Positions 1 to 38,489 of a DNA stretch of 38,489 nucleotides are shown in pieces; positions within the stretch are counted from its first letter, which is position 1, and every line of letters begins with the position of its first letter. Where the stretch lies: contig JAICUV010000002.1 of assembly GCA_025935655.1 (NCBI GenBank), forward strand, positions 1-38,489, written 5' to 3'. Below the pieces are notes generated by a model. It was not told the DNA's origin, searched no databases, and saw only the letters and a list, made by a program, of their open reading frames with translations. Source of the DNA: Chloroflexota bacterium. GTDB lineage: Bacteria > Chloroflexota > Limnocylindria > Limnocylindrales > CSP1-4. A program made the translations under genes and the position numbers.

Positions 1-1
1 C

Positions 2-733
2 GCGACGACGATCGTGTTCCTCCACGGCACGCGCCTGTCGAGGGCCCAGTGGGCACCGCAGCTGCGCCGCCTGTCGGGCACCTACCGCTGCGTGAGCCTC
101 GACCTCCCCGGGCACGGGACGCGCGCCGACGAGCCGTTCTCGATCCCGGCCGCCACGGCCGCGGTCGCGGCCGCGATCGACGCCGAGTCGTCGTCGGGCC
201 GCGCGCTCCTCGTCGGGCTGTCGCTCGGCGGGTACATGGCCGTCGAGACCGCCGAGGCCTATCCGGAGAAGGTCCTCGGGCTGGTCCTCGCCGGCTGCTC
301 CGCCGAGCCCGTCGGCCCGAGCTCCGCGCCGTTCCGTGCCTTCGCGACGCTCATGGAGCGGCTCTCGCCGCGGGCCCTGCGCGCGCTCAACCTGGCGTTC
401 TTCCGCAGCCGGTACCGGGCGGCCATCGCCACGCCGATCATCGAGGGCGGCTTCTGGTATCCGGGTGGCGCGCGGGCGATCCGGACCCTGCTCGGCCGCC
501 GCTACATCGACCGCCTCAGCCGGCTCTGGACGCCCGTGACGATCGTGAACGGGGCGCTCGACCCGGTGTTCGGTCCGGGCGGCGACCCGTGGGCCTCCGC
601 GGCCCGCCGCGGGCGGCACGTGCTCATCCCGTGGGCGCTCCACCTGTCCAACCTGGACCGCCCGACGACGTTCTCGCGGATCGTCGCCGGCGCCGCCCGG
701 GACGCCGTCGAGTTCCCCGGCACGGCGACCTGA
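2..733 (+). CDS. alpha/beta hydrolase fold protein (5' end cut by window edge)
   Basis: The frame is open from nt 2 (ATTIVFLHG...). Motifs: FLHG, DLPGHG, nucleophile elbow GLSLGG (GxSxG), and a C-terminal His in PWALHLSN. G/C dominates third codon positions. Confidence 0.8.
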   Translation, partial: ATTIVFLHGTRLSRAQWAPQLRRLSGTYRCVSLDLPGHGTRADEPFSIPAATAAVAAAIDAESSSGRALLVGLSLGGYMAVETAEAYPEKVLGLVLAGCSAEPVGPSSAPFRAFATLMERLSPRALRALNLAFFRSRYRAAIATPIIEGGFWYPGGARAIRTLLGRRYIDRLSRLWTPVTIVNGALDPVFGPGGDPWASAARRGRHVLIPWALHLSNLDRPTTFSRIVAGAARDAVEFPGTAT

Positions 734-852
734 CCGGCGGGGTTGCCGCGCGTCCGACACGCGGCCCCGCGGCCGTCCACGACGCCTGCAAGGGCCCGAC
801 GGGGGGCCACCGGTATACTCGGCCCGACCCGATTCCCCGCCCGTGAGGTGTC

Positions 853-1731
853 ATGCGCGTCCGTAAGGCTGTCTTCCCCGCCGCCGGCTGGGGCACCCGC
901 TTCCTGCCTGCCACGAAGGCGCAGCCCAAGGAGATGCTGCCGCTGGTGGACAAGCCGGTGATCCAGTACGCGGTGGAAGAAGCCGTGGCCGCGGGCATCG
1001 AGCAGGTCATCATCGTCACCTCGTCGCAGAAGCGCGCGATCGAGGACCACTTCGACCTCAACTACGAGCTGGAGCACCTGCTCGAGGAGAAGGGCGAGAT
1101 CGAGAAGCTGCGCACCGTGCGCCACATCTCGGACCTCGCGCAGGTCGCCTACGTCCGCCAGAAGGAGCAGCTGGGCCTCGGCCACGCGGTGCTCATGGCG
1201 AAGGACCTGATCGGCCACGAGCCGTTCGCGGTCATCCTCCCCGACGACGTCGTGATCGGCGACCGGCCCTGCATCGGCCAGCTGATCCACGTCTACCAGG
1301 AGCACCACGGGTCGGTCGTCGCGGTGACCCAGGTCCCGCACGAGGAGACCGGGCGTTACGGCGTCATCGCCGGCGAGCACGTCACGGACGGCTCGGACCG
1401 GGAGCGCACGTACCGGGTGACCCAGCTGGTCGAGAAGCCGGCGCCGGAGGACGCCCCGTCGGACCTCGCCGTGATCGGCCGCTACGTGCTCACGCCCAAG
1501 ATCTTCGACAAGCTCGAGCAGACGCAGCGTGGCGCCGGGGGCGAGATCCAGCTGACCGACGCGATCCAGGCCCTGATGGACGAGCAGAGCGTGTTCGGCT
1601 ACGCCTTCGAGGGCAAGCGCTACGACGCCGGCACCACGATGGGCTGGCTCCAGGCGTCCGTTGAGCTGGCGCTCGCACGTCCGGACACCGGCGGCGAGTT
1701 CCGGGACTACCTGCGCACGCTCGACATCTGA
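853..1731 (+). CDS. galU: UTP--glucose-1-phosphate uridylyltransferase
   Basis: N-terminal AAGWGTRFLPATKAQPKEMLP nucleotidyltransferase signature plus a VEKP motif; 292 aa. GAGGTG Shine-Dalgarno sequence sits just upstream of the ATG at 853. Confidence 0.93.
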   Translation: MRVRKAVFPAAGWGTRFLPATKAQPKEMLPLVDKPVIQYAVEEAVAAGIEQVIIVTSSQKRAIEDHFDLNYELEHLLEEKGEIEKLRTVRHISDLAQVAYVRQKEQLGLGHAVLMAKDLIGHEPFAVILPDDVVIGDRPCIGQLIHVYQEHHGSVVAVTQVPHEETGRYGVIAGEHVTDGSDRERTYRVTQLVEKPAPEDAPSDLAVIGRYVLTPKIFDKLEQTQRGAGGEIQLTDAIQALMDEQSVFGYAFEGKRYDAGTTMGWLQASVELALARPDTGGEFRDYLRTLDI

Positions 1732-1840
1732 GCGGCGTGCGCCGGGCCCGGGGCTCCCGTCACGGGGTCCAGCCGGACTGGTGCGCTAGGATGCCAGCGG
1801 TCGCCGGACGCGGCCGGAGCAGAGGGGAGACACCCACACC

Positions 1841-3736
1841 GTGACCGAGATCGGGACCACGCTCGGCGGGAGATACCGCCTCGTCGAGCTGCTGGGCCAG
1901 GGCGGCATGGCCACCATCTACCGGGCGCGGGACGCCCAGCTGGACCGGGACGTCGCGGTCAAGCTCATCCGGCCCGAGTTCGGGCAGGACCCTGACTTCC
2001 TGGCCCGCTTCCGCGACGAGGCCCGCGCCGCCGCCTCGCTCAACCACCCGAACATCGTCTCCGTGTTCGACTTCGGCGAGGGCGAATCGGGCCCCTATCT
2101 CGTGATGGAGCTGGTCGAGGGCGAGGACCTCGCGTCGATCATCCGGGGCAACGGCCCGCTGGCACCGCGCCAGGCGGCCCGCGTCGCCGCCGAGGCGGCG
2201 AAGGCCCTCCAGGCCGCGCACGTCCGGGGGATCGTCCACCGCGACGTCAAGCCGTCCAACATCCTCGTGGGCCGCGACGGCCGGATCAAGGTCGCCGACT
2301 TCGGCATCGCCCGGGCCGTCGACGAGTCGCAGATCACGGTGCCCGGCGTGGCGATGGGCTCCGTCCACTACTTCAGCCCGGAGCAGGCGCGCGGCGAGCC
2401 CGCGACGGTGGCGTCCGACATCTACGCGCTGGGCATCGTCCTGTTCGAGTCGCTCACCGGCCAGCGGCCGTTCTCGGGCGACGGCGCGGCGGCGATCGCG
2501 CTCGCGCGGCTGACCACGACGCCGCCGCGCCCGTCCGCGCTGCGCCCGGGCGTCCCGCCCGAGCTCGACGCGATCGTGACCAAGGCGATGGCGCTGGACC
2601 CGGCCGCCCGCTACGCCTCCGCGGCCGCGCTCGCGAGCGCGCTCGAGGGCTACCTCTCCGACGCCGGGGCGACCGGCGCCGTCCCGACCGCCGCCGTGGC
2701 CGGCGTGGCCGCCGCCGCGACCGTGGCCGCCGCGACCGCCAGGCCGAACCCGCCCGGTGTCCCGTATCCGCCCGAGGCATACGCGCGCCCGGCCAGCGTC
2801 TCGACCATCGACGGCACGCCGCCGCCCCCGCCCGGTTCCGGCGGCCCGGGCGACGGCGAGGACGACGAGGCCGGCTCGAGCCCCTGGGCCTGGGTCGCCG
2901 GCGTGCTCGGGATCGTCGTCCTCGCGATCATCGGCTTCCTGCTGTTCCGGCTGCTGACCGGGGGACCCGGGAGCGACTCGCCGTCACCGTCGATCGAGCC
3001 GAGCGCGTCCGCGGAGACCGTCACGGTCCCGCGCTTCGTGGACCAGCTCATCGACGACGCCCAGACGCAGGCGGGTGACATCGGCCTGGAGCTCATCATC
3101 TCGGGCACCGAGGAGTCCGCCGACAAGGAGGCCGGGACGATCCTGAGCCAGGACCCGGCCGAGGGCGCGATCGTCGCCGTCCCGTCGCAGGTGCGCGTCA
3201 TCGTCGCCCGCGGCCCGGCGCAGGTCGCCGTCCCGGACCTCCGGGCGAAGGCCGAGGCCGAGGCCGTCCAGCAGCTCGTGACGGCGCAGCTCGCCGTCGG
3301 CGCGCGGACGGAGGCGTTCGACCCCAACATCCCGATCGGCGCGATCGTGAGCACCAACCCCGGAGCCGGCGTCATCGTCGCGCCCGGGACGCCGATCGAC
3401 TACGTGGTCTCGAAGGGCCCCGAGCCGACGCCCACGCCCACCCCGACGCCGACTCCGACCCCCACCCCGACGCCGACTCCGACCCCGACCCCGACGCCGG
3501 CGCCCAAGAACGTGGGCGACTACCGGTGCCAGACGCTCGAGGTGGCGACGACGAACATCGATGTCGACGAGTTCTCGCTCGGCGAGGTCGTCGCCTCGTC
3601 CTCGGGCACGTACGACAACAGCTGGATCGTCGTCGACCAGAGCCCGAGCCCCGGCACGAAGGCGGACGTCGGCGCTCCGATCGACCTCACGGTCGGCGAC
3701 CCGGCCGACCCGGCGACCAGCGCGATCTGCCCCTGA
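1841..3736 (+). CDS. pknB: Ser/Thr protein kinase with extracellular PASTA repeats (PknB-like)
   Basis: Hanks kinase motifs GQGGMATIY, VAVK, HRDVKPSNIL, DFGIA and SPEQ. One TM helix (WAWVAGVLGIVVLAIIGFLLF). Two PASTA-like units, then a PT linker and a third PASTA-like unit. GTG start with AGGGGAG upstream. Confidence 0.9.
   Translation: MTEIGTTLGGRYRLVELLGQGGMATIYRARDAQLDRDVAVKLIRPEFGQDPDFLARFRDEARAAASLNHPNIVSVFDFGEGESGPYLVMELVEGEDLASIIRGNGPLAPRQAARVAAEAAKALQAAHVRGIVHRDVKPSNILVGRDGRIKVADFGIARAVDESQITVPGVAMGSVHYFSPEQARGEPATVASDIYALGIVLFESLTGQRPFSGDGAAAIALARLTTTPPRPSALRPGVPPELDAIVTKAMALDPAARYASAAALASALEGYLSDAGATGAVPTAAVAGVAAAATVAAATARPNPPGVPYPPEAYARPASVSTIDGTPPPPPGSGGPGDGEDDEAGSSPWAWVAGVLGIVVLAIIGFLLFRLLTGGPGSDSPSPSIEPSASAETVTVPRFVDQLIDDAQTQAGDIGLELIISGTEESADKEAGTILSQDPAEGAIVAVPSQVRVIVARGPAQVAVPDLRAKAEAEAVQQLVTAQLAVGARTEAFDPNIPIGAIVSTNPGAGVIVAPGTPIDYVVSKGPEPTPTPTPTPTPTPTPTPTPTPTPTPAPKNVGDYRCQTLEVATTNIDVDEFSLGEVVASSSGTYDNSWIVVDQSPSPGTKADVGAPIDLTVGDPADPATSAICP
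3425..3496 (+). repeat. In-frame (Pro-Thr)12 hexanucleotide repeat containing a perfect 24-bp tandem duplication
   Basis: Twelve consecutive CCN-ACN units. The 24-mer cccaccccgacgccgactccgacc occurs twice in tandem (3437-3460 and 3461-3484). Confidence 0.95.
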
Positions 3737-3745
3737 CGGCCGGGC

Positions 3746-4174
3746 CTACGGCTCCTGGTCGCCCCACAGGGACCACGCGATCGACGGTCGCGCCGCAGGC
3801 GCCGGCGCGACGACTGGTGGTGGCTCGGGCGGCGGCGCGGCGGTGAGCTCGTCGACCGGGACGAACGTCCGGGGCCGCCGGGTGCCGCCGTCTCCGGCGT
3901 GCCCGGTCAGCTGGACGACCGTCCGACCCGGCACCGCCTCCTCGACGGGGTCGGGCGCGGCCCAGCATGCCCGCATCTCCACGCCGGTCAGGGCGACGCG
4001 CCGGGGATCGAGGCCGCACATCCCGAGGCCGCTGGCGACGCCACGCCGGAAGTTGCGACAGGTGGCGCACGAGGTGGTCGAGCGTCGGCAGACCCAGCAC
4101 CGCGCCGTCTCCGCCTGCGGCGTCGAGCAATGGGGACAGCGCCACACCGGCATGCGCGGATCGTAGCTGCGCAT
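3746..4174 (-). CDS. hypothetical Cys-rich zinc-ribbon-like protein
   Basis: This is the C-terminal part of the 799-aa shadow ORF: MRSYDPRMPVWRCPHCSTPQAETARCWVCRRSTTSCATCRNF... It has paired CxxC motifs, a varied amino-acid composition and G/C-rich third positions. ATG at 4174; alternative ATG at 4153. Confidence 0.55.
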   Translation of the reverse strand: MRSYDPRMPVWRCPHCSTPQAETARCWVCRRSTTSCATCRNFRRGVASGLGMCGLDPRRVALTGVEMRACWAAPDPVEEAVPGRTVVQLTGHAGDGGTRRPRTFVPVDELTAAPPPEPPPVVAPAPAARPSIAWSLWGDQEP

Positions 4175-4221
4175 CGACCGGGTGTCGAGCGGTTTCCCGC
4201 CGCCTTCGAACGCCCGATCGA

Positions 4222-5439
4222 CTAGCGGACGGTCAGGACCTGGCGGTCGGTCTTCTGGCCGTAGCTGTCCGTCGTCACGAGGACGGACGCGAGCCCGGAC
4301 CCGGGGAGGGCGCCCTTCGGGATCCTCGTCGTGAACGTGGCCGCGCCGCTCTGGCTGGTGGGCAGCTCGTTGGAGACGATGGCCTCCAGGCCCGGCACGG
4401 TGACGGTGAACAGCGCGACCGCGCCTGCGACGCGTCGGCCGTCCGGGTCGCTCACGACGACCGTGAACGTGACGGTCCTCGGGAGCCGCTTCGCCGTGAA
4501 CCGGTATGCCGTGCCCGTGAGCGTCACCTGCAGGTCGCCCGAGCCCTTGCGGACCGTGATCGTCTCGGTGTTGGGGTTGCCGGCCGGATCCGTGGCCGTG
4601 ATCGTGATGCTGTTGATCCCCGAGCTGACGTTCACCTTGCCCTCGAACAGGCCGTCCTTGCCCGCCTCGACCGTGACCACGTCGCCGTTCAGCTCGTTCC
4701 GGATCCGGACGGTGCTCCGGGCCTGCGTCTTGCCCTTGACGGTGATCGCGTCCCGGGAGGTGGCGGAGCTGGCCTTGGGTGAGGAGATGGTGATCTTGGG
4801 GCGCGACTGGTCCAGGACCCAGGTCGCGACGGGCGACAGCTCGCCCTCGCCGCCGGGGCCGTTGATCGACGCCTGGAAGTCGTTGCGCCCCTTCGCCAGC
4901 TCGACCTCGGGGATCACGAGCACCGACGTCGGCCCGACGGGTACCTCGTTCATCAGCGCGGGCTGCTTGTCGGGGAGCGTCACCCACAGCCGAACGGTGT
5001 AGCCGTCCTTGCCGACCCACGCCGCGGGCACGTTGACGGTGATGTCGACGACGTCGTCGTTCGTGTAGGCCTCGTCCGGGCTGACGATCGTCGGTGCGTC
5101 GGCGATCGCGGGCGCCTGGGTCGCGTCCGGGCTCGCGACGACGTTGCCGATGGAGCTCACGACGTTGCCGAGCCCCTTGACCGCGTTGTCGACGAGCGGT
5201 CCGACCGCGCCGCTCGCGACCCACAGGATGCCGAGGGAGAGCAGCACCACCGACGCCGCCATCGCGGCCTTGACGGGCAGCGGGAGGGCGCGCCGGCGCT
5301 CGATGCGCTGGTATCGCGCGAGGCGCGTGGGAGACGGCTGCACCGGGCGGGTCCTGGTGGGGTTCGCTCGGCCGGTCGAGGCGGGACGGGGGCGGACCTG
5401 CGGCGGCCGTCCCCCGGATCGGGAGTCCACGGCGCGCAT
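4222..5439 (-). CDS. membrane-anchored protein with tandem bacterial Ig-like domains
   Basis: Basic N-terminus, then a TM helix (AAMAASVVLLSLGILWVASGAV), then beta-rich repeats of the Ig-like type (ITISSP...TVKGKT...GINSITITATDPAGN). Start set at the internal ATG 5439. No clear SD, so the start is uncertain. Confidence 0.6.
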   Translation of the reverse strand: MRAVDSRSGGRPPQVRPRPASTGRANPTRTRPVQPSPTRLARYQRIERRRALPLPVKAAMAASVVLLSLGILWVASGAVGPLVDNAVKGLGNVVSSIGNVVASPDATQAPAIADAPTIVSPDEAYTNDDVVDITVNVPAAWVGKDGYTVRLWVTLPDKQPALMNEVPVGPTSVLVIPEVELAKGRNDFQASINGPGGEGELSPVATWVLDQSRPKITISSPKASSATSRDAITVKGKTQARSTVRIRNELNGDVVTVEAGKDGLFEGKVNVSSGINSITITATDPAGNPNTETITVRKGSGDLQVTLTGTAYRFTAKRLPRTVTFTVVVSDPDGRRVAGAVALFTVTVPGLEAIVSNELPTSQSGAATFTTRIPKGALPGSGLASVLVTTDSYGQKTDRQVLTVR

Positions 5440-5608
5440 TGTCGCATGGCACGCCCGCGAGGCACGTGCACCCGGACCCGCCCGGCTGCCCGCGGGTGAC
5501 GCATGTTTGACTGCAACGGCCCCAACCGCGGCCCGTGCCCGGTGATACGCTCCCGGTGCGTCCGTGGCACCCCTGCAGAGTGCCCGAGGACGCGACTGCG
5601 AGTGAGGG

Positions 5609-6121
5609 ATGGAGGCCCGAGACCGGAGGCCGGTGAGACCGACCCCGGGCGATCGCGGTTCGTGGAGCCACGGACCCATCGCCCGCGTGCAACCGCGCGC
5701 CGGAGGCGCCGCGGATCCTGAGCCGGAGCCCGCGCAGGCGGCGCCGCCGCCCCAGCAGCAGGCGAGCCGCTACGCGACCGCGCCGGCGCCGGCGCGCCGG
5801 CCTCCGTACCCGCCGTATCGGCCGCTGCGCCAGCCGCTCCCCCAGGCCGGTCGCCCGCTCGTCCCGCCCGCCCGTGGCGGCTTCGGGCTCCCGTCCCTGC
5901 GCCGGAACGTCTGCCCGCACTTCTACATGACCGGCACCCGCGGGGCGATCCCCATCCAGGCGCCCCATCTCCTCAAGGGCCTGCTCCGGCAGCCCAGCAA
6001 TGTCTCTCGCTGCCAGCTGCGCGGCGGCGTCCACCTCGACGAGGGCTACGTCAACGACGTCTGCCTCACGCCCCGGTTCAACCAGTGCGTGTTCTACGAG
6101 GACGAGCTCACCAAGGAGTGA
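5609..6121 (+). CDS. hypothetical Pro-rich protein with a C-terminal 4-Cys domain
   Basis: The C-terminal 70 aa (VCPHFYMTG...CQLRGGVHLDEGYVNDVCLTPRFNQCVFYEDELTKE) has protein-like composition and strong G/C at third positions. The stop is 4 nt before the folC ATG. The N-terminus is uncertain (ATG 5609 or GTG 5687). Confidence 0.45.
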   Translation: MEARDRRPVRPTPGDRGSWSHGPIARVQPRAGGAADPEPEPAQAAPPPQQQASRYATAPAPARRPPYPPYRPLRQPLPQAGRPLVPPARGGFGLPSLRRNVCPHFYMTGTRGAIPIQAPHLLKGLLRQPSNVSRCQLRGGVHLDEGYVNDVCLTPRFNQCVFYEDELTKE

Positions 6122-6125
6122 GCGG

Positions 6126-7472
6126 ATGAGCGGGCCGGGCCTCACCTACGCCGAGGCGCTCGCCGCCATCGAGACCCGGGGTCGCTACGGCATCCGGCTG
6201 GGCCTGGGCCGCGTGCGCGCGTTGCTGCGCGAGCTCGGGAATCCGCAGCTCGGTGTCCGCGGCGCGCTCGTCGCCGGGACGAACGGCAAGGGCTCGGTCA
6301 TCGCGCTGGCGAGCTCCGCGCTCCGGGCGGCCGGGTATCGCGTGGGGGAGACGCCCAAGCCCCACCTGGTGACGTATCGCGAGCGCATCGTGGTGGACGG
6401 ACGGCCGATCGAGCCCGCGGCCTTCGCCTCCCTCGTGGGCGAGGTGCTGCCGCTCACGGACCGGGTCGCACGGCGGCGGGGGCCGCCGACGGAGTTCGAG
6501 CTGCTGACCGCCGTGATGTTCCTGCACTTCGCGCGCTCCGGGCTCGACCTCGCGCTCGTCGAGGTGGGCCTCGGCGGGCGGCTGGACGCGACGAACGCGT
6601 GGGACGGCGGCGTGGCCGCGCTGACCAATGTGGGCATGGACCACATGGCGCAGCTCGGCCCGACGATCGGGGCGATCGCGCGCGAGAAGGTGCAGATCGT
6701 GAAGCGCGGCGACCTCGCGGTCACCGGCGCGGACGGTGGGGCGCTCGCGATCATGCGCCGTCGATGCAAGCGTCTGGACGTGCCGCTCGAGGTCGCGCCG
6801 CCGGCGCCGATCCTGGGCTGGACGCGCGACGCGCTGCGCGTGGACCTGCCGGGCCTGGGCCCGGTGGACGTCGGGCTGCGCGGCCGGCACCAGGCCGCGA
6901 ACGTGGCGGTCGTGGAGGCGCTGCTCGACGCGCTCGGGTCCGTGGGGCTCGCCTCCGTGCCGGCGGACGCCCGACGACGCGGATACGCGGACGCCCGCTG
7001 GCCGGGGCGCCTGGAGCTCGTGGAGGCGGCCGGGCGCGAGGTGCTGCTCGACGGCGCGCACAACGAGGACGGGGCGCGGGCGCTGGCCCAGGCGCTGGAC
7101 GACCTCAGGCCGCATCTCGCCGGAGGCCCGCTCACCGTCGTCTGGGCGTCGATGGCCGACAAGGACGTGGCCGCGACCCTGCGCGCGGTCACGGCCACGC
7201 CGACGCTCGATGACGCGAGTGTCATCGCGACCGCCGTGGACGTCCCCCGCGCGCTCCTGCCCGACGCGCTCGCAGCCGCCTGGCGCGAGGCCGCGCGCGA
7301 GACCGGCCGCCGGCTCGACGTCCGCACCGCCCCCACGCCCGAGGCCGCCCTGGACGCGGCCCTCGCCACCGCGGCGGGGCCCGTCGTCGTCGCGGGCTCG
7401 CTGTACCTCGTGGGCGAGGTGCGCGCGCGGCTGGTCGACGACCCGCTCCTGCGCGATCCTGTACCGGCATGA
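6126..7472 (+). CDS. folC: bifunctional folylpolyglutamate synthase / dihydrofolate synthase
   Basis: Mur-ligase P-loop GTNGKGS, DGAHN motif, about 448 aa. AAGGAG SD lies 8 nt upstream of ATG 6126. The longer ORF-track start at 6000 overlaps the upstream gene and is rejected. Confidence 0.9.
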   Translation: MSGPGLTYAEALAAIETRGRYGIRLGLGRVRALLRELGNPQLGVRGALVAGTNGKGSVIALASSALRAAGYRVGETPKPHLVTYRERIVVDGRPIEPAAFASLVGEVLPLTDRVARRRGPPTEFELLTAVMFLHFARSGLDLALVEVGLGGRLDATNAWDGGVAALTNVGMDHMAQLGPTIGAIAREKVQIVKRGDLAVTGADGGALAIMRRRCKRLDVPLEVAPPAPILGWTRDALRVDLPGLGPVDVGLRGRHQAANVAVVEALLDALGSVGLASVPADARRRGYADARWPGRLELVEAAGREVLLDGAHNEDGARALAQALDDLRPHLAGGPLTVVWASMADKDVAATLRAVTATPTLDDASVIATAVDVPRALLPDALAAAWREAARETGRRLDVRTAPTPEAALDAALATAAGPVVVAGSLYLVGEVRARLVDDPLLRDPVPA

Positions 7473-8476
7473 CCGACGACGGCCGCCCCGCTTCAGCGCC
7501 CGACCGACGCCTCCCCAGCGAGCGCGGCGTGGTGGCGGAGCGCCCGGAGCTGGGCGGCGGCGCGGCGACCGCGTCGTTCGCACTCCCCGATGACGCGGGC
7601 GACGGCCTGCCGGGCGCCCCCGCGCCGCTCGCCGTGGGGCCGGTCACGTTCCACTGGGGCAGCCGCACGTTCGTGATGGGCGTCCTCAACGTGACGCCGG
7701 ACTCGTTCTCGGGCGACGGGCTGCTGGCCGCGGACGACCCGGTCGCCGCGGCGGTCCGCCAGGCGGAGGCGATGGTCGCCGAGGGCGCGGACATCCTCGA
7801 CATCGGCGGCGCATCGAGCCGGCCCGGCCACGCGACGCTCGACCCGGCGGAGGAGACCGACCGCGTACTCCCCGTCCTCCGCGCCGTCGCCGCCGCGCTG
7901 CCCGGGACCCCGCTGTCCATCGACACCACCAGCCCCGCCGTCGCCGCGGCGGCGCTCGACGCGGGCGCCCACCTGCTCAACGACATCTGGGGCGTCGCGG
8001 ACGACGACCGGATGCTCCGCCTCGCCGCGTCCCGCGGCGTCCCGATCGTCTTGATGCACAACCGCGCGGAAGCCCGCTACCGGAACCTCGTGCCGGAGGT
8101 CGTCGCGGACCTCCAGCGCGCGATGGAGCGCGCCCTCGACGCCGGCGTCCCGTGGGACCACCTCGTCGTGGACCCGGGCTTCGGCTTCGGCAAGACGCCC
8201 GACCACAACCTGGCGCTGCTGGGCGACCTGGCGGCGATCGGGCTGCTGGGCCGCCCGATCCTGCTCGGGACGTCGCGCAAGTCGACGCTGGGCAAGGTGC
8301 TCGACCTGCCGCCGGGCGAGCGAGTCGAGGCGACCACGGCCACCACGGCACTCGCCATCGCCGCGGGCGTGGACATGGTCCGCGTCCATGACGTCCGCGA
8401 GAACGTCCGTGTCGCCCGCGTCTCTGACGCGGTCGTCCGCGGCTGGCGCCCCGACGGATGGGAGACGACCCGATGA
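7469..8476 (+). CDS. folP: dihydropteroate synthase
   Basis: Motifs VMGVLNVTPDSFSGDG, DIGGASSRPG, GTSRKS. ATG 7469 overlaps the folC stop (ATGA). That start gives an unusually long N-terminal extension of about 60 aa; GTG near 7634 is an alternative. Confidence 0.88.
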   Translation: MTDDGRPASAPDRRLPSERGVVAERPELGGGAATASFALPDDAGDGLPGAPAPLAVGPVTFHWGSRTFVMGVLNVTPDSFSGDGLLAADDPVAAAVRQAEAMVAEGADILDIGGASSRPGHATLDPAEETDRVLPVLRAVAAALPGTPLSIDTTSPAVAAAALDAGAHLLNDIWGVADDDRMLRLAASRGVPIVLMHNRAEARYRNLVPEVVADLQRAMERALDAGVPWDHLVVDPGFGFGKTPDHNLALLGDLAAIGLLGRPILLGTSRKSTLGKVLDLPPGERVEATTATTALAIAAGVDMVRVHDVRENVRVARVSDAVVRGWRPDGWETTR

Positions 8477-8841
8477 CCGACCGCATCGTGATCGAGGGGA
8501 TGGTGTTCCAGGGCATCCACGGCGTCCACGAGCACGAGCAGCTGGCACCGCAGCCGTTCGAGGTGGACGTGGAGCTGGCGCTCAACCTCCAGCCTGCCGG
8601 GCTGTCCGACGACCTCGCCCTGACCGCGGACTACAGCCGGGTGTTCGAGACCTGCCGGCAGATCGTGGAGTCGACCCGGTTCAGCCTCATCGAGGCGCTC
8701 GCGGAGGCCATCGCGCAGGAGATCCTCGCCGGCTTCCCCGCGGACGAGGTGACGGTCAGGATCCGCAAGCCCGCGGTGGACCTCGGCGGCACGTTCCGCG
8801 CGGTGGGCATCGAGATCCGGCGCCGCCCGCCCGGCCGCTAG
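8473..8841 (+). CDS. folB: dihydroneopterin aldolase
   Basis: DRIVIEGMVFQGIHGVHEHEQLAPQPFEVDVEL is typical of FolB; about 122 aa. ATG 8473 overlaps the folP stop (ATGA). ATG 8458 is the alternative. Confidence 0.85.
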   Translation: MTDRIVIEGMVFQGIHGVHEHEQLAPQPFEVDVELALNLQPAGLSDDLALTADYSRVFETCRQIVESTRFSLIEALAEAIAQEILAGFPADEVTVRIRKPAVDLGGTFRAVGIEIRRRPPGR

Positions 8842-8855
8842 CGCCGGGGACGCGA

Positions 8856-8885
8856 ACGCGCCGCCCGGACACCCGGACGGCGCGT
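8856..8885. terminator. GC-rich hairpin between the convergent folB and htrA genes
   Basis: A 13-position stem with one mismatch (acgcgccgcccgg / ccggacggcgcgt) and a 4-nt loop, located between two stop codons. No clean U-tract. Confidence 0.4.
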
Positions 8886-8920
8886 CGATGGATGCGGGCG
8901 GGCCCAGCGCCCGCGGGTGG

Positions 8921-10363
8921 CTACAGGTTCGCCGGTCGAGTCCCCAGGGTGACGGGGAGGGTCACCTGCTTGCCGTCCCGGAGGACGACGAGGTTCACGA
9001 CCTCGTCCGGCTTGAACTGGACGAGCAGGGCGTCGAGCGGGTGCTCCTGGTCGATCTGGATCCCGTTGATCGAGACGATCACGTCGCCGTCCTTGAGCCC
9101 GGCCTGCGCCGCGGGGCTGCCCTCGACGATTGCCGAGCCGCCGGCGGCACCGGTCGAGACGTAGGCGCCGTTGTCGACGGTCAGGCTGTAGGCCTTCTTG
9201 ACCTTCTGGTCGATCGACTCGAACCGGATCCCGATCCACGGACGCGTGAGCGCCTCGCCGGCGACGGCCTGCTCCATGATCGGCTTGGCGATGTCGATCG
9301 GGATGGCGAAGCCGATGCCCGACGAGTCGGTGGCGACCGCGGTGTTGATGCCCACGACCGCGCCCGTGGCGTCCACCAGCGGCCCGCCCGAATTGCCGGG
9401 GTTGATGGCCGCGTCCGTCTGGAGCAGGTTGGTGATGCGCTGGCCGCTGTCGACGGCGATGTCGCGGCCCTTGCCGGACAGGATGCCGCTCGTCACCGAG
9501 AACGAGTACATGCCCAGGGGGGACCCGATGGCGACCACCAGCTGGCCGATCTTGAGCCCGTCGGAGGTGCCGATGGGAGCGACCGGGAGGTTCGGCTCGT
9601 CGACCTTGACGATCGCGAGGTCGGTCAGCGAGTCCGTGCCGTAGACGCGGCCCTGGAACTCGCGGCCGTCCTTGAGCTCCACCTGGACGGTGTTGTTCGT
9701 CGCGCCCTCGACGACGTGCCGGTTGGTCAGGATCCAGCCGTTGGCATCGTAGATGACGCCCGAGCCGACGCCCGTGCTCGGGATGCCGGTGCCGAAGTTG
9801 CCGGTGTCGCCGTTCGTGGTCGTCGTGATCTTGACCACGGCCGGGCCGGCCTTCGCGGCGGCGTCGATGACCGCCGACGACTCGTCGATGGTCACCGGGA
9901 CCTGGGCGCCGGTCTGCTGGGTGGTGGCGGCCTGGGCCGTCGTCACGGGGCGATCGAGCGCGCCGGTGCCATCGAGGATCGCGACCGTCCCGCCCGCCGC
10001 GAGGACGGCCGACAGCAGCGACGCCGTGACGACCGTCCCGACGCCCGCGCCGCCCCGGCGCTTCGGCATGGTCGGCTGGACGGGCGCGCTGTACGCGGGC
10101 GGCGGCGTCGCGGCGCCGGAGGCGGCCCCGGCGCCCCATGCCGCGGTGCCGGGCGGGGTGAGCGGCGGCTCCGCGGGTGCCGGCTGCGACCAGCGATCCT
10201 GGGGTGCCTGCGAGCCGGATCCCGGTGACGCCCAGGCCCAGCGTGCGTCGGGCCGTGGGTCCGGGGCGGGCGAGTAGCGCGCGACGTCGATGCGCTGGGT
10301 GGCGTCCAGCGGATCGGGACTGCCGGCGCCCTGGGGGGTGCTCGGCGTGGGCTCGTCGTTCAT
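8921..10363 (-). CDS. htrA: HtrA/DegP-family serine protease with C-terminal PDZ domain (PepD-like)
   Basis: Catalytic triad contexts TNRHVV, DLAIVKV and GNSGGPLVD. PDZ segment GSPAAQAGLKDGDVIVSINGIQI. Pro-rich N-terminus followed by a TM anchor. Confidence 0.9.
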   Translation of the reverse strand: MNDEPTPSTPQGAGSPDPLDATQRIDVARYSPAPDPRPDARWAWASPGSGSQAPQDRWSQPAPAEPPLTPPGTAAWGAGAASGAATPPPAYSAPVQPTMPKRRGGAGVGTVVTASLLSAVLAAGGTVAILDGTGALDRPVTTAQAATTQQTGAQVPVTIDESSAVIDAAAKAGPAVVKITTTTNGDTGNFGTGIPSTGVGSGVIYDANGWILTNRHVVEGATNNTVQVELKDGREFQGRVYGTDSLTDLAIVKVDEPNLPVAPIGTSDGLKIGQLVVAIGSPLGMYSFSVTSGILSGKGRDIAVDSGQRITNLLQTDAAINPGNSGGPLVDATGAVVGINTAVATDSSGIGFAIPIDIAKPIMEQAVAGEALTRPWIGIRFESIDQKVKKAYSLTVDNGAYVSTGAAGGSAIVEGSPAAQAGLKDGDVIVSINGIQIDQEHPLDALLVQFKPDEVVNLVVLRDGKQVTLPVTLGTRPANL

Positions 10364-10428
10364 GGGATGGGCGGTCTTCTCTCTGGCTCGGCGGCGCGGT
10401 CGTCACGGATGACGGCCGGGGCCACGGT

Positions 10429-12192
10429 CTAGGGTGCCCCGCCCGGGTTCAGCGGCGGGGGAGCGATCGGTGAAGAATCATCCACCTTTCCGCGTTCCGG
10501 TGCCGCCGGCGGCGCCCACGACCCGGTTGCCGGTTCCTCGTCCGGCCGCGGCGGCTCCACCTCCACGACCTCGCGGGGGTCCCGGGGCAGCTCCACGACG
10601 AAGCGCGATCCGACGCCGCGCCGGCTCTCGACCGCGATCGACCCGTGGTGCATGTCCACGATCGACTTGACGATGGCGAGGCCGAGGCCGGACCCGGTGG
10701 ACCTGGCCTCGTTCGCCTCCGCACCGCGGTAGAAGCGCTCGAAGATCCGGGGCAGCTCGTCGGGCGCCATGCCCACGCCCGTGTCCATGACCTCGATCCT
10801 GGCGCCGCCGCCGGCCTCGGCCCTGGCCACGACGCGGATGTCACCGCCGGCGGGCGTGAACTTGATCGCGTTGCCCACCAGGTTGCTGACGATCTGCCCG
10901 ACGCGCGGCGGGTCATGGCGGATCCGGAGCGGACGATCGGGGACGGACGCCGTGAGGGTGATCCCCTTGCGCTCCGCGGTGGCGCGCTGCTGCTCCACGG
11001 CGGACTCGATGGTGGCCCGCACATCCTCCGGCCGGAGGTCCAGGAGCACGAGGCCGCTGTCCAGCTTCGAGAGCTCCAGCAGGTTCTGGGCGAGCCAGTC
11101 CAGCCGGTCCAGCTGCTGGGCGGACGAGTGGAGGAACTCCGCGCGCGCGGCCTCGTCGCGTCCGGCCGGACCCTGGAGCAGCTCGACGTGCATCTTCATG
11201 GCCGCGATGGGCGTGCGCAGCTCGTGGCTGACATCGGCGGCGAAGTCGCGGCTGTAGTCACGGTCGCGGCGGATGATGTTGACGCTCTCCTCCAGCCGGT
11301 CCGCCATCGCGTTGAACTGCTGGCTGAGCTCGCGGATCTCGAGCGTGCCCGTGGACAGCTCGTCCGAGGCGACGCGCGACCCGAGGTCCCCGTCCGCGAG
11401 CCGGCGGCTCGCCTCCGTCAGGCGGGTCAGCGGCGTCGTGAACCGGTGGGCGAGGAACGCCGCGACGAGCACCGCCACGAGGAACGCGACGCTGGCCATG
11501 ATGAGGATCAGGGCCGTCACGTTGGCGAGCGTCGCGGCGCGGCTGGTATACGGGTTCGACAGCGTCACGAGCAGCCCCCAAGCGGGCGTGTCGTTGACCT
11601 TGTACTCGACGTCCTGGGGCGCGATGGCCGGGTCGCGGACCTGGCCGGGGTCGCCGCGGCCCTGGAGCTGCGCCGTGAACACCAGGTCGGGATCGGGCAT
11701 GACGACCGGGACGCCGTCCGTGTCCGGGCCCACCAGGCCCACGGCGACGGACGTGTCGGCCTGCGCGATCCTGCTGGCCGTGAGGTCCAGCACCTGGAAG
11801 TCGCCCTCGAGGACGGCCCGCGCCCTGGGGTTGAGGACGATGGTGCCGTCGGCGAGCTCGCGGACGACCGACTGGTTGTCGGGGACGGACGCGATCATGA
11901 ACGCCGCGAGGATCTGCGCCGTCGCGTCTGCCCGGGATCGCAGGCCCTGCTCCTCGAGCTGCCGGAAGTAGTCGTCGAGGCGGTTGATGACGACCGGCGC
12001 GACCAGCACGAGCGTGAGCGCGACGACGCCCATGAACGCGAACGTGAGGCGCGTCTGGAAGGACTGCGGGACCGACGGGCGGAGCTGGCGGGCGTCTCGC
12101 GCCTGGGGCTCCCAGCCGGAGTCGAACCGGTGCCCCTCCGGCGCGGGGGTCGGAGCGGGCGCCGCCGGGTCCGGTCCCCGAGCGTCGGCCAT
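10429..12192 (-). CDS. mprB: two-component sensor histidine kinase (HAMP-HisKA-HATPase, MprB-like)
   Basis: Two TM helices, H-box SHELRTPIAAM, N-box NLVGNAIKFT, and G-boxes DTGVGM / GSGLGLAIV. The start is 1 nt after the regulator's stop. Confidence 0.88.
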   Translation of the reverse strand: MADARGPDPAAPAPTPAPEGHRFDSGWEPQARDARQLRPSVPQSFQTRLTFAFMGVVALTLVLVAPVVINRLDDYFRQLEEQGLRSRADATAQILAAFMIASVPDNQSVVRELADGTIVLNPRARAVLEGDFQVLDLTASRIAQADTSVAVGLVGPDTDGVPVVMPDPDLVFTAQLQGRGDPGQVRDPAIAPQDVEYKVNDTPAWGLLVTLSNPYTSRAATLANVTALILIMASVAFLVAVLVAAFLAHRFTTPLTRLTEASRRLADGDLGSRVASDELSTGTLEIRELSQQFNAMADRLEESVNIIRRDRDYSRDFAADVSHELRTPIAAMKMHVELLQGPAGRDEAARAEFLHSSAQQLDRLDWLAQNLLELSKLDSGLVLLDLRPEDVRATIESAVEQQRATAERKGITLTASVPDRPLRIRHDPPRVGQIVSNLVGNAIKFTPAGGDIRVVARAEAGGGARIEVMDTGVGMAPDELPRIFERFYRGAEANEARSTGSGLGLAIVKSIVDMHHGSIAVESRRGVGSRFVVELPRDPREVVEVEPPRPDEEPATGSWAPPAAPERGKVDDSSPIAPPPLNPGGAP

Positions 12193-12193
12193 G

Positions 12194-12889
12194 TCAGCGC
12201 TCGGCGAACTGGTAGCCGGCGCCCCGGACCGTGAGCACGAACTGCGGCAGGGAGGGGTCGTCCTCGATCTTCTCGCGGAGGTGGCTCACGTGGACGTTGA
12301 TCGTCTTCTCGTCCTGGTCGAGCGCCTCGTAGTCGCGCAGCAGCTCCAGGAGCTCGCGGCGCGAGAACACGCGGCCGGGCCGGCTGGCGAGATGGCGCAG
12401 GATCTCGAACTCGGTCGCGGTGAGCCCGATCCGCCGCGTGCCGCGCTGGACGCGCCGGCGCTCGAGGTCGATGACGAGGTCGCCGTGGCGGATGACGCGG
12501 CCACCGGCCGCGTTCGCGAGGTCGCCATAGGCGCGACGGAGGAGCGCGCGGATGCGGCTGAGCAGCTCCCGCAGCGCGAACGGCTTGGTGACGTAGTCGT
12601 CCGCGCCGAGCTCGAGGCCGACGACCTTGTCGAACTCGTCGCCGCGTGCGGTGAGGAACAGGACCGGCGCCTTGGAGCCCGAGGCACGGAGGCGGCGGAG
12701 CACCTCGAACCCGTCGATGCCGGGCAGCTTGACGTCGAGGACGATCAGGTCCGGGGCCTGGGTGGTGGCGTACTCCAGGCCGTCCTCGCCCGAGCGCGCG
12801 ACGGCGACCTCGTACCCCTCGGTCTGGAGGGCGTACTCGATGCCCCGCGCGACGGCGAACTCGTCTTCGACGATCAGGATGGTGGCCAC
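12194..12889 (-). CDS. mprA: OmpR-family response regulator (MprA-like)
   Basis: Receiver motifs ILIVEDE, LIVLDVKLPGIDG, LFLTARG. Winged-helix motifs LTATEFEILRHLA and GAGYQF. GTG 12889 gives the usual N-terminus; the 286-aa ORF-track version adds implausible leader residues. Confidence 0.88.
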   Translation of the reverse strand: MATILIVEDEFAVARGIEYALQTEGYEVAVARSGEDGLEYATTQAPDLIVLDVKLPGIDGFEVLRRLRASGSKAPVLFLTARGDEFDKVVGLELGADDYVTKPFALRELLSRIRALLRRAYGDLANAAGGRVIRHGDLVIDLERRRVQRGTRRIGLTATEFEILRHLASRPGRVFSRRELLELLRDYEALDQDEKTINVHVSHLREKIEDDPSLPQFVLTVRGAGYQFAER

Positions 12890-13073
12890 GGCGCCGCGAT
12901 CGTACAGGCTTCGGGGTTCCCCCGGGTCGGGGACGAGCGTGGGAAGGGGTCCCGGGGGCCGCGTGTGGTAGCCTCCCCGGGACACGCGCACGCGGGCGAG
13001 GCCGCCCGCCGCGACCGGGCGCCGCCCAGACCCGAGGGCCGGATCGCCCGCCACCAGAGAGGTTCTTCACACC

Positions 13074-13733
13074 ATGGCTGACCGTCCCGCGCTCGCGGCC
13101 GAGCGCCGCACCGTGACCGGCAAGGCCGTCTCCCGTCTCCGCGAGGATGGCCGCCTGCCCGGCGTCGTCTTCGGGCACGGCACCGACTCCGAGCCCGTCT
13201 CCATCGACGCCCACGAGTTCGAGCAGCTGCGCAAGCACGCCGGCGCCTCCACCCTCGTCGACCTCAAGGTCGAGGGCGGCAAGGCACGGCCCGTGCTGAT
13301 CAGCGGCATCCAGGTCCACCCGGTGAACCGCCGGCCGCTGCACGTGGACCTGTTCGCCGTCCGGATGACGGAGGAGCTCACCGTCGAGGTCCAGCTCGTG
13401 GGCACGGGCGTCCCGGCCGCGGTCGAGAACGGCGGCACGCTCGTCCACCCGACCTCGAGCGTCAAGGTCCGCGCGCTGCCGGCCAACCTGCCCGACTCGC
13501 TGACGTACGACCTGTCGCCGCTGGTCGACTTCGACACGACGATCACGGTCGCCGACCTCGTCGTGCCGGAAGGCGTCACGATCCAGGCCGACCCGGCCGA
13601 GGTCATCGCCCGCGTCCTTGCGCCGCGCGTCGAGGAGGCCGTCACCGAGGCCGCCGAGGGCGAGGCCGCCGAGGGCGCCGCAGAGGGCGAGTCCACCGAG
13701 GCAGCCGCCGAGGGCGAGTCCGCCGAGGGCTGA
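13074..13733 (+). CDS. rplY: 50S ribosomal protein L25 / general stress protein Ctc
   Basis: RTVTGKAVSRLREDGRLPGVVFGHG and VHPV motifs, and an acidic Ala/Glu/Gly-rich C-terminal tail. GAGAGG SD upstream. Confidence 0.88.
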   Translation: MADRPALAAERRTVTGKAVSRLREDGRLPGVVFGHGTDSEPVSIDAHEFEQLRKHAGASTLVDLKVEGGKARPVLISGIQVHPVNRRPLHVDLFAVRMTEELTVEVQLVGTGVPAAVENGGTLVHPTSSVKVRALPANLPDSLTYDLSPLVDFDTTITVADLVVPEGVTIQADPAEVIARVLAPRVEEAVTEAAEGEAAEGAAEGESTEAAAEGESAEG

Positions 13734-13768
13734 TCCGCGCGGCAGTGCCGCATCAACGTCGCGTTCGG

Positions 13769-13800
13769 AGCCGGCCCCCAGGGCCGGCTTCGTCGTGTGT
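13769..13800 (+). terminator. intrinsic terminator candidate after rplY
   Basis: Perfect 9-bp stem agccggccc / gggccggct with a 3-nt loop (13769-13789), followed by the T-enriched run tcgtcgtgtgtt, 36 nt after the stop. Confidence 0.6.
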
Positions 13801-13983
13801 TGGCCGGTGGTGCGGGTCGCGGCGTGGTTCTGGGTGCCCGTGCGTCGTGCGCAGCGGTCGTGGCCCGGCGGGCGTGCCCGCGCTCACGCGTTCGCTCGCT
13901 CCACGCGTTCGCGCTCCTCGCCGCACCCGCCCGCATCCCCGCGCGCTCCGCACGAGTCGCGGGTCGCCCTTGGGCCGCCCGGC

Positions 13984-14089
13984 GTTCCAACTGGCGGTTG
14001 GGTCGCTCGGTTGGAACACCCGGCGGTCCATCCGTCGACGATCACCCCAGGTGGAACGCGCCTGGTTCCAACCAGCGGTTGGGGCCGCT
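13984..14089. repeat. two copies of a hairpin-forming unit of about 24 nt (GTTCCAAC-NN-GCGGTTGGG...GCT) with additional GTTGGAAC/TGGAAC partners
   Basis: 13984-14007 is gttccaactggcggttgggtcgct and 14065-14089 is gttccaaccagcggttggggccgct. The complementary GTTGGAAC is at 14010-14017 and TGGAAC at 14052-14057. The region has no protein-like ORF. Confidence 0.7.
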
Positions 14090-14233
14090 GCTTGGGTCGC
14101 CACGCGGTCCACGCGGGGCGGGATGCCACGAGTGCGCCGGGTGCGGACTGGAACTGGCCAGGGACCTGGCGGGACCGGACGGAACCACGGCGCGCCGGAC
14201 CACGTGAGCACGCCGCGATCCGAACGCGCGACG

Positions 14234-15100
14234 TCAGCGGGTCCGGACGCCCGAGGCGTACACGATCGGCAGGCGCATCACCAGGTCCTCGGGCCGCATG
14301 GCGTGCAGGCGCTCCAGCAGCCGGTGCTCGAGCGCCTCGCGCTGCTCGGCGGCCATGGTGGCGAACTCGTCCTCGTCGTCGAACCGGGTCACGAAGCCGA
14401 CGTACGCGTCGGGCGTGAACCGGTGCACGAGCTCGTCCGCCCGCGCCCGCGCACCCGAGAAGCCGGCGCGGCGCAGCTGGGCGACCGCGGCCGTGGGGGA
14501 GGGGACGTCATCGTTTCCCGGGTCGTCGTCGACGTCGTCAGCGGCCGCGTCCACATCGTCCTCGTCGTCCTCCCACCGCGGCTCGAGCCCCACGTCCCGC
14601 CGCGCCTCGTCGTAGGCGTCGTCACCCGCGAACCGCTCCCCGCCGCGCAGCCAGGTGACGTACGCCACCCGCCCGCCGGGCCGCAGGACGCGGCGCATCT
14701 CGCGCAGGGCCCGGAACCGCGAGGGCACGAGCTGGAGCACGAACGCCGACAGCACGAGGTCAAACGTGCCGTCCTCGAACGGCAGCCGGTCGGCCAGCGC
14801 CTGCGCGTACCGCAGCCGCGCCGCGTCCCCCGGCTCGAGGGTTGCAGCGATGCGTCGCGCGATCTCGAGCATCCCCGAGGACGCGTCGACGCCGTCGACC
14901 GCCACCGCCGGCCACCGCCGCAGCGCGTCGACCGCCATCGCGCCGGTGCCACAGCCCACGTCGAGGACCCGGCCCGCGCCCGCGGCGACGTCGGCCGCGA
15001 CCTCGTCGAGGAGGCCGAGCGTGCCCGGCCGGTGGACGGGCGACCACCACGCCGCGTACCCCTCCGCGATCCGGTCGTAGCGCGCCTCCTGGTCGGTCAC
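14234..15100 (-). CDS. class I SAM-dependent methyltransferase
   Basis: SAM motif I VLDVGCGTG, post-I acidic residue, and an LRPGG motif. An acidic insert (WEDDEDDVDAAADDVDDD) is present. GTG 15100 is chosen because ATG 15256 would overlap the divergent USP gene's start region. Confidence 0.8.
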   Translation of the reverse strand: MTDQEARYDRIAEGYAAWWSPVHRPGTLGLLDEVAADVAAGAGRVLDVGCGTGAMAVDALRRWPAVAVDGVDASSGMLEIARRIAATLEPGDAARLRYAQALADRLPFEDGTFDLVLSAFVLQLVPSRFRALREMRRVLRPGGRVAYVTWLRGGERFAGDDAYDEARRDVGLEPRWEDDEDDVDAAADDVDDDPGNDDVPSPTAAVAQLRRAGFSGARARADELVHRFTPDAYVGFVTRFDDEDEFATMAAEQREALEHRLLERLHAMRPEDLVMRLPIVYASGVRTR

Positions 15101-15254
15101 CCGCAGATCGTGCCACGTCGCTTTCGGGAACTTCGGCCCGGGTCGCCGGTTCCGGCGGCCGATGGCCCGGCCGGGCACACGGTGGATGCTGCGGAGCGTG
15201 GAGGGGCGTTTCCGGCGGCACGAACCCGCGAACGCGTCCGAAAGGGAGCCAGAC

Positions 15255-15656
15255 ATGAAGCGGATCCTGCTCGCCTACGACGGCACCGAGCCGGCCAAGC
15301 GAGCGCTCGCGCACACGATCCAGCTGGCGACGAGCTTCAACGCGCAGGTCGGCGTCATCAGCGTCGTCCCGCTGCGGGCGAGCCGGAACACCATCGACCC
15401 GTGGGACGATCGGTCCGTCCATGCCGAGGAGCTGCTCGAAGCGCGGTCCGAGCTCCGGCAGGCGGGGATCGAGCCCGAGCTGTATGAGCCGGGCGGCGAC
15501 CCTGCGAAGACCATCGAGCGCCTCGCCGAAGAGCACGACTACGACACGATCATCATCGGCTCGCGCGGGCTCTCCAGTGTCGCCCGGGCGCTGCAGGGCA
15601 GCGTCTCCGAGCACGTCGCCACGCACGCGAACGCCACCGTGGTGGTGGCCCGATGA
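15255..15656 (+). CDS. universal stress protein (UspA family)
   Basis: MKRILLAYDGTEPAKRAL... and the IIIGSRGLSSVARALQGSVSEHV ATP-binding type motif. AAAGGGAG SD lies 7 nt upstream of ATG 15255. Confidence 0.85.
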   Translation: MKRILLAYDGTEPAKRALAHTIQLATSFNAQVGVISVVPLRASRNTIDPWDDRSVHAEELLEARSELRQAGIEPELYEPGGDPAKTIERLAEEHDYDTIIIGSRGLSSVARALQGSVSEHVATHANATVVVAR

Positions 15657-17419
15657 CGCTCCTCGAGCCGCCGCCCGTTCCGGCAACCCCCCGCGGGCAC
15701 GCCCACCACCTCTCGCGCCCCATCCTCGACGCCCTGCGATCCGGCCACGGACCGGCCCCGGTGGTCCTCCGCGGCCTGGCGCTCCTGGCCGACCCGGTCC
15801 TCAACAAGGACGCGGCCTTCACCGAGGCGGAGCGCGACGCCCTCGGGCTCCGCGGCCTCCTCCCGCCGCGGGTCGTGGACATCGACCAGCAGGTGGTACT
15901 GGAGCTGGAGCACGTTCGCCACAAGACCGACGACCTCGAGCGCTACATCGGCCTCGCCGCCCTCCAGGACCGCAACGAGACGCTGTTCCACCGCGTCCTC
16001 GGCGATCACCTCGAGGAGCTGCTGCCGATCGTGTACACGCCCACGGTCGGGCGCGCCTGCCAGGAGTTCAGCCACCTCTACCGCCGCCCGCGCGGGGTCT
16101 GGATCACGCCCGACGACGTCGACCGCGTGCCCGAGATCCTCCGTCACGCGGCCCGCGACGAGATCCGCCTCATCGTCGTCACCGACAACGAGCGGATCCT
16201 GGGCCTCGGCGACCAGGGCGCCGGCGGCATGGGCATCCCCATCGGCAAGCTCGCGCTGTACTCGGCGGCCGCGGGCATCCATCCGGGTCTCACCCTGCCC
16301 GTGTCGCTCGACGTGGGGACCGACCGCGAGGCCCTGCTCGCCGACCCGCTCTACGTGGGCTGGCGGCATCCGCGCCTGCGGGGCGAGGCCTACGACGCCG
16401 TCGTCGAGGCGTTCGTCGCGGGCGTGCGCGAGGTCCATCCGCGGGCCGTCCTCCAGTGGGAGGACTTCAAGCAGCACAACGCGATCCGCCTGCTCGCCCG
16501 CTATCGCAACTGGGTGTGCAGCTTCAACGACGACATCCAGGGCACGGCGGCGATCGCCGTGGCGACCATCCTGTCCGCCCTGCGCTCGTCGGGCCAGTCG
16601 CTCGAGGACTCGCGCATCGTGCTCGCCGGGGCCGGCGCGGCCGGGACCGGCATCGCCCGCCTCCTGGCCGTGGCGATGGTCGATGCGGGCCGGAGTCCGG
16701 AGGAGGCGAGGGACTCCATCGCGGTCCTCGACTCGCACGGGCTCGTGGTCGAAGGACGGGCGGCGCTCGATGACGACAAGCGCGACGCGGCCGTGTCGCG
16801 CGCCCTCGTCACCTCGATCGGCCTGGATCCCGACGTCGCCATCGGACTCGAGGAGGTCGTCCGGGCGTTCCGTCCGAGCGTCCTGCTCGGGACGACGGGG
16901 ACCGGCGGCGCGTTCACCGAGGGCACGGTGCGCGCGATGGCCGCGGCCCACGAGCACCCGATCATCCTGCCGCTGTCGAACCCGACCATGAACACGGAGG
17001 CCCGTCCGGCCGACATCTTCGCGTGGACCGACGGCCGGGCCATCGTGGCCACGGGGAGCCCGTTCCCGCCGGTCGAGCTCGGCGGCTCGTCGCGGCGGAT
17101 CCCGCAGGCCAACAACGCGTACGTGTTCCCGGGGATCGGCCTCGGGGCGATCGTGTCCGAGGCCCGGACCCTGCCGGAGTCGGCCTTCCTGGTCGCCGCC
17201 CGTCGGCTCGCGGACCTCGCTCCCGGCGACGCCCAGGCGTCCGGCCAGCTGTTCCCGCCCATCGGGGACCTGCGCTCGGTGGCCCGGGAGATCGCGATCG
17301 CGGTCGTCGCGCACCTCGGCGAGCTGGGCGTGGGCCGGCGGTTCACGCCGGACCAGATCCCCGCTGCCGTCGAGGCGGCGATGTGGCGCCCCGACTACGT
17401 CCCGTACGAGGCCGTCTAG
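15653..17419 (+). CDS. NAD(P)-dependent malic enzyme (large form)
   Basis: Motifs YTPTVG, FNDDIQGTAA, the GAGAAGTGIA dinucleotide fold, and LSNPT; 588 aa. The ATG overlaps the USP stop (ATGA). Confidence 0.9.
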   Translation: MTLLEPPPVPATPRGHAHHLSRPILDALRSGHGPAPVVLRGLALLADPVLNKDAAFTEAERDALGLRGLLPPRVVDIDQQVVLELEHVRHKTDDLERYIGLAALQDRNETLFHRVLGDHLEELLPIVYTPTVGRACQEFSHLYRRPRGVWITPDDVDRVPEILRHAARDEIRLIVVTDNERILGLGDQGAGGMGIPIGKLALYSAAAGIHPGLTLPVSLDVGTDREALLADPLYVGWRHPRLRGEAYDAVVEAFVAGVREVHPRAVLQWEDFKQHNAIRLLARYRNWVCSFNDDIQGTAAIAVATILSALRSSGQSLEDSRIVLAGAGAAGTGIARLLAVAMVDAGRSPEEARDSIAVLDSHGLVVEGRAALDDDKRDAAVSRALVTSIGLDPDVAIGLEEVVRAFRPSVLLGTTGTGGAFTEGTVRAMAAAHEHPIILPLSNPTMNTEARPADIFAWTDGRAIVATGSPFPPVELGGSSRRIPQANNAYVFPGIGLGAIVSEARTLPESAFLVAARRLADLAPGDAQASGQLFPPIGDLRSVAREIAIAVVAHLGELGVGRRFTPDQIPAAVEAAMWRPDYVPYEAV

Positions 17420-17514
17420 CTCCCACACCTGTCCGCTCCGCGCAACACGACAACGGTACCCACGCGTCTCCGACCCGGCCGCAGCACCCGCGGCCCGCAG
17501 CCGGAGACCCGCCG

Positions 17515-19173
17515 ATGTCGATGCCGAAGCCTGCCGCCCGCACGATCCTGCTGCTCGCGCTGGGGATCGGCATGCTCGTCGACGTCGTCATCCCGGGCAA
17601 CGCGGCGGGCGTGAACGCGGCGCTGGTCGTGGCCGCGCTGCTGGCCGCGTCCGCGGCGGTGGCGGGCCGGGACGGCCTCCGCCGCGTGGACCCGGTCGAT
17701 GCCTGGATCCCGGTGGCGGCGATCGGGTTCGCGGCGATGCCCGCCATCCGCGCGGACAGCTGGCTCGTCGCCGCCGACCTCATGCTCGCCGCGCTGCTGG
17801 GTGCGGCCGCCGGCGCGTGTCTGGGCGGGGCGCGGATCACGCGGGGGCTGGTCGCGGCAGTGCTCCGCACGGGTGTCGCGCTCGTCACCGGCGCCGTGAC
17901 CGGGGCGGTGTCCGTGGTCGCCGCGCTCCGTCCCCGGCGCGCGCCCGCCACCGCGCCGGGCGACGCGGGCGGTGACGCCGTCTCCGAGCCGCCGTCCCGC
18001 CGCCTCCCGCCGTGGGTCGTGGGTCTCCTGCCCGTCCTCCGCGGCCTGCTCATCGCGCTGCCCGTGCTCGCGCTGTTCGCGCTCCTGTTCGCGTCGGCCG
18101 ACGCGGTGTTCGCGGAGCTCGCGCGCACGGCGCTCGCGTGGCGCGTGGACCTCGACCTGACGACCGTCGTCGACCGCACCGCGTGGGTCACCGTGGTGGC
18201 CTGGGGGACCGCCGGTCTCCTGGCCCTGGCCGCCGGCCTGCTGCCGGAGCTGATCCCCGGCCGCGCGCCGGGCGGCGTGGGGCCGGACGGGGCGCGTGTC
18301 CCGGTGGACGGCCCGCCACCCCCGCCGTGGTGGACGAACCGGTCGCTGGGTGCCGCGAGCGTCACCGAGCTGCGCCAGCCGCTGCGCCTGGGGAGCGTCG
18401 AGGCCGCGACGGTGCTCGCGCTCGTCGCGGCGCTGTTCGCCGCCTTCGTCGTGCTCCAGCTCGCGTATCTGTTCGGCGGGCGGGACACGATGGCCGTCGC
18501 CGGCCTCACCTACGCGGAGTACGCCCGGCGCGGCTTCTTCGAGCTGGTCGCCGTGGCCGTCCTCGCCGGGATGCTCGTCGTCGCGCTCGACCTCGTGGTC
18601 GCGGTGCGTGGCCGGGCACAGCTCGTCGCCTCGCTGGCGCTGCTCGCACTCACCGCGATCGTCCTGCTGTCGGCCTTCGTGCGCCTCCGCCTGTACCAGG
18701 ACATGTACGGCTGGACGGAGCTGCGCTTCGTGGTCCTCGTTGCGATCGGCTGGCTCGCGGTCGCGCTCGTCGCCACGGCGGTGCTCCTGCTCGGCCGGAT
18801 GACCCGCTGGACCCTCCACGTGCTGGGGGTCATGGTCCTGCTGACCGTGGCCGGCATGAACCTCGTCGGGCCACAGGTCTTCGTCGCGGACCGCAACCTC
18901 GAGCGCACGCTCAACCCGGCGATCGTGCCGGCGGGCGGCCGCACCGGGCTCGACGGCAGCTACCTCGGCTCACTGGGCGACGAGGCGGTGCCGGCGGTCG
19001 TCGCCGCGTATGGCGCCCTCCCCGCCGCGGCGCGGGCGGAGCTCGACGGGTTCCTCTCCGCGCGTCGGACCGCGCTCGCCACGGAACCCGCGCTCCGGGG
19101 GTGGCCTGCCTGGAACCTCACCCGCGAGCGGGCACGCGCCGCCCTGGCGGGCTGGGCGCCGGCCGGGCGCTGA
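17515..19173 (+). CDS. polytopic membrane protein, DUF4153/DUF4173-like
   Basis: At least 10 hydrophobic helices. Motifs YAEYARRGFFEL, RLRLYQDMYGWTELR, and C-terminal GWPAWNLTRERA. Start moved to ATG 17515 because the ORF-track start overlaps the malic enzyme gene. Confidence 0.65.
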   Translation: MSMPKPAARTILLLALGIGMLVDVVIPGNAAGVNAALVVAALLAASAAVAGRDGLRRVDPVDAWIPVAAIGFAAMPAIRADSWLVAADLMLAALLGAAAGACLGGARITRGLVAAVLRTGVALVTGAVTGAVSVVAALRPRRAPATAPGDAGGDAVSEPPSRRLPPWVVGLLPVLRGLLIALPVLALFALLFASADAVFAELARTALAWRVDLDLTTVVDRTAWVTVVAWGTAGLLALAAGLLPELIPGRAPGGVGPDGARVPVDGPPPPPWWTNRSLGAASVTELRQPLRLGSVEAATVLALVAALFAAFVVLQLAYLFGGRDTMAVAGLTYAEYARRGFFELVAVAVLAGMLVVALDLVVAVRGRAQLVASLALLALTAIVLLSAFVRLRLYQDMYGWTELRFVVLVAIGWLAVALVATAVLLLGRMTRWTLHVLGVMVLLTVAGMNLVGPQVFVADRNLERTLNPAIVPAGGRTGLDGSYLGSLGDEAVPAVVAAYGALPAAARAELDGFLSARRTALATEPALRGWPAWNLTRERARAALAGWAPAGR

Positions 19174-19186
19174 GGCCCGGCCGGCG
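19157..19186. terminator. perfect 12-bp GC hairpin between convergent genes, with a stop codon in the loop
   Basis: cgccggccgggc / gcccggccggcg with the loop gctgag. The TGA of the upstream CDS (19171-19173) lies in the loop. The opposing gene stops at 19207. Confidence 0.5.
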
Positions 19187-19206
19187 CGACCGCTCCCCCC
19201 GGACGG

Positions 19207-20193
19207 TCAGCTCCCCCCGGGTCCCTCGCCCCAGCCGGGAATGGGTCCCGCGCCCGCGCCCGGCTTCGGCGCGATCCGCCGGAACAGCCAGCGCGCGACC
19301 AGCGCGATGAGCAGCACGATCGCGAGGACGGGGAGCCACACGATCGTGAACCAGATGGCGCCCGACACGATGGTCTGGCCGGCCCCGATCAGGGTGGCGA
19401 ACGCGCCGTCCACGTCCGAGCGCGGGTCCCAGCCCTGCGCCTGCTGCTGGACCTGGACGACCTCCAGGCCGAAGGTCGTGACCAGCGTCCCGTAGGCGAC
19501 CTGGTCCTGGAGCTGGGCCCGCTGGCCCTCGAGCTGCTCGATCTGCCCCCGGACCTGCGTGAGCTGCGCCTCGACCTCGAGCAGGTCGCTGACCTTGCCG
19601 GTCCCCTTCGCGATCTCCTGGAGCGAGACCTCGCTCGCGCGGAGGTTCCGGATGCGGGCTTCCAGGTCCACGATCTGGCCGCCGACCTCCGTCGCCTGGG
19701 TCTGCTCGGCGACGACCTTGGTCGCGAGCCCGCGGAGGTCGTCGATCGCGTCCTCCCAACGGGTCGCCGGGATGCGGTAGGTGATCGTGGCGACGGACCG
19801 GTCGCCGTCGTTCGACTCCTGCGAGGCGCCGATGTACCCGCCCGTGGCGAGCACGGCCACCTTCGCCTTGGCGAGCGCGGCCGCGAGGTCGTCGACGACG
19901 AGCTGCAGCGACCCCGTGTAAACGATCTTGAGGTCGTCGCGGGGCGCGCCGTTCGTGCCTTGGCCGGTGAGGTCGTCCGGCAGCTCGCCGCCCGCCGCTG
20001 CGGGTGCTGCCGAGGGGGCCGCGGACGGGGCGGCCATCGCCTCACCGTCGGCGGCAGGGATCGGAGCCCCCACCGTTGAGAGCACCCTCGACGAGGCGCC
20101 GCCGCCGCAGGCGGCGACGACCACTGCGGCGACCGCCGCGAGGATGAGCAGTGACGCGCGGAGCGGAGCGCTCCGACGACCGGGTTCCCCCAT
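19207..20193 (-). CDS. DUF4349-like lipoprotein with C-terminal TM anchor
   Basis: Lipobox-like VVAAC signal; coiled-coil segment QIVDLEARIRNLRASE...LEVEAQLTQVRGQIEQLEGQ; C-terminal helix. GGAGGT SD lies upstream of ATG 20193. The 970-aa ORF-track version is a composite. Confidence 0.75.
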   Translation of the reverse strand: MGEPGRRSAPLRASLLILAAVAAVVVAACGGGASSRVLSTVGAPIPAADGEAMAAPSAAPSAAPAAAGGELPDDLTGQGTNGAPRDDLKIVYTGSLQLVVDDLAAALAKAKVAVLATGGYIGASQESNDGDRSVATITYRIPATRWEDAIDDLRGLATKVVAEQTQATEVGGQIVDLEARIRNLRASEVSLQEIAKGTGKVSDLLEVEAQLTQVRGQIEQLEGQRAQLQDQVAYGTLVTTFGLEVVQVQQQAQGWDPRSDVDGAFATLIGAGQTIVSGAIWFTIVWLPVLAIVLLIALVARWLFRRIAPKPGAGAGPIPGWGEGPGGS

Positions 20194-20373
20194 GGTCGTG
20201 TACCTCCGATGGGCGCGCTCCCCGCGCCCGGAGCCGCCGCGGATGCGGCGCTGGGGGGACGTGCCGGTGACCCGGCCGGTTCCACGTCCGGATGCTGCGC
20301 CCGCCACCCGCAGCCGGCGCTCCGGGATGTCCCGCAACGCCGGTCGCGTGCTTCCCGTCCCGATCGGGCGCGG

Positions 20374-20379
20374 TATCGT
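20374..20379 (+). promoter_or_regulatory. -10 hexamer TATCGT placed 6 nt before the ligase ATG (leaderless-transcript candidate)
   Basis: It matches the TANNNT pattern. There is no SD between it and ATG 20386. Confidence 0.3.
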
Positions 20380-20385
20380 GCGGCC

Positions 20386-21477
20386 ATGCGACTCCCGTTC
20401 GCGCCCCCCGTGGAGCCCATGCTCGCCAAGGCGAGCGACGCCCTGCCCGAGGGCGACGGCTGGCTGTACGAGCCCAAGTGGGACGGCTTCCGCGCGCTCG
20501 TCTTCCGCGACGGCGACGAGCTGTACATCCAGAGCCGCGACCTCAAGCCCCTCGACCGCTACTTCCCCGAGCTCGCCGAGCCGCTCAAGGCGAACATCCC
20601 CGAGCGCTGCGTCCTCGACGGAGAGGTGGTCATCGCCGGTCCGGACGGGCTGGCGTTCGAGTCGCTGCTCCTGCGCATCCACCCGGCGGCGTCGCGGGTG
20701 AACATGCTGGCCGCGGAGACGCCGGCGAGCTTCGTCGCCTGGGACCTGCTCGCGCTGGGCGACGAGGACCTGCGAGCCGTGCCGCAGGGCGAGCGCCGGG
20801 CCCGGCTGGAGCAGGCGTTCGCGACCGTCCAGCCACCGATCCACCTGACGCCCGCCACCCGGGACCGATCGCTGGCCGCGGACTGGTTCGACCGGTTCGA
20901 GGGCGCGGGCCTCGACGGCGTGGTCGCCAAGCGCCTCGAGGGCACGTACCAGCCGGGCAAGCGGGCGATGCTCAAGATCAAGCACGAGCGCACGGCGGAC
21001 TGCGTGGTCGCCGGGTTCCGGTGGCACAAGAACGGCCCGGGCACCCACGTCGGCAGCCTGCTGCTCGGCCTGTTCGACGGCGAGGGCCACCTCCACCACG
21101 TGGGGATCACCAGCTCGTTCACGTGGGACAGGCGCGAGGCGCTCGTGGCGGAGCTCGCGCCGCTGCGCGAGGGGGCGCTCGAGGGCCACCCGTGGGGCGA
21201 GTGGGCGGAGTGGGCGTCGGCGGGGTCGGCGGACGCGTCCGGGCAGCGGCTCCCGGGCGCGACGAGCCGCTGGAACCGGGGCAAGGACCTGTCGTGGGAG
21301 CCGCTGCGGGCGGAGCGGGTCGTCGAGGTCGCGTACGACCACCTCCAGGGCGACCGATTCCGGCACGCGACGACGTTCCGCCGCTGGCGGCCCGACAAGC
21401 AGCCCGCCGACTGCCGCTACGACCAGCTGGAGACGACGGCGCCGTACGAGCTCGCGCGCATCTTCGGCGGCAGCTGA
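20386..21477 (+). CDS. ligC: ATP-dependent DNA ligase (LigC-type, ligase domain only)
   Basis: Adenylation motif I EPKWDGFR, plus LDGVVAKRL, MLKIKHERT and an OB-fold C-terminus; about 363 aa from ATG 20386. Confidence 0.85.
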   Translation: MRLPFAPPVEPMLAKASDALPEGDGWLYEPKWDGFRALVFRDGDELYIQSRDLKPLDRYFPELAEPLKANIPERCVLDGEVVIAGPDGLAFESLLLRIHPAASRVNMLAAETPASFVAWDLLALGDEDLRAVPQGERRARLEQAFATVQPPIHLTPATRDRSLAADWFDRFEGAGLDGVVAKRLEGTYQPGKRAMLKIKHERTADCVVAGFRWHKNGPGTHVGSLLLGLFDGEGHLHHVGITSSFTWDRREALVAELAPLREGALEGHPWGEWAEWASAGSADASGQRLPGATSRWNRGKDLSWEPLRAERVVEVAYDHLQGDRFRHATTFRRWRPDKQPADCRYDQLETTAPYELARIFGGS

Positions 21478-21514
21478 CGCCCGTGCCCCGCCGGCCGCCC
21501 CCCGAGGCTCCGCG

Positions 21515-22849
21515 ATGATGCCGCAGCTCGACGTGCCGGCCGGCCTGGTGGGGACGCTCGCGATCATCGCGTTCGGCCTCGCGATCGTCGCCATCGTCGT
21601 CGCGCCGATCGTCGCGCGGAGCCGCGGCTCCACGGGCCTCGGTGCCGCGCTCGCGCTCGTCCCCTTCGCCGTCCTGACCGTGGCCGCGGTGCTCGCCGCG
21701 GCCGCCGCCGCCCTGGGGACCGTGGCGAACCAGGCGGCGGGCGTGCGCGAGGTCACGACCGCCGGCCTCGCGCTCATCTGCATCACGCCCGTCCTGGGCG
21801 CCCTGTTCGTCCGCCTGCGGTACGGGCCCACGGGCGATCGCACGTTCCAGCAGCAGATGGCCGGCAACGCCGTGAGCTCGATGCTGCTCGTCGCGATCCT
21901 GTTCGAGGTGCTCGTGGTGACGGGCTTCCTGATCGGCGTCGCGGTCGGGTTCTTCGTGGGCACGCCGCTGCTCGTGGGCCTCGCCTTCGCGGGCATCTCC
22001 GTCCTCGGGACCGCGGGCGCGACGCTGTTCGCGCTCAACAGAGGCGACGCCTTCATCCTCGAGCTCTCGAAGGCCCGCAGGGCGGACCCGTCGAACGCCC
22101 GGGAGGCGATGCTCCGCAACGTGGTCCAGGAGCTGGCGCTGGGGGCGAACCTGCCTATGCCCGAGGTCTACGTCATCGACGCCGGGGCCGCGAACGCGTT
22201 CGCCGTCGGCCGGGACACCACCCACGCCTCGATCGCGGTGACCCGCGGACTGCTCGAGCTCCTGGACCGCGAGGAGCTCCAGGGTGTCGTGGCGCACGAG
22301 CTCGGGCACATCGCGAACCTCGACTCCCGCCACGGGCTCATCGTGGCGCTGCTCGTGGGAGCCGTCGTCGTCCTCACGGACCTGTTCTTCGAGGCCGTCG
22401 TCGAGATGGCGCAGCACCCGTCCATCGGCGGCGACGACATCGGCGAGGTGGTCGCGGGGCTCGTGATGTGGCTCGTGATCTCGCTGCTCGCGATCCTCTT
22501 CGCGGGCACGCTCAAGCTGTTCGCGCCGCTCGCCGCGCGCGCCGTCCAGGCGGCCGTGTCGCGGGACCGCGAGTACCTGGCCGACGCCACGTCAGTGAGC
22601 ATCACCCGCAACCCGGCGGGGCTCGAGTCGGCGCTGCGCAAGCTGGACGCCGACCCGACGCGGCTCCTCGACGCGAACCGCGGCACGCAGCACCTGTGGA
22701 TCGTGAACCCGCTCAAGGAGGCGAGCGAGGGCGGCCACGGCTGGTTCGACACGCACCCGGCGACCGCGGACCGGATCGCGCGCCTGCGCGCGCTCGCCGG
22801 ACAGGACGCCCGTCGCGATGCGGAGCCTTCGGCGGCTGCCGCCACGTAG
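21515..22849 (+). CDS. M48-family zinc metallopeptidase (HtpX-like) with extended polytopic N-terminus
   Basis: HEXXH in VVAHELGHIANLD, a downstream EYLAD glutamate motif, and DTHPATADRI. About 5 hydrophobic helices precede the catalytic domain. Confidence 0.82.
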   Translation: MMPQLDVPAGLVGTLAIIAFGLAIVAIVVAPIVARSRGSTGLGAALALVPFAVLTVAAVLAAAAAALGTVANQAAGVREVTTAGLALICITPVLGALFVRLRYGPTGDRTFQQQMAGNAVSSMLLVAILFEVLVVTGFLIGVAVGFFVGTPLLVGLAFAGISVLGTAGATLFALNRGDAFILELSKARRADPSNAREAMLRNVVQELALGANLPMPEVYVIDAGAANAFAVGRDTTHASIAVTRGLLELLDREELQGVVAHELGHIANLDSRHGLIVALLVGAVVVLTDLFFEAVVEMAQHPSIGGDDIGEVVAGLVMWLVISLLAILFAGTLKLFAPLAARAVQAAVSRDREYLADATSVSITRNPAGLESALRKLDADPTRLLDANRGTQHLWIVNPLKEASEGGHGWFDTHPATADRIARLRALAGQDARRDAEPSAAAAT

Positions 22850-22898
22850 CCGAGGGTGCGCCGCGCGGCCCCTGGTCGGTGCCGCGCCGCGCGCAGGG

Positions 22899-23330
22899 TC
22901 AGGCGCCCTGGGCCCGGGCGACGGCCGCGAGGAGCCGTGGCGTCTCGTCGTGGGCGATCGCGACGATGCGCGTCCCCTCGGCCAGGTCGGCGAGCGTGTA
23001 CGAGGCGGTGAAGTCGTAGACGGGGTCGTGGGCGGCCGTGTGCAGCGACCAGGTCACCGTCGCGTGCGCGATCCCCGGCGTCACCTCCGCGACGTCGAGG
23101 CGCGTGATGGTCGCCCCCGCCACGCCCAGCAGGCGGTACGCGCCGACGATGCGCTGGACCTGGGGCGCCCACGCGTCGGCGGTCGGGACGGACCTGACGG
23201 TGACCCCGTCACCCTCGCCGACGACCTGGACCGGGAACGCATAGCAGCCGGCGATCGCCGCCACGTCGAAGGACTCGAAGGTACGGCGATAGGCGTCGAT
23301 GAACGCCTCGGCGGCGGCGCGGTCAGGCAT
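22899..23330 (-). CDS. NTF2-like / SnoaL-like fold protein
   Basis: About 143 aa, with the N-terminal AAEAFIDAYRRTFESFD helix pattern and alternating beta segments typical of NTF2-like cones. ATG 23330 lies 2 nt after the upstream gene's stop. Confidence 0.5.
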   Translation of the reverse strand: MPDRAAAEAFIDAYRRTFESFDVAAIAGCYAFPVQVVGEGDGVTVRSVPTADAWAPQVQRIVGAYRLLGVAGATITRLDVAEVTPGIAHATVTWSLHTAAHDPVYDFTASYTLADLAEGTRIVAIAHDETPRLLAAVARAQGA

Positions 23331-24813
23331 CGGGCTCCTCGCTGCTGGTGCGGGCACGGCGGGTCGGCTTGCGGCCGGCCATCCACGCGGCGCGCTCGTC
23401 GTCGGACAGGCTGCCCCAGTCGTCCGGGGCGGCGTCCGGGTCCAGCGGTTCCTGGGGCGGGCGCAGGTCCTCCGGGACGTGGATCAGGTTGAGGCGCAGC
23501 CGGTACCAGGCGTAGGCGCGTCCGCGCATCGCGGTCTCGATGACGTCCGCGGGCTCCAGGTGTGCGGCGGCCTCCGGGTGGCGGGCCTTCCAGCGCTCCA
23601 GCCCCTCGTAGACCTCCGCCCTGGTCGGGGCGCGCCCGAGCTCGATCACCGGGATGCTCGACTTCCGGCGACCCGTGGGCGACGGCCGAGATCCCTCCCA
23701 CTCGGTGGTCAGGCCGGCGTTGGGGTCACCCGCGGCGACGGCGGCCGCACGTTGCTCCGCGACCTCGGGCGGGGGACCGCCGTCCTTGCCCCTGCCGGCG
23801 TATTCGTCCGGCTTGCGGCGCATCCTGGAGGGCTGGACGCGGGGCGGCTCGCCCTCCTGCTTGGCGTAGTTCGGGGGCCACGGGGCGTCGCCCTCGCCCT
23901 CCGCCTCGTGGCGCGCCGAGAGCTCCAGGAGGGCGTCGAGCGTGCCCACCGCCTCGTCGATGCCCGCCCCCGCGTCGCCCCGCTGCGCGTAGATCGCGGG
24001 CACGGTGGCGAGGGTGAAGTCCTCCATGACGACGTGCGGCACCTCGTCCCAGCGGAGCGGGAACGAGACCCGGGCGTCTGGCGTGGGCCGCACCGAGTAC
24101 GCGGAGGCGACGGTCCGGTCCTTCGCGTTCTGGTTGTAGTCGAGGAACACGCCGTGGCGCTCCTCCTTCCACCACTTGGAGGTCGCGATCGCCGGCGCCC
24201 GCCGTTCCACGTCCCGGGCGAGGGCCAGCGCGGCGCGACGGACCTGCGGGTACGTCCAGCGGGGCTCGATCCGGACGTTGACGTGGATTCCCCGCGAGCC
24301 GGAGGTCTTGGGCCAGCCGGTCAGGCCCACGGCCACGAGCGACTCCTGGACGACGAGCGCGACCTCGCGCACCTGCGACCAGGGCACGCCCGGGACCGGG
24401 TCCAGGTCCACGCGCAGCTCGTCCGGGTGGTCGAGGTCCTCCGCGCGGACCGGGTGCGGGTTGAGGTCCATGCAGCCCAGGTTCGCGATCCAGGCGAGGC
24501 CCGCGGCTTCGTCCACGACGAGCTCGTCGGCGGTCCGGCCGCTCGGGAACGTCAGCGTGGCGACGCGCATCCAGTCCGGCTTGTTGTCCGGCGCCCGCTT
24601 CTGGAAGAACGGCTCCTTCTCGGCGCCGTCCACGAAGCGCTTGAGCGCCATCGGCCGGCCGCGCACGCCGGTGAGGGCGCCGTCGGCGACCGCGAGGAAG
24701 TACCGGACGAGGTCGAGCTTCGTGTGCCCGGCGCGCGGGAAGTAGACCTTGTCAGGGTTGCTGATCGACACCTCGCGGCCGCCGATCTCGAGGATCTCCT
24801 TGCGGGACGGCAT
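23323..24813 (-). CDS. stand-alone NHEJ primase-polymerase (LigD PolDom-like, AEP superfamily) with long C-terminal extension
   Basis: Motifs SNPDKVYFP, FFQKRAP, DLDP, WPKTSGSRGIHV, FLDYNQNA and SAYSVRP, then PWPPNYAKQEGEPPRVQPSR, then about 150 more residues; 496 aa. Confidence 0.85.
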   Translation of the reverse strand: MPSRKEILEIGGREVSISNPDKVYFPRAGHTKLDLVRYFLAVADGALTGVRGRPMALKRFVDGAEKEPFFQKRAPDNKPDWMRVATLTFPSGRTADELVVDEAAGLAWIANLGCMDLNPHPVRAEDLDHPDELRVDLDPVPGVPWSQVREVALVVQESLVAVGLTGWPKTSGSRGIHVNVRIEPRWTYPQVRRAALALARDVERRAPAIATSKWWKEERHGVFLDYNQNAKDRTVASAYSVRPTPDARVSFPLRWDEVPHVVMEDFTLATVPAIYAQRGDAGAGIDEAVGTLDALLELSARHEAEGEGDAPWPPNYAKQEGEPPRVQPSRMRRKPDEYAGRGKDGGPPPEVAEQRAAAVAAGDPNAGLTTEWEGSRPSPTGRRKSSIPVIELGRAPTRAEVYEGLERWKARHPEAAAHLEPADVIETAMRGRAYAWYRLRLNLIHVPEDLRPPQEPLDPDAAPDDWGSLSDDERAAWMAGRKPTRRARTSSEEPDA

Positions 24814-24830
24814 GTGCGGATCCTAGGCGG

Positions 24831-27800
24831 TCACGTCCGGACGATGTGCAGCCGGCCGCGGCGCTCGAACCGGTAGCCCGGCCGCCCGCTGAAGTACTCG
24901 TGCACGGCCGTGCGGCAGCCGGACCACGTGTCGTAGTCGTCGACCACGATCCGACCGCCGATCGCCAGCAGGGGCGCGATTCGGGTCAGACAGGTCATCG
25001 TGGAGGCATACCAGTCGCCGTCGAGGTGCGCGAAGGCGACGGGCTCGTCCAGGACGAGCGTGTCCTCGAACCGCCCCTGGACGAGGTCCACGTTGCTGGG
25101 CCCGACCGGCAGCCCGTGACGCACGAAGGAGTCGGTCACCTCCGCCAGGAGCTCGTCGCGGTAGCCGTAGTAGGTGTCTCCGCCGACGCCCTGGGAGCGA
25201 CCGGCGACGATCGTGGCGTAGCGCTTGTGGACGTCCTCGCCGTCCTTCTCCGACGGCGGCGGGATCATGCCGAACACGTCGTAGACCTTCATCCGCCGCC
25301 CGGGTGCCTTGGCGGCCGCGAGCGTGATCGCCGAGCCGCCACGCGCCGTTCCTGCTTCGATCACGAGGCCCTCGATCCCGTCCGCCTCGACGGCCTGGAC
25401 CATCGCGGCGAGCGTCCGAAGGCTCGTGACGTCGAGATAGCTCAAGTGCTCGGCGCGGACGCCCGCGATGACGCGCTCGATCTCGGGCCCGAGGGGGCTC
25501 GTCACCGGCCCGAGCTCGACCGGGTTGTGAAGCGAGCCCGCCGGTCCGATCCGCTCGTCGCCGCCCGCGGGCGCATCGCCCGCCCGCTCGCGCAACCGCG
25601 CCGCGACCTCGCGCCACCGCGTCTGCTCGAAGGTGAGCGCCGCGTCCCAGGGCTTGCCGAAGGACGCCCAGTGGATGAGCTTCGGCTCCGCCACGTCCTC
25701 CAGCACCGGCATCACGTTCCACCGGGGGTCCACGAGGCCGCGGCGCGGGCCGAGGTAGCCCAGCATCGTGTCCTGGTCGTGGAGCCCGTATCGCTCCACC
25801 CAGCCGAGATAGGTCGACGTGAATCGGTCGCGGCGCATGCGGTCGAGATCCATCACGAGGACGCCGGCGTTGAGCGCAGGGTGCCCGAAGCCGTGTGCGT
25901 GGCTCACCCGGCGGCGGAGCTCCGTCGCCAGGGGCTCCTCGAGACCGCGGCCGGCGCGCTGCCACTGGCTCGCCTCGCTCACGTTCGAGTCGCGTGCCGC
26001 GACGGGGAAGCCACCGAGATCTGTCGCCGCGAGCTCGCACACGTCGCCGAACATCAGCGTGTCGACGTCCAGGTACACGACCCGCGCCACCTCGGTCAGG
26101 ATGTCCGGCAGCAGCAGCCGGTCCATGGTCGAGACGGTGATGTGAGCGGGGACGCGTCGCGGCCTGCCGTCCGTCCCGCCGAAGCTGATGGTGTCGCACG
26201 GCAGGAACGTGATCGGCAGCGACGGGAAGGCGCCCGCGAGCCACGACTGGTACGCATCGCTGAGTCCCCGCGAGAGCACCCACAGCCGCAGCGGTCCGGA
26301 CGCGTTCGCGACGATGGACTCGATGAGCACCGCAGCCGGCGTCGTCAGGTTCTGGTCGTAGGCGAGGACGACATCGGTCACGGCGCCCGGGTCGACGGCG
26401 TCATGGGGCCCGAAGCGGCGCCTGGCGGCCGCGGTCACCGCCACGGCGGCCGCAACGTCGATCGTCGTGGGCTCGTCTTCGACGGGCTCCGCGAAACGCG
26501 CCTTCGCCTCCTCGACCCGGGCAGCCGTCAGCTCCCGCCACAGCTCGTACACCTCGGACGCCGTCGCGCCGCCGAGGATCCGCTCGAACACCGCGGCCGT
26601 GAGGTCGCGGATGCCCTCGCGCATCTCGTCGAGGCGGAGATCGCCCGGCTGCATGCCCGTCAGCCCCGCGAACCGCACGTCGCCGGGGTTCCGCGTCCGG
26701 AACTCCACCGGCACGCCGAGCGAGGTCAGCGGGAGGTACGCGTGGAGGCGGCCGGTCACGACCCGGTCGAGGTCGCGCTGATAGTCGGCGAGCGCTCGGT
26801 CCGCCGCGCGCAGGCCCTCCGCGGCGGTCAGGTAGCGGTACTCGTCCGACTGGTGCCCGTATGTCCGCACGGTCCGGGCGTTGCGGCCCGCGGCGCTCGG
26901 CGGCTGGTCGATGACGCCCACCGCGCCACCGCCGCGGTACGCCTCGGAGCGAGTCGGGAAGAGCGAGTCGACCGTCGACGTGAGACAGCCGCTGAAGAAC
27001 GCGTCGACGCCCGCGCCCAACAGGAGGAACACCGTCGTCCAGTCCCGGCAGCCGACCGGCCCGTGCGCGCGCAGGTACGCCAGCGCCGCGTCGCTGAGCA
27101 TGTCGAGCCGGTTGACGTGGAACGACAGGAACAGCGGCCGGATGGCCGGGTGGTAGGGGAAGTCGTACCGCAGGTCGAACAGCGAGTGCATGTGCCAGCC
27201 GAACGCGATCAGCCACGTTCCGTCCGGCACGTCGCGACCGGTGCTGAAGTCGCGGTCGACCGGGATGAGGTGCAGCGCGCCGCCGACGCCGGGGCGACGG
27301 AGGTCTGCCCTGACCCGACCCTGCAGCTCGGTCGCGACCTCCCCGAGGCCCCCCTCACCGGTGATCGTGACGTCGACGAGGCGCGCGATGTTGCCGACGA
27401 GGGACAGGGTCTGGATGTAGTCGCCGAGGTTCCCCGAGGTGAGCACGTGATCCGGGCTCTTGTAGTCGAGGATGCCGATGGGGATCGACCCGGGCGGCAC
27501 CTGCGCCGGCGCAGGCTCCAGCCATCGTTCGATGAGCGCCAGCGCGTAGCGACGCCGATCGTCGAGCTCGAGCGCCGGCCGTTTGCGGAGCTCCTCGACG
27601 AGCGCTGCGGTCGGTGCCCGGTGGCCCATGGCGAGGAACCGGCCGGCCAGGTCGACGGCCACCGCGGCATCCATCGATCGATCCGGCACCGACACCGCCA
27701 TCGCGACGGCGAGCCCGTCGTCGGTGCCGTCGGCCAGCGCCGCGTCCACGGCCTCCACCGGCACGGTCGCGGCGAGCGTGGCGGGGTCGAGGTCGCGGAA

Positions 27801-28313
27801 TCGCGCCCACGCGCGGTGGAGCTGGCGACGGCGGTGATGGAGGACCCCGTGGCCGATTGCCGAGGCGGTTGCGCCGCCCGGCAGTCGGCCGACGCCCTCG
27901 GCGAGCGACCAGGCGGCGTGGTGCTCGACCTGCTCGGCGAGTGCCGCGACCGCCGCTGCCGTCGCCCGCTCGAGCGACTCGCCGCGCTCGATCGCGTGGG
28001 CGAACACGGCCTCGGCATGGTGTCGGGCGGCGGTCTTGCGGATCCCGGGTCCGGCCGCTGCGTCGGGAGTCGCGGTTCCGTCGCGTCCGAGCACGGCCGT
28101 CGCCAGGCGCGTCCACTCGCCGACGTACCACGAGTCGGGGCGTCGGGCGCCGGATCCGCCGCGGGCCGCACGGCTGCCGCCGTCCCCTCGGCCCACGGTC
28201 GCGCCCAGCGTCGAGATCGCCTTCACGCGGACCCGGCGCAGCGCGCCGCCGCGCGTCTCCGCCCGGGACAGGTCGGCCAGGAGGTGGCGGATCCTGACCC
28301 GGCGTCCGCTCAT
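24831..28313 (-). CDS. four-module fusion protein: unknown helical N-domain + pyruvyl-transferase-like + GT8 glycosyltransferase + TylF/MycF-type O-methyltransferase
   Basis: A single frame with no stop.
- Pyruvyl-transferase-like motifs: GNLGDY (27417-27434), GCRDW...FFSGCLTST, VVTGRLHAYLPLTSLGVPV.
- GT8 motifs: VLAYDQN, DxD in YLDVDT (26061-26069), NAGVLVMDL, HWASFGKPW.
- TylF motifs: IEAGTARGGSA and HLDGDWYAST (25008-25022).
Start set at ATG 28313, because the ORF-track start overlaps the divergent DGPF gene. Confidence 0.75.
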   Translation of the reverse strand: MSGRRVRIRHLLADLSRAETRGGALRRVRVKAISTLGATVGRGDGGSRAARGGSGARRPDSWYVGEWTRLATAVLGRDGTATPDAAAGPGIRKTAARHHAEAVFAHAIERGESLERATAAAVAALAEQVEHHAAWSLAEGVGRLPGGATASAIGHGVLHHRRRQLHRAWARFRDLDPATLAATVPVEAVDAALADGTDDGLAVAMAVSVPDRSMDAAVAVDLAGRFLAMGHRAPTAALVEELRKRPALELDDRRRYALALIERWLEPAPAQVPPGSIPIGILDYKSPDHVLTSGNLGDYIQTLSLVGNIARLVDVTITGEGGLGEVATELQGRVRADLRRPGVGGALHLIPVDRDFSTGRDVPDGTWLIAFGWHMHSLFDLRYDFPYHPAIRPLFLSFHVNRLDMLSDAALAYLRAHGPVGCRDWTTVFLLLGAGVDAFFSGCLTSTVDSLFPTRSEAYRGGGAVGVIDQPPSAAGRNARTVRTYGHQSDEYRYLTAAEGLRAADRALADYQRDLDRVVTGRLHAYLPLTSLGVPVEFRTRNPGDVRFAGLTGMQPGDLRLDEMREGIRDLTAAVFERILGGATASEVYELWRELTAARVEEAKARFAEPVEDEPTTIDVAAAVAVTAAARRRFGPHDAVDPGAVTDVVLAYDQNLTTPAAVLIESIVANASGPLRLWVLSRGLSDAYQSWLAGAFPSLPITFLPCDTISFGGTDGRPRRVPAHITVSTMDRLLLPDILTEVARVVYLDVDTLMFGDVCELAATDLGGFPVAARDSNVSEASQWQRAGRGLEEPLATELRRRVSHAHGFGHPALNAGVLVMDLDRMRRDRFTSTYLGWVERYGLHDQDTMLGYLGPRRGLVDPRWNVMPVLEDVAEPKLIHWASFGKPWDAALTFEQTRWREVAARLRERAGDAPAGGDERIGPAGSLHNPVELGPVTSPLGPEIERVIAGVRAEHLSYLDVTSLRTLAAMVQAVEADGIEGLVIEAGTARGGSAITLAAAKAPGRRMKVYDVFGMIPPPSEKDGEDVHKRYATIVAGRSQGVGGDTYYGYRDELLAEVTDSFVRHGLPVGPSNVDLVQGRFEDTLVLDEPVAFAHLDGDWYASTMTCLTRIAPLLAIGGRIVVDDYDTWSGCRTAVHEYFSGRPGYRFERRGRLHIVRT

Positions 28314-28500
28314 CGCGTGGGCCGCCGCCGGGGCGTGGGATCGGCCTGCCGTGCCGAACAACGCGATCCCGTCGGAAGACGCACCTGCCACCTCTGCTTG
28401 GGCCGCGGCGATCCGACGGCTCGGTCGGAGAGTGTACCGGTGGGTCCGTGACGGCTGCGTCAGCGCCGCCCGGGATCGTGCGCCGCCGCGCCGCGGACGA

Positions 28501-28527
28501 TGTCGATTCCGGCGGTCCGCGTTCGTC
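28501..28527 (+). promoter_or_regulatory. ECF-type promoter candidate TGTCGA-N17-CGTC upstream of the DGPF-sigma operon
   Basis: TGTCGA at 28501-28506 and CGTC at 28524-28527, about 55 nt before ATG 28581. From memory, TGTCGA / CGTC is the motif reported for ECF42 autoregulated promoters. A TACGAT hexamer at 28530-28535 is an alternative -10. Confidence 0.4.
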
Positions 28528-28580
28528 GCTACGATGCACGGGCCGGACGGGCCGGCCTGCTGGACCGGACAGGAGACCGC

Positions 28581-28928
28581 ATGCGTTACCTGCTGCTGAT
28601 CGCGAGCGAGCCGCCCGCCACCCCGCCGAGCGACGCGGACTGGGCCGCGATGCTCGAGCAGTACAACGAGTTCGGGGCGTGGGCCGGCGAGAAGGGCTGG
28701 GTGCTGGGGGGCGAGGCCCTGGAGGACGTGTCCACGGCAACGACCGTGAGCATCCGGGACGGGCAGCGGATCGTGACCGACGGGCCGTTCGCCGAGACGA
28801 AGGAGCACCTGGGCGGCTACTACGTCATCGACGTCCCCAGCCTCGACGACGCGATCGAGACGGCGTTCCGGATCCCGGGTGCGTCCATCGGCAGGATCGA
28901 GATCCGCCCGATCAAGGAGTTCGGCTGA
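28581..28928 (+). CDS. YCII-related / DGPF domain protein
   Basis: DGPFAETKEHLGGYYVIDV signature; about 115 aa. AGGAG SD lies 6 nt upstream of ATG 28581. Confidence 0.85.
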   Translation: MRYLLLIASEPPATPPSDADWAAMLEQYNEFGAWAGEKGWVLGGEALEDVSTATTVSIRDGQRIVTDGPFAETKEHLGGYYVIDVPSLDDAIETAFRIPGASIGRIEIRPIKEFG

Positions 28929-30205
28929 GCGCAGCCCACGGCGAGGTCGTCGCGCGGGTCTTCCGCGAGGAGCACGGACGGGCCATCGCCACGCTGATCC
29001 GGGTCCTCGGCGACTTCGACCTCGCCGAGGAGGCGGTCGCGGACGCGTACGTCACGGCGCTCGAGCGCTGGCCGGCCGACGGCGTCCCGAACAACCCGGG
29101 GGCATGGATCACGACGACCGCTCGCAACCGTGCCATCGACCGGGTCCGCCGCGACCGCGTCTTCGCGGGCAAGGCGGCACTCGTGGCGCGTGACGCGGCG
29201 TTCGACGCCTCGGCCCGCCGGGGCGCGCTGCTGGCGGCGGTGGAGGACGAGATGCACCCGATCCCGGACGACCAGCTGCGCCTGATCTTCACCTGCTGTC
29301 ACCCGGCGCTCGCGCCCGAGACCGCCGTGGCGCTGACGCTGCGGACGCTGGGCGGGCTGACGACGCCGGAGATCGCCCGGGCGTTCCTCGTGCCGGAGCC
29401 GACGCTCGCCCAGCGGCTCGTGCGGGCGAAGAAGAAGATCCGCGACGCCGGGATCGCGTACGAGGTCCCCACCGGGGACCGCCTGGCCGACCGGCTGGAC
29501 GCCGTGCTGCGCGTGCTCTATCTCGTGTTCAACGAGGGCTACGACGCCTCGTCCGGGGACGCGCTCATCCGGCGCGACCTGTGTGCCGAGGCGATCCGCC
29601 TCGCCCGGGTCGTGGCGACGCTGATGCCGTCCGAGCCCGAGGCGCTGGGCCTGCTCGCCCTGCTGCTCCTCACCGACGCGCGGCGGCCGGCACGCGAGGG
29701 CCCGTCGGGCGAGCTCGTGCGGCTCGAGGACCAGGATCGTGGGCGGTGGTCGCGGCCGGCGATCGTCGAGGGTGCCGCGCTCGTCGAGCGTGCGCTGCGC
29801 ATGGGTCGCGTCGGGCCGTACCAGCTCCAGGCGGCGATCGCGGCCGTCCACGACGAGGCGCCGACGGCCGCGGCGACGGACTGGGCGCAGATCCTCGGGC
29901 TGTACGAGGTGCTCCTGCGCGTCGCCCCGTCGCCCGTCGTCGCGCTCAATCGCGCGGTCGCGGTCGCCGAGGTGTCGGGTCCGGCCGCCGGGCTGGCCGC
30001 GGTCGACGCCATGGCCGGCGACCCGTCGCTCGACGGCTACCGGTACTTCCACTCGGCGCGCGCGGATCTCCTGCGGCGCCTGGGGCGCTGGGCCGAGGCC
30101 GCGGACGCCTACGGGCGCGCGCTCGAGCTGGCCGAGAACGGCCCCGAGCGAGCGTTCCTCGAGCGCCGGATCGCGGAGGTCCGCGCTCGCGGGACCGCGG
30201 GCTGA
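28925..30205 (+). CDS. ECF sigma factor with long C-terminal TPR-like extension (ECF42-type)
   Basis: Region 2: FREEHGRAIATLIRVLGDFDLAEEAVADAYVTALERW...NPGAWITTTARNRAIDRVRR. Region 4: TPEIARAFLVPEPTLAQRLVRAKKKI. A helical extension of about 200 aa follows. The 5' end is provisional: the only start-like codon is CTG 28925, overlapping the DGPF stop. Confidence 0.8.
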   Translation: MSAAHGEVVARVFREEHGRAIATLIRVLGDFDLAEEAVADAYVTALERWPADGVPNNPGAWITTTARNRAIDRVRRDRVFAGKAALVARDAAFDASARRGALLAAVEDEMHPIPDDQLRLIFTCCHPALAPETAVALTLRTLGGLTTPEIARAFLVPEPTLAQRLVRAKKKIRDAGIAYEVPTGDRLADRLDAVLRVLYLVFNEGYDASSGDALIRRDLCAEAIRLARVVATLMPSEPEALGLLALLLLTDARRPAREGPSGELVRLEDQDRGRWSRPAIVEGAALVERALRMGRVGPYQLQAAIAAVHDEAPTAAATDWAQILGLYEVLLRVAPSPVVALNRAVAVAEVSGPAAGLAAVDAMAGDPSLDGYRYFHSARADLLRRLGRWAEAADAYGRALELAENGPERAFLERRIAEVRARGTAG

Positions 30206-30449
30206 CACCGCCCGATGCGCCTCCGCCGCGAACGTGCCGGTGGGCGCCCGTGTCGGTCGGTCGACCGGGATCCGAAGGCACCGTCCATCGTGTCTGCGCG
30301 CGCGAGTCACGTCAGACTCGGATCGATGGGTCCGGTGCGTGATCCCGTCGTCGAACCCGCGTTTCGCGACGTGGGCACGCACAGGGGCGCGCGAGCGAGT
30401 CCGTGGCGACTCGGGAGCGGGCGACCCTTGCGCCACCACGGACGCGTGC

Positions 30450-30836
30450 TCAGCCCGCCTGCGGGACCTCCGCCATGAGCCCGATGTTGTTGTCGTCCGG
30501 GTCCTTCGTGAACGCCATCCACAGCTCGTTCGTGCCGTCGCGATGGACGACGTGCGCCGGGTGCGTGAACACGACCCCGCGGCCCTCGAGCGCCGTGACG
30601 GCGGCCGCGATGTCCGGGACGCGGAAGTACAGCGTCGCGCGGCCGCGGAAGTCGGGCGCCTCGGGCTCGGCGAGGTAGAGGCGGACGCCGTCCGCGTCGA
30701 AGAACGCCATGTGCGGGAACGCGAACAGGAAGCGCATCCCCAGCGCGTCGCGATAGAAGGCCGTCGCCCGCTCCGCGTCGCGGACGGGGATCATGACCTG
30801 GCCGATCGTGGCCAGGCCGAACGTCGTCTCGGTCAT
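30450..30836 (-). CDS. VOC-family protein (glyoxalase / bleomycin-resistance / dioxygenase fold)
   Basis: 128 aa; IGQVMIPVRDAERATAFYRDALGM and the paired beta-alpha-beta-beta-beta pattern. Its ATG overlaps the marR stop (ATGA). Confidence 0.8.
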   Translation of the reverse strand: MTETTFGLATIGQVMIPVRDAERATAFYRDALGMRFLFAFPHMAFFDADGVRLYLAEPEAPDFRGRATLYFRVPDIAAAVTALEGRGVVFTHPAHVVHRDGTNELWMAFTKDPDDNNIGLMAEVPQAG

Positions 30837-31297
30837 CGGGAAGCCTCCGGTTCGAGGTGTTCGAGGACGTCGAGGGCGCGCTCGAGCGCGTCCAGCTGGT
30901 CGGGGGTGAGCGTGTCGAGGTCCGCGGCGAGGCGCTCGATGCGGCGGGCCCGGCCGCGCTCCATGAGCCGGCGTCCGTCCGGGGTCACCGTCAGGCGGAC
31001 CTGGCGGCGATCGCCCTCGACGGCGGTCCGGCCGACGAGCCCGTCCCGGACGAGGGCGTCCACGATCCGGGTCATCGTGGGCGTCGCGACGCCCTCCCGG
31101 CGGGCGAGCGCGCCGAGCGACTGCGGCCCGCCATAGACGAGCACGCTCAGGGCGGACAGGCGGGCGCCCGTGACGCCGTCCGCGCCGTCGTCGCGCGAGA
31201 TCCGCCGCAGCAGGTGGATCGCGGCCGAGTTGAGCCGGTTGGCGACCTCGACGTGGCGCTCCGCCGGCAGGTCCTCGGGGAGGGGACGACGCGGCAC
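30833..31297 (-). CDS. MarR-family transcriptional regulator
   Basis: Winged-helix segment LSALSVLVYGGPQSLGALARREGVATPTMTRIVDALVRDGLVGR...DRRQVRLTVTPDG; GTG start at 31297. Confidence 0.85.
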   Translation of the reverse strand: MPRRPLPEDLPAERHVEVANRLNSAAIHLLRRISRDDGADGVTGARLSALSVLVYGGPQSLGALARREGVATPTMTRIVDALVRDGLVGRTAVEGDRRQVRLTVTPDGRRLMERGRARRIERLAADLDTLTPDQLDALERALDVLEHLEPEASR

Positions 31298-31321
31298 CGG
31301 ATCTCCATAGGGTGGCTAACT

Positions 31322-31336
31322 GGTAGCAATGCTACC
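31322..31336. promoter_or_regulatory. perfect 7-1-7 palindrome GGTAGCA-A-TGCTACC (MarR operator candidate)
   Basis: It lies in the 86-bp divergent intergenic region between marR (start 31297) and the uvrA paralogue (start 31384), in a local AT-enriched patch. Confidence 0.55.
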
Positions 31337-31383
31337 GATCCGCCACCGGGTGTCAACCCGTCCGGCTGTGGCAGGATCACGGT

Positions 31384-33744
<2,361 letters not shown>

Positions 33745-33776
33745 ACCGGCGGCGTTCGTCGTGCCGGCGCTGACGT

Positions 33777-33794
33777 GCGGCTGCACGCAGCCGC
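33777..33794. terminator. short GC hairpin between the convergent uvrA-like and transporter genes
   Basis: gcggctgc-ac-gcagccgc inverted repeat in the 84-bp gap between the two stop codons. No U-tract. Confidence 0.3.
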
Positions 33795-33828
33795 CGCCCG
33801 GCTTCACGCCGGCGCCATGGCCGGTTCG

Positions 33829-35181
33829 CTACCCCACCGACACCCCGAGCGCGCCGAGCAGCGTCACCCCGAGCAGGATCGCGTTGAGCGCGACGACGAG
33901 CGACACCGCCCCCCAGGCGAGCACGTTGCCCCAGCGCCCGTTGACGTAGGCCCCCATCAGCCGCTTGTCGTTCACCAGCAGCACGAGGAACACGAGCACG
34001 ATCGGGAGGAGCAGGCCCTGCAGGTTCTGGGACCCGACGATGATCCCGACGAGGGATCCCTCGGGCACGAGGAGCACCACGATCGCGCCCAGCGCCAGCA
34101 CGAACGTGTAGATCCCGAAGAACACGGGCGCGTCGCTGAACCGCTTGCCCACGCCGCTCTCCCAGCCGAAGGCCTCGCAGATCACGAACGCCGTGGAGAT
34201 CGGCATGATCGTCGCCGCCAGCACCGAGGCCCCGAACAGCCCGATCCCGAACAGCACCTCGGCGAAGGGGCCGGCGACCGGTTCCAGCGCCTTGGCGGCG
34301 TCCGCGGCCGACGTGATCGTGAGCGCCGCCCCGCCGGCCACGACCGCGGCCGCGGTGGCCACCACGATGAACACCGCGATGACGTTGGTCCAGACGGACC
34401 CGACGACCGCGTCTGCCTGCTCGAGCCGCAGCTCCTCCTCGCCGATGCCCTTCTCCGCCACCGCGCTCTGCAGGTAGAACTGCATGTACGGGGTGATGGT
34501 CGTGCCGACGACGGCGACGAGCAGCAGCAGCGTCGCGGGGTCGAGCGGCAGCGTCGGGGTCACGAACGCCTTGAACACGGGCGTCCAGTCGTCGGTCGCC
34601 ATGATCGCGGCGATGGGGTAGGCGAGGAACACCAGCATCACGAGCAGGAACACGCGCTCCACGATCCGGTACGACCCGAACAGCACCAGGCTCCAGATCG
34701 CGACAGCCACCACCGGGACCGTGACGATCTTGGGGATGCCGAAGATGTCCAGCGCCGCCGCCGCGCCGGCCATGTTCGCGATCGTGTTGGCGACGTTCGC
34801 CAGCAGCAGCACGCCCATCGCGAACACGGTCCAGCGGACCCCGAACCGCTCCCGGATCAGGTCGGACAGGCCCTGCCCCGTGATGACGCCGAGCCGCGCC
34901 ACCATCTCCTGGACGATCGCGAGGATCAGGATCGTCAGCGGGAAGATCCAGAGCATCGTGAGGCCCGTCTCGGCGCCCAGCACGGAATAGGTCGTGAGGC
35001 CACCGGCGTCGTTGCCGGCGACGCCCGCGATGATCCCGGGTCCCATGACGGCGAGGAACGCGAGCAGCCCGCGGCGGCGGAAGCGGCCGCGGAGACGCGG
35101 GACGGGAACGTCCGGGAGGCGCGAGGCGACCCGGCCGCGCTGCGCGACCACCATGTCCCGCAGGCCCCGCCCGATGGTCAC
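33829..35181 (-). CDS. NRAMP-fold cation transporter with non-canonical metal site (NRMT-like candidate, not a typical MntH)
   Basis: NRAMP signatures QEMVARLGVITGQGLSDLIRERF and LFGIGLFGASVLAA, with 11-12 TM helices. TM1 reads NDAGG (34999-35013) instead of DPGN. TM6 reads GTTITPY (34486-34506) instead of GAxxMPH. GTG 35181 overlaps the upstream stop (GTGA); ATG 35154 is the alternative. Confidence 0.8.
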   Translation of the reverse strand: MTIGRGLRDMVVAQRGRVASRLPDVPVPRLRGRFRRRGLLAFLAVMGPGIIAGVAGNDAGGLTTYSVLGAETGLTMLWIFPLTILILAIVQEMVARLGVITGQGLSDLIRERFGVRWTVFAMGVLLLANVANTIANMAGAAAALDIFGIPKIVTVPVVAVAIWSLVLFGSYRIVERVFLLVMLVFLAYPIAAIMATDDWTPVFKAFVTPTLPLDPATLLLLVAVVGTTITPYMQFYLQSAVAEKGIGEEELRLEQADAVVGSVWTNVIAVFIVVATAAAVVAGGAALTITSAADAAKALEPVAGPFAEVLFGIGLFGASVLAATIMPISTAFVICEAFGWESGVGKRFSDAPVFFGIYTFVLALGAIVVLLVPEGSLVGIIVGSQNLQGLLLPIVLVFLVLLVNDKRLMGAYVNGRWGNVLAWGAVSLVVALNAILLGVTLLGALGVSVG

Positions 35182-36488
35182 CCGCGGCCCTCGCCGGCCG
35201 CGGCCGGCGTCTTCGGCTCGTCGTCGCGGTCCGCGCGCGCGAACACGCGCGGCAGGCGTCGCCGCCACGCGCTGGGCGCGACGGTGTCGATGGCGTCGTC
35301 CACGGTGACGATCCCCACGAGCAGCCCCTCGTCGTCGACGACCGGCACCGCGAGCAGGTTGTAGTGGGCGATGGTCTCCGCCACGGACTCGGCGGGCTCG
35401 AGAACCCCGACCGCGACCGGGCCGTCGATCATCACGTCCGCGACCGCGGACTCCGGCCGGGCGACGATGAGGTCGCGCAGCGACAGGACGCCCACCAGGC
35501 GCCCGTCGTCGTCGGTGACGTAGACGTAATAGATCGTCTCGGCGTCGGGCTCGAGCTCGCGCAGCTTCTCGATCGTCTGGGCCGCCGTGAGCTCCGCCGG
35601 GACGGCGACGAACTCCGTGGTCATGAGGCCGCCCGCCGAGTCCTCCGGGAACGCCAGCAGGTCACGGACCTCGTCCGCCTCGTCGCTCTCCATGAGGGCG
35701 AGGATCTCGTCGCGCGAGCGGTCGGACAGGTCGGCCACGAGGTCCGCGGCGTCGTCCGGGCTCATCTCCTCGAGGATGTCGGCGGCCCGGCCCGGCTCGA
35801 GGTCCTCCAGGACCTCCACCTGGGTGTCCGGCTCCATCTCCTCGACCACGTCGGCCAGCGCCTCGTCGTCCAGCGTGGCGAGCACGCCCAGCCGGTCGCG
35901 CGGCGTCAGCTCCTCGATGATCGCGGCGAGGTCCGCCGGGTGGAGCTCCGCGAGCTTCGCGTGCGGGACGCGCAGGCGGACGGAGGCGATCGTGGAGTCG
36001 AGCGGGTCCACGTCCTCCCAGTCGATGTACCGCTCGGGCACGCCGGCGCGGACGTTGCGCGCGATCGTCCGGAACGCGCCCTCCAGCCCGAGCCGCCGGA
36101 ACAGGCCCGCCGCCCCGACGTCGACGGCGACCACCCGCAGGCGACCCTCGACCTCGTCGAGGCTGACGTCGTTGACCCGGATGACCTTGCGCCCCTCGAT
36201 GTCGACGATCTGCTTGTCCAGCAGGTCGGCCTTGAGCAGGATCTCGTCCTGGCGCTGCCGGAACTTGCCGATGTCGATGGTCCGGACGCGCAGCAGCGCG
36301 CCGGTCTCGTCGAGGGTCCGGACGTTGTGCCAGGGCAGGAAGATGTTCCGGCGGTCGGTGCGCGCGACGAGGCCGGTGACCGGCGGGTATCGGTCACCGA
36401 TGGCCACGATGAGGTCGGCGATCGTGCCGAGCGGCTCGCCGGACGGGTCGCGTACCGGCAGGCCGATGCACTGGCTGAGGAAGCGCAT
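35178..36488 (-). CDS. soluble PRC-barrel + MgtE N-domain + CBS-pair protein (MgtE cytoplasmic module without pore)
   Basis: PRC-like N-terminus (IGLPVRDPSGEPLGTIADLIV; IVDIEGRKVIRVNDVSL). MgtE_N acidic helices (LHPADLAAIIEEL...EEMEPDTQVEVLEDLEPGRAADILEEMSPDDAADLVADL). Two CBS motifs (GGLMTTEFVAVP...GRLVGVLSLRDLI; LLAVPVVDDEGLLVGIVTVDDAI). No hydrophobic helix after the CBS pair. Confidence 0.82.
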   Translation of the reverse strand: MRFLSQCIGLPVRDPSGEPLGTIADLIVAIGDRYPPVTGLVARTDRRNIFLPWHNVRTLDETGALLRVRTIDIGKFRQRQDEILLKADLLDKQIVDIEGRKVIRVNDVSLDEVEGRLRVVAVDVGAAGLFRRLGLEGAFRTIARNVRAGVPERYIDWEDVDPLDSTIASVRLRVPHAKLAELHPADLAAIIEELTPRDRLGVLATLDDEALADVVEEMEPDTQVEVLEDLEPGRAADILEEMSPDDAADLVADLSDRSRDEILALMESDEADEVRDLLAFPEDSAGGLMTTEFVAVPAELTAAQTIEKLRELEPDAETIYYVYVTDDDGRLVGVLSLRDLIVARPESAVADVMIDGPVAVGVLEPAESVAETIAHYNLLAVPVVDDEGLLVGIVTVDDAIDTVAPSAWRRRLPRVFARADRDDEPKTPAAAGEGRG

Positions 36489-36680
36489 GGCTGGCCACCT
36501 GGTGTGGGCGGGTCGAACCCGCCGCGGTGGCTGGACCCGGGCGCAGCCGGGCCCGTCAGCGAACGGGCAGGACCCTGTGGCTGCCGGCAGGACGGCCGGC
36601 GGAACTAGGTCCGGTCTCCACGATGGGAGCAATCCTCGTGCGGTGCTGAACGCCCCGAAGCCGTGTCCGGAACGGGGGCA
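36489..36680 (-). promoter_or_regulatory. long structured 5' leader with an SD-sequestering helix (candidate cis-regulatory RNA)
   Basis: About 190 nt lie between the predicted TSS and ATG 36488. GCCACC (RNA copy of 36531-36526) can pair with GGUGGC (36499-36494), which overlaps the AGGUGG SD. It encloses the hairpin GGCGGG-uucga-CCCGCC (36523-36507). Further GC hairpins lie upstream, for example GCCGGC-cguccu-GCCGGC. Confidence 0.4.
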
Positions 36681-36686
36681 GATCCG

Positions 36687-36715
36687 ACTGTATGCCCGTG
36701 CCGCGAGGTGGTCAA
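36687..36715 (-). promoter_or_regulatory. sigma-70-type promoter TTGACC-N17-TACAGT
   Basis: On the minus strand, TTGACC is at 36715-36710 and TACAGT at 36692-36687, with a 17-nt spacer. It points at the MgtE_N/CBS gene about 200 nt downstream. Confidence 0.55.
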
Positions 36716-36796
36716 CCGTGCTCGGCGGGTGCGCGCGGGACCGGGTTGCGCACGCGCGGCACGCGGCGCACAATGGGCTCTGCACATGTGCCCGGC

Positions 36797-36814
36797 GGTG
36801 AGCATTTGCTCACC
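36797..36814. promoter_or_regulatory. perfect 8-2-8 palindrome GGTGAGCA-TT-TGCTCACC (operator candidate)
   Basis: It lies 17 nt upstream of the SorC-family regulator ATG (36832), in the AT-richest patch of the intergenic region. Confidence 0.5.
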
Positions 36815-36831
36815 TTGAGCCGTAGGGGATC

Positions 36832-37824
36832 ATGCCGTCGCTCGACGATCTCGGCCATGACGAGTTCGAGCTCCTCGCCCGCGTCGCCCACCGCTACTAC
36901 GCGGACGGCCTGACGCAGGAGGCCCTCGCGCGTGAGTTCGGGCTGTCGCGACCCAAGGTGCAGCGGCTCCTGGACAGGGCGCGCGCGGCGGGCGTCGTGG
37001 ACATCCGGATCGCCACGCCGCCGTGGCTGCACCTCGACCTCGAGCGGGCGCTCCGCGAGCGGTTCGGGCTGGCCGAGGCCATCGTCGCCCCCGCCCGGTC
37101 CGACGCCGACGCCCAGCGGGCCGAGGTGGCCCGCGCCGCGGCCGCCTACCTCGAGCGGCGCCTCGACGACGGGGCGGTGGTCGCCGTCAGCCATGGACGC
37201 GACACCGGCGAGGTCCCGCGGTTCTTCGCGCCCCGGCGTCGCGTGGCCGCGACGTTCGTGAGCGCCATGGGCGGCTCGCCGCTCGTCGACTCGCCCACCA
37301 ACCCGAACGAGATCGTCCGTCGGCTCGCCGACCGCTGCGGCGGCCAGTCCGTGGGGCTGTACGCCCCCGCGTCCGTGGAGAGCGCGCGGATGCGCGCCCA
37401 GCTCGTGCGCGAGCCCGCGGTCGCGGAGACGCTCGGGATCGCCGCCCGCGCGTCGATCGCGCTCGTCGGCATCGGCGGCACGGACGACGCGTGCACGATG
37501 GTCCGCAGCGGCAGCGTCTCGCTGGACGAGATCCGCCGGCTGCGCGACGCCGGGGCGGTGGGCGACGTCCTGGGCAACTACGTGGATGCCGACGGCGGGC
37601 TCGTGGAGTCGCCCGAGACGGGGCGGCTGGTGAGCCTGTCGCTCGACGAGCTCCATGCGATCGGCACGGTCGTGGTCGTGGTCAGCGAGGCCGAGAAGCC
37701 GCTCGCGATCCTGGGCGTCCTGCGGACCGGCGTCGTCGACGTGCTCGTCATCGACGAGGGCAATGCGCGCTTCCTCGTGGAACCCGCGCGCGAAGCAACG
37801 CTGCGTCCCATGACGGAGGTGTGA
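36832..37824 (+). CDS. SorC/DeoR-type sugar-binding transcriptional regulator
   Basis: N-terminal HTH ARVAHRYYADGLTQEALAREFGLSRPKVQRLLDRARAAGVVDIRI, followed by a sugar-phosphate-binding domain (ALVGIGGT, GDVLGNYVDADG). Confidence 0.85.
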   Translation: MPSLDDLGHDEFELLARVAHRYYADGLTQEALAREFGLSRPKVQRLLDRARAAGVVDIRIATPPWLHLDLERALRERFGLAEAIVAPARSDADAQRAEVARAAAAYLERRLDDGAVVAVSHGRDTGEVPRFFAPRRRVAATFVSAMGGSPLVDSPTNPNEIVRRLADRCGGQSVGLYAPASVESARMRAQLVREPAVAETLGIAARASIALVGIGGTDDACTMVRSGSVSLDEIRRLRDAGAVGDVLGNYVDADGGLVESPETGRLVSLSLDELHAIGTVVVVVSEAEKPLAILGVLRTGVVDVLVIDEGNARFLVEPAREATLRPMTEV

Positions 37825-37825
37825 C

Positions 37826-38489
37826 GTGCCTGTCGTTCCCACCCAGGAGATCCTCGGCCGGGCGGTCGAGGAACGCTATGGCGTCGCGGCGATCAACGTC
37901 ATCAACGACCTCACCATGGACGCCGTCCTCGCGGCCGCCCAGGAGCTGCAGGCGCCGCTGATCGTCCAGACGTCCGTCAAGCACGTCGAGCTGACCGGGA
38001 TCGACGTGATGTTCGCGATGTGGAAGGCGATGACGAAGGACCTCTCGGTCCCGGTCGCCCTCCACCTCGACCACTGCCCGGACCGTGCCGTGATCACCGC
38101 GTGCCTCGCAGCCGGCTGGAACTCCGTGCTGTTCGACGCGTCGAAGCTGAGCGTCGAGGACAACAAGCGCCAGTGCATCGAGGTCGTGGCGGAGGCCCGC
38201 CGCTACGGGGCCGCCGTCGAGGGCGAGATCGAGGGCTTCAAGCGCACCGAGGAGATGACCGGCGACGAGGCCCAGCAGGTCCAGACGCTGGAGACCGTCG
38301 TGGACTTCGTGCGCGAGACCGGCGTCGACGTGTTCGCGCCCGCGATCGGCAACGCCCACGGCACGTACAAGACCACGCCCACGCTCGACGCGCAGCGCGT
38401 GACCGACATCGTCGAGGCGACCGGGATCCCGGTGGCGCTCCACGGCGGCACGGGCATGTCCGCGGAGCAGTTCAGCGACCTCATCGCGC
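37826..38489 (+). CDS. class II ketose-bisphosphate aldolase (fructose/tagatose-bisphosphate aldolase family), 3' end cut by window edge
   Basis: This ORF is not in the ORF track because there is no stop before the window end. GTG 37826 follows a GGAGG SD. Translation: VPVVPTQEILGRAVEERYGVAAINV...ALHLDHC...AIGNAHGTYK...ALHGGTG. Confidence 0.85.
   Translation, partial: MPVVPTQEILGRAVEERYGVAAINVINDLTMDAVLAAAQELQAPLIVQTSVKHVELTGIDVMFAMWKAMTKDLSVPVALHLDHCPDRAVITACLAAGWNSVLFDASKLSVEDNKRQCIEVVAEARRYGAAVEGEIEGFKRTEEMTGDEAQQVQTLETVVDFVRETGVDVFAPAIGNAHGTYKTTPTLDAQRVTDIVEATGIPVALHGGTGMSAEQFSDLIA

Follow-up and report, generated by a model that had tools for sequence, protein, structure and literature searches.

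Fusion of glycosyltransferases to modifying or terminating domains is a known theme, represented by WsaE, WbdD, WbbB, and WbbM. WsaE, WbdD, and WbbB are multidomain terminators or modifiers of glycans in ABC-transporter-dependent pathways. WsaE is said to combine a methyltransferase with two rhamnosyltransferases, and WbdD is reportedly a kinase/methyltransferase with a coiled-coil ruler. WbbM, the D-galactan I synthase of Klebsiella, reportedly has two modules, acts in an ABC-transporter-dependent galactan pathway, and puts alpha-Galp next to Galf. It joins a GT8 domain to a second glycosyltransferase (DUF4422/GT111), not to a pyruvyltransferase or methyltransferase. Sugar O-methyltransferases of the TylF/MycF/NovP type are stand-alone enzymes whose substrates are deoxysugars in antibiotics of the macrolide or aminocoumarin class. 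Few pyruvyltransferases have been characterized, and all are single-domain proteins. Two of them, WbbZ (the terminal ketal-pyruvyltransferase of Klebsiella pneumoniae O1b) and Pvg1p of Schizosaccharomyces pombe, are about 260 to 400 amino acids long and have a common two-Rossmann, GT-B-like fold. The O antigen that WbbZ caps depends on an ABC transporter (PMC10629545). The motifs NxGD and Rxxx(S/T) and the phosphoenolpyruvate-binding R-x-H define ketal-pyruvyltransferases (PMC10629545, PMC10435577).

Here, we analyzed a 38,489-nucleotide stretch of DNA from a Chloroflexota bacterium (the window). One of its genes encodes a protein in which a predicted pyruvyltransferase of the WbbZ/Pvg1p kind follows a helical repeat and precedes a GT8 glycosyltransferase, with a TylF-type methyltransferase at the end.

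One gene encodes four modules

The gene occupies positions 24831 to 28313 of the minus strand and comprises 1160 codons plus a stop codon (24831 to 24833). The frame ending at 24831 stays open up to 28808, and GC3 reaches 0.85 to 1.0 in one frame only, from about 28360 down to 24831, with the coding pattern fading farther upstream. We therefore place the start at the ATG at 28313, which gives 1160 amino acids. A metagenome protein (P0001) that is 99% identical has the same start and length. On the opposite strand, an ORF of 1201 residues (24846 to 28451) is a shadow of this gene that arises from high GC content.

Inside the gene, the frame is interrupted by neither a frameshift nor a stop. Moreover, 13 of 68 independent genome loci have the identical N-to-C architecture in one ORF, as do at least 37 protein clusters with 60 to 73% identity. 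That recurrence, with the GC3 frame and P0001, rules out a fusion created by assembly or frameshift error, a concern that had been raised when the gene was first described. Apparently split copies do exist (L002, L014, L023, L027, L057, L061, L062, and L069), and in these the domains run on in shifted frames without a gap. It is the split copies that look suspect, as long-read frameshift errors or pseudogenes.

An earlier note on this DNA had read the gene as one uninterrupted ORF of about 1160 residues with four modules in this order, and we find the same. Its motifs fall where it had put them: GNLGDY (294 to 299), GPVGCRDW (418 to 425), FFSGCLTST (439 to 447), and RLHAY (522 to 526) in the second module; YLDVDT (747 to 752), NAGVLVMDL (815 to 823), and HWASFGKPW (881 to 889) in the third; and EAGTARGGS (986 to 994) and LDGDWYAST (1097 to 1105) in the fourth. 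An NCBIfam scan of the whole protein matched no family, and the protein contains no signal peptide or transmembrane segment. We conclude that one gene encodes four folded modules and that catalytic motifs are intact in all three enzyme domains. The product is probably a soluble, cytoplasmic enzyme of glycan tailoring.

The first 60 residues (28134 to 28313) form a basic tail in which an Arg-rich helical part (residues 2 to 40) precedes a disordered Gly/Arg linker. AlphaFold2 models helices at residues 2 to 16 and 18 to 40 (pLDDT, 75 to 82), and pLDDT drops below 50 at residues 37 to 60. The tail holds 15 Lys plus Arg versus 4 Asp plus Glu, and its consensus, RLxxxLxRxxTR, is kept in relatives. 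An amphipathic membrane helix at the N terminus was considered and rejected, the hydrophobic moment being near the protein mean.

Residues 61 to 272 (27498 to 28133) are modeled as a stack of 12 helices, with pLDDT above 90 for residues 90 to 265. Foldseek searches with the N-terminal model, a check that the earlier note had proposed, listed TPR proteins alone, all of them weak matches (E≥0.25) and none significant, and no Pfam TPR family matched the protein. An HMM of the helical domain matches most family members, and in a distant member (P0205) the same core is preceded by genuine TPR repeats. We tentatively assign the N-terminal domain as a helical repeat of TPR-like type that follows a basic tail. 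The region of about 270 residues had been described as helical and unassigned; it is helical, and it now has a candidate assignment.

A predicted ketal-pyruvyltransferase and two recognizable transferases

The second module (residues 273 to 555; 26649 to 27497) is a divergent domain. PF04230 (PS_pyruv_trans), the family of CsaB, Pvg1p, WbbZ, and WcfO, did not match the window protein at E≤1, and at the same threshold it matched 10 of 32 relatives. Two relatives exceed the gathering cutoff of 25.3 bits (P0094, 28.0 bits; P0144, 51.6 bits), and P0144 matches the profile of the window protein's own middle domain with an E value of 1.7e-118. The AlphaFold2 model is confident (pLDDT, 86; pTM, 0.86), and Foldseek related it to WbbZ (6x1l; probability, 0.98; TM score on the target, 0.50) and to Pvg1p (5ax7; probability, 0.96; TM score, 0.42). 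Moreover, N295-L-G297-D298, R423-DWT-T427, and R522-L523-H524 follow one another in the order known from pyruvyltransferases and at similar spacing, as judged by the pattern of the motifs and their place in the secondary structure; R547 is a further motif residue. In alignments of 32 and 62 relatives, the NxGD, Rxxx(S/T), and RLH residues are either invariant or conserved to at least 90%. No other part of the family is as well conserved as this domain, whose invariant residues include G372, W373, P419, G421, C422, R423, D424, and L523. It differs from WbbZ and Pvg1p in having an extra disordered loop (residues 373 to 386) and in being too diverged in the window protein for PF04230 to detect.

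Might the middle domain instead be another GT-B-fold enzyme, such as a second glycosyltransferase, an epimerase-like protein, or an inactive domain, making the whole a two-glycosyltransferase methyltransferase? The best Foldseek E values went to UDP-GlcNAc 2-epimerases and then to GT-B glycosyltransferases, with modest TM scores of 0.36 to 0.50, and the window protein itself lacks a PF04230 match. The middle-domain profile retrieved only noise from all PDB sequences (E=0.88), and hhalign against Escherichia coli WcaK left the catalytic region unaligned, a comparison made uninformative by its single-sequence template and shallow query profile (Neff, 2.2). However, WbbZ, an established pyruvyltransferase, is reported to give an epimerase-dominated background of just this kind (PMC10629545). 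WbbZ and Pvg1p are themselves among the Foldseek matches, close members pass the Pfam cutoff, and the signatures of phosphoenolpyruvate-dependent ketal-pyruvyltransferases are invariant or nearly so. We consider a different GT-B enzyme unlikely. The relatives' PF04230 scores, the modeled fold, and the motifs together predict that the middle module is a divergent PS_pyruv_trans domain, a reading that the earlier note had reached from motifs alone.

Residues 556 to 640 (26394 to 26648) join the pyruvyltransferase to the GT8 domain by three long helices (model positions 287 to 308, 313 to 336, and 348 to 362, within residues 559 to 634). The GT8 glycosyltransferase, predicted to be retaining, follows at residues 641 to 905 (25599 to 26393). 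Here, PF01501 matched residues 648 to 891 with an E value of 2e-23 and 83.5 bits against a cutoff of 24.3, covering profile positions 2 to 251 of 253. The DxD motif (D749-V-D751), NAGV (815 to 818), and H881-WASFG-K887-PW are intact, and D751 and D757 are nearly invariant among relatives. In the PDB, the domain matches LgtC (1g9r) and the C-terminal GT8 domain of WbbM (6u4b), with which it shares the retaining fold and aligns at DxD and HxxGxxKPW, although sequence similarity is low (E of about 1e-8).

The final module (residues 930 to 1160; 24834 to 25526) is a TylF/MycF/NovP-type SAM- and metal-dependent sugar O-methyltransferase. PF05711 matched residues 965 to 1140 (E=2e-23; 83.5 bits against a cutoff of 23). 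EAGTARGGS (986 to 994), LDGDWY (1097 to 1102), and VVDDYD (1123 to 1128) align with ETGVWRGG, MDGDSY, and IIDDYC of MycF, and the SAM-binding E-x-G-x-x-RGG and the metal-binding LDGDxY and DDY are conserved in alignment with MycF and NovP. Unlike those enzymes, the domain is fused to or adjoins a glycan-synthesis enzyme and has no antibiotic cluster nearby. Both the GT8 and the TylF assignments thus agree with the earlier proposal, and of the Pfam families it named, PF01501 and PF05711 were found in the protein itself and PF04230 was not.

Family architecture and gene context

The four-module arrangement had been called unrecognized, yet the helical, pyruvyltransferase, and GT8 core defines a large family; at E≤1e-30 it comprises at least 372 clusters formed at 50% identity. 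Members are distributed among Actinomycetota and metagenome-assembled genomes labeled Chloroflexota, and automatic annotation calls them "glycosyltransferase family 8" or "TylF/MycF/NovP-related O-methyltransferase." Architecture varies around the core. Some members have coiled-coil N termini and class-I methyltransferase C termini; P0255 and P0192, for example, carry a different methyltransferase of class I where TylF would stand at the C terminus.

The core occurs with or without TylF. Of 68 loci, 13 have a fused TylF and 18 encode it next to the core as a gene of its own; the remaining 37 show no TylF in their flanks. The separate genes lie directly upstream on the same strand in 17 of the 68 loci and convergently downstream in 1; in one locus (L074), the TylF gene overlaps the GT8 stop codon. 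These partners are orthologous to the fused domain (HMM E of about 1e-100). Thus, the genetic linkage of the predicted glycosyl-, pyruvyl-, and methyltransferase activities is conserved. The statement that such activities are normally encoded by separate genes was too strong, since glycosyltransferase fusions of the WsaE and WbbM kind are known.

The window copy is an orphan, located between a YCII/ECF-sigma gene pair and LigD-type nonhomologous end-joining genes, and its closest syntenic relative (L004) has the same surroundings. The gap to the adjacent LigD primase-polymerase gene is 17 nucleotides. A functional link with LigD was considered and rejected, and we take the adjacency as clade-specific synteny because it is absent from all relatives except L004. 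Other relatives are more informative. Three loci (L050, L043, and L075) encode TagF-type glycerophosphotransferases, with or without a CDP-ribitol-type IspD-SDR gene. Another (L076) has two family paralogues side by side, together with Glf, GlfT2, and an ABC2 exporter, a likeness to the WbbM system. In Cellulomonas gilvus (L078) the gene sits in a GT2/GT4/epimerase/AT3-SGNH cluster, and in Demequina (L065) an AT3-SGNH gene is near. These contexts point to exported cell-wall glycopolymers.

A target other than a wall polymer, such as a cytosolic methylated polysaccharide, a glycolipid, a secondary-metabolite sugar, or a protein, seems very improbable. The protein is soluble, orphan copies occur in the window and in L001, L003, L004, and L077, and characterized TylF-family members methylate antibiotic sugars. 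No biosynthetic gene cluster or MGLP/MMP-type genes were found near any locus examined, however, no mycobacterial homologues appeared in a pattern-limited genome scan, and every informative context is a cell-wall or exported-glycan cluster. The cytosolic option of the earlier note thus finds no support.

Proposed function

We propose, with a probability of roughly 60%, that the enzyme adds an alpha-hexose to a cell-wall glycopolymer and ketal-pyruvylates and O-methylates it in the cytoplasm. The proposal keeps the central idea of the earlier note (one polypeptide that adds a hexose, methylates it, and possibly pyruvylates it) and draws on domain identities, motifs, and models. The GT8 domain would move an alpha-linked hexose, most likely galactose or glucose from a UDP-sugar, to a lipid-linked cell-wall glycopolymer or side chain. 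The second domain would use phosphoenolpyruvate to set a ketal pyruvate on a sugar of the GT8 product, typically at positions 4 and 6, and the TylF domain, with SAM and a divalent metal, would methylate a remaining hydroxyl. The TPR-like repeat and basic tail may serve for scaffolding or targeting, with partner enzymes, the anionic polymer, or the membrane as possible destinations. These steps would yield an alpha-hexose unit that is both acidic and methylated, either a repeated decoration or a cap at the nonreducing end; the polymer carrying it would be synthesized on the cytoplasmic side and exported afterwards. Cytoplasmic action on a glycan exported later would be shared with WbbZ and Pvg1p. 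Donor sugars, acceptor, reaction order, and a wall polymer as the target in the window's organism are our inferences. Both pyruvylated teichoic acids and alpha-4,6-Pyr-galactans are known from the walls of actinomycetes (PMC6801904).

Some observations run counter to the proposal. The window protein has no PF04230 score, and the PDB and WcaK profile searches were null; epimerases led the Foldseek ranking at TM scores of 0.36 to 0.50. The window gene and L004 are outside glycan clusters, and 37 of 68 loci lack TylF nearby.

Alternatively, the GT8 and pyruvyltransferase domains might work iteratively and build a homopolymer whose repeated unit is a pyruvylated alpha-hexose, such as a ->3)-alpha-4,6Pyr-Galp-(1-> galactan, with TylF methylating its units or terminus. 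Such polymers occur in Promicromonospora citrea walls and Methylobacterium exopolysaccharide (PMC6801904), and family members are present in Promicromonospora and in a Rhodoblastus metagenome-assembled genome. A retaining GT8 enzyme implies alpha linkages, one relative (P0144) has two pyruvyltransferase-GT8 units in one chain, and the paired paralogues of L076 adjoin an ABC exporter. A lone glycosyltransferase domain, however, says nothing for processivity, and in two teichoic-acid clusters (L050 and L075) the polymerases are clearly TagF-like proteins. Iterative synthesis overlaps with our proposal, differing only in iterative versus single use, and we regard it as possible but doubtful.

More broadly, and tentatively, the family may be an unrecognized add-and-finish class for Gram-positive-type walls, one that physically joins a ketal-pyruvyltransferase to a retaining glycosyltransferase and, in this protein, to an O-methyltransferase as well. 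It might polymerize a pyruvylated alpha-glycan by itself or add a pyruvate/methyl cap that ends growth and licenses export, and in the latter case the helical domain could be a spacer or ruler. WsaE, WbdD, and WbbB reportedly follow the same logic, uniting a glycosyltransferase and a helical spacer with an activity that caps or modifies, all within a single cytoplasmic polypeptide. They are said to use other domain families, none with a pyruvyltransferase, and a terminating or ruler role is only putative here. If true, the family would correspond, in actinobacteria and Chloroflexota, to the O-antigen systems WbdD, WbbB, and WbbZ of Gram-negative bacteria. A search of the literature for a pyruvyltransferase-GT8 or TylF-teichoic acid enzyme found nothing relevant.

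Ketal-pyruvylation supplies bacterial walls with negative charge and with ligands for surface proteins. The family would tie the alpha-hexose, pyruvate ketal, and O-methyl group of actinomycete wall polymers to one gene and would give a genetic handle on structures that so far have been merely chemotaxonomic markers. A natural fusion would also serve the study of substrate channeling from glycosyltransferase to modifying enzymes. Ultimately, recognition of the family would correct annotations as GT8 or TylF-related methyltransferase, which overlook the pyruvyltransferase module.

Reading frame and domains of the fusion gene

At roughly 74% G+C, the window contains long open reading frames on both strands by chance, and third-position GC (GC3) was used to tell the real frame from its shadow. 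On the minus strand, the frame that ends at 24831 keeps a GC3 of 0.85 to 1.0, with low GC2, unbroken from about 28360 to 24831. Its coding signal is lost upstream of 28313, and an opposite-strand gene for a YCII-domain protein takes over at 28500. Translation from the ATG at 28313 yields 1,160 residues, and an N-terminal consensus conserved in relatives, RLxxxLxRxxTR, starts at residue 8. Moreover, a metagenome protein, P0001, is 99% identical and of equal length. The uninterrupted GC3 signal and P0001 confirm the single frame of about 1,160 residues proposed in the earlier note, and each motif quoted there was found in its place. An overlapping plus-strand frame of 1,201 residues (24846-28451) had the wrong GC3 pattern and was rejected as a high-GC shadow.

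The two C-terminal domains are established by a Pfam scan of the protein, in which PF01501 (GT8) matched residues 648 to 891 and PF05711 (TylF) matched residues 965 to 1140, each at 83.5 bits. Sequence searches of the PDB matched the first to LgtC and to the GT8 portion of WbbM, and the second to MycF and NovP. The GT8 motifs are intact (DxD at D749/D751, NAGV and HxxGxxKPW), as are the SAM motif EAGTARGGS and the acidic metal ligands LDGDWY and VVDDYD of the TylF domain, which align to MycF. In the N-terminal region, residues 1 to 60 form a basic tail (15 K+R versus 4 D+E), with a predicted helix at 2 to 40 followed by disorder, and residues 61 to 272 are confidently predicted as a stack of 12 helices (pLDDT >90). 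The only structural neighbors of the region were TPR proteins, at nonsignificant E values. Three long helices in the AF2 model (residues 556 to 640) link the middle module to GT8, and searches of the whole protein found neither a transmembrane segment nor a signal peptide.

The middle module

Four lines of evidence, namely Pfam matches in relatives, the predicted fold, Foldseek neighbors and motifs, indicate that the middle module (residues 273 to 555) is a divergent ketal-pyruvyltransferase. In the window protein itself, this segment matched no Pfam family at an E value of ≤1. PF04230 was, however, matched by 10 of 32 full-length relatives, including P0094 (28.0 bits) and P0144 (51.6 bits) against a cutoff of 25.3, and P0144 in turn matched a profile of the window's middle domain with an E value of 1.7e-118. 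An AF2 model built on 14 homologs has two Rossmann-like halves (pLDDT 86, pTM 0.86). When the model was searched against the PDB with Foldseek, UDP-GlcNAc 2-epimerases ranked first, followed by 6x1l (probability 0.98), Pvg1p (5ax7; probability 0.96) and then GT-B glycosyltransferases. The 6x1l structure is WbbZ, the terminal pyruvyltransferase of Klebsiella O1b, and its authors likewise found structural neighbors dominated by epimerases (PMC10629545).

Glycan pyruvyltransferases share the motifs NxGD and Rxxx(S/T) and a conserved His (PMC10629545), and the R-x-H of Pvg1p and CsaB binds PEP (PMC10435577). The middle module carries N295-L-G297-D298, R423-DWT-T427 and R522-L523-H524, all invariant or at least 90% conserved among 32 close and 62 distant relatives, and it is the most conserved region across the whole family. 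The correspondence to known pyruvyltransferases is drawn from the pattern of the motifs, their order and spacing, and where they lie at strand-to-helix turns, rather than from residue-level superposition. Despite the GT-B structures in the Foldseek list, these motifs and the PF04230 matches make it improbable, in our view, that the module is a GT-B domain other than a pyruvyltransferase.

Distribution and gene neighborhoods

Although not recognized in the earlier note, the architecture is not unique: it is widespread among database sequences, where it is under-annotated. A full HMMER scan with the middle-domain profile against 1.84 billion cluster representatives returned 2,860 proteins at an E value of ≤1e-3, 1,985 at ≤1e-10 and 372 at ≤1e-30. 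The best 150 matches are mostly proteins of 800 to 950 residues comprising the helical N-domain, pyruvyltransferase and GT8 (here, the core), with the middle domain at approximately residues 230 to 640. The form that also includes TylF accounts for at least 37 clusters (90% identity) that are 55 to 73% identical to the window protein. Hosts include soil MAGs labeled Chloroflexia, Candidatus Limnocylindrales and Actinomycetota, as well as cultured Nocardioides, Demequina, Promicromonospora, Cellulomonas gilvus, Xylanimonas, Janibacter, Citricoccus and Aeromicrobium. Database entries call the proteins from all these hosts only "glycosyltransferase (family 8)" or "TylF/MycF/NovP-related O-methyltransferase." Variants, the first three of them giant proteins, carry the pyruvyltransferase-GT8 unit twice in tandem (P0144; 1,615 residues), GT2 and a GT-D-like domain with the core (P0147; 1,679 residues), about 1,400 residues of TPR repeats and two GT8 domains with the core (P0205; 2,398 residues), or a coiled coil, the core and a class I methyltransferase (P0255 and P0192). 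We note that homologs are broken at eight loci in long-read soil MAGs (L002, L014, L023, L027, L057, L061, L062 and L069), where the domains run on seamlessly in shifted frames, which points to homopolymer frameshift errors or pseudogenes and not to genuine fission of the gene.

The genetic linkage of TylF to the core is established by HMMs from the window's clade run on 68 genome loci. An orthologous TylF (E value of ~1e-100) lies in the same frame or contiguous in 13 loci, is a separate gene directly upstream, in the same orientation, in 17 and is convergent downstream in 1; no TylF was found by HMM within the flanks of the other 37. At L074, a separate TylF gene overlaps the GT8 stop codon, a split form of the window's four-module gene. 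Because TylF is fused in one clade and adjacent in another, and an unrelated methyltransferase takes the same position elsewhere, methylation accompanies the core repeatedly, but optionally.

The window copy is an orphan, and no glycan cluster was found within the window. Its neighbor 17 nucleotides downstream, encoded in the same direction, is a stand-alone LigD primase-polymerase (23323-24813, minus), followed by a 152-residue frame without a Pfam match (22899-23357, minus), an M48 peptidase (21515-22849, plus) and an ATP-dependent DNA ligase (20209-21477, plus). We note that 20209-24813 forms a split NHEJ module, its polymerase and ligase parted by the peptidase and the 152-residue frame. 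The NHEJ block again follows the homologous gene at L004, a syntenic locus. Divergently upstream are the YCII-domain gene and, directly after it, an ECF sigma factor with DUF6596 and a TPR C terminus (28500-30205, plus); this pair also lies about 6 kb from the homolog at L003. Farther on are a 786-residue protein (31384-33744, plus) with two ABC ATPase parts, a CXXCXGXG zinc-finger match and no membrane domain, which resembles a soluble ATPase of the UvrA-like or ABC-F type, and an Nramp metal transporter adjoining a soluble MgtE_N/CBS/PRC-barrel protein without the membrane domain of MgtE (33829-36785, minus). The remainder is housekeeping, including, about 20 kb away on the plus strand, genes for a sugar-nucleotidyltransferase and a PASTA Ser/Thr kinase, then for a FolC-like ligase, FolP and FolB (847-3736 and 5931-8841).

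The contexts of relatives are more informative. In Nocardioides (L050 and L043) and at L075, the homolog lies in a teichoic-acid cluster, alongside a sulfotransferase, an IspD-SDR gene and TagF-type glycerophosphotransferases, one of which is fused to GT2. The L076 cluster contains GT2, UDP-galactopyranose mutase (Glf), GlfT2, TylF, the homolog and an ABC2-type exporter, and a second pyruvyltransferase-like-GT8 paralog of 890 residues (12796-15468, minus), tail to tail with the first, lies between TylF/GlfT2/Glf and the exporter. In Cellulomonas gilvus (CP002665, region 1223826-1236549), the order is GT4, UDP-GlcNAc 2-epimerase, GT2, AT3-SGNH acyltransferase, GT2, GT4, homolog, SpoIID and amidase, and an AT3-SGNH acyltransferase also adjoins the homolog in Demequina. 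Other homologs are orphans, like the window copy. We regard a target other than the cell wall as improbable.

A putative role in cell-wall glycopolymer tailoring

The best-supported reading, to which we assign a probability of roughly 0.6, is that the window protein acts in the cytoplasm to tailor a lipid-linked glycopolymer of the cell wall. The GT8 domain would add an alpha-hexose, the PEP-dependent domain would place a ketal-pyruvate on a sugar, and the TylF domain would O-methylate a free hydroxyl, while the helical N-domain may serve as a scaffold or in targeting of the enzyme. What the analysis demonstrates is the identity of the domains, their intact motifs and the genetic linkage; the donor, acceptor, order of steps, role as cap or repeat modification, and target in the host organism are inferred. 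Actinomycete walls contain pyruvylated teichoic acids and alpha-(1->3)-4,6-Pyr-galactan (PMC6801904), and WbbZ shows that pyruvate can cap the terminus of an ABC-transporter-dependent glycan (PMC10629545). Alternatively, the protein might be an iterative polymerase, which we consider unlikely. Multidomain glycan enzymes that pair a glycosyltransferase with a modifying or capping activity include WsaE, WbdD, WbbB and WbbM. A literature search found no description of a pyruvyltransferase fused to a glycosyltransferase, and the family appears to be without any characterized member. Every catalytic domain of the window protein falls in a known family.

Follow-up and report, generated by a model that had tools for sequence, protein, structure and literature searches.

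A pore-less MgtE-like protein encoded ahead of a predicted NRAMP-related Mg2+ transporter, and the conserved leader of the pair, in a Chloroflexota bacterium

Described operons and the layout of the window locus

Among bacterial Mg2+ importers, the NRAMP-related Mg2+ transporters (NRMTs) make up a fourth class. Control of a transporter by a separate, co-transcribed cytoplasmic protein that binds a ligand is familiar from the KtrA/TrkA gating rings on KtrB/TrkH, and for both KtrAB and TrkAH the complex of the soluble subunit with the membrane transporter has been demonstrated. Those controllers have the RCK fold, whereas the protein considered here is of the MgtE_N/CBS type and its complex with an NRMT is hypothetical.

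Operons of the mgtE-nramp type were reported by Shin et al. (PLoS Genet 2014, PMC4072509), who found most NrmT genes directly downstream of a gene for a homologue of the MgtE cytoplasmic domain, proposed cytoplasmic feedback regulation or a chaperone role for its product, and also reported the M-box ahead of such operons. Co-expression of the Acidobacterium capsulatum pair gave no better Mg2+ rescue (PMC4072509), and NRMTs function without the partner both in B. subtilis complementation (PMC4072509) and in proteoliposomes (PMC8806188). EleNRMT of Eggerthella lenta (PDB 7qia, 7qic, 7qji, 7qjj; eLife 2022, PMC8806188) was examined without its partner protein.

The window (the whole 38,489-nt stretch of Chloroflexota DNA analysed) carries a locus of this kind. 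Its gene order and strand, with the MgtE-cytoplasmic-domain homologue upstream and the NRAMP-related Mg2+ transporter downstream, are those of Shin et al. (PMC4072509), and the feedback hypothesis pursued below is the same as theirs. The novelty that the earlier note implied for the sensor-transporter partnership is therefore lost, as the pairing and the idea of regulation were both in print in 2014 (PMC4072509). The window locus differs in belonging to a high-GC Chloroflexota-type organism, in lacking an M-box and in having a different leader with an upstream ORF. It is this conserved leader, with its small upstream ORF, that is new and previously undescribed. The two genes are arranged as follows.

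35178..36488, minus strand: sensor partner gene, soluble PRC-PRC-MgtE_N-CBS-CBS protein of 436 aa (Pfam domains, 2yvy match, homologue count, dN/dS)
33829..35181, minus strand: transporter gene, predicted NRMT-clade, NRAMP-fold protein of 450 aa (PF01566, EleNRMT 7qia match, 47% identity)
35178..35181, minus strand: GTGA start/stop overlap of both genes (read directly from the DNA)

On the minus strand, both ORFs lie where the earlier note had placed them, and direct reading confirms the overlap it described, the sensor TGA (35180-35178) and the transporter GTG (35181-35179) sharing the sequence GTGA. The same 4-nt NTGA overlap is seen in the related loci L001, L002, L010, L012, L013, L043, L074 and L077. 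The transporter start that yields 450 aa is backed by P0121, an identical gene call of the protein collection, and both genes are under purifying selection (dN/dS 0.17-0.24). As part of our best explanation, we propose that leader, sensor gene and transporter gene form one operon, in which the start/stop overlap would keep sensor and transporter in fixed proportion.

The pairing, whose co-occurrence the earlier note had put up for checking, is strongly conserved in both directions. A partner gene lies directly upstream on the same strand at 66 of 76 NRMT loci in genomes from many phyla, and an NRMT gene lies directly downstream at 63 of 76 partner loci in metagenomes. Seven of the 76 NRMT genes lack a partner within 4 kb. 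Conversely, 12 of the 76 metagenomic partner genes (~16%) have no NRMT within ~3 kb and no other metal transporter nearby; an alternative transporter was sought beside these orphans, and the neighbours (AhpC/TSA, MFS, OpgC) include nothing consistent. Transporters closely related to EleNRMT (91-92% identical) are likewise preceded, at a distance of 3-4 nt, by a gene for a 450-aa partner, so that the regulation hypothesis is directly testable in an existing system whose transporter structure is solved. Sensor and transporter also diverge together (Mantel r=0.66, reached in 0 of 2000 permutations), which shared inheritance alone can explain. No natural sensor-NRMT fusion occurs among the 240 NRMT homologues listed, all of which carry PF01566 only.

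The transporter and its metal site

Two motifs carry the residues of the predicted metal site.

34999..35019, minus strand: TM1 motif A-G-N-D-A-G-G (residues 55-61), with D58 kept and G61 in place of the NRAMP Asn
34483..34506, minus strand: TM6 motif G-T-T-I-T-P-Y-M (residues 226-233), with T227 corresponding to EleNRMT T224, T230 at the NRAMP Met position and Y232 at the first His position

The protein matches the Pfam Nramp family (PF01566) at E=6.8e-86 over profile positions 2-356 of 357. Its best solved relative is EleNRMT (7qia), aligned end to end at E=4.8e-110 with 47% identity over the alignment; other bacterial NRAMP/MntH structures match only at 1e-24 to 5e-28. Bit scores are 372 for EleNRMT, 48-102 for the other bacterial NRAMP/MntH structures and 41.8 for NRAT, so that, ranked by sequence score rather than by a tree, the transporter is nearer to NRMT than to MntH or NRAT.

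In the alignment, DraNramp positions D56/N59/A227/M230/H232 correspond to D58/G61/T227/T230/Y232 of the window protein. D58 and G61 align with EleNRMT D55 and G58, metal-site residues described in PMC8806188, and with the Asp and Asn of DraNramp. The PF01566 match and these motifs uphold the NRAMP-fold call and the TM1 and TM6 readings made earlier, and the alignment to DraNramp and EleNRMT upholds the claimed loss of the canonical transition-metal site, with G61 and T230 replacing Asn and Met. T224, G58 and Q379 are functionally important in EleNRMT, and its T224A mutant shows no detectable Mg2+ transport (PMC8806188); the window protein has T227, G61 and Q385 at these positions. The signatures x-N-D-A-G-G and G-T-T-I-[A/T]-P-[W/Y]-M are present in 79 of 79 related loci. 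Proton-pathway residues, among them the helix-6b histidines, are missing in EleNRMT (PMC8806188), and here too they are gone, with Y232 and L237 in place of the two histidines and N136 in place of the helix-3 Glu.

The window transporter thus has the fold of EleNRMT and the identical D/G/T/Q site residues, and like EleNRMT it has lost the histidines of helix 6b. It differs at the NRAMP Met position (Thr230 vs Ala227; both residues occur in the family) and in Tyr232 vs Trp229, Leu237 vs Asn234 and Asn136 vs Glu133. On sequence comparison, we assign it to the NRMT clade, with the altered metal site of EleNRMT, and its most likely activity is import of Mg2+ (and Mn2+) that is not coupled to protons. 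Since NRMTs, according to the EleNRMT work (PMC8806188), lack proton coupling, uptake would follow the membrane potential and need a brake, for which the conserved partner is the obvious candidate.

The ion served by the pair could nevertheless be mainly Mn2+, or another divalent cation, with the partner responding to that ion. An A. capsulatum NRMT-like gene with an adjacent MgtE-like gene and no M-box rescued a Mn2+ defect fully and a Mg2+ defect partly (PMC4072509), EleNRMT carries Mn2+ as well as Mg2+ (PMC8806188), and the window locus combines the absence of an M-box with the Thr-for-Ala and Asn-for-Glu differences just listed for the Met and helix-3 positions. We consider this unlikely, though the most credible of the alternatives: T227, equivalent to a residue on which Mg2+ transport by EleNRMT specifically depends, does not vary among the 79 loci, the same operon type stands under an M-box in Bacillota, and the ligands conserved in the partner are those of the MgtE Mg2+ sites.

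We note that the basic N-terminus R-L-R-G-R-F-R-G-R-R-G, considered as a docking motif, is confined to the Chloroflexota subgroup; it was rejected as non-discriminating, sensor-less NRMTs being basic there as well.

The soluble partner and its proposed role

The partner is composed of three modules.

35964..36488, minus strand: N-terminal double PRC-barrel module, residues 1-175 (Pfam PRC, two stretches)
35640..35945, minus strand: MgtE_N domain, residues 182-283 (Pfam), holding D213, D245 and D249
35274..35633, minus strand: CBS pair, residues 286-405 (Pfam), holding N377, D398 and D401

Pfam detects PRC in two stretches (E=4e-10), MgtE_N (residues 182-283, E=2.9e-27) and two CBS domains (E=1.5e-19). 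The MgtE_N region is strongly acidic (35 D+E vs 7 K+R in residues 176-285), as is the whole protein (89 D+E, pI 4.36). There is no credible membrane helix, the sole 19-residue hydropathy window above 1.6 falling in the β-strands of CBS2, and Pfam finds no match to the MgtE pore domain PF01769. The TIGR00400 mgtE model scores 201 bits, under its cut-off of 232.75, and matches at profile positions 24-253 of 450 only. The best solved match is the cytosolic domain of T. thermophilus MgtE (2yvy, E=8.4e-47), with the MgtE_N and CBS region aligning to TtMgtE residues 22-255. Given the missing PF01769, the missing membrane helix and a family that ends at about TtMgtE residue 255, the partner is not an MgtE channel. 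Ending there, the family lacks the plug helix as well as the acidic E258 and D259. The earlier note's domain assignments and its statement that no transmembrane helix follows are thus sound, and so is its reading of the N domain as acidic; its description of the complete cytoplasmic part of MgtE goes too far, the plug helix with E258 and D259 being absent.

Compared with the MgtE channel (T. thermophilus; PDB 2yvx, 2zy9), the partner has the N domain and CBS pair in common, lacks the plug helix and the five-helix pore domain, and carries the double PRC-barrel as an N-terminal addition. Its closest pore-bearing relatives are PRC-MgtE proteins of ~600 aa. Homologues of the sensor number more than 7,900 at E<=1e-10, and the PRC module is matched by 971 cluster representatives (50% identity clusters, E<=1e-10), which include both pore-less proteins of ~410-436 aa and full-length PRC-MgtE channels of ~593-656 aa; the full PRC-PRC-MgtE_N-CBS-MgtE(TM) arrangement exists in the searched collection. 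In two Eubacteriales loci the partner has a hydrophobic tail of 205-211 aa with a weak match to the MgtE pore domain. The partner therefore reads, by its domains, as a pore-less paralogue of the PRC-bearing MgtE subfamily, and it would descend from a PRC-bearing MgtE channel after loss of the pore. A PDB profile search returns no solved structure covering profile positions 1-173, the PRC-PRC module. An AF2 model of the partner, built on a shallow alignment (sequences >=76% identical), reached a mean pLDDT of 65.8 and a pTM of 0.39, with the second PRC barrel below 50; its quality was too poor for fold search or interface analysis, and it was set aside.

The look of a truncated MgtE, together with the degenerate membrane tail in some loci, might suggest a functionless, decaying remnant. 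This reading is effectively refuted already by the conservation data: the sensor gene has a dN/dS of 0.17-0.19 vs L001 and L002, its product keeps a uniform length of 411-425 aa in at least 60 loci from many phyla, the PRC module is spread over the 971 clusters, and the key ligands are conserved.

The Mg4, Mg5 and Mg7 sites of MgtE, and their part in channel closure, are assigned in PMC5882242. Both Mg4 ligands are found in the partner, TtMgtE D91 as D245 (Asp in 58 of 65 family members) and D247 as D398 (Asp in 59/65), and the Mg7 ligand E59 corresponds to D213 (Asp or Glu in 61/65). D95 corresponds to D249 (kept in 63/65) and D250 to D401 (Asp or Glu in 53/65). At the Mg5 ligand D226, Asn is found in the window protein (N377) and in 42 of 65 family members; D226N forms part of a mutation used to disable the Mg5 site in MgtE (PMC5882242). 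By alignment, the partner thus appears to retain the acidic ligands of the clamp at Mg4, at Mg7 and in part at Mg5, and it probably has in common with MgtE that Mg2+ makes the N domain clamp onto the CBS domain. The double PRC-barrel, the loss of the plug helix and the retained Mg2+ sites are absent from the accessible part of the Shin et al. 2014 text (PMC4072509).

CBS pairs often bind adenosine ligands, and the ATP-bound MgtE structures 5x9g and 5x9h are among the structure matches, so the partner might instead, or also, read adenine nucleotide or energy status and tune uptake to it. TtMgtE R187 and D188, which we take to contact ATP in MgtE, are kept as R/K in 59/65 and as D/E in 48/65 family members; against it, F227, which we presume to help bind adenine, is replaced by Leu in 57 of 65. 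We give this little credence as an explanation of its own, and it is in any case compatible with Mg2+ sensing rather than exclusive of it.

Our preferred reading, towards which we lean with restrained confidence, is that the partner acts in trans as a Mg2+-dependent regulatory subunit on an uncoupled Mg2+/Mn2+ importer. The partner would most likely form a cytoplasmic, CBS-mediated dimer; high cytosolic Mg2+ would bring the acidic N domain down onto the CBS domain as a clamp, and this clamped form would bind the transporter and lower uptake. The feedback gate of MgtE would thereby have moved onto a different transporter as a separate subunit. We infer the binding of Mg2+ by the partner, its dimerisation, its contact with the transporter and the inhibitory direction; as a hypothesis, control of the transporter in trans is reasonable. 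Among the points against it, the published co-expression of the A. capsulatum pair, with no improvement in Mg2+ rescue, speaks against an effect of the partner, and the absence of the plug helix with E258 and D259, which couple sensing to the gate in MgtE, speaks against MgtE-like gating. The activity of NRMTs without the partner, the Asn at the Mg5 ligand, the orphan partner genes, the partner-less NRMT genes and the lack of fusions among the homologues listed weigh on the same side. Lacking the plug helix, the partner must signal differently from MgtE. To our knowledge, functional and structural work since its first mention in 2014 has left the partner out throughout.

A role without gating, as a cytoplasmic metal buffer or chaperone taking up the incoming ion, or as a factor in assembly or stability, would accommodate some of the same facts: it was among the options of Shin et al. 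(PMC4072509), the protein is very acidic, the route by which MgtE gates its pore is missing, and NRMTs are active without the partner (PMC4072509, PMC8806188). With free Mg2+ in the millimolar range, however, a chaperone is hard to justify; what has been kept is specifically the set of interdomain clamp ligands, not general acidity, and a length and domain architecture that stay constant from phylum to phylum point to a conformational device. We regard this role as improbable, only slightly less so than nucleotide sensing. Confirmation of the regulatory subunit would mean that the built-in sensor of a channel is detachable and can be reused on a transporter of unrelated fold.

The leader and its upstream ORF

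Four features were located upstream of the sensor gene.

36687..36715, minus strand: promoter-like site TTGACC-17 nt-TACAGT (consensus scan, 1 site vs 0.0 expected)
36489..36680, minus strand: conserved 5' leader of ~190 nt (nhmmer and covariance model; 5' end placed from the promoter-like site)
36556..36621, minus strand: upstream ORF, GUG start, 21 codons and UGA, predicted peptide METGPSSAGRPAGSHRVLPVR with GUG read as Met (conserved start and stop columns)
36494..36531, minus strand: predicted Shine-Dalgarno-sequestering helix, GCCACC (36531-36526) with GGUGGC (36499-36494) (MFE fold, related leaders, covariation)

In six Bacillota loci the operon as a whole lies behind an M-box riboswitch, an element that is frequent in this operon family without being obligatory. 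The M-box model RF00380 has no match at E<=1 in window positions 33000-37500, and neither the M-box nor any other known RNA family is found in the Chloroflexota or Eggerthellaceae relatives, even at permissive thresholds. The Chloroflexota leader, which has no match in Rfam 15, sits at the operon position of the Bacillota M-box. Searches of 1.18 Mb with nhmmer and covariance model R1 place it at 25 loci and at no other site, and in every case its end lies at the sensor ATG.

The upstream ORF is preceded by a strong Shine-Dalgarno sequence, GAGGA at 36637-36633. Its start occupies an unchanged column in 24 of 25 leaders, and in 19 of 24 the first in-frame stop shares one alignment column; the other two reading frames of the leader have no comparable start/stop pattern. 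The 24 upstream ORFs are 21-32 codons long and end in UGA (16), UAG (7) or UAA (1). A conserved start, stop and frame combined with varying length and stop codon lend indirect support to translation of the ORF, which spans two conserved leader helices and whose predicted peptide follows the pattern M-E-x-G-P-S/R ... V-R/L-P-x-x.

The mgtL/mgtA and corL/corA leaders of enterobacteria (PMC11552253) likewise have a short upstream ORF with proline and acidic residues, a structured leader and a Mg2+ transporter gene next. They have no sequence relationship to the Chloroflexota leader and differ in that the visible output element here is the predicted Shine-Dalgarno-sequestering helix. We tentatively suggest that the sensor-NRMT operon of this lineage is under the control of the leader; if translation of the upstream ORF responds to Mg2+ as in mgtL/corL, it would be a third independent solution to Mg2+ control. 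Synthesis would be set by the M-box in Bacillota and by the upstream-ORF leader with its ribosome-binding-site-sequestering helix in this lineage. The leader would stand in for the M-box, giving two levels of control, with the leader acting on synthesis and the detached MgtE-type sensor on activity, and it would be a new metal-homeostasis control element in a poorly studied phylum.

With a plain MAFFT alignment as input, RNAalifold recovers invariant helices only, with 1 covarying pair, and a hand-set structure and covariance model were therefore used. On the model-fitted alignment, 94.6% of cells pair, vs 89.8% in shuffles, and 10 pairs have double-sided changes, vs 3.9. Thermodynamic stability is no better than that of shuffled sequence (z=-0.36), and for that reason was left out as evidence. 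The Shine-Dalgarno helix appears in the MFE fold of the window leader and in most of 18 related leaders folded separately, and all 18 carry both strand sequences; 99.3% of its cells pair, A-U to G-U and C-G to U-G changes among them. Inside it lies a small hairpin (36521-36509) that has compensatory changes of its own. Hairpin H5 is backed by separate folds of each sequence only, not by column-by-column alignment. The sole conformation supported by the predicted folds and the alignment is the one with the Shine-Dalgarno sequence sequestered. Further upstream, both promoter hexamers are conserved at the related loci A4 and A5.

The overlapping gene pair and its NRMT-type transporter

The operon consists of two minus-strand genes; the G+C content of the window is ~73%:

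36488 (ATG) to 35178 (TGA at 35180-35178), minus strand, partner (sensor) gene, 436 codons
35181 (GTG at 35181-35179) to 33829, minus strand, transporter gene, 450 codons

Read from the sequence, a GTGA overlap joins the stop of the partner gene to the start of the transporter gene. The mechanical open reading frames of both genes reach further upstream. We adopted the shorter starts because 436-aa homologues align at 100% coverage, an identical 450-aa call exists (P0121 in the protein collection), and the overlap is recurrent. The same 4-nt overlap is found in eight related loci. The two overlapping ORFs described in the earlier note are confirmed.

The transporter contains an Nramp domain (Pfam, E = 6.8e-86). 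A search of solved structures identifies the Eggerthella lenta NRMT (EleNRMT, 7qia) as the best match, with 372 bits, E = 4.8e-110 and 47% identity; the range for the other bacterial NRAMP/MntH structures is 48-102 bits, with 41.8 bits for the plant aluminium transporter. The metal-site residues align with those of EleNRMT and DraNramp as follows.

Metal-site residues of the window transporter, read from its alignment with EleNRMT and DraNramp
D58/G61: D55/G58 in EleNRMT, D/N in DraNramp
T227: T224 in EleNRMT, Ala in DraNramp
T230: Ala in EleNRMT, Met in DraNramp
Y232 and L237 (the two helix-6b histidine positions): W and N in EleNRMT
Q385: Q379 in EleNRMT
N136 (34774-34776): Glu133 in EleNRMT, same helix-3 position

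Altered residues G61 and T230 thus occupy the NRAMP Asn and Met positions. The signatures x-N-D-A-G-G and G-T-T-I-[A/T]-P-[W/Y]-M are present in all 79 related transporters collected, 19 of which carry the exact window variant. Given the structure-search scores, the altered site (G61, T227 and T230) and these signatures, the earlier assignment of the transporter to the NRMT clade stands at the level of sequence. Previous work on EleNRMT has shown that Mg2+ transport is no longer detectable in the T224A variant and is strongly impaired by D55A and Q379A, that Ca2+ is not transported, and that the proton-pathway residues are replaced (PMC8806188).

Some variation is observed within the clade. 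The helix-3 position is Glu in 62 of the 79 loci, Asn in nine and Asp in eight, with Asn in the window subgroup. This subgroup has Thr, not Ala, at the NRAMP Met position (T230, 34492-34494).

A soluble partner derived from MgtE

Pfam identifies two PRC-barrel stretches, an MgtE_N domain (residues 182-283) and two CBS domains in the partner, and no membrane helix was found in its sequence; this bears out the initial reading of a PRC, MgtE_N and CBS-pair protein that lacks a transmembrane segment. The best solved match is the cytosolic domain of T. thermophilus MgtE (TtMgtE, E = 8.4e-47). Only positions 24-253 of 450 in the NCBIfam mgtE model match the partner, with a score below the cut-off. 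The calculated pI is 4.36.

We aligned 65 family members with TtMgtE and took the site assignments from Maruyama et al. 2018 (PMC5882242).

Clamp-site residues in TtMgtE, the window partner and the 65 aligned members
Mg4: TtMgtE D91, window D245, Asp in 58/65
Mg4: TtMgtE D247, window D398, Asp in 59/65
Mg7: TtMgtE E59, window D213, Asp or Glu in 61/65
No site given: TtMgtE D95, window D249, Asp in 63/65
Mg5: TtMgtE D250, window D401, Asp or Glu in 53/65
Mg5: TtMgtE D226, window N377, Asn in 42/65 and Asp in 13/65

In the same alignment the family ends at approximately TtMgtE residue 255, so the partner lacks the plug helix as well as E258/D259. Channel closure in MgtE is driven by Mg4, Mg5 and Mg7 (PMC5882242). 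Because the ligands are conserved and the family ends before the plug helix, the partner keeps most of the N/CBS clamp and lacks the element that passes clamp movement to the pore.

When the double PRC module was the sole query against 1.84 billion cluster representatives, 971 clusters gave hits at E ≤ 1e-10, in two size classes of ~410-436 aa and ~593-656 aa. The longer class (P0270, P0271, P0298 and P0358 in the protein collection) combines PRC-PRC-MgtE_N-CBS with the MgtE pore domain, PF01769. Two Eubacteriales MAG loci (L068:1870-4014 and L070:1966-3975) encode partners with an extra hydrophobic C-terminal tail of 205-211 aa, which in L068 matches PF01769 weakly (E = 9.5e-4); both have an NRMT gene downstream and an M-box riboswitch ahead. 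The tailed proteins may represent a stage between full-length PRC-MgtE and the partner without a pore. Given these and the full-length relatives, the most fitting description of the partner is a paralogue, lacking the pore, of an MgtE subfamily that bears PRC barrels. A sequence-profile search returned no solved structure for the PRC-PRC module.

Linkage across genomes and the proposed working of the pair

Co-occurrence of the two genes, a count proposed in the earlier note, was evaluated in both directions. A scan with one genome per species yielded at least 593 NRMT-type loci, and the best 80 were examined; these come from Chloroflexota, Bacillota, Desulfobacterota-type lineages, Nitrospirota, Acidobacteriota, Armatimonadota, Planctomycetota and others, and 76 have enough upstream DNA to judge. 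The partner lies directly upstream on the same strand in 66 of the 76 (62 complete with both PRC barrels, four cut by the contig end). Of the remainder, one has a frameshifted partner upstream and two have the partner downstream; at seven, no partner was found within 4 kb. For the reverse count, a metagenome scan with the partner alignment gave 76 usable loci. NRMT is directly downstream at 63 and ~390 nt away at one more, and was not found within ~3 kb at the other 12. In relatives of EleNRMT itself (91-92% identical), a gene for a 450-aa PRC/MgtE_N/CBS protein lies only 3-4 nt upstream; one cluster among its close relatives is named Paraeggerthella hongkongensis. Purifying selection is similar on both genes (dN/dS 0.17-0.24), and the pairwise distances of partner and transporter correlate, with a Mantel r of 0.66 that was reached by none of 2000 permutations. 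This co-divergence shows inheritance as a unit, not physical contact.

The 12 orphan partner loci are L105, L110, L113, L119, L129, L132, L133, L135, L139, L143, L145 and L150. Seven of them (L110, L113, L129, L132, L133, L135 and L139) have a common distinctive N-terminus, MLY[L/V/I]SQ. Orphan neighbours include AhpC/TSA-family genes; on its upstream side L119 has an MFS gene and L145 a hydrophobic ORF. No alternative transporter is suggested by the genes beside the 12 orphans.

Both the association and the feedback hypothesis are already published, having been reported by Shin et al. 2014, who discovered NrmT through M-box riboswitches and speculated on feedback regulation or chaperone activity (PMC4072509). 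The locus is a new Chloroflexota member of the operon type described in 2014 and is therefore not new in kind. The initial observation and its sequence-level interpretation (ORFs, domains, metal site and pair) are correct; the novelty implied in the note is superseded by the 2014 work. The EleNRMT paper does not discuss the partner (PMC8806188), and no later paper doing so was found in the literature searched. The locus is moderately interesting since the function of the partner is a twelve-year-old question. This question is now narrowed by the Mg2+ sites kept versus lost, by descent from PRC-MgtE channels, by the partner beside the solved EleNRMT lineage, and by linkage quantified in both directions, orphans included.

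The genes for an NRMT-type transporter and for a soluble, MgtE-derived protein that retains conserved clamp ligands overlap, and this gene pair is conserved across phyla. In MgtE, millimolar Mg2+ links the N domain to the CBS domains, stabilising a compact form. The partner would undergo the same Mg2+-dependent compaction, and the compact form would bind the transporter and lower uptake, with the PRC barrels or the CBS face as candidate contact surfaces; the signal cannot pass through the plug helix. Locus L073 hints weakly that the transporter is linked to the PRC module: here a stand-alone 205-aa PRC-PRC protein (5199-5813; E = 1e-19 against partner profile positions 3-166) is encoded by a gene that overlaps the 3' end of an NRMT gene without an MgtE_N-CBS partner in its vicinity.

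Co-expression of the A. capsulatum pair in Mg2+-transport-deficient B. subtilis gave no further gain in rescue (PMC4072509). We infer that this result weighs little against feedback, as a negative-feedback brake would not be expected to help cells grow when Mg2+ is limiting. The A. capsulatum transporter fully rescued a Mn2+ defect (PMC4072509). As less likely alternatives for the operon type, the pair may be a Mn2+-oriented system, or the partner may act as a buffer or chaperone or be a nucleotide sensor.

The leader and the surroundings of the operon

Six Bacillota loci have an M-box riboswitch ahead of the complete operon. Locus L029 (Clostridium pascui) has an M-box (3632-3797) directly ahead of an NRMT gene lacking a partner, so control at the RNA level is possible in the absence of the protein partner; this locus also has two fluoride riboswitches further upstream. 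No M-box was found in the window or its Chloroflexota relatives. The 343 nt upstream of the sensor gene hold a promoter-like site followed by a leader:

36715-36687, minus strand, promoter-like site
36486-36721, minus strand, conserved leader region, promoter-like site included
36621-36556, minus strand, small upstream ORF (uORF) inside the leader, predicted peptide METGPSSAGRPAGSHRVLPVR

The leader is conserved in blocks in related loci L001 and L002 despite a synonymous divergence of ~0.5 in the genes. A covariance model built on its 3' 157 nt detects it in 25 loci, all Chloroflexota-type (the window, L001-L003, L005-L007, L010, L011, L081, L082, L084-L087, L089, L091-L093, L097 and L167-L171), with every match ending at the sensor ATG and no other significant match in 1.18 Mb. 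It has no Rfam match and, as far as these searches show, is previously undescribed. A shared divergent promoter was rejected as the cause of conservation because the upstream neighbour gene differs between loci.

In the model-fitted alignment 94.6% of cells pair, versus 89.8 ± 0.6% in shuffles, and double-sided changes occur in ten pairs, versus 3.9 ± 1.0; slid controls pair at 34-49%. The structural evidence is moderate, because the structure was used in fitting the alignment, three of the helices show no variation, and stability is not above that of shuffled sequence (z = -0.36). In the clearest helix, GCCACC base-pairs with GGUGGC, the Shine-Dalgarno sequence of the sensor gene, and sequesters it; this helix appears in the window MFE fold and in most of 18 separate folds.

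The uORF passes through two leader helices. It starts at an invariant GUG with GGAGGA ~11 nt upstream, and its predicted peptide begins M-E-x-G-P-S/R. Across 24 leaders its length is 21, 22, 23, 24, 25, 28, 29 or 32 codons and its stop is UGA (16), UAG (7) or UAA (1), with the first in-frame stop at the same alignment column in 19; no comparable start/stop pattern was found in the other two frames. Length changes in multiples of three and stop interchange at one position are as predicted for a translated ORF. Since short ORFs with proline and acidic residues exert Mg2+-responsive control over enterobacterial mgtA and corA (PMC11552253), a natural hypothesis is that the leader would act as a Mg2+-responsive attenuator. 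The leader with its uORF is the most novel element at the locus.

Neighbouring genes in the window encode a MarR-type regulator, a 786-aa ABC-type ATPase, a SorC-type regulator and a class II aldolase; no metal-transport link is evident among the genes flanking the operon. The ATPase gene (31384-33744, plus strand) is convergent with the 3' end of the transporter gene, and its product, which contains two nucleotide-binding regions as well as a CxxC segment resembling a zinc finger, is putatively UvrA-like. Divergent from it is the MarR-family regulator gene (30833-31297, minus strand). A 1406-codon open frame (23326-29051, minus strand) with glycosyltransferase family 8 and TylF-type methyltransferase domains is adjoined by a gene with a LigD primase-polymerase domain.
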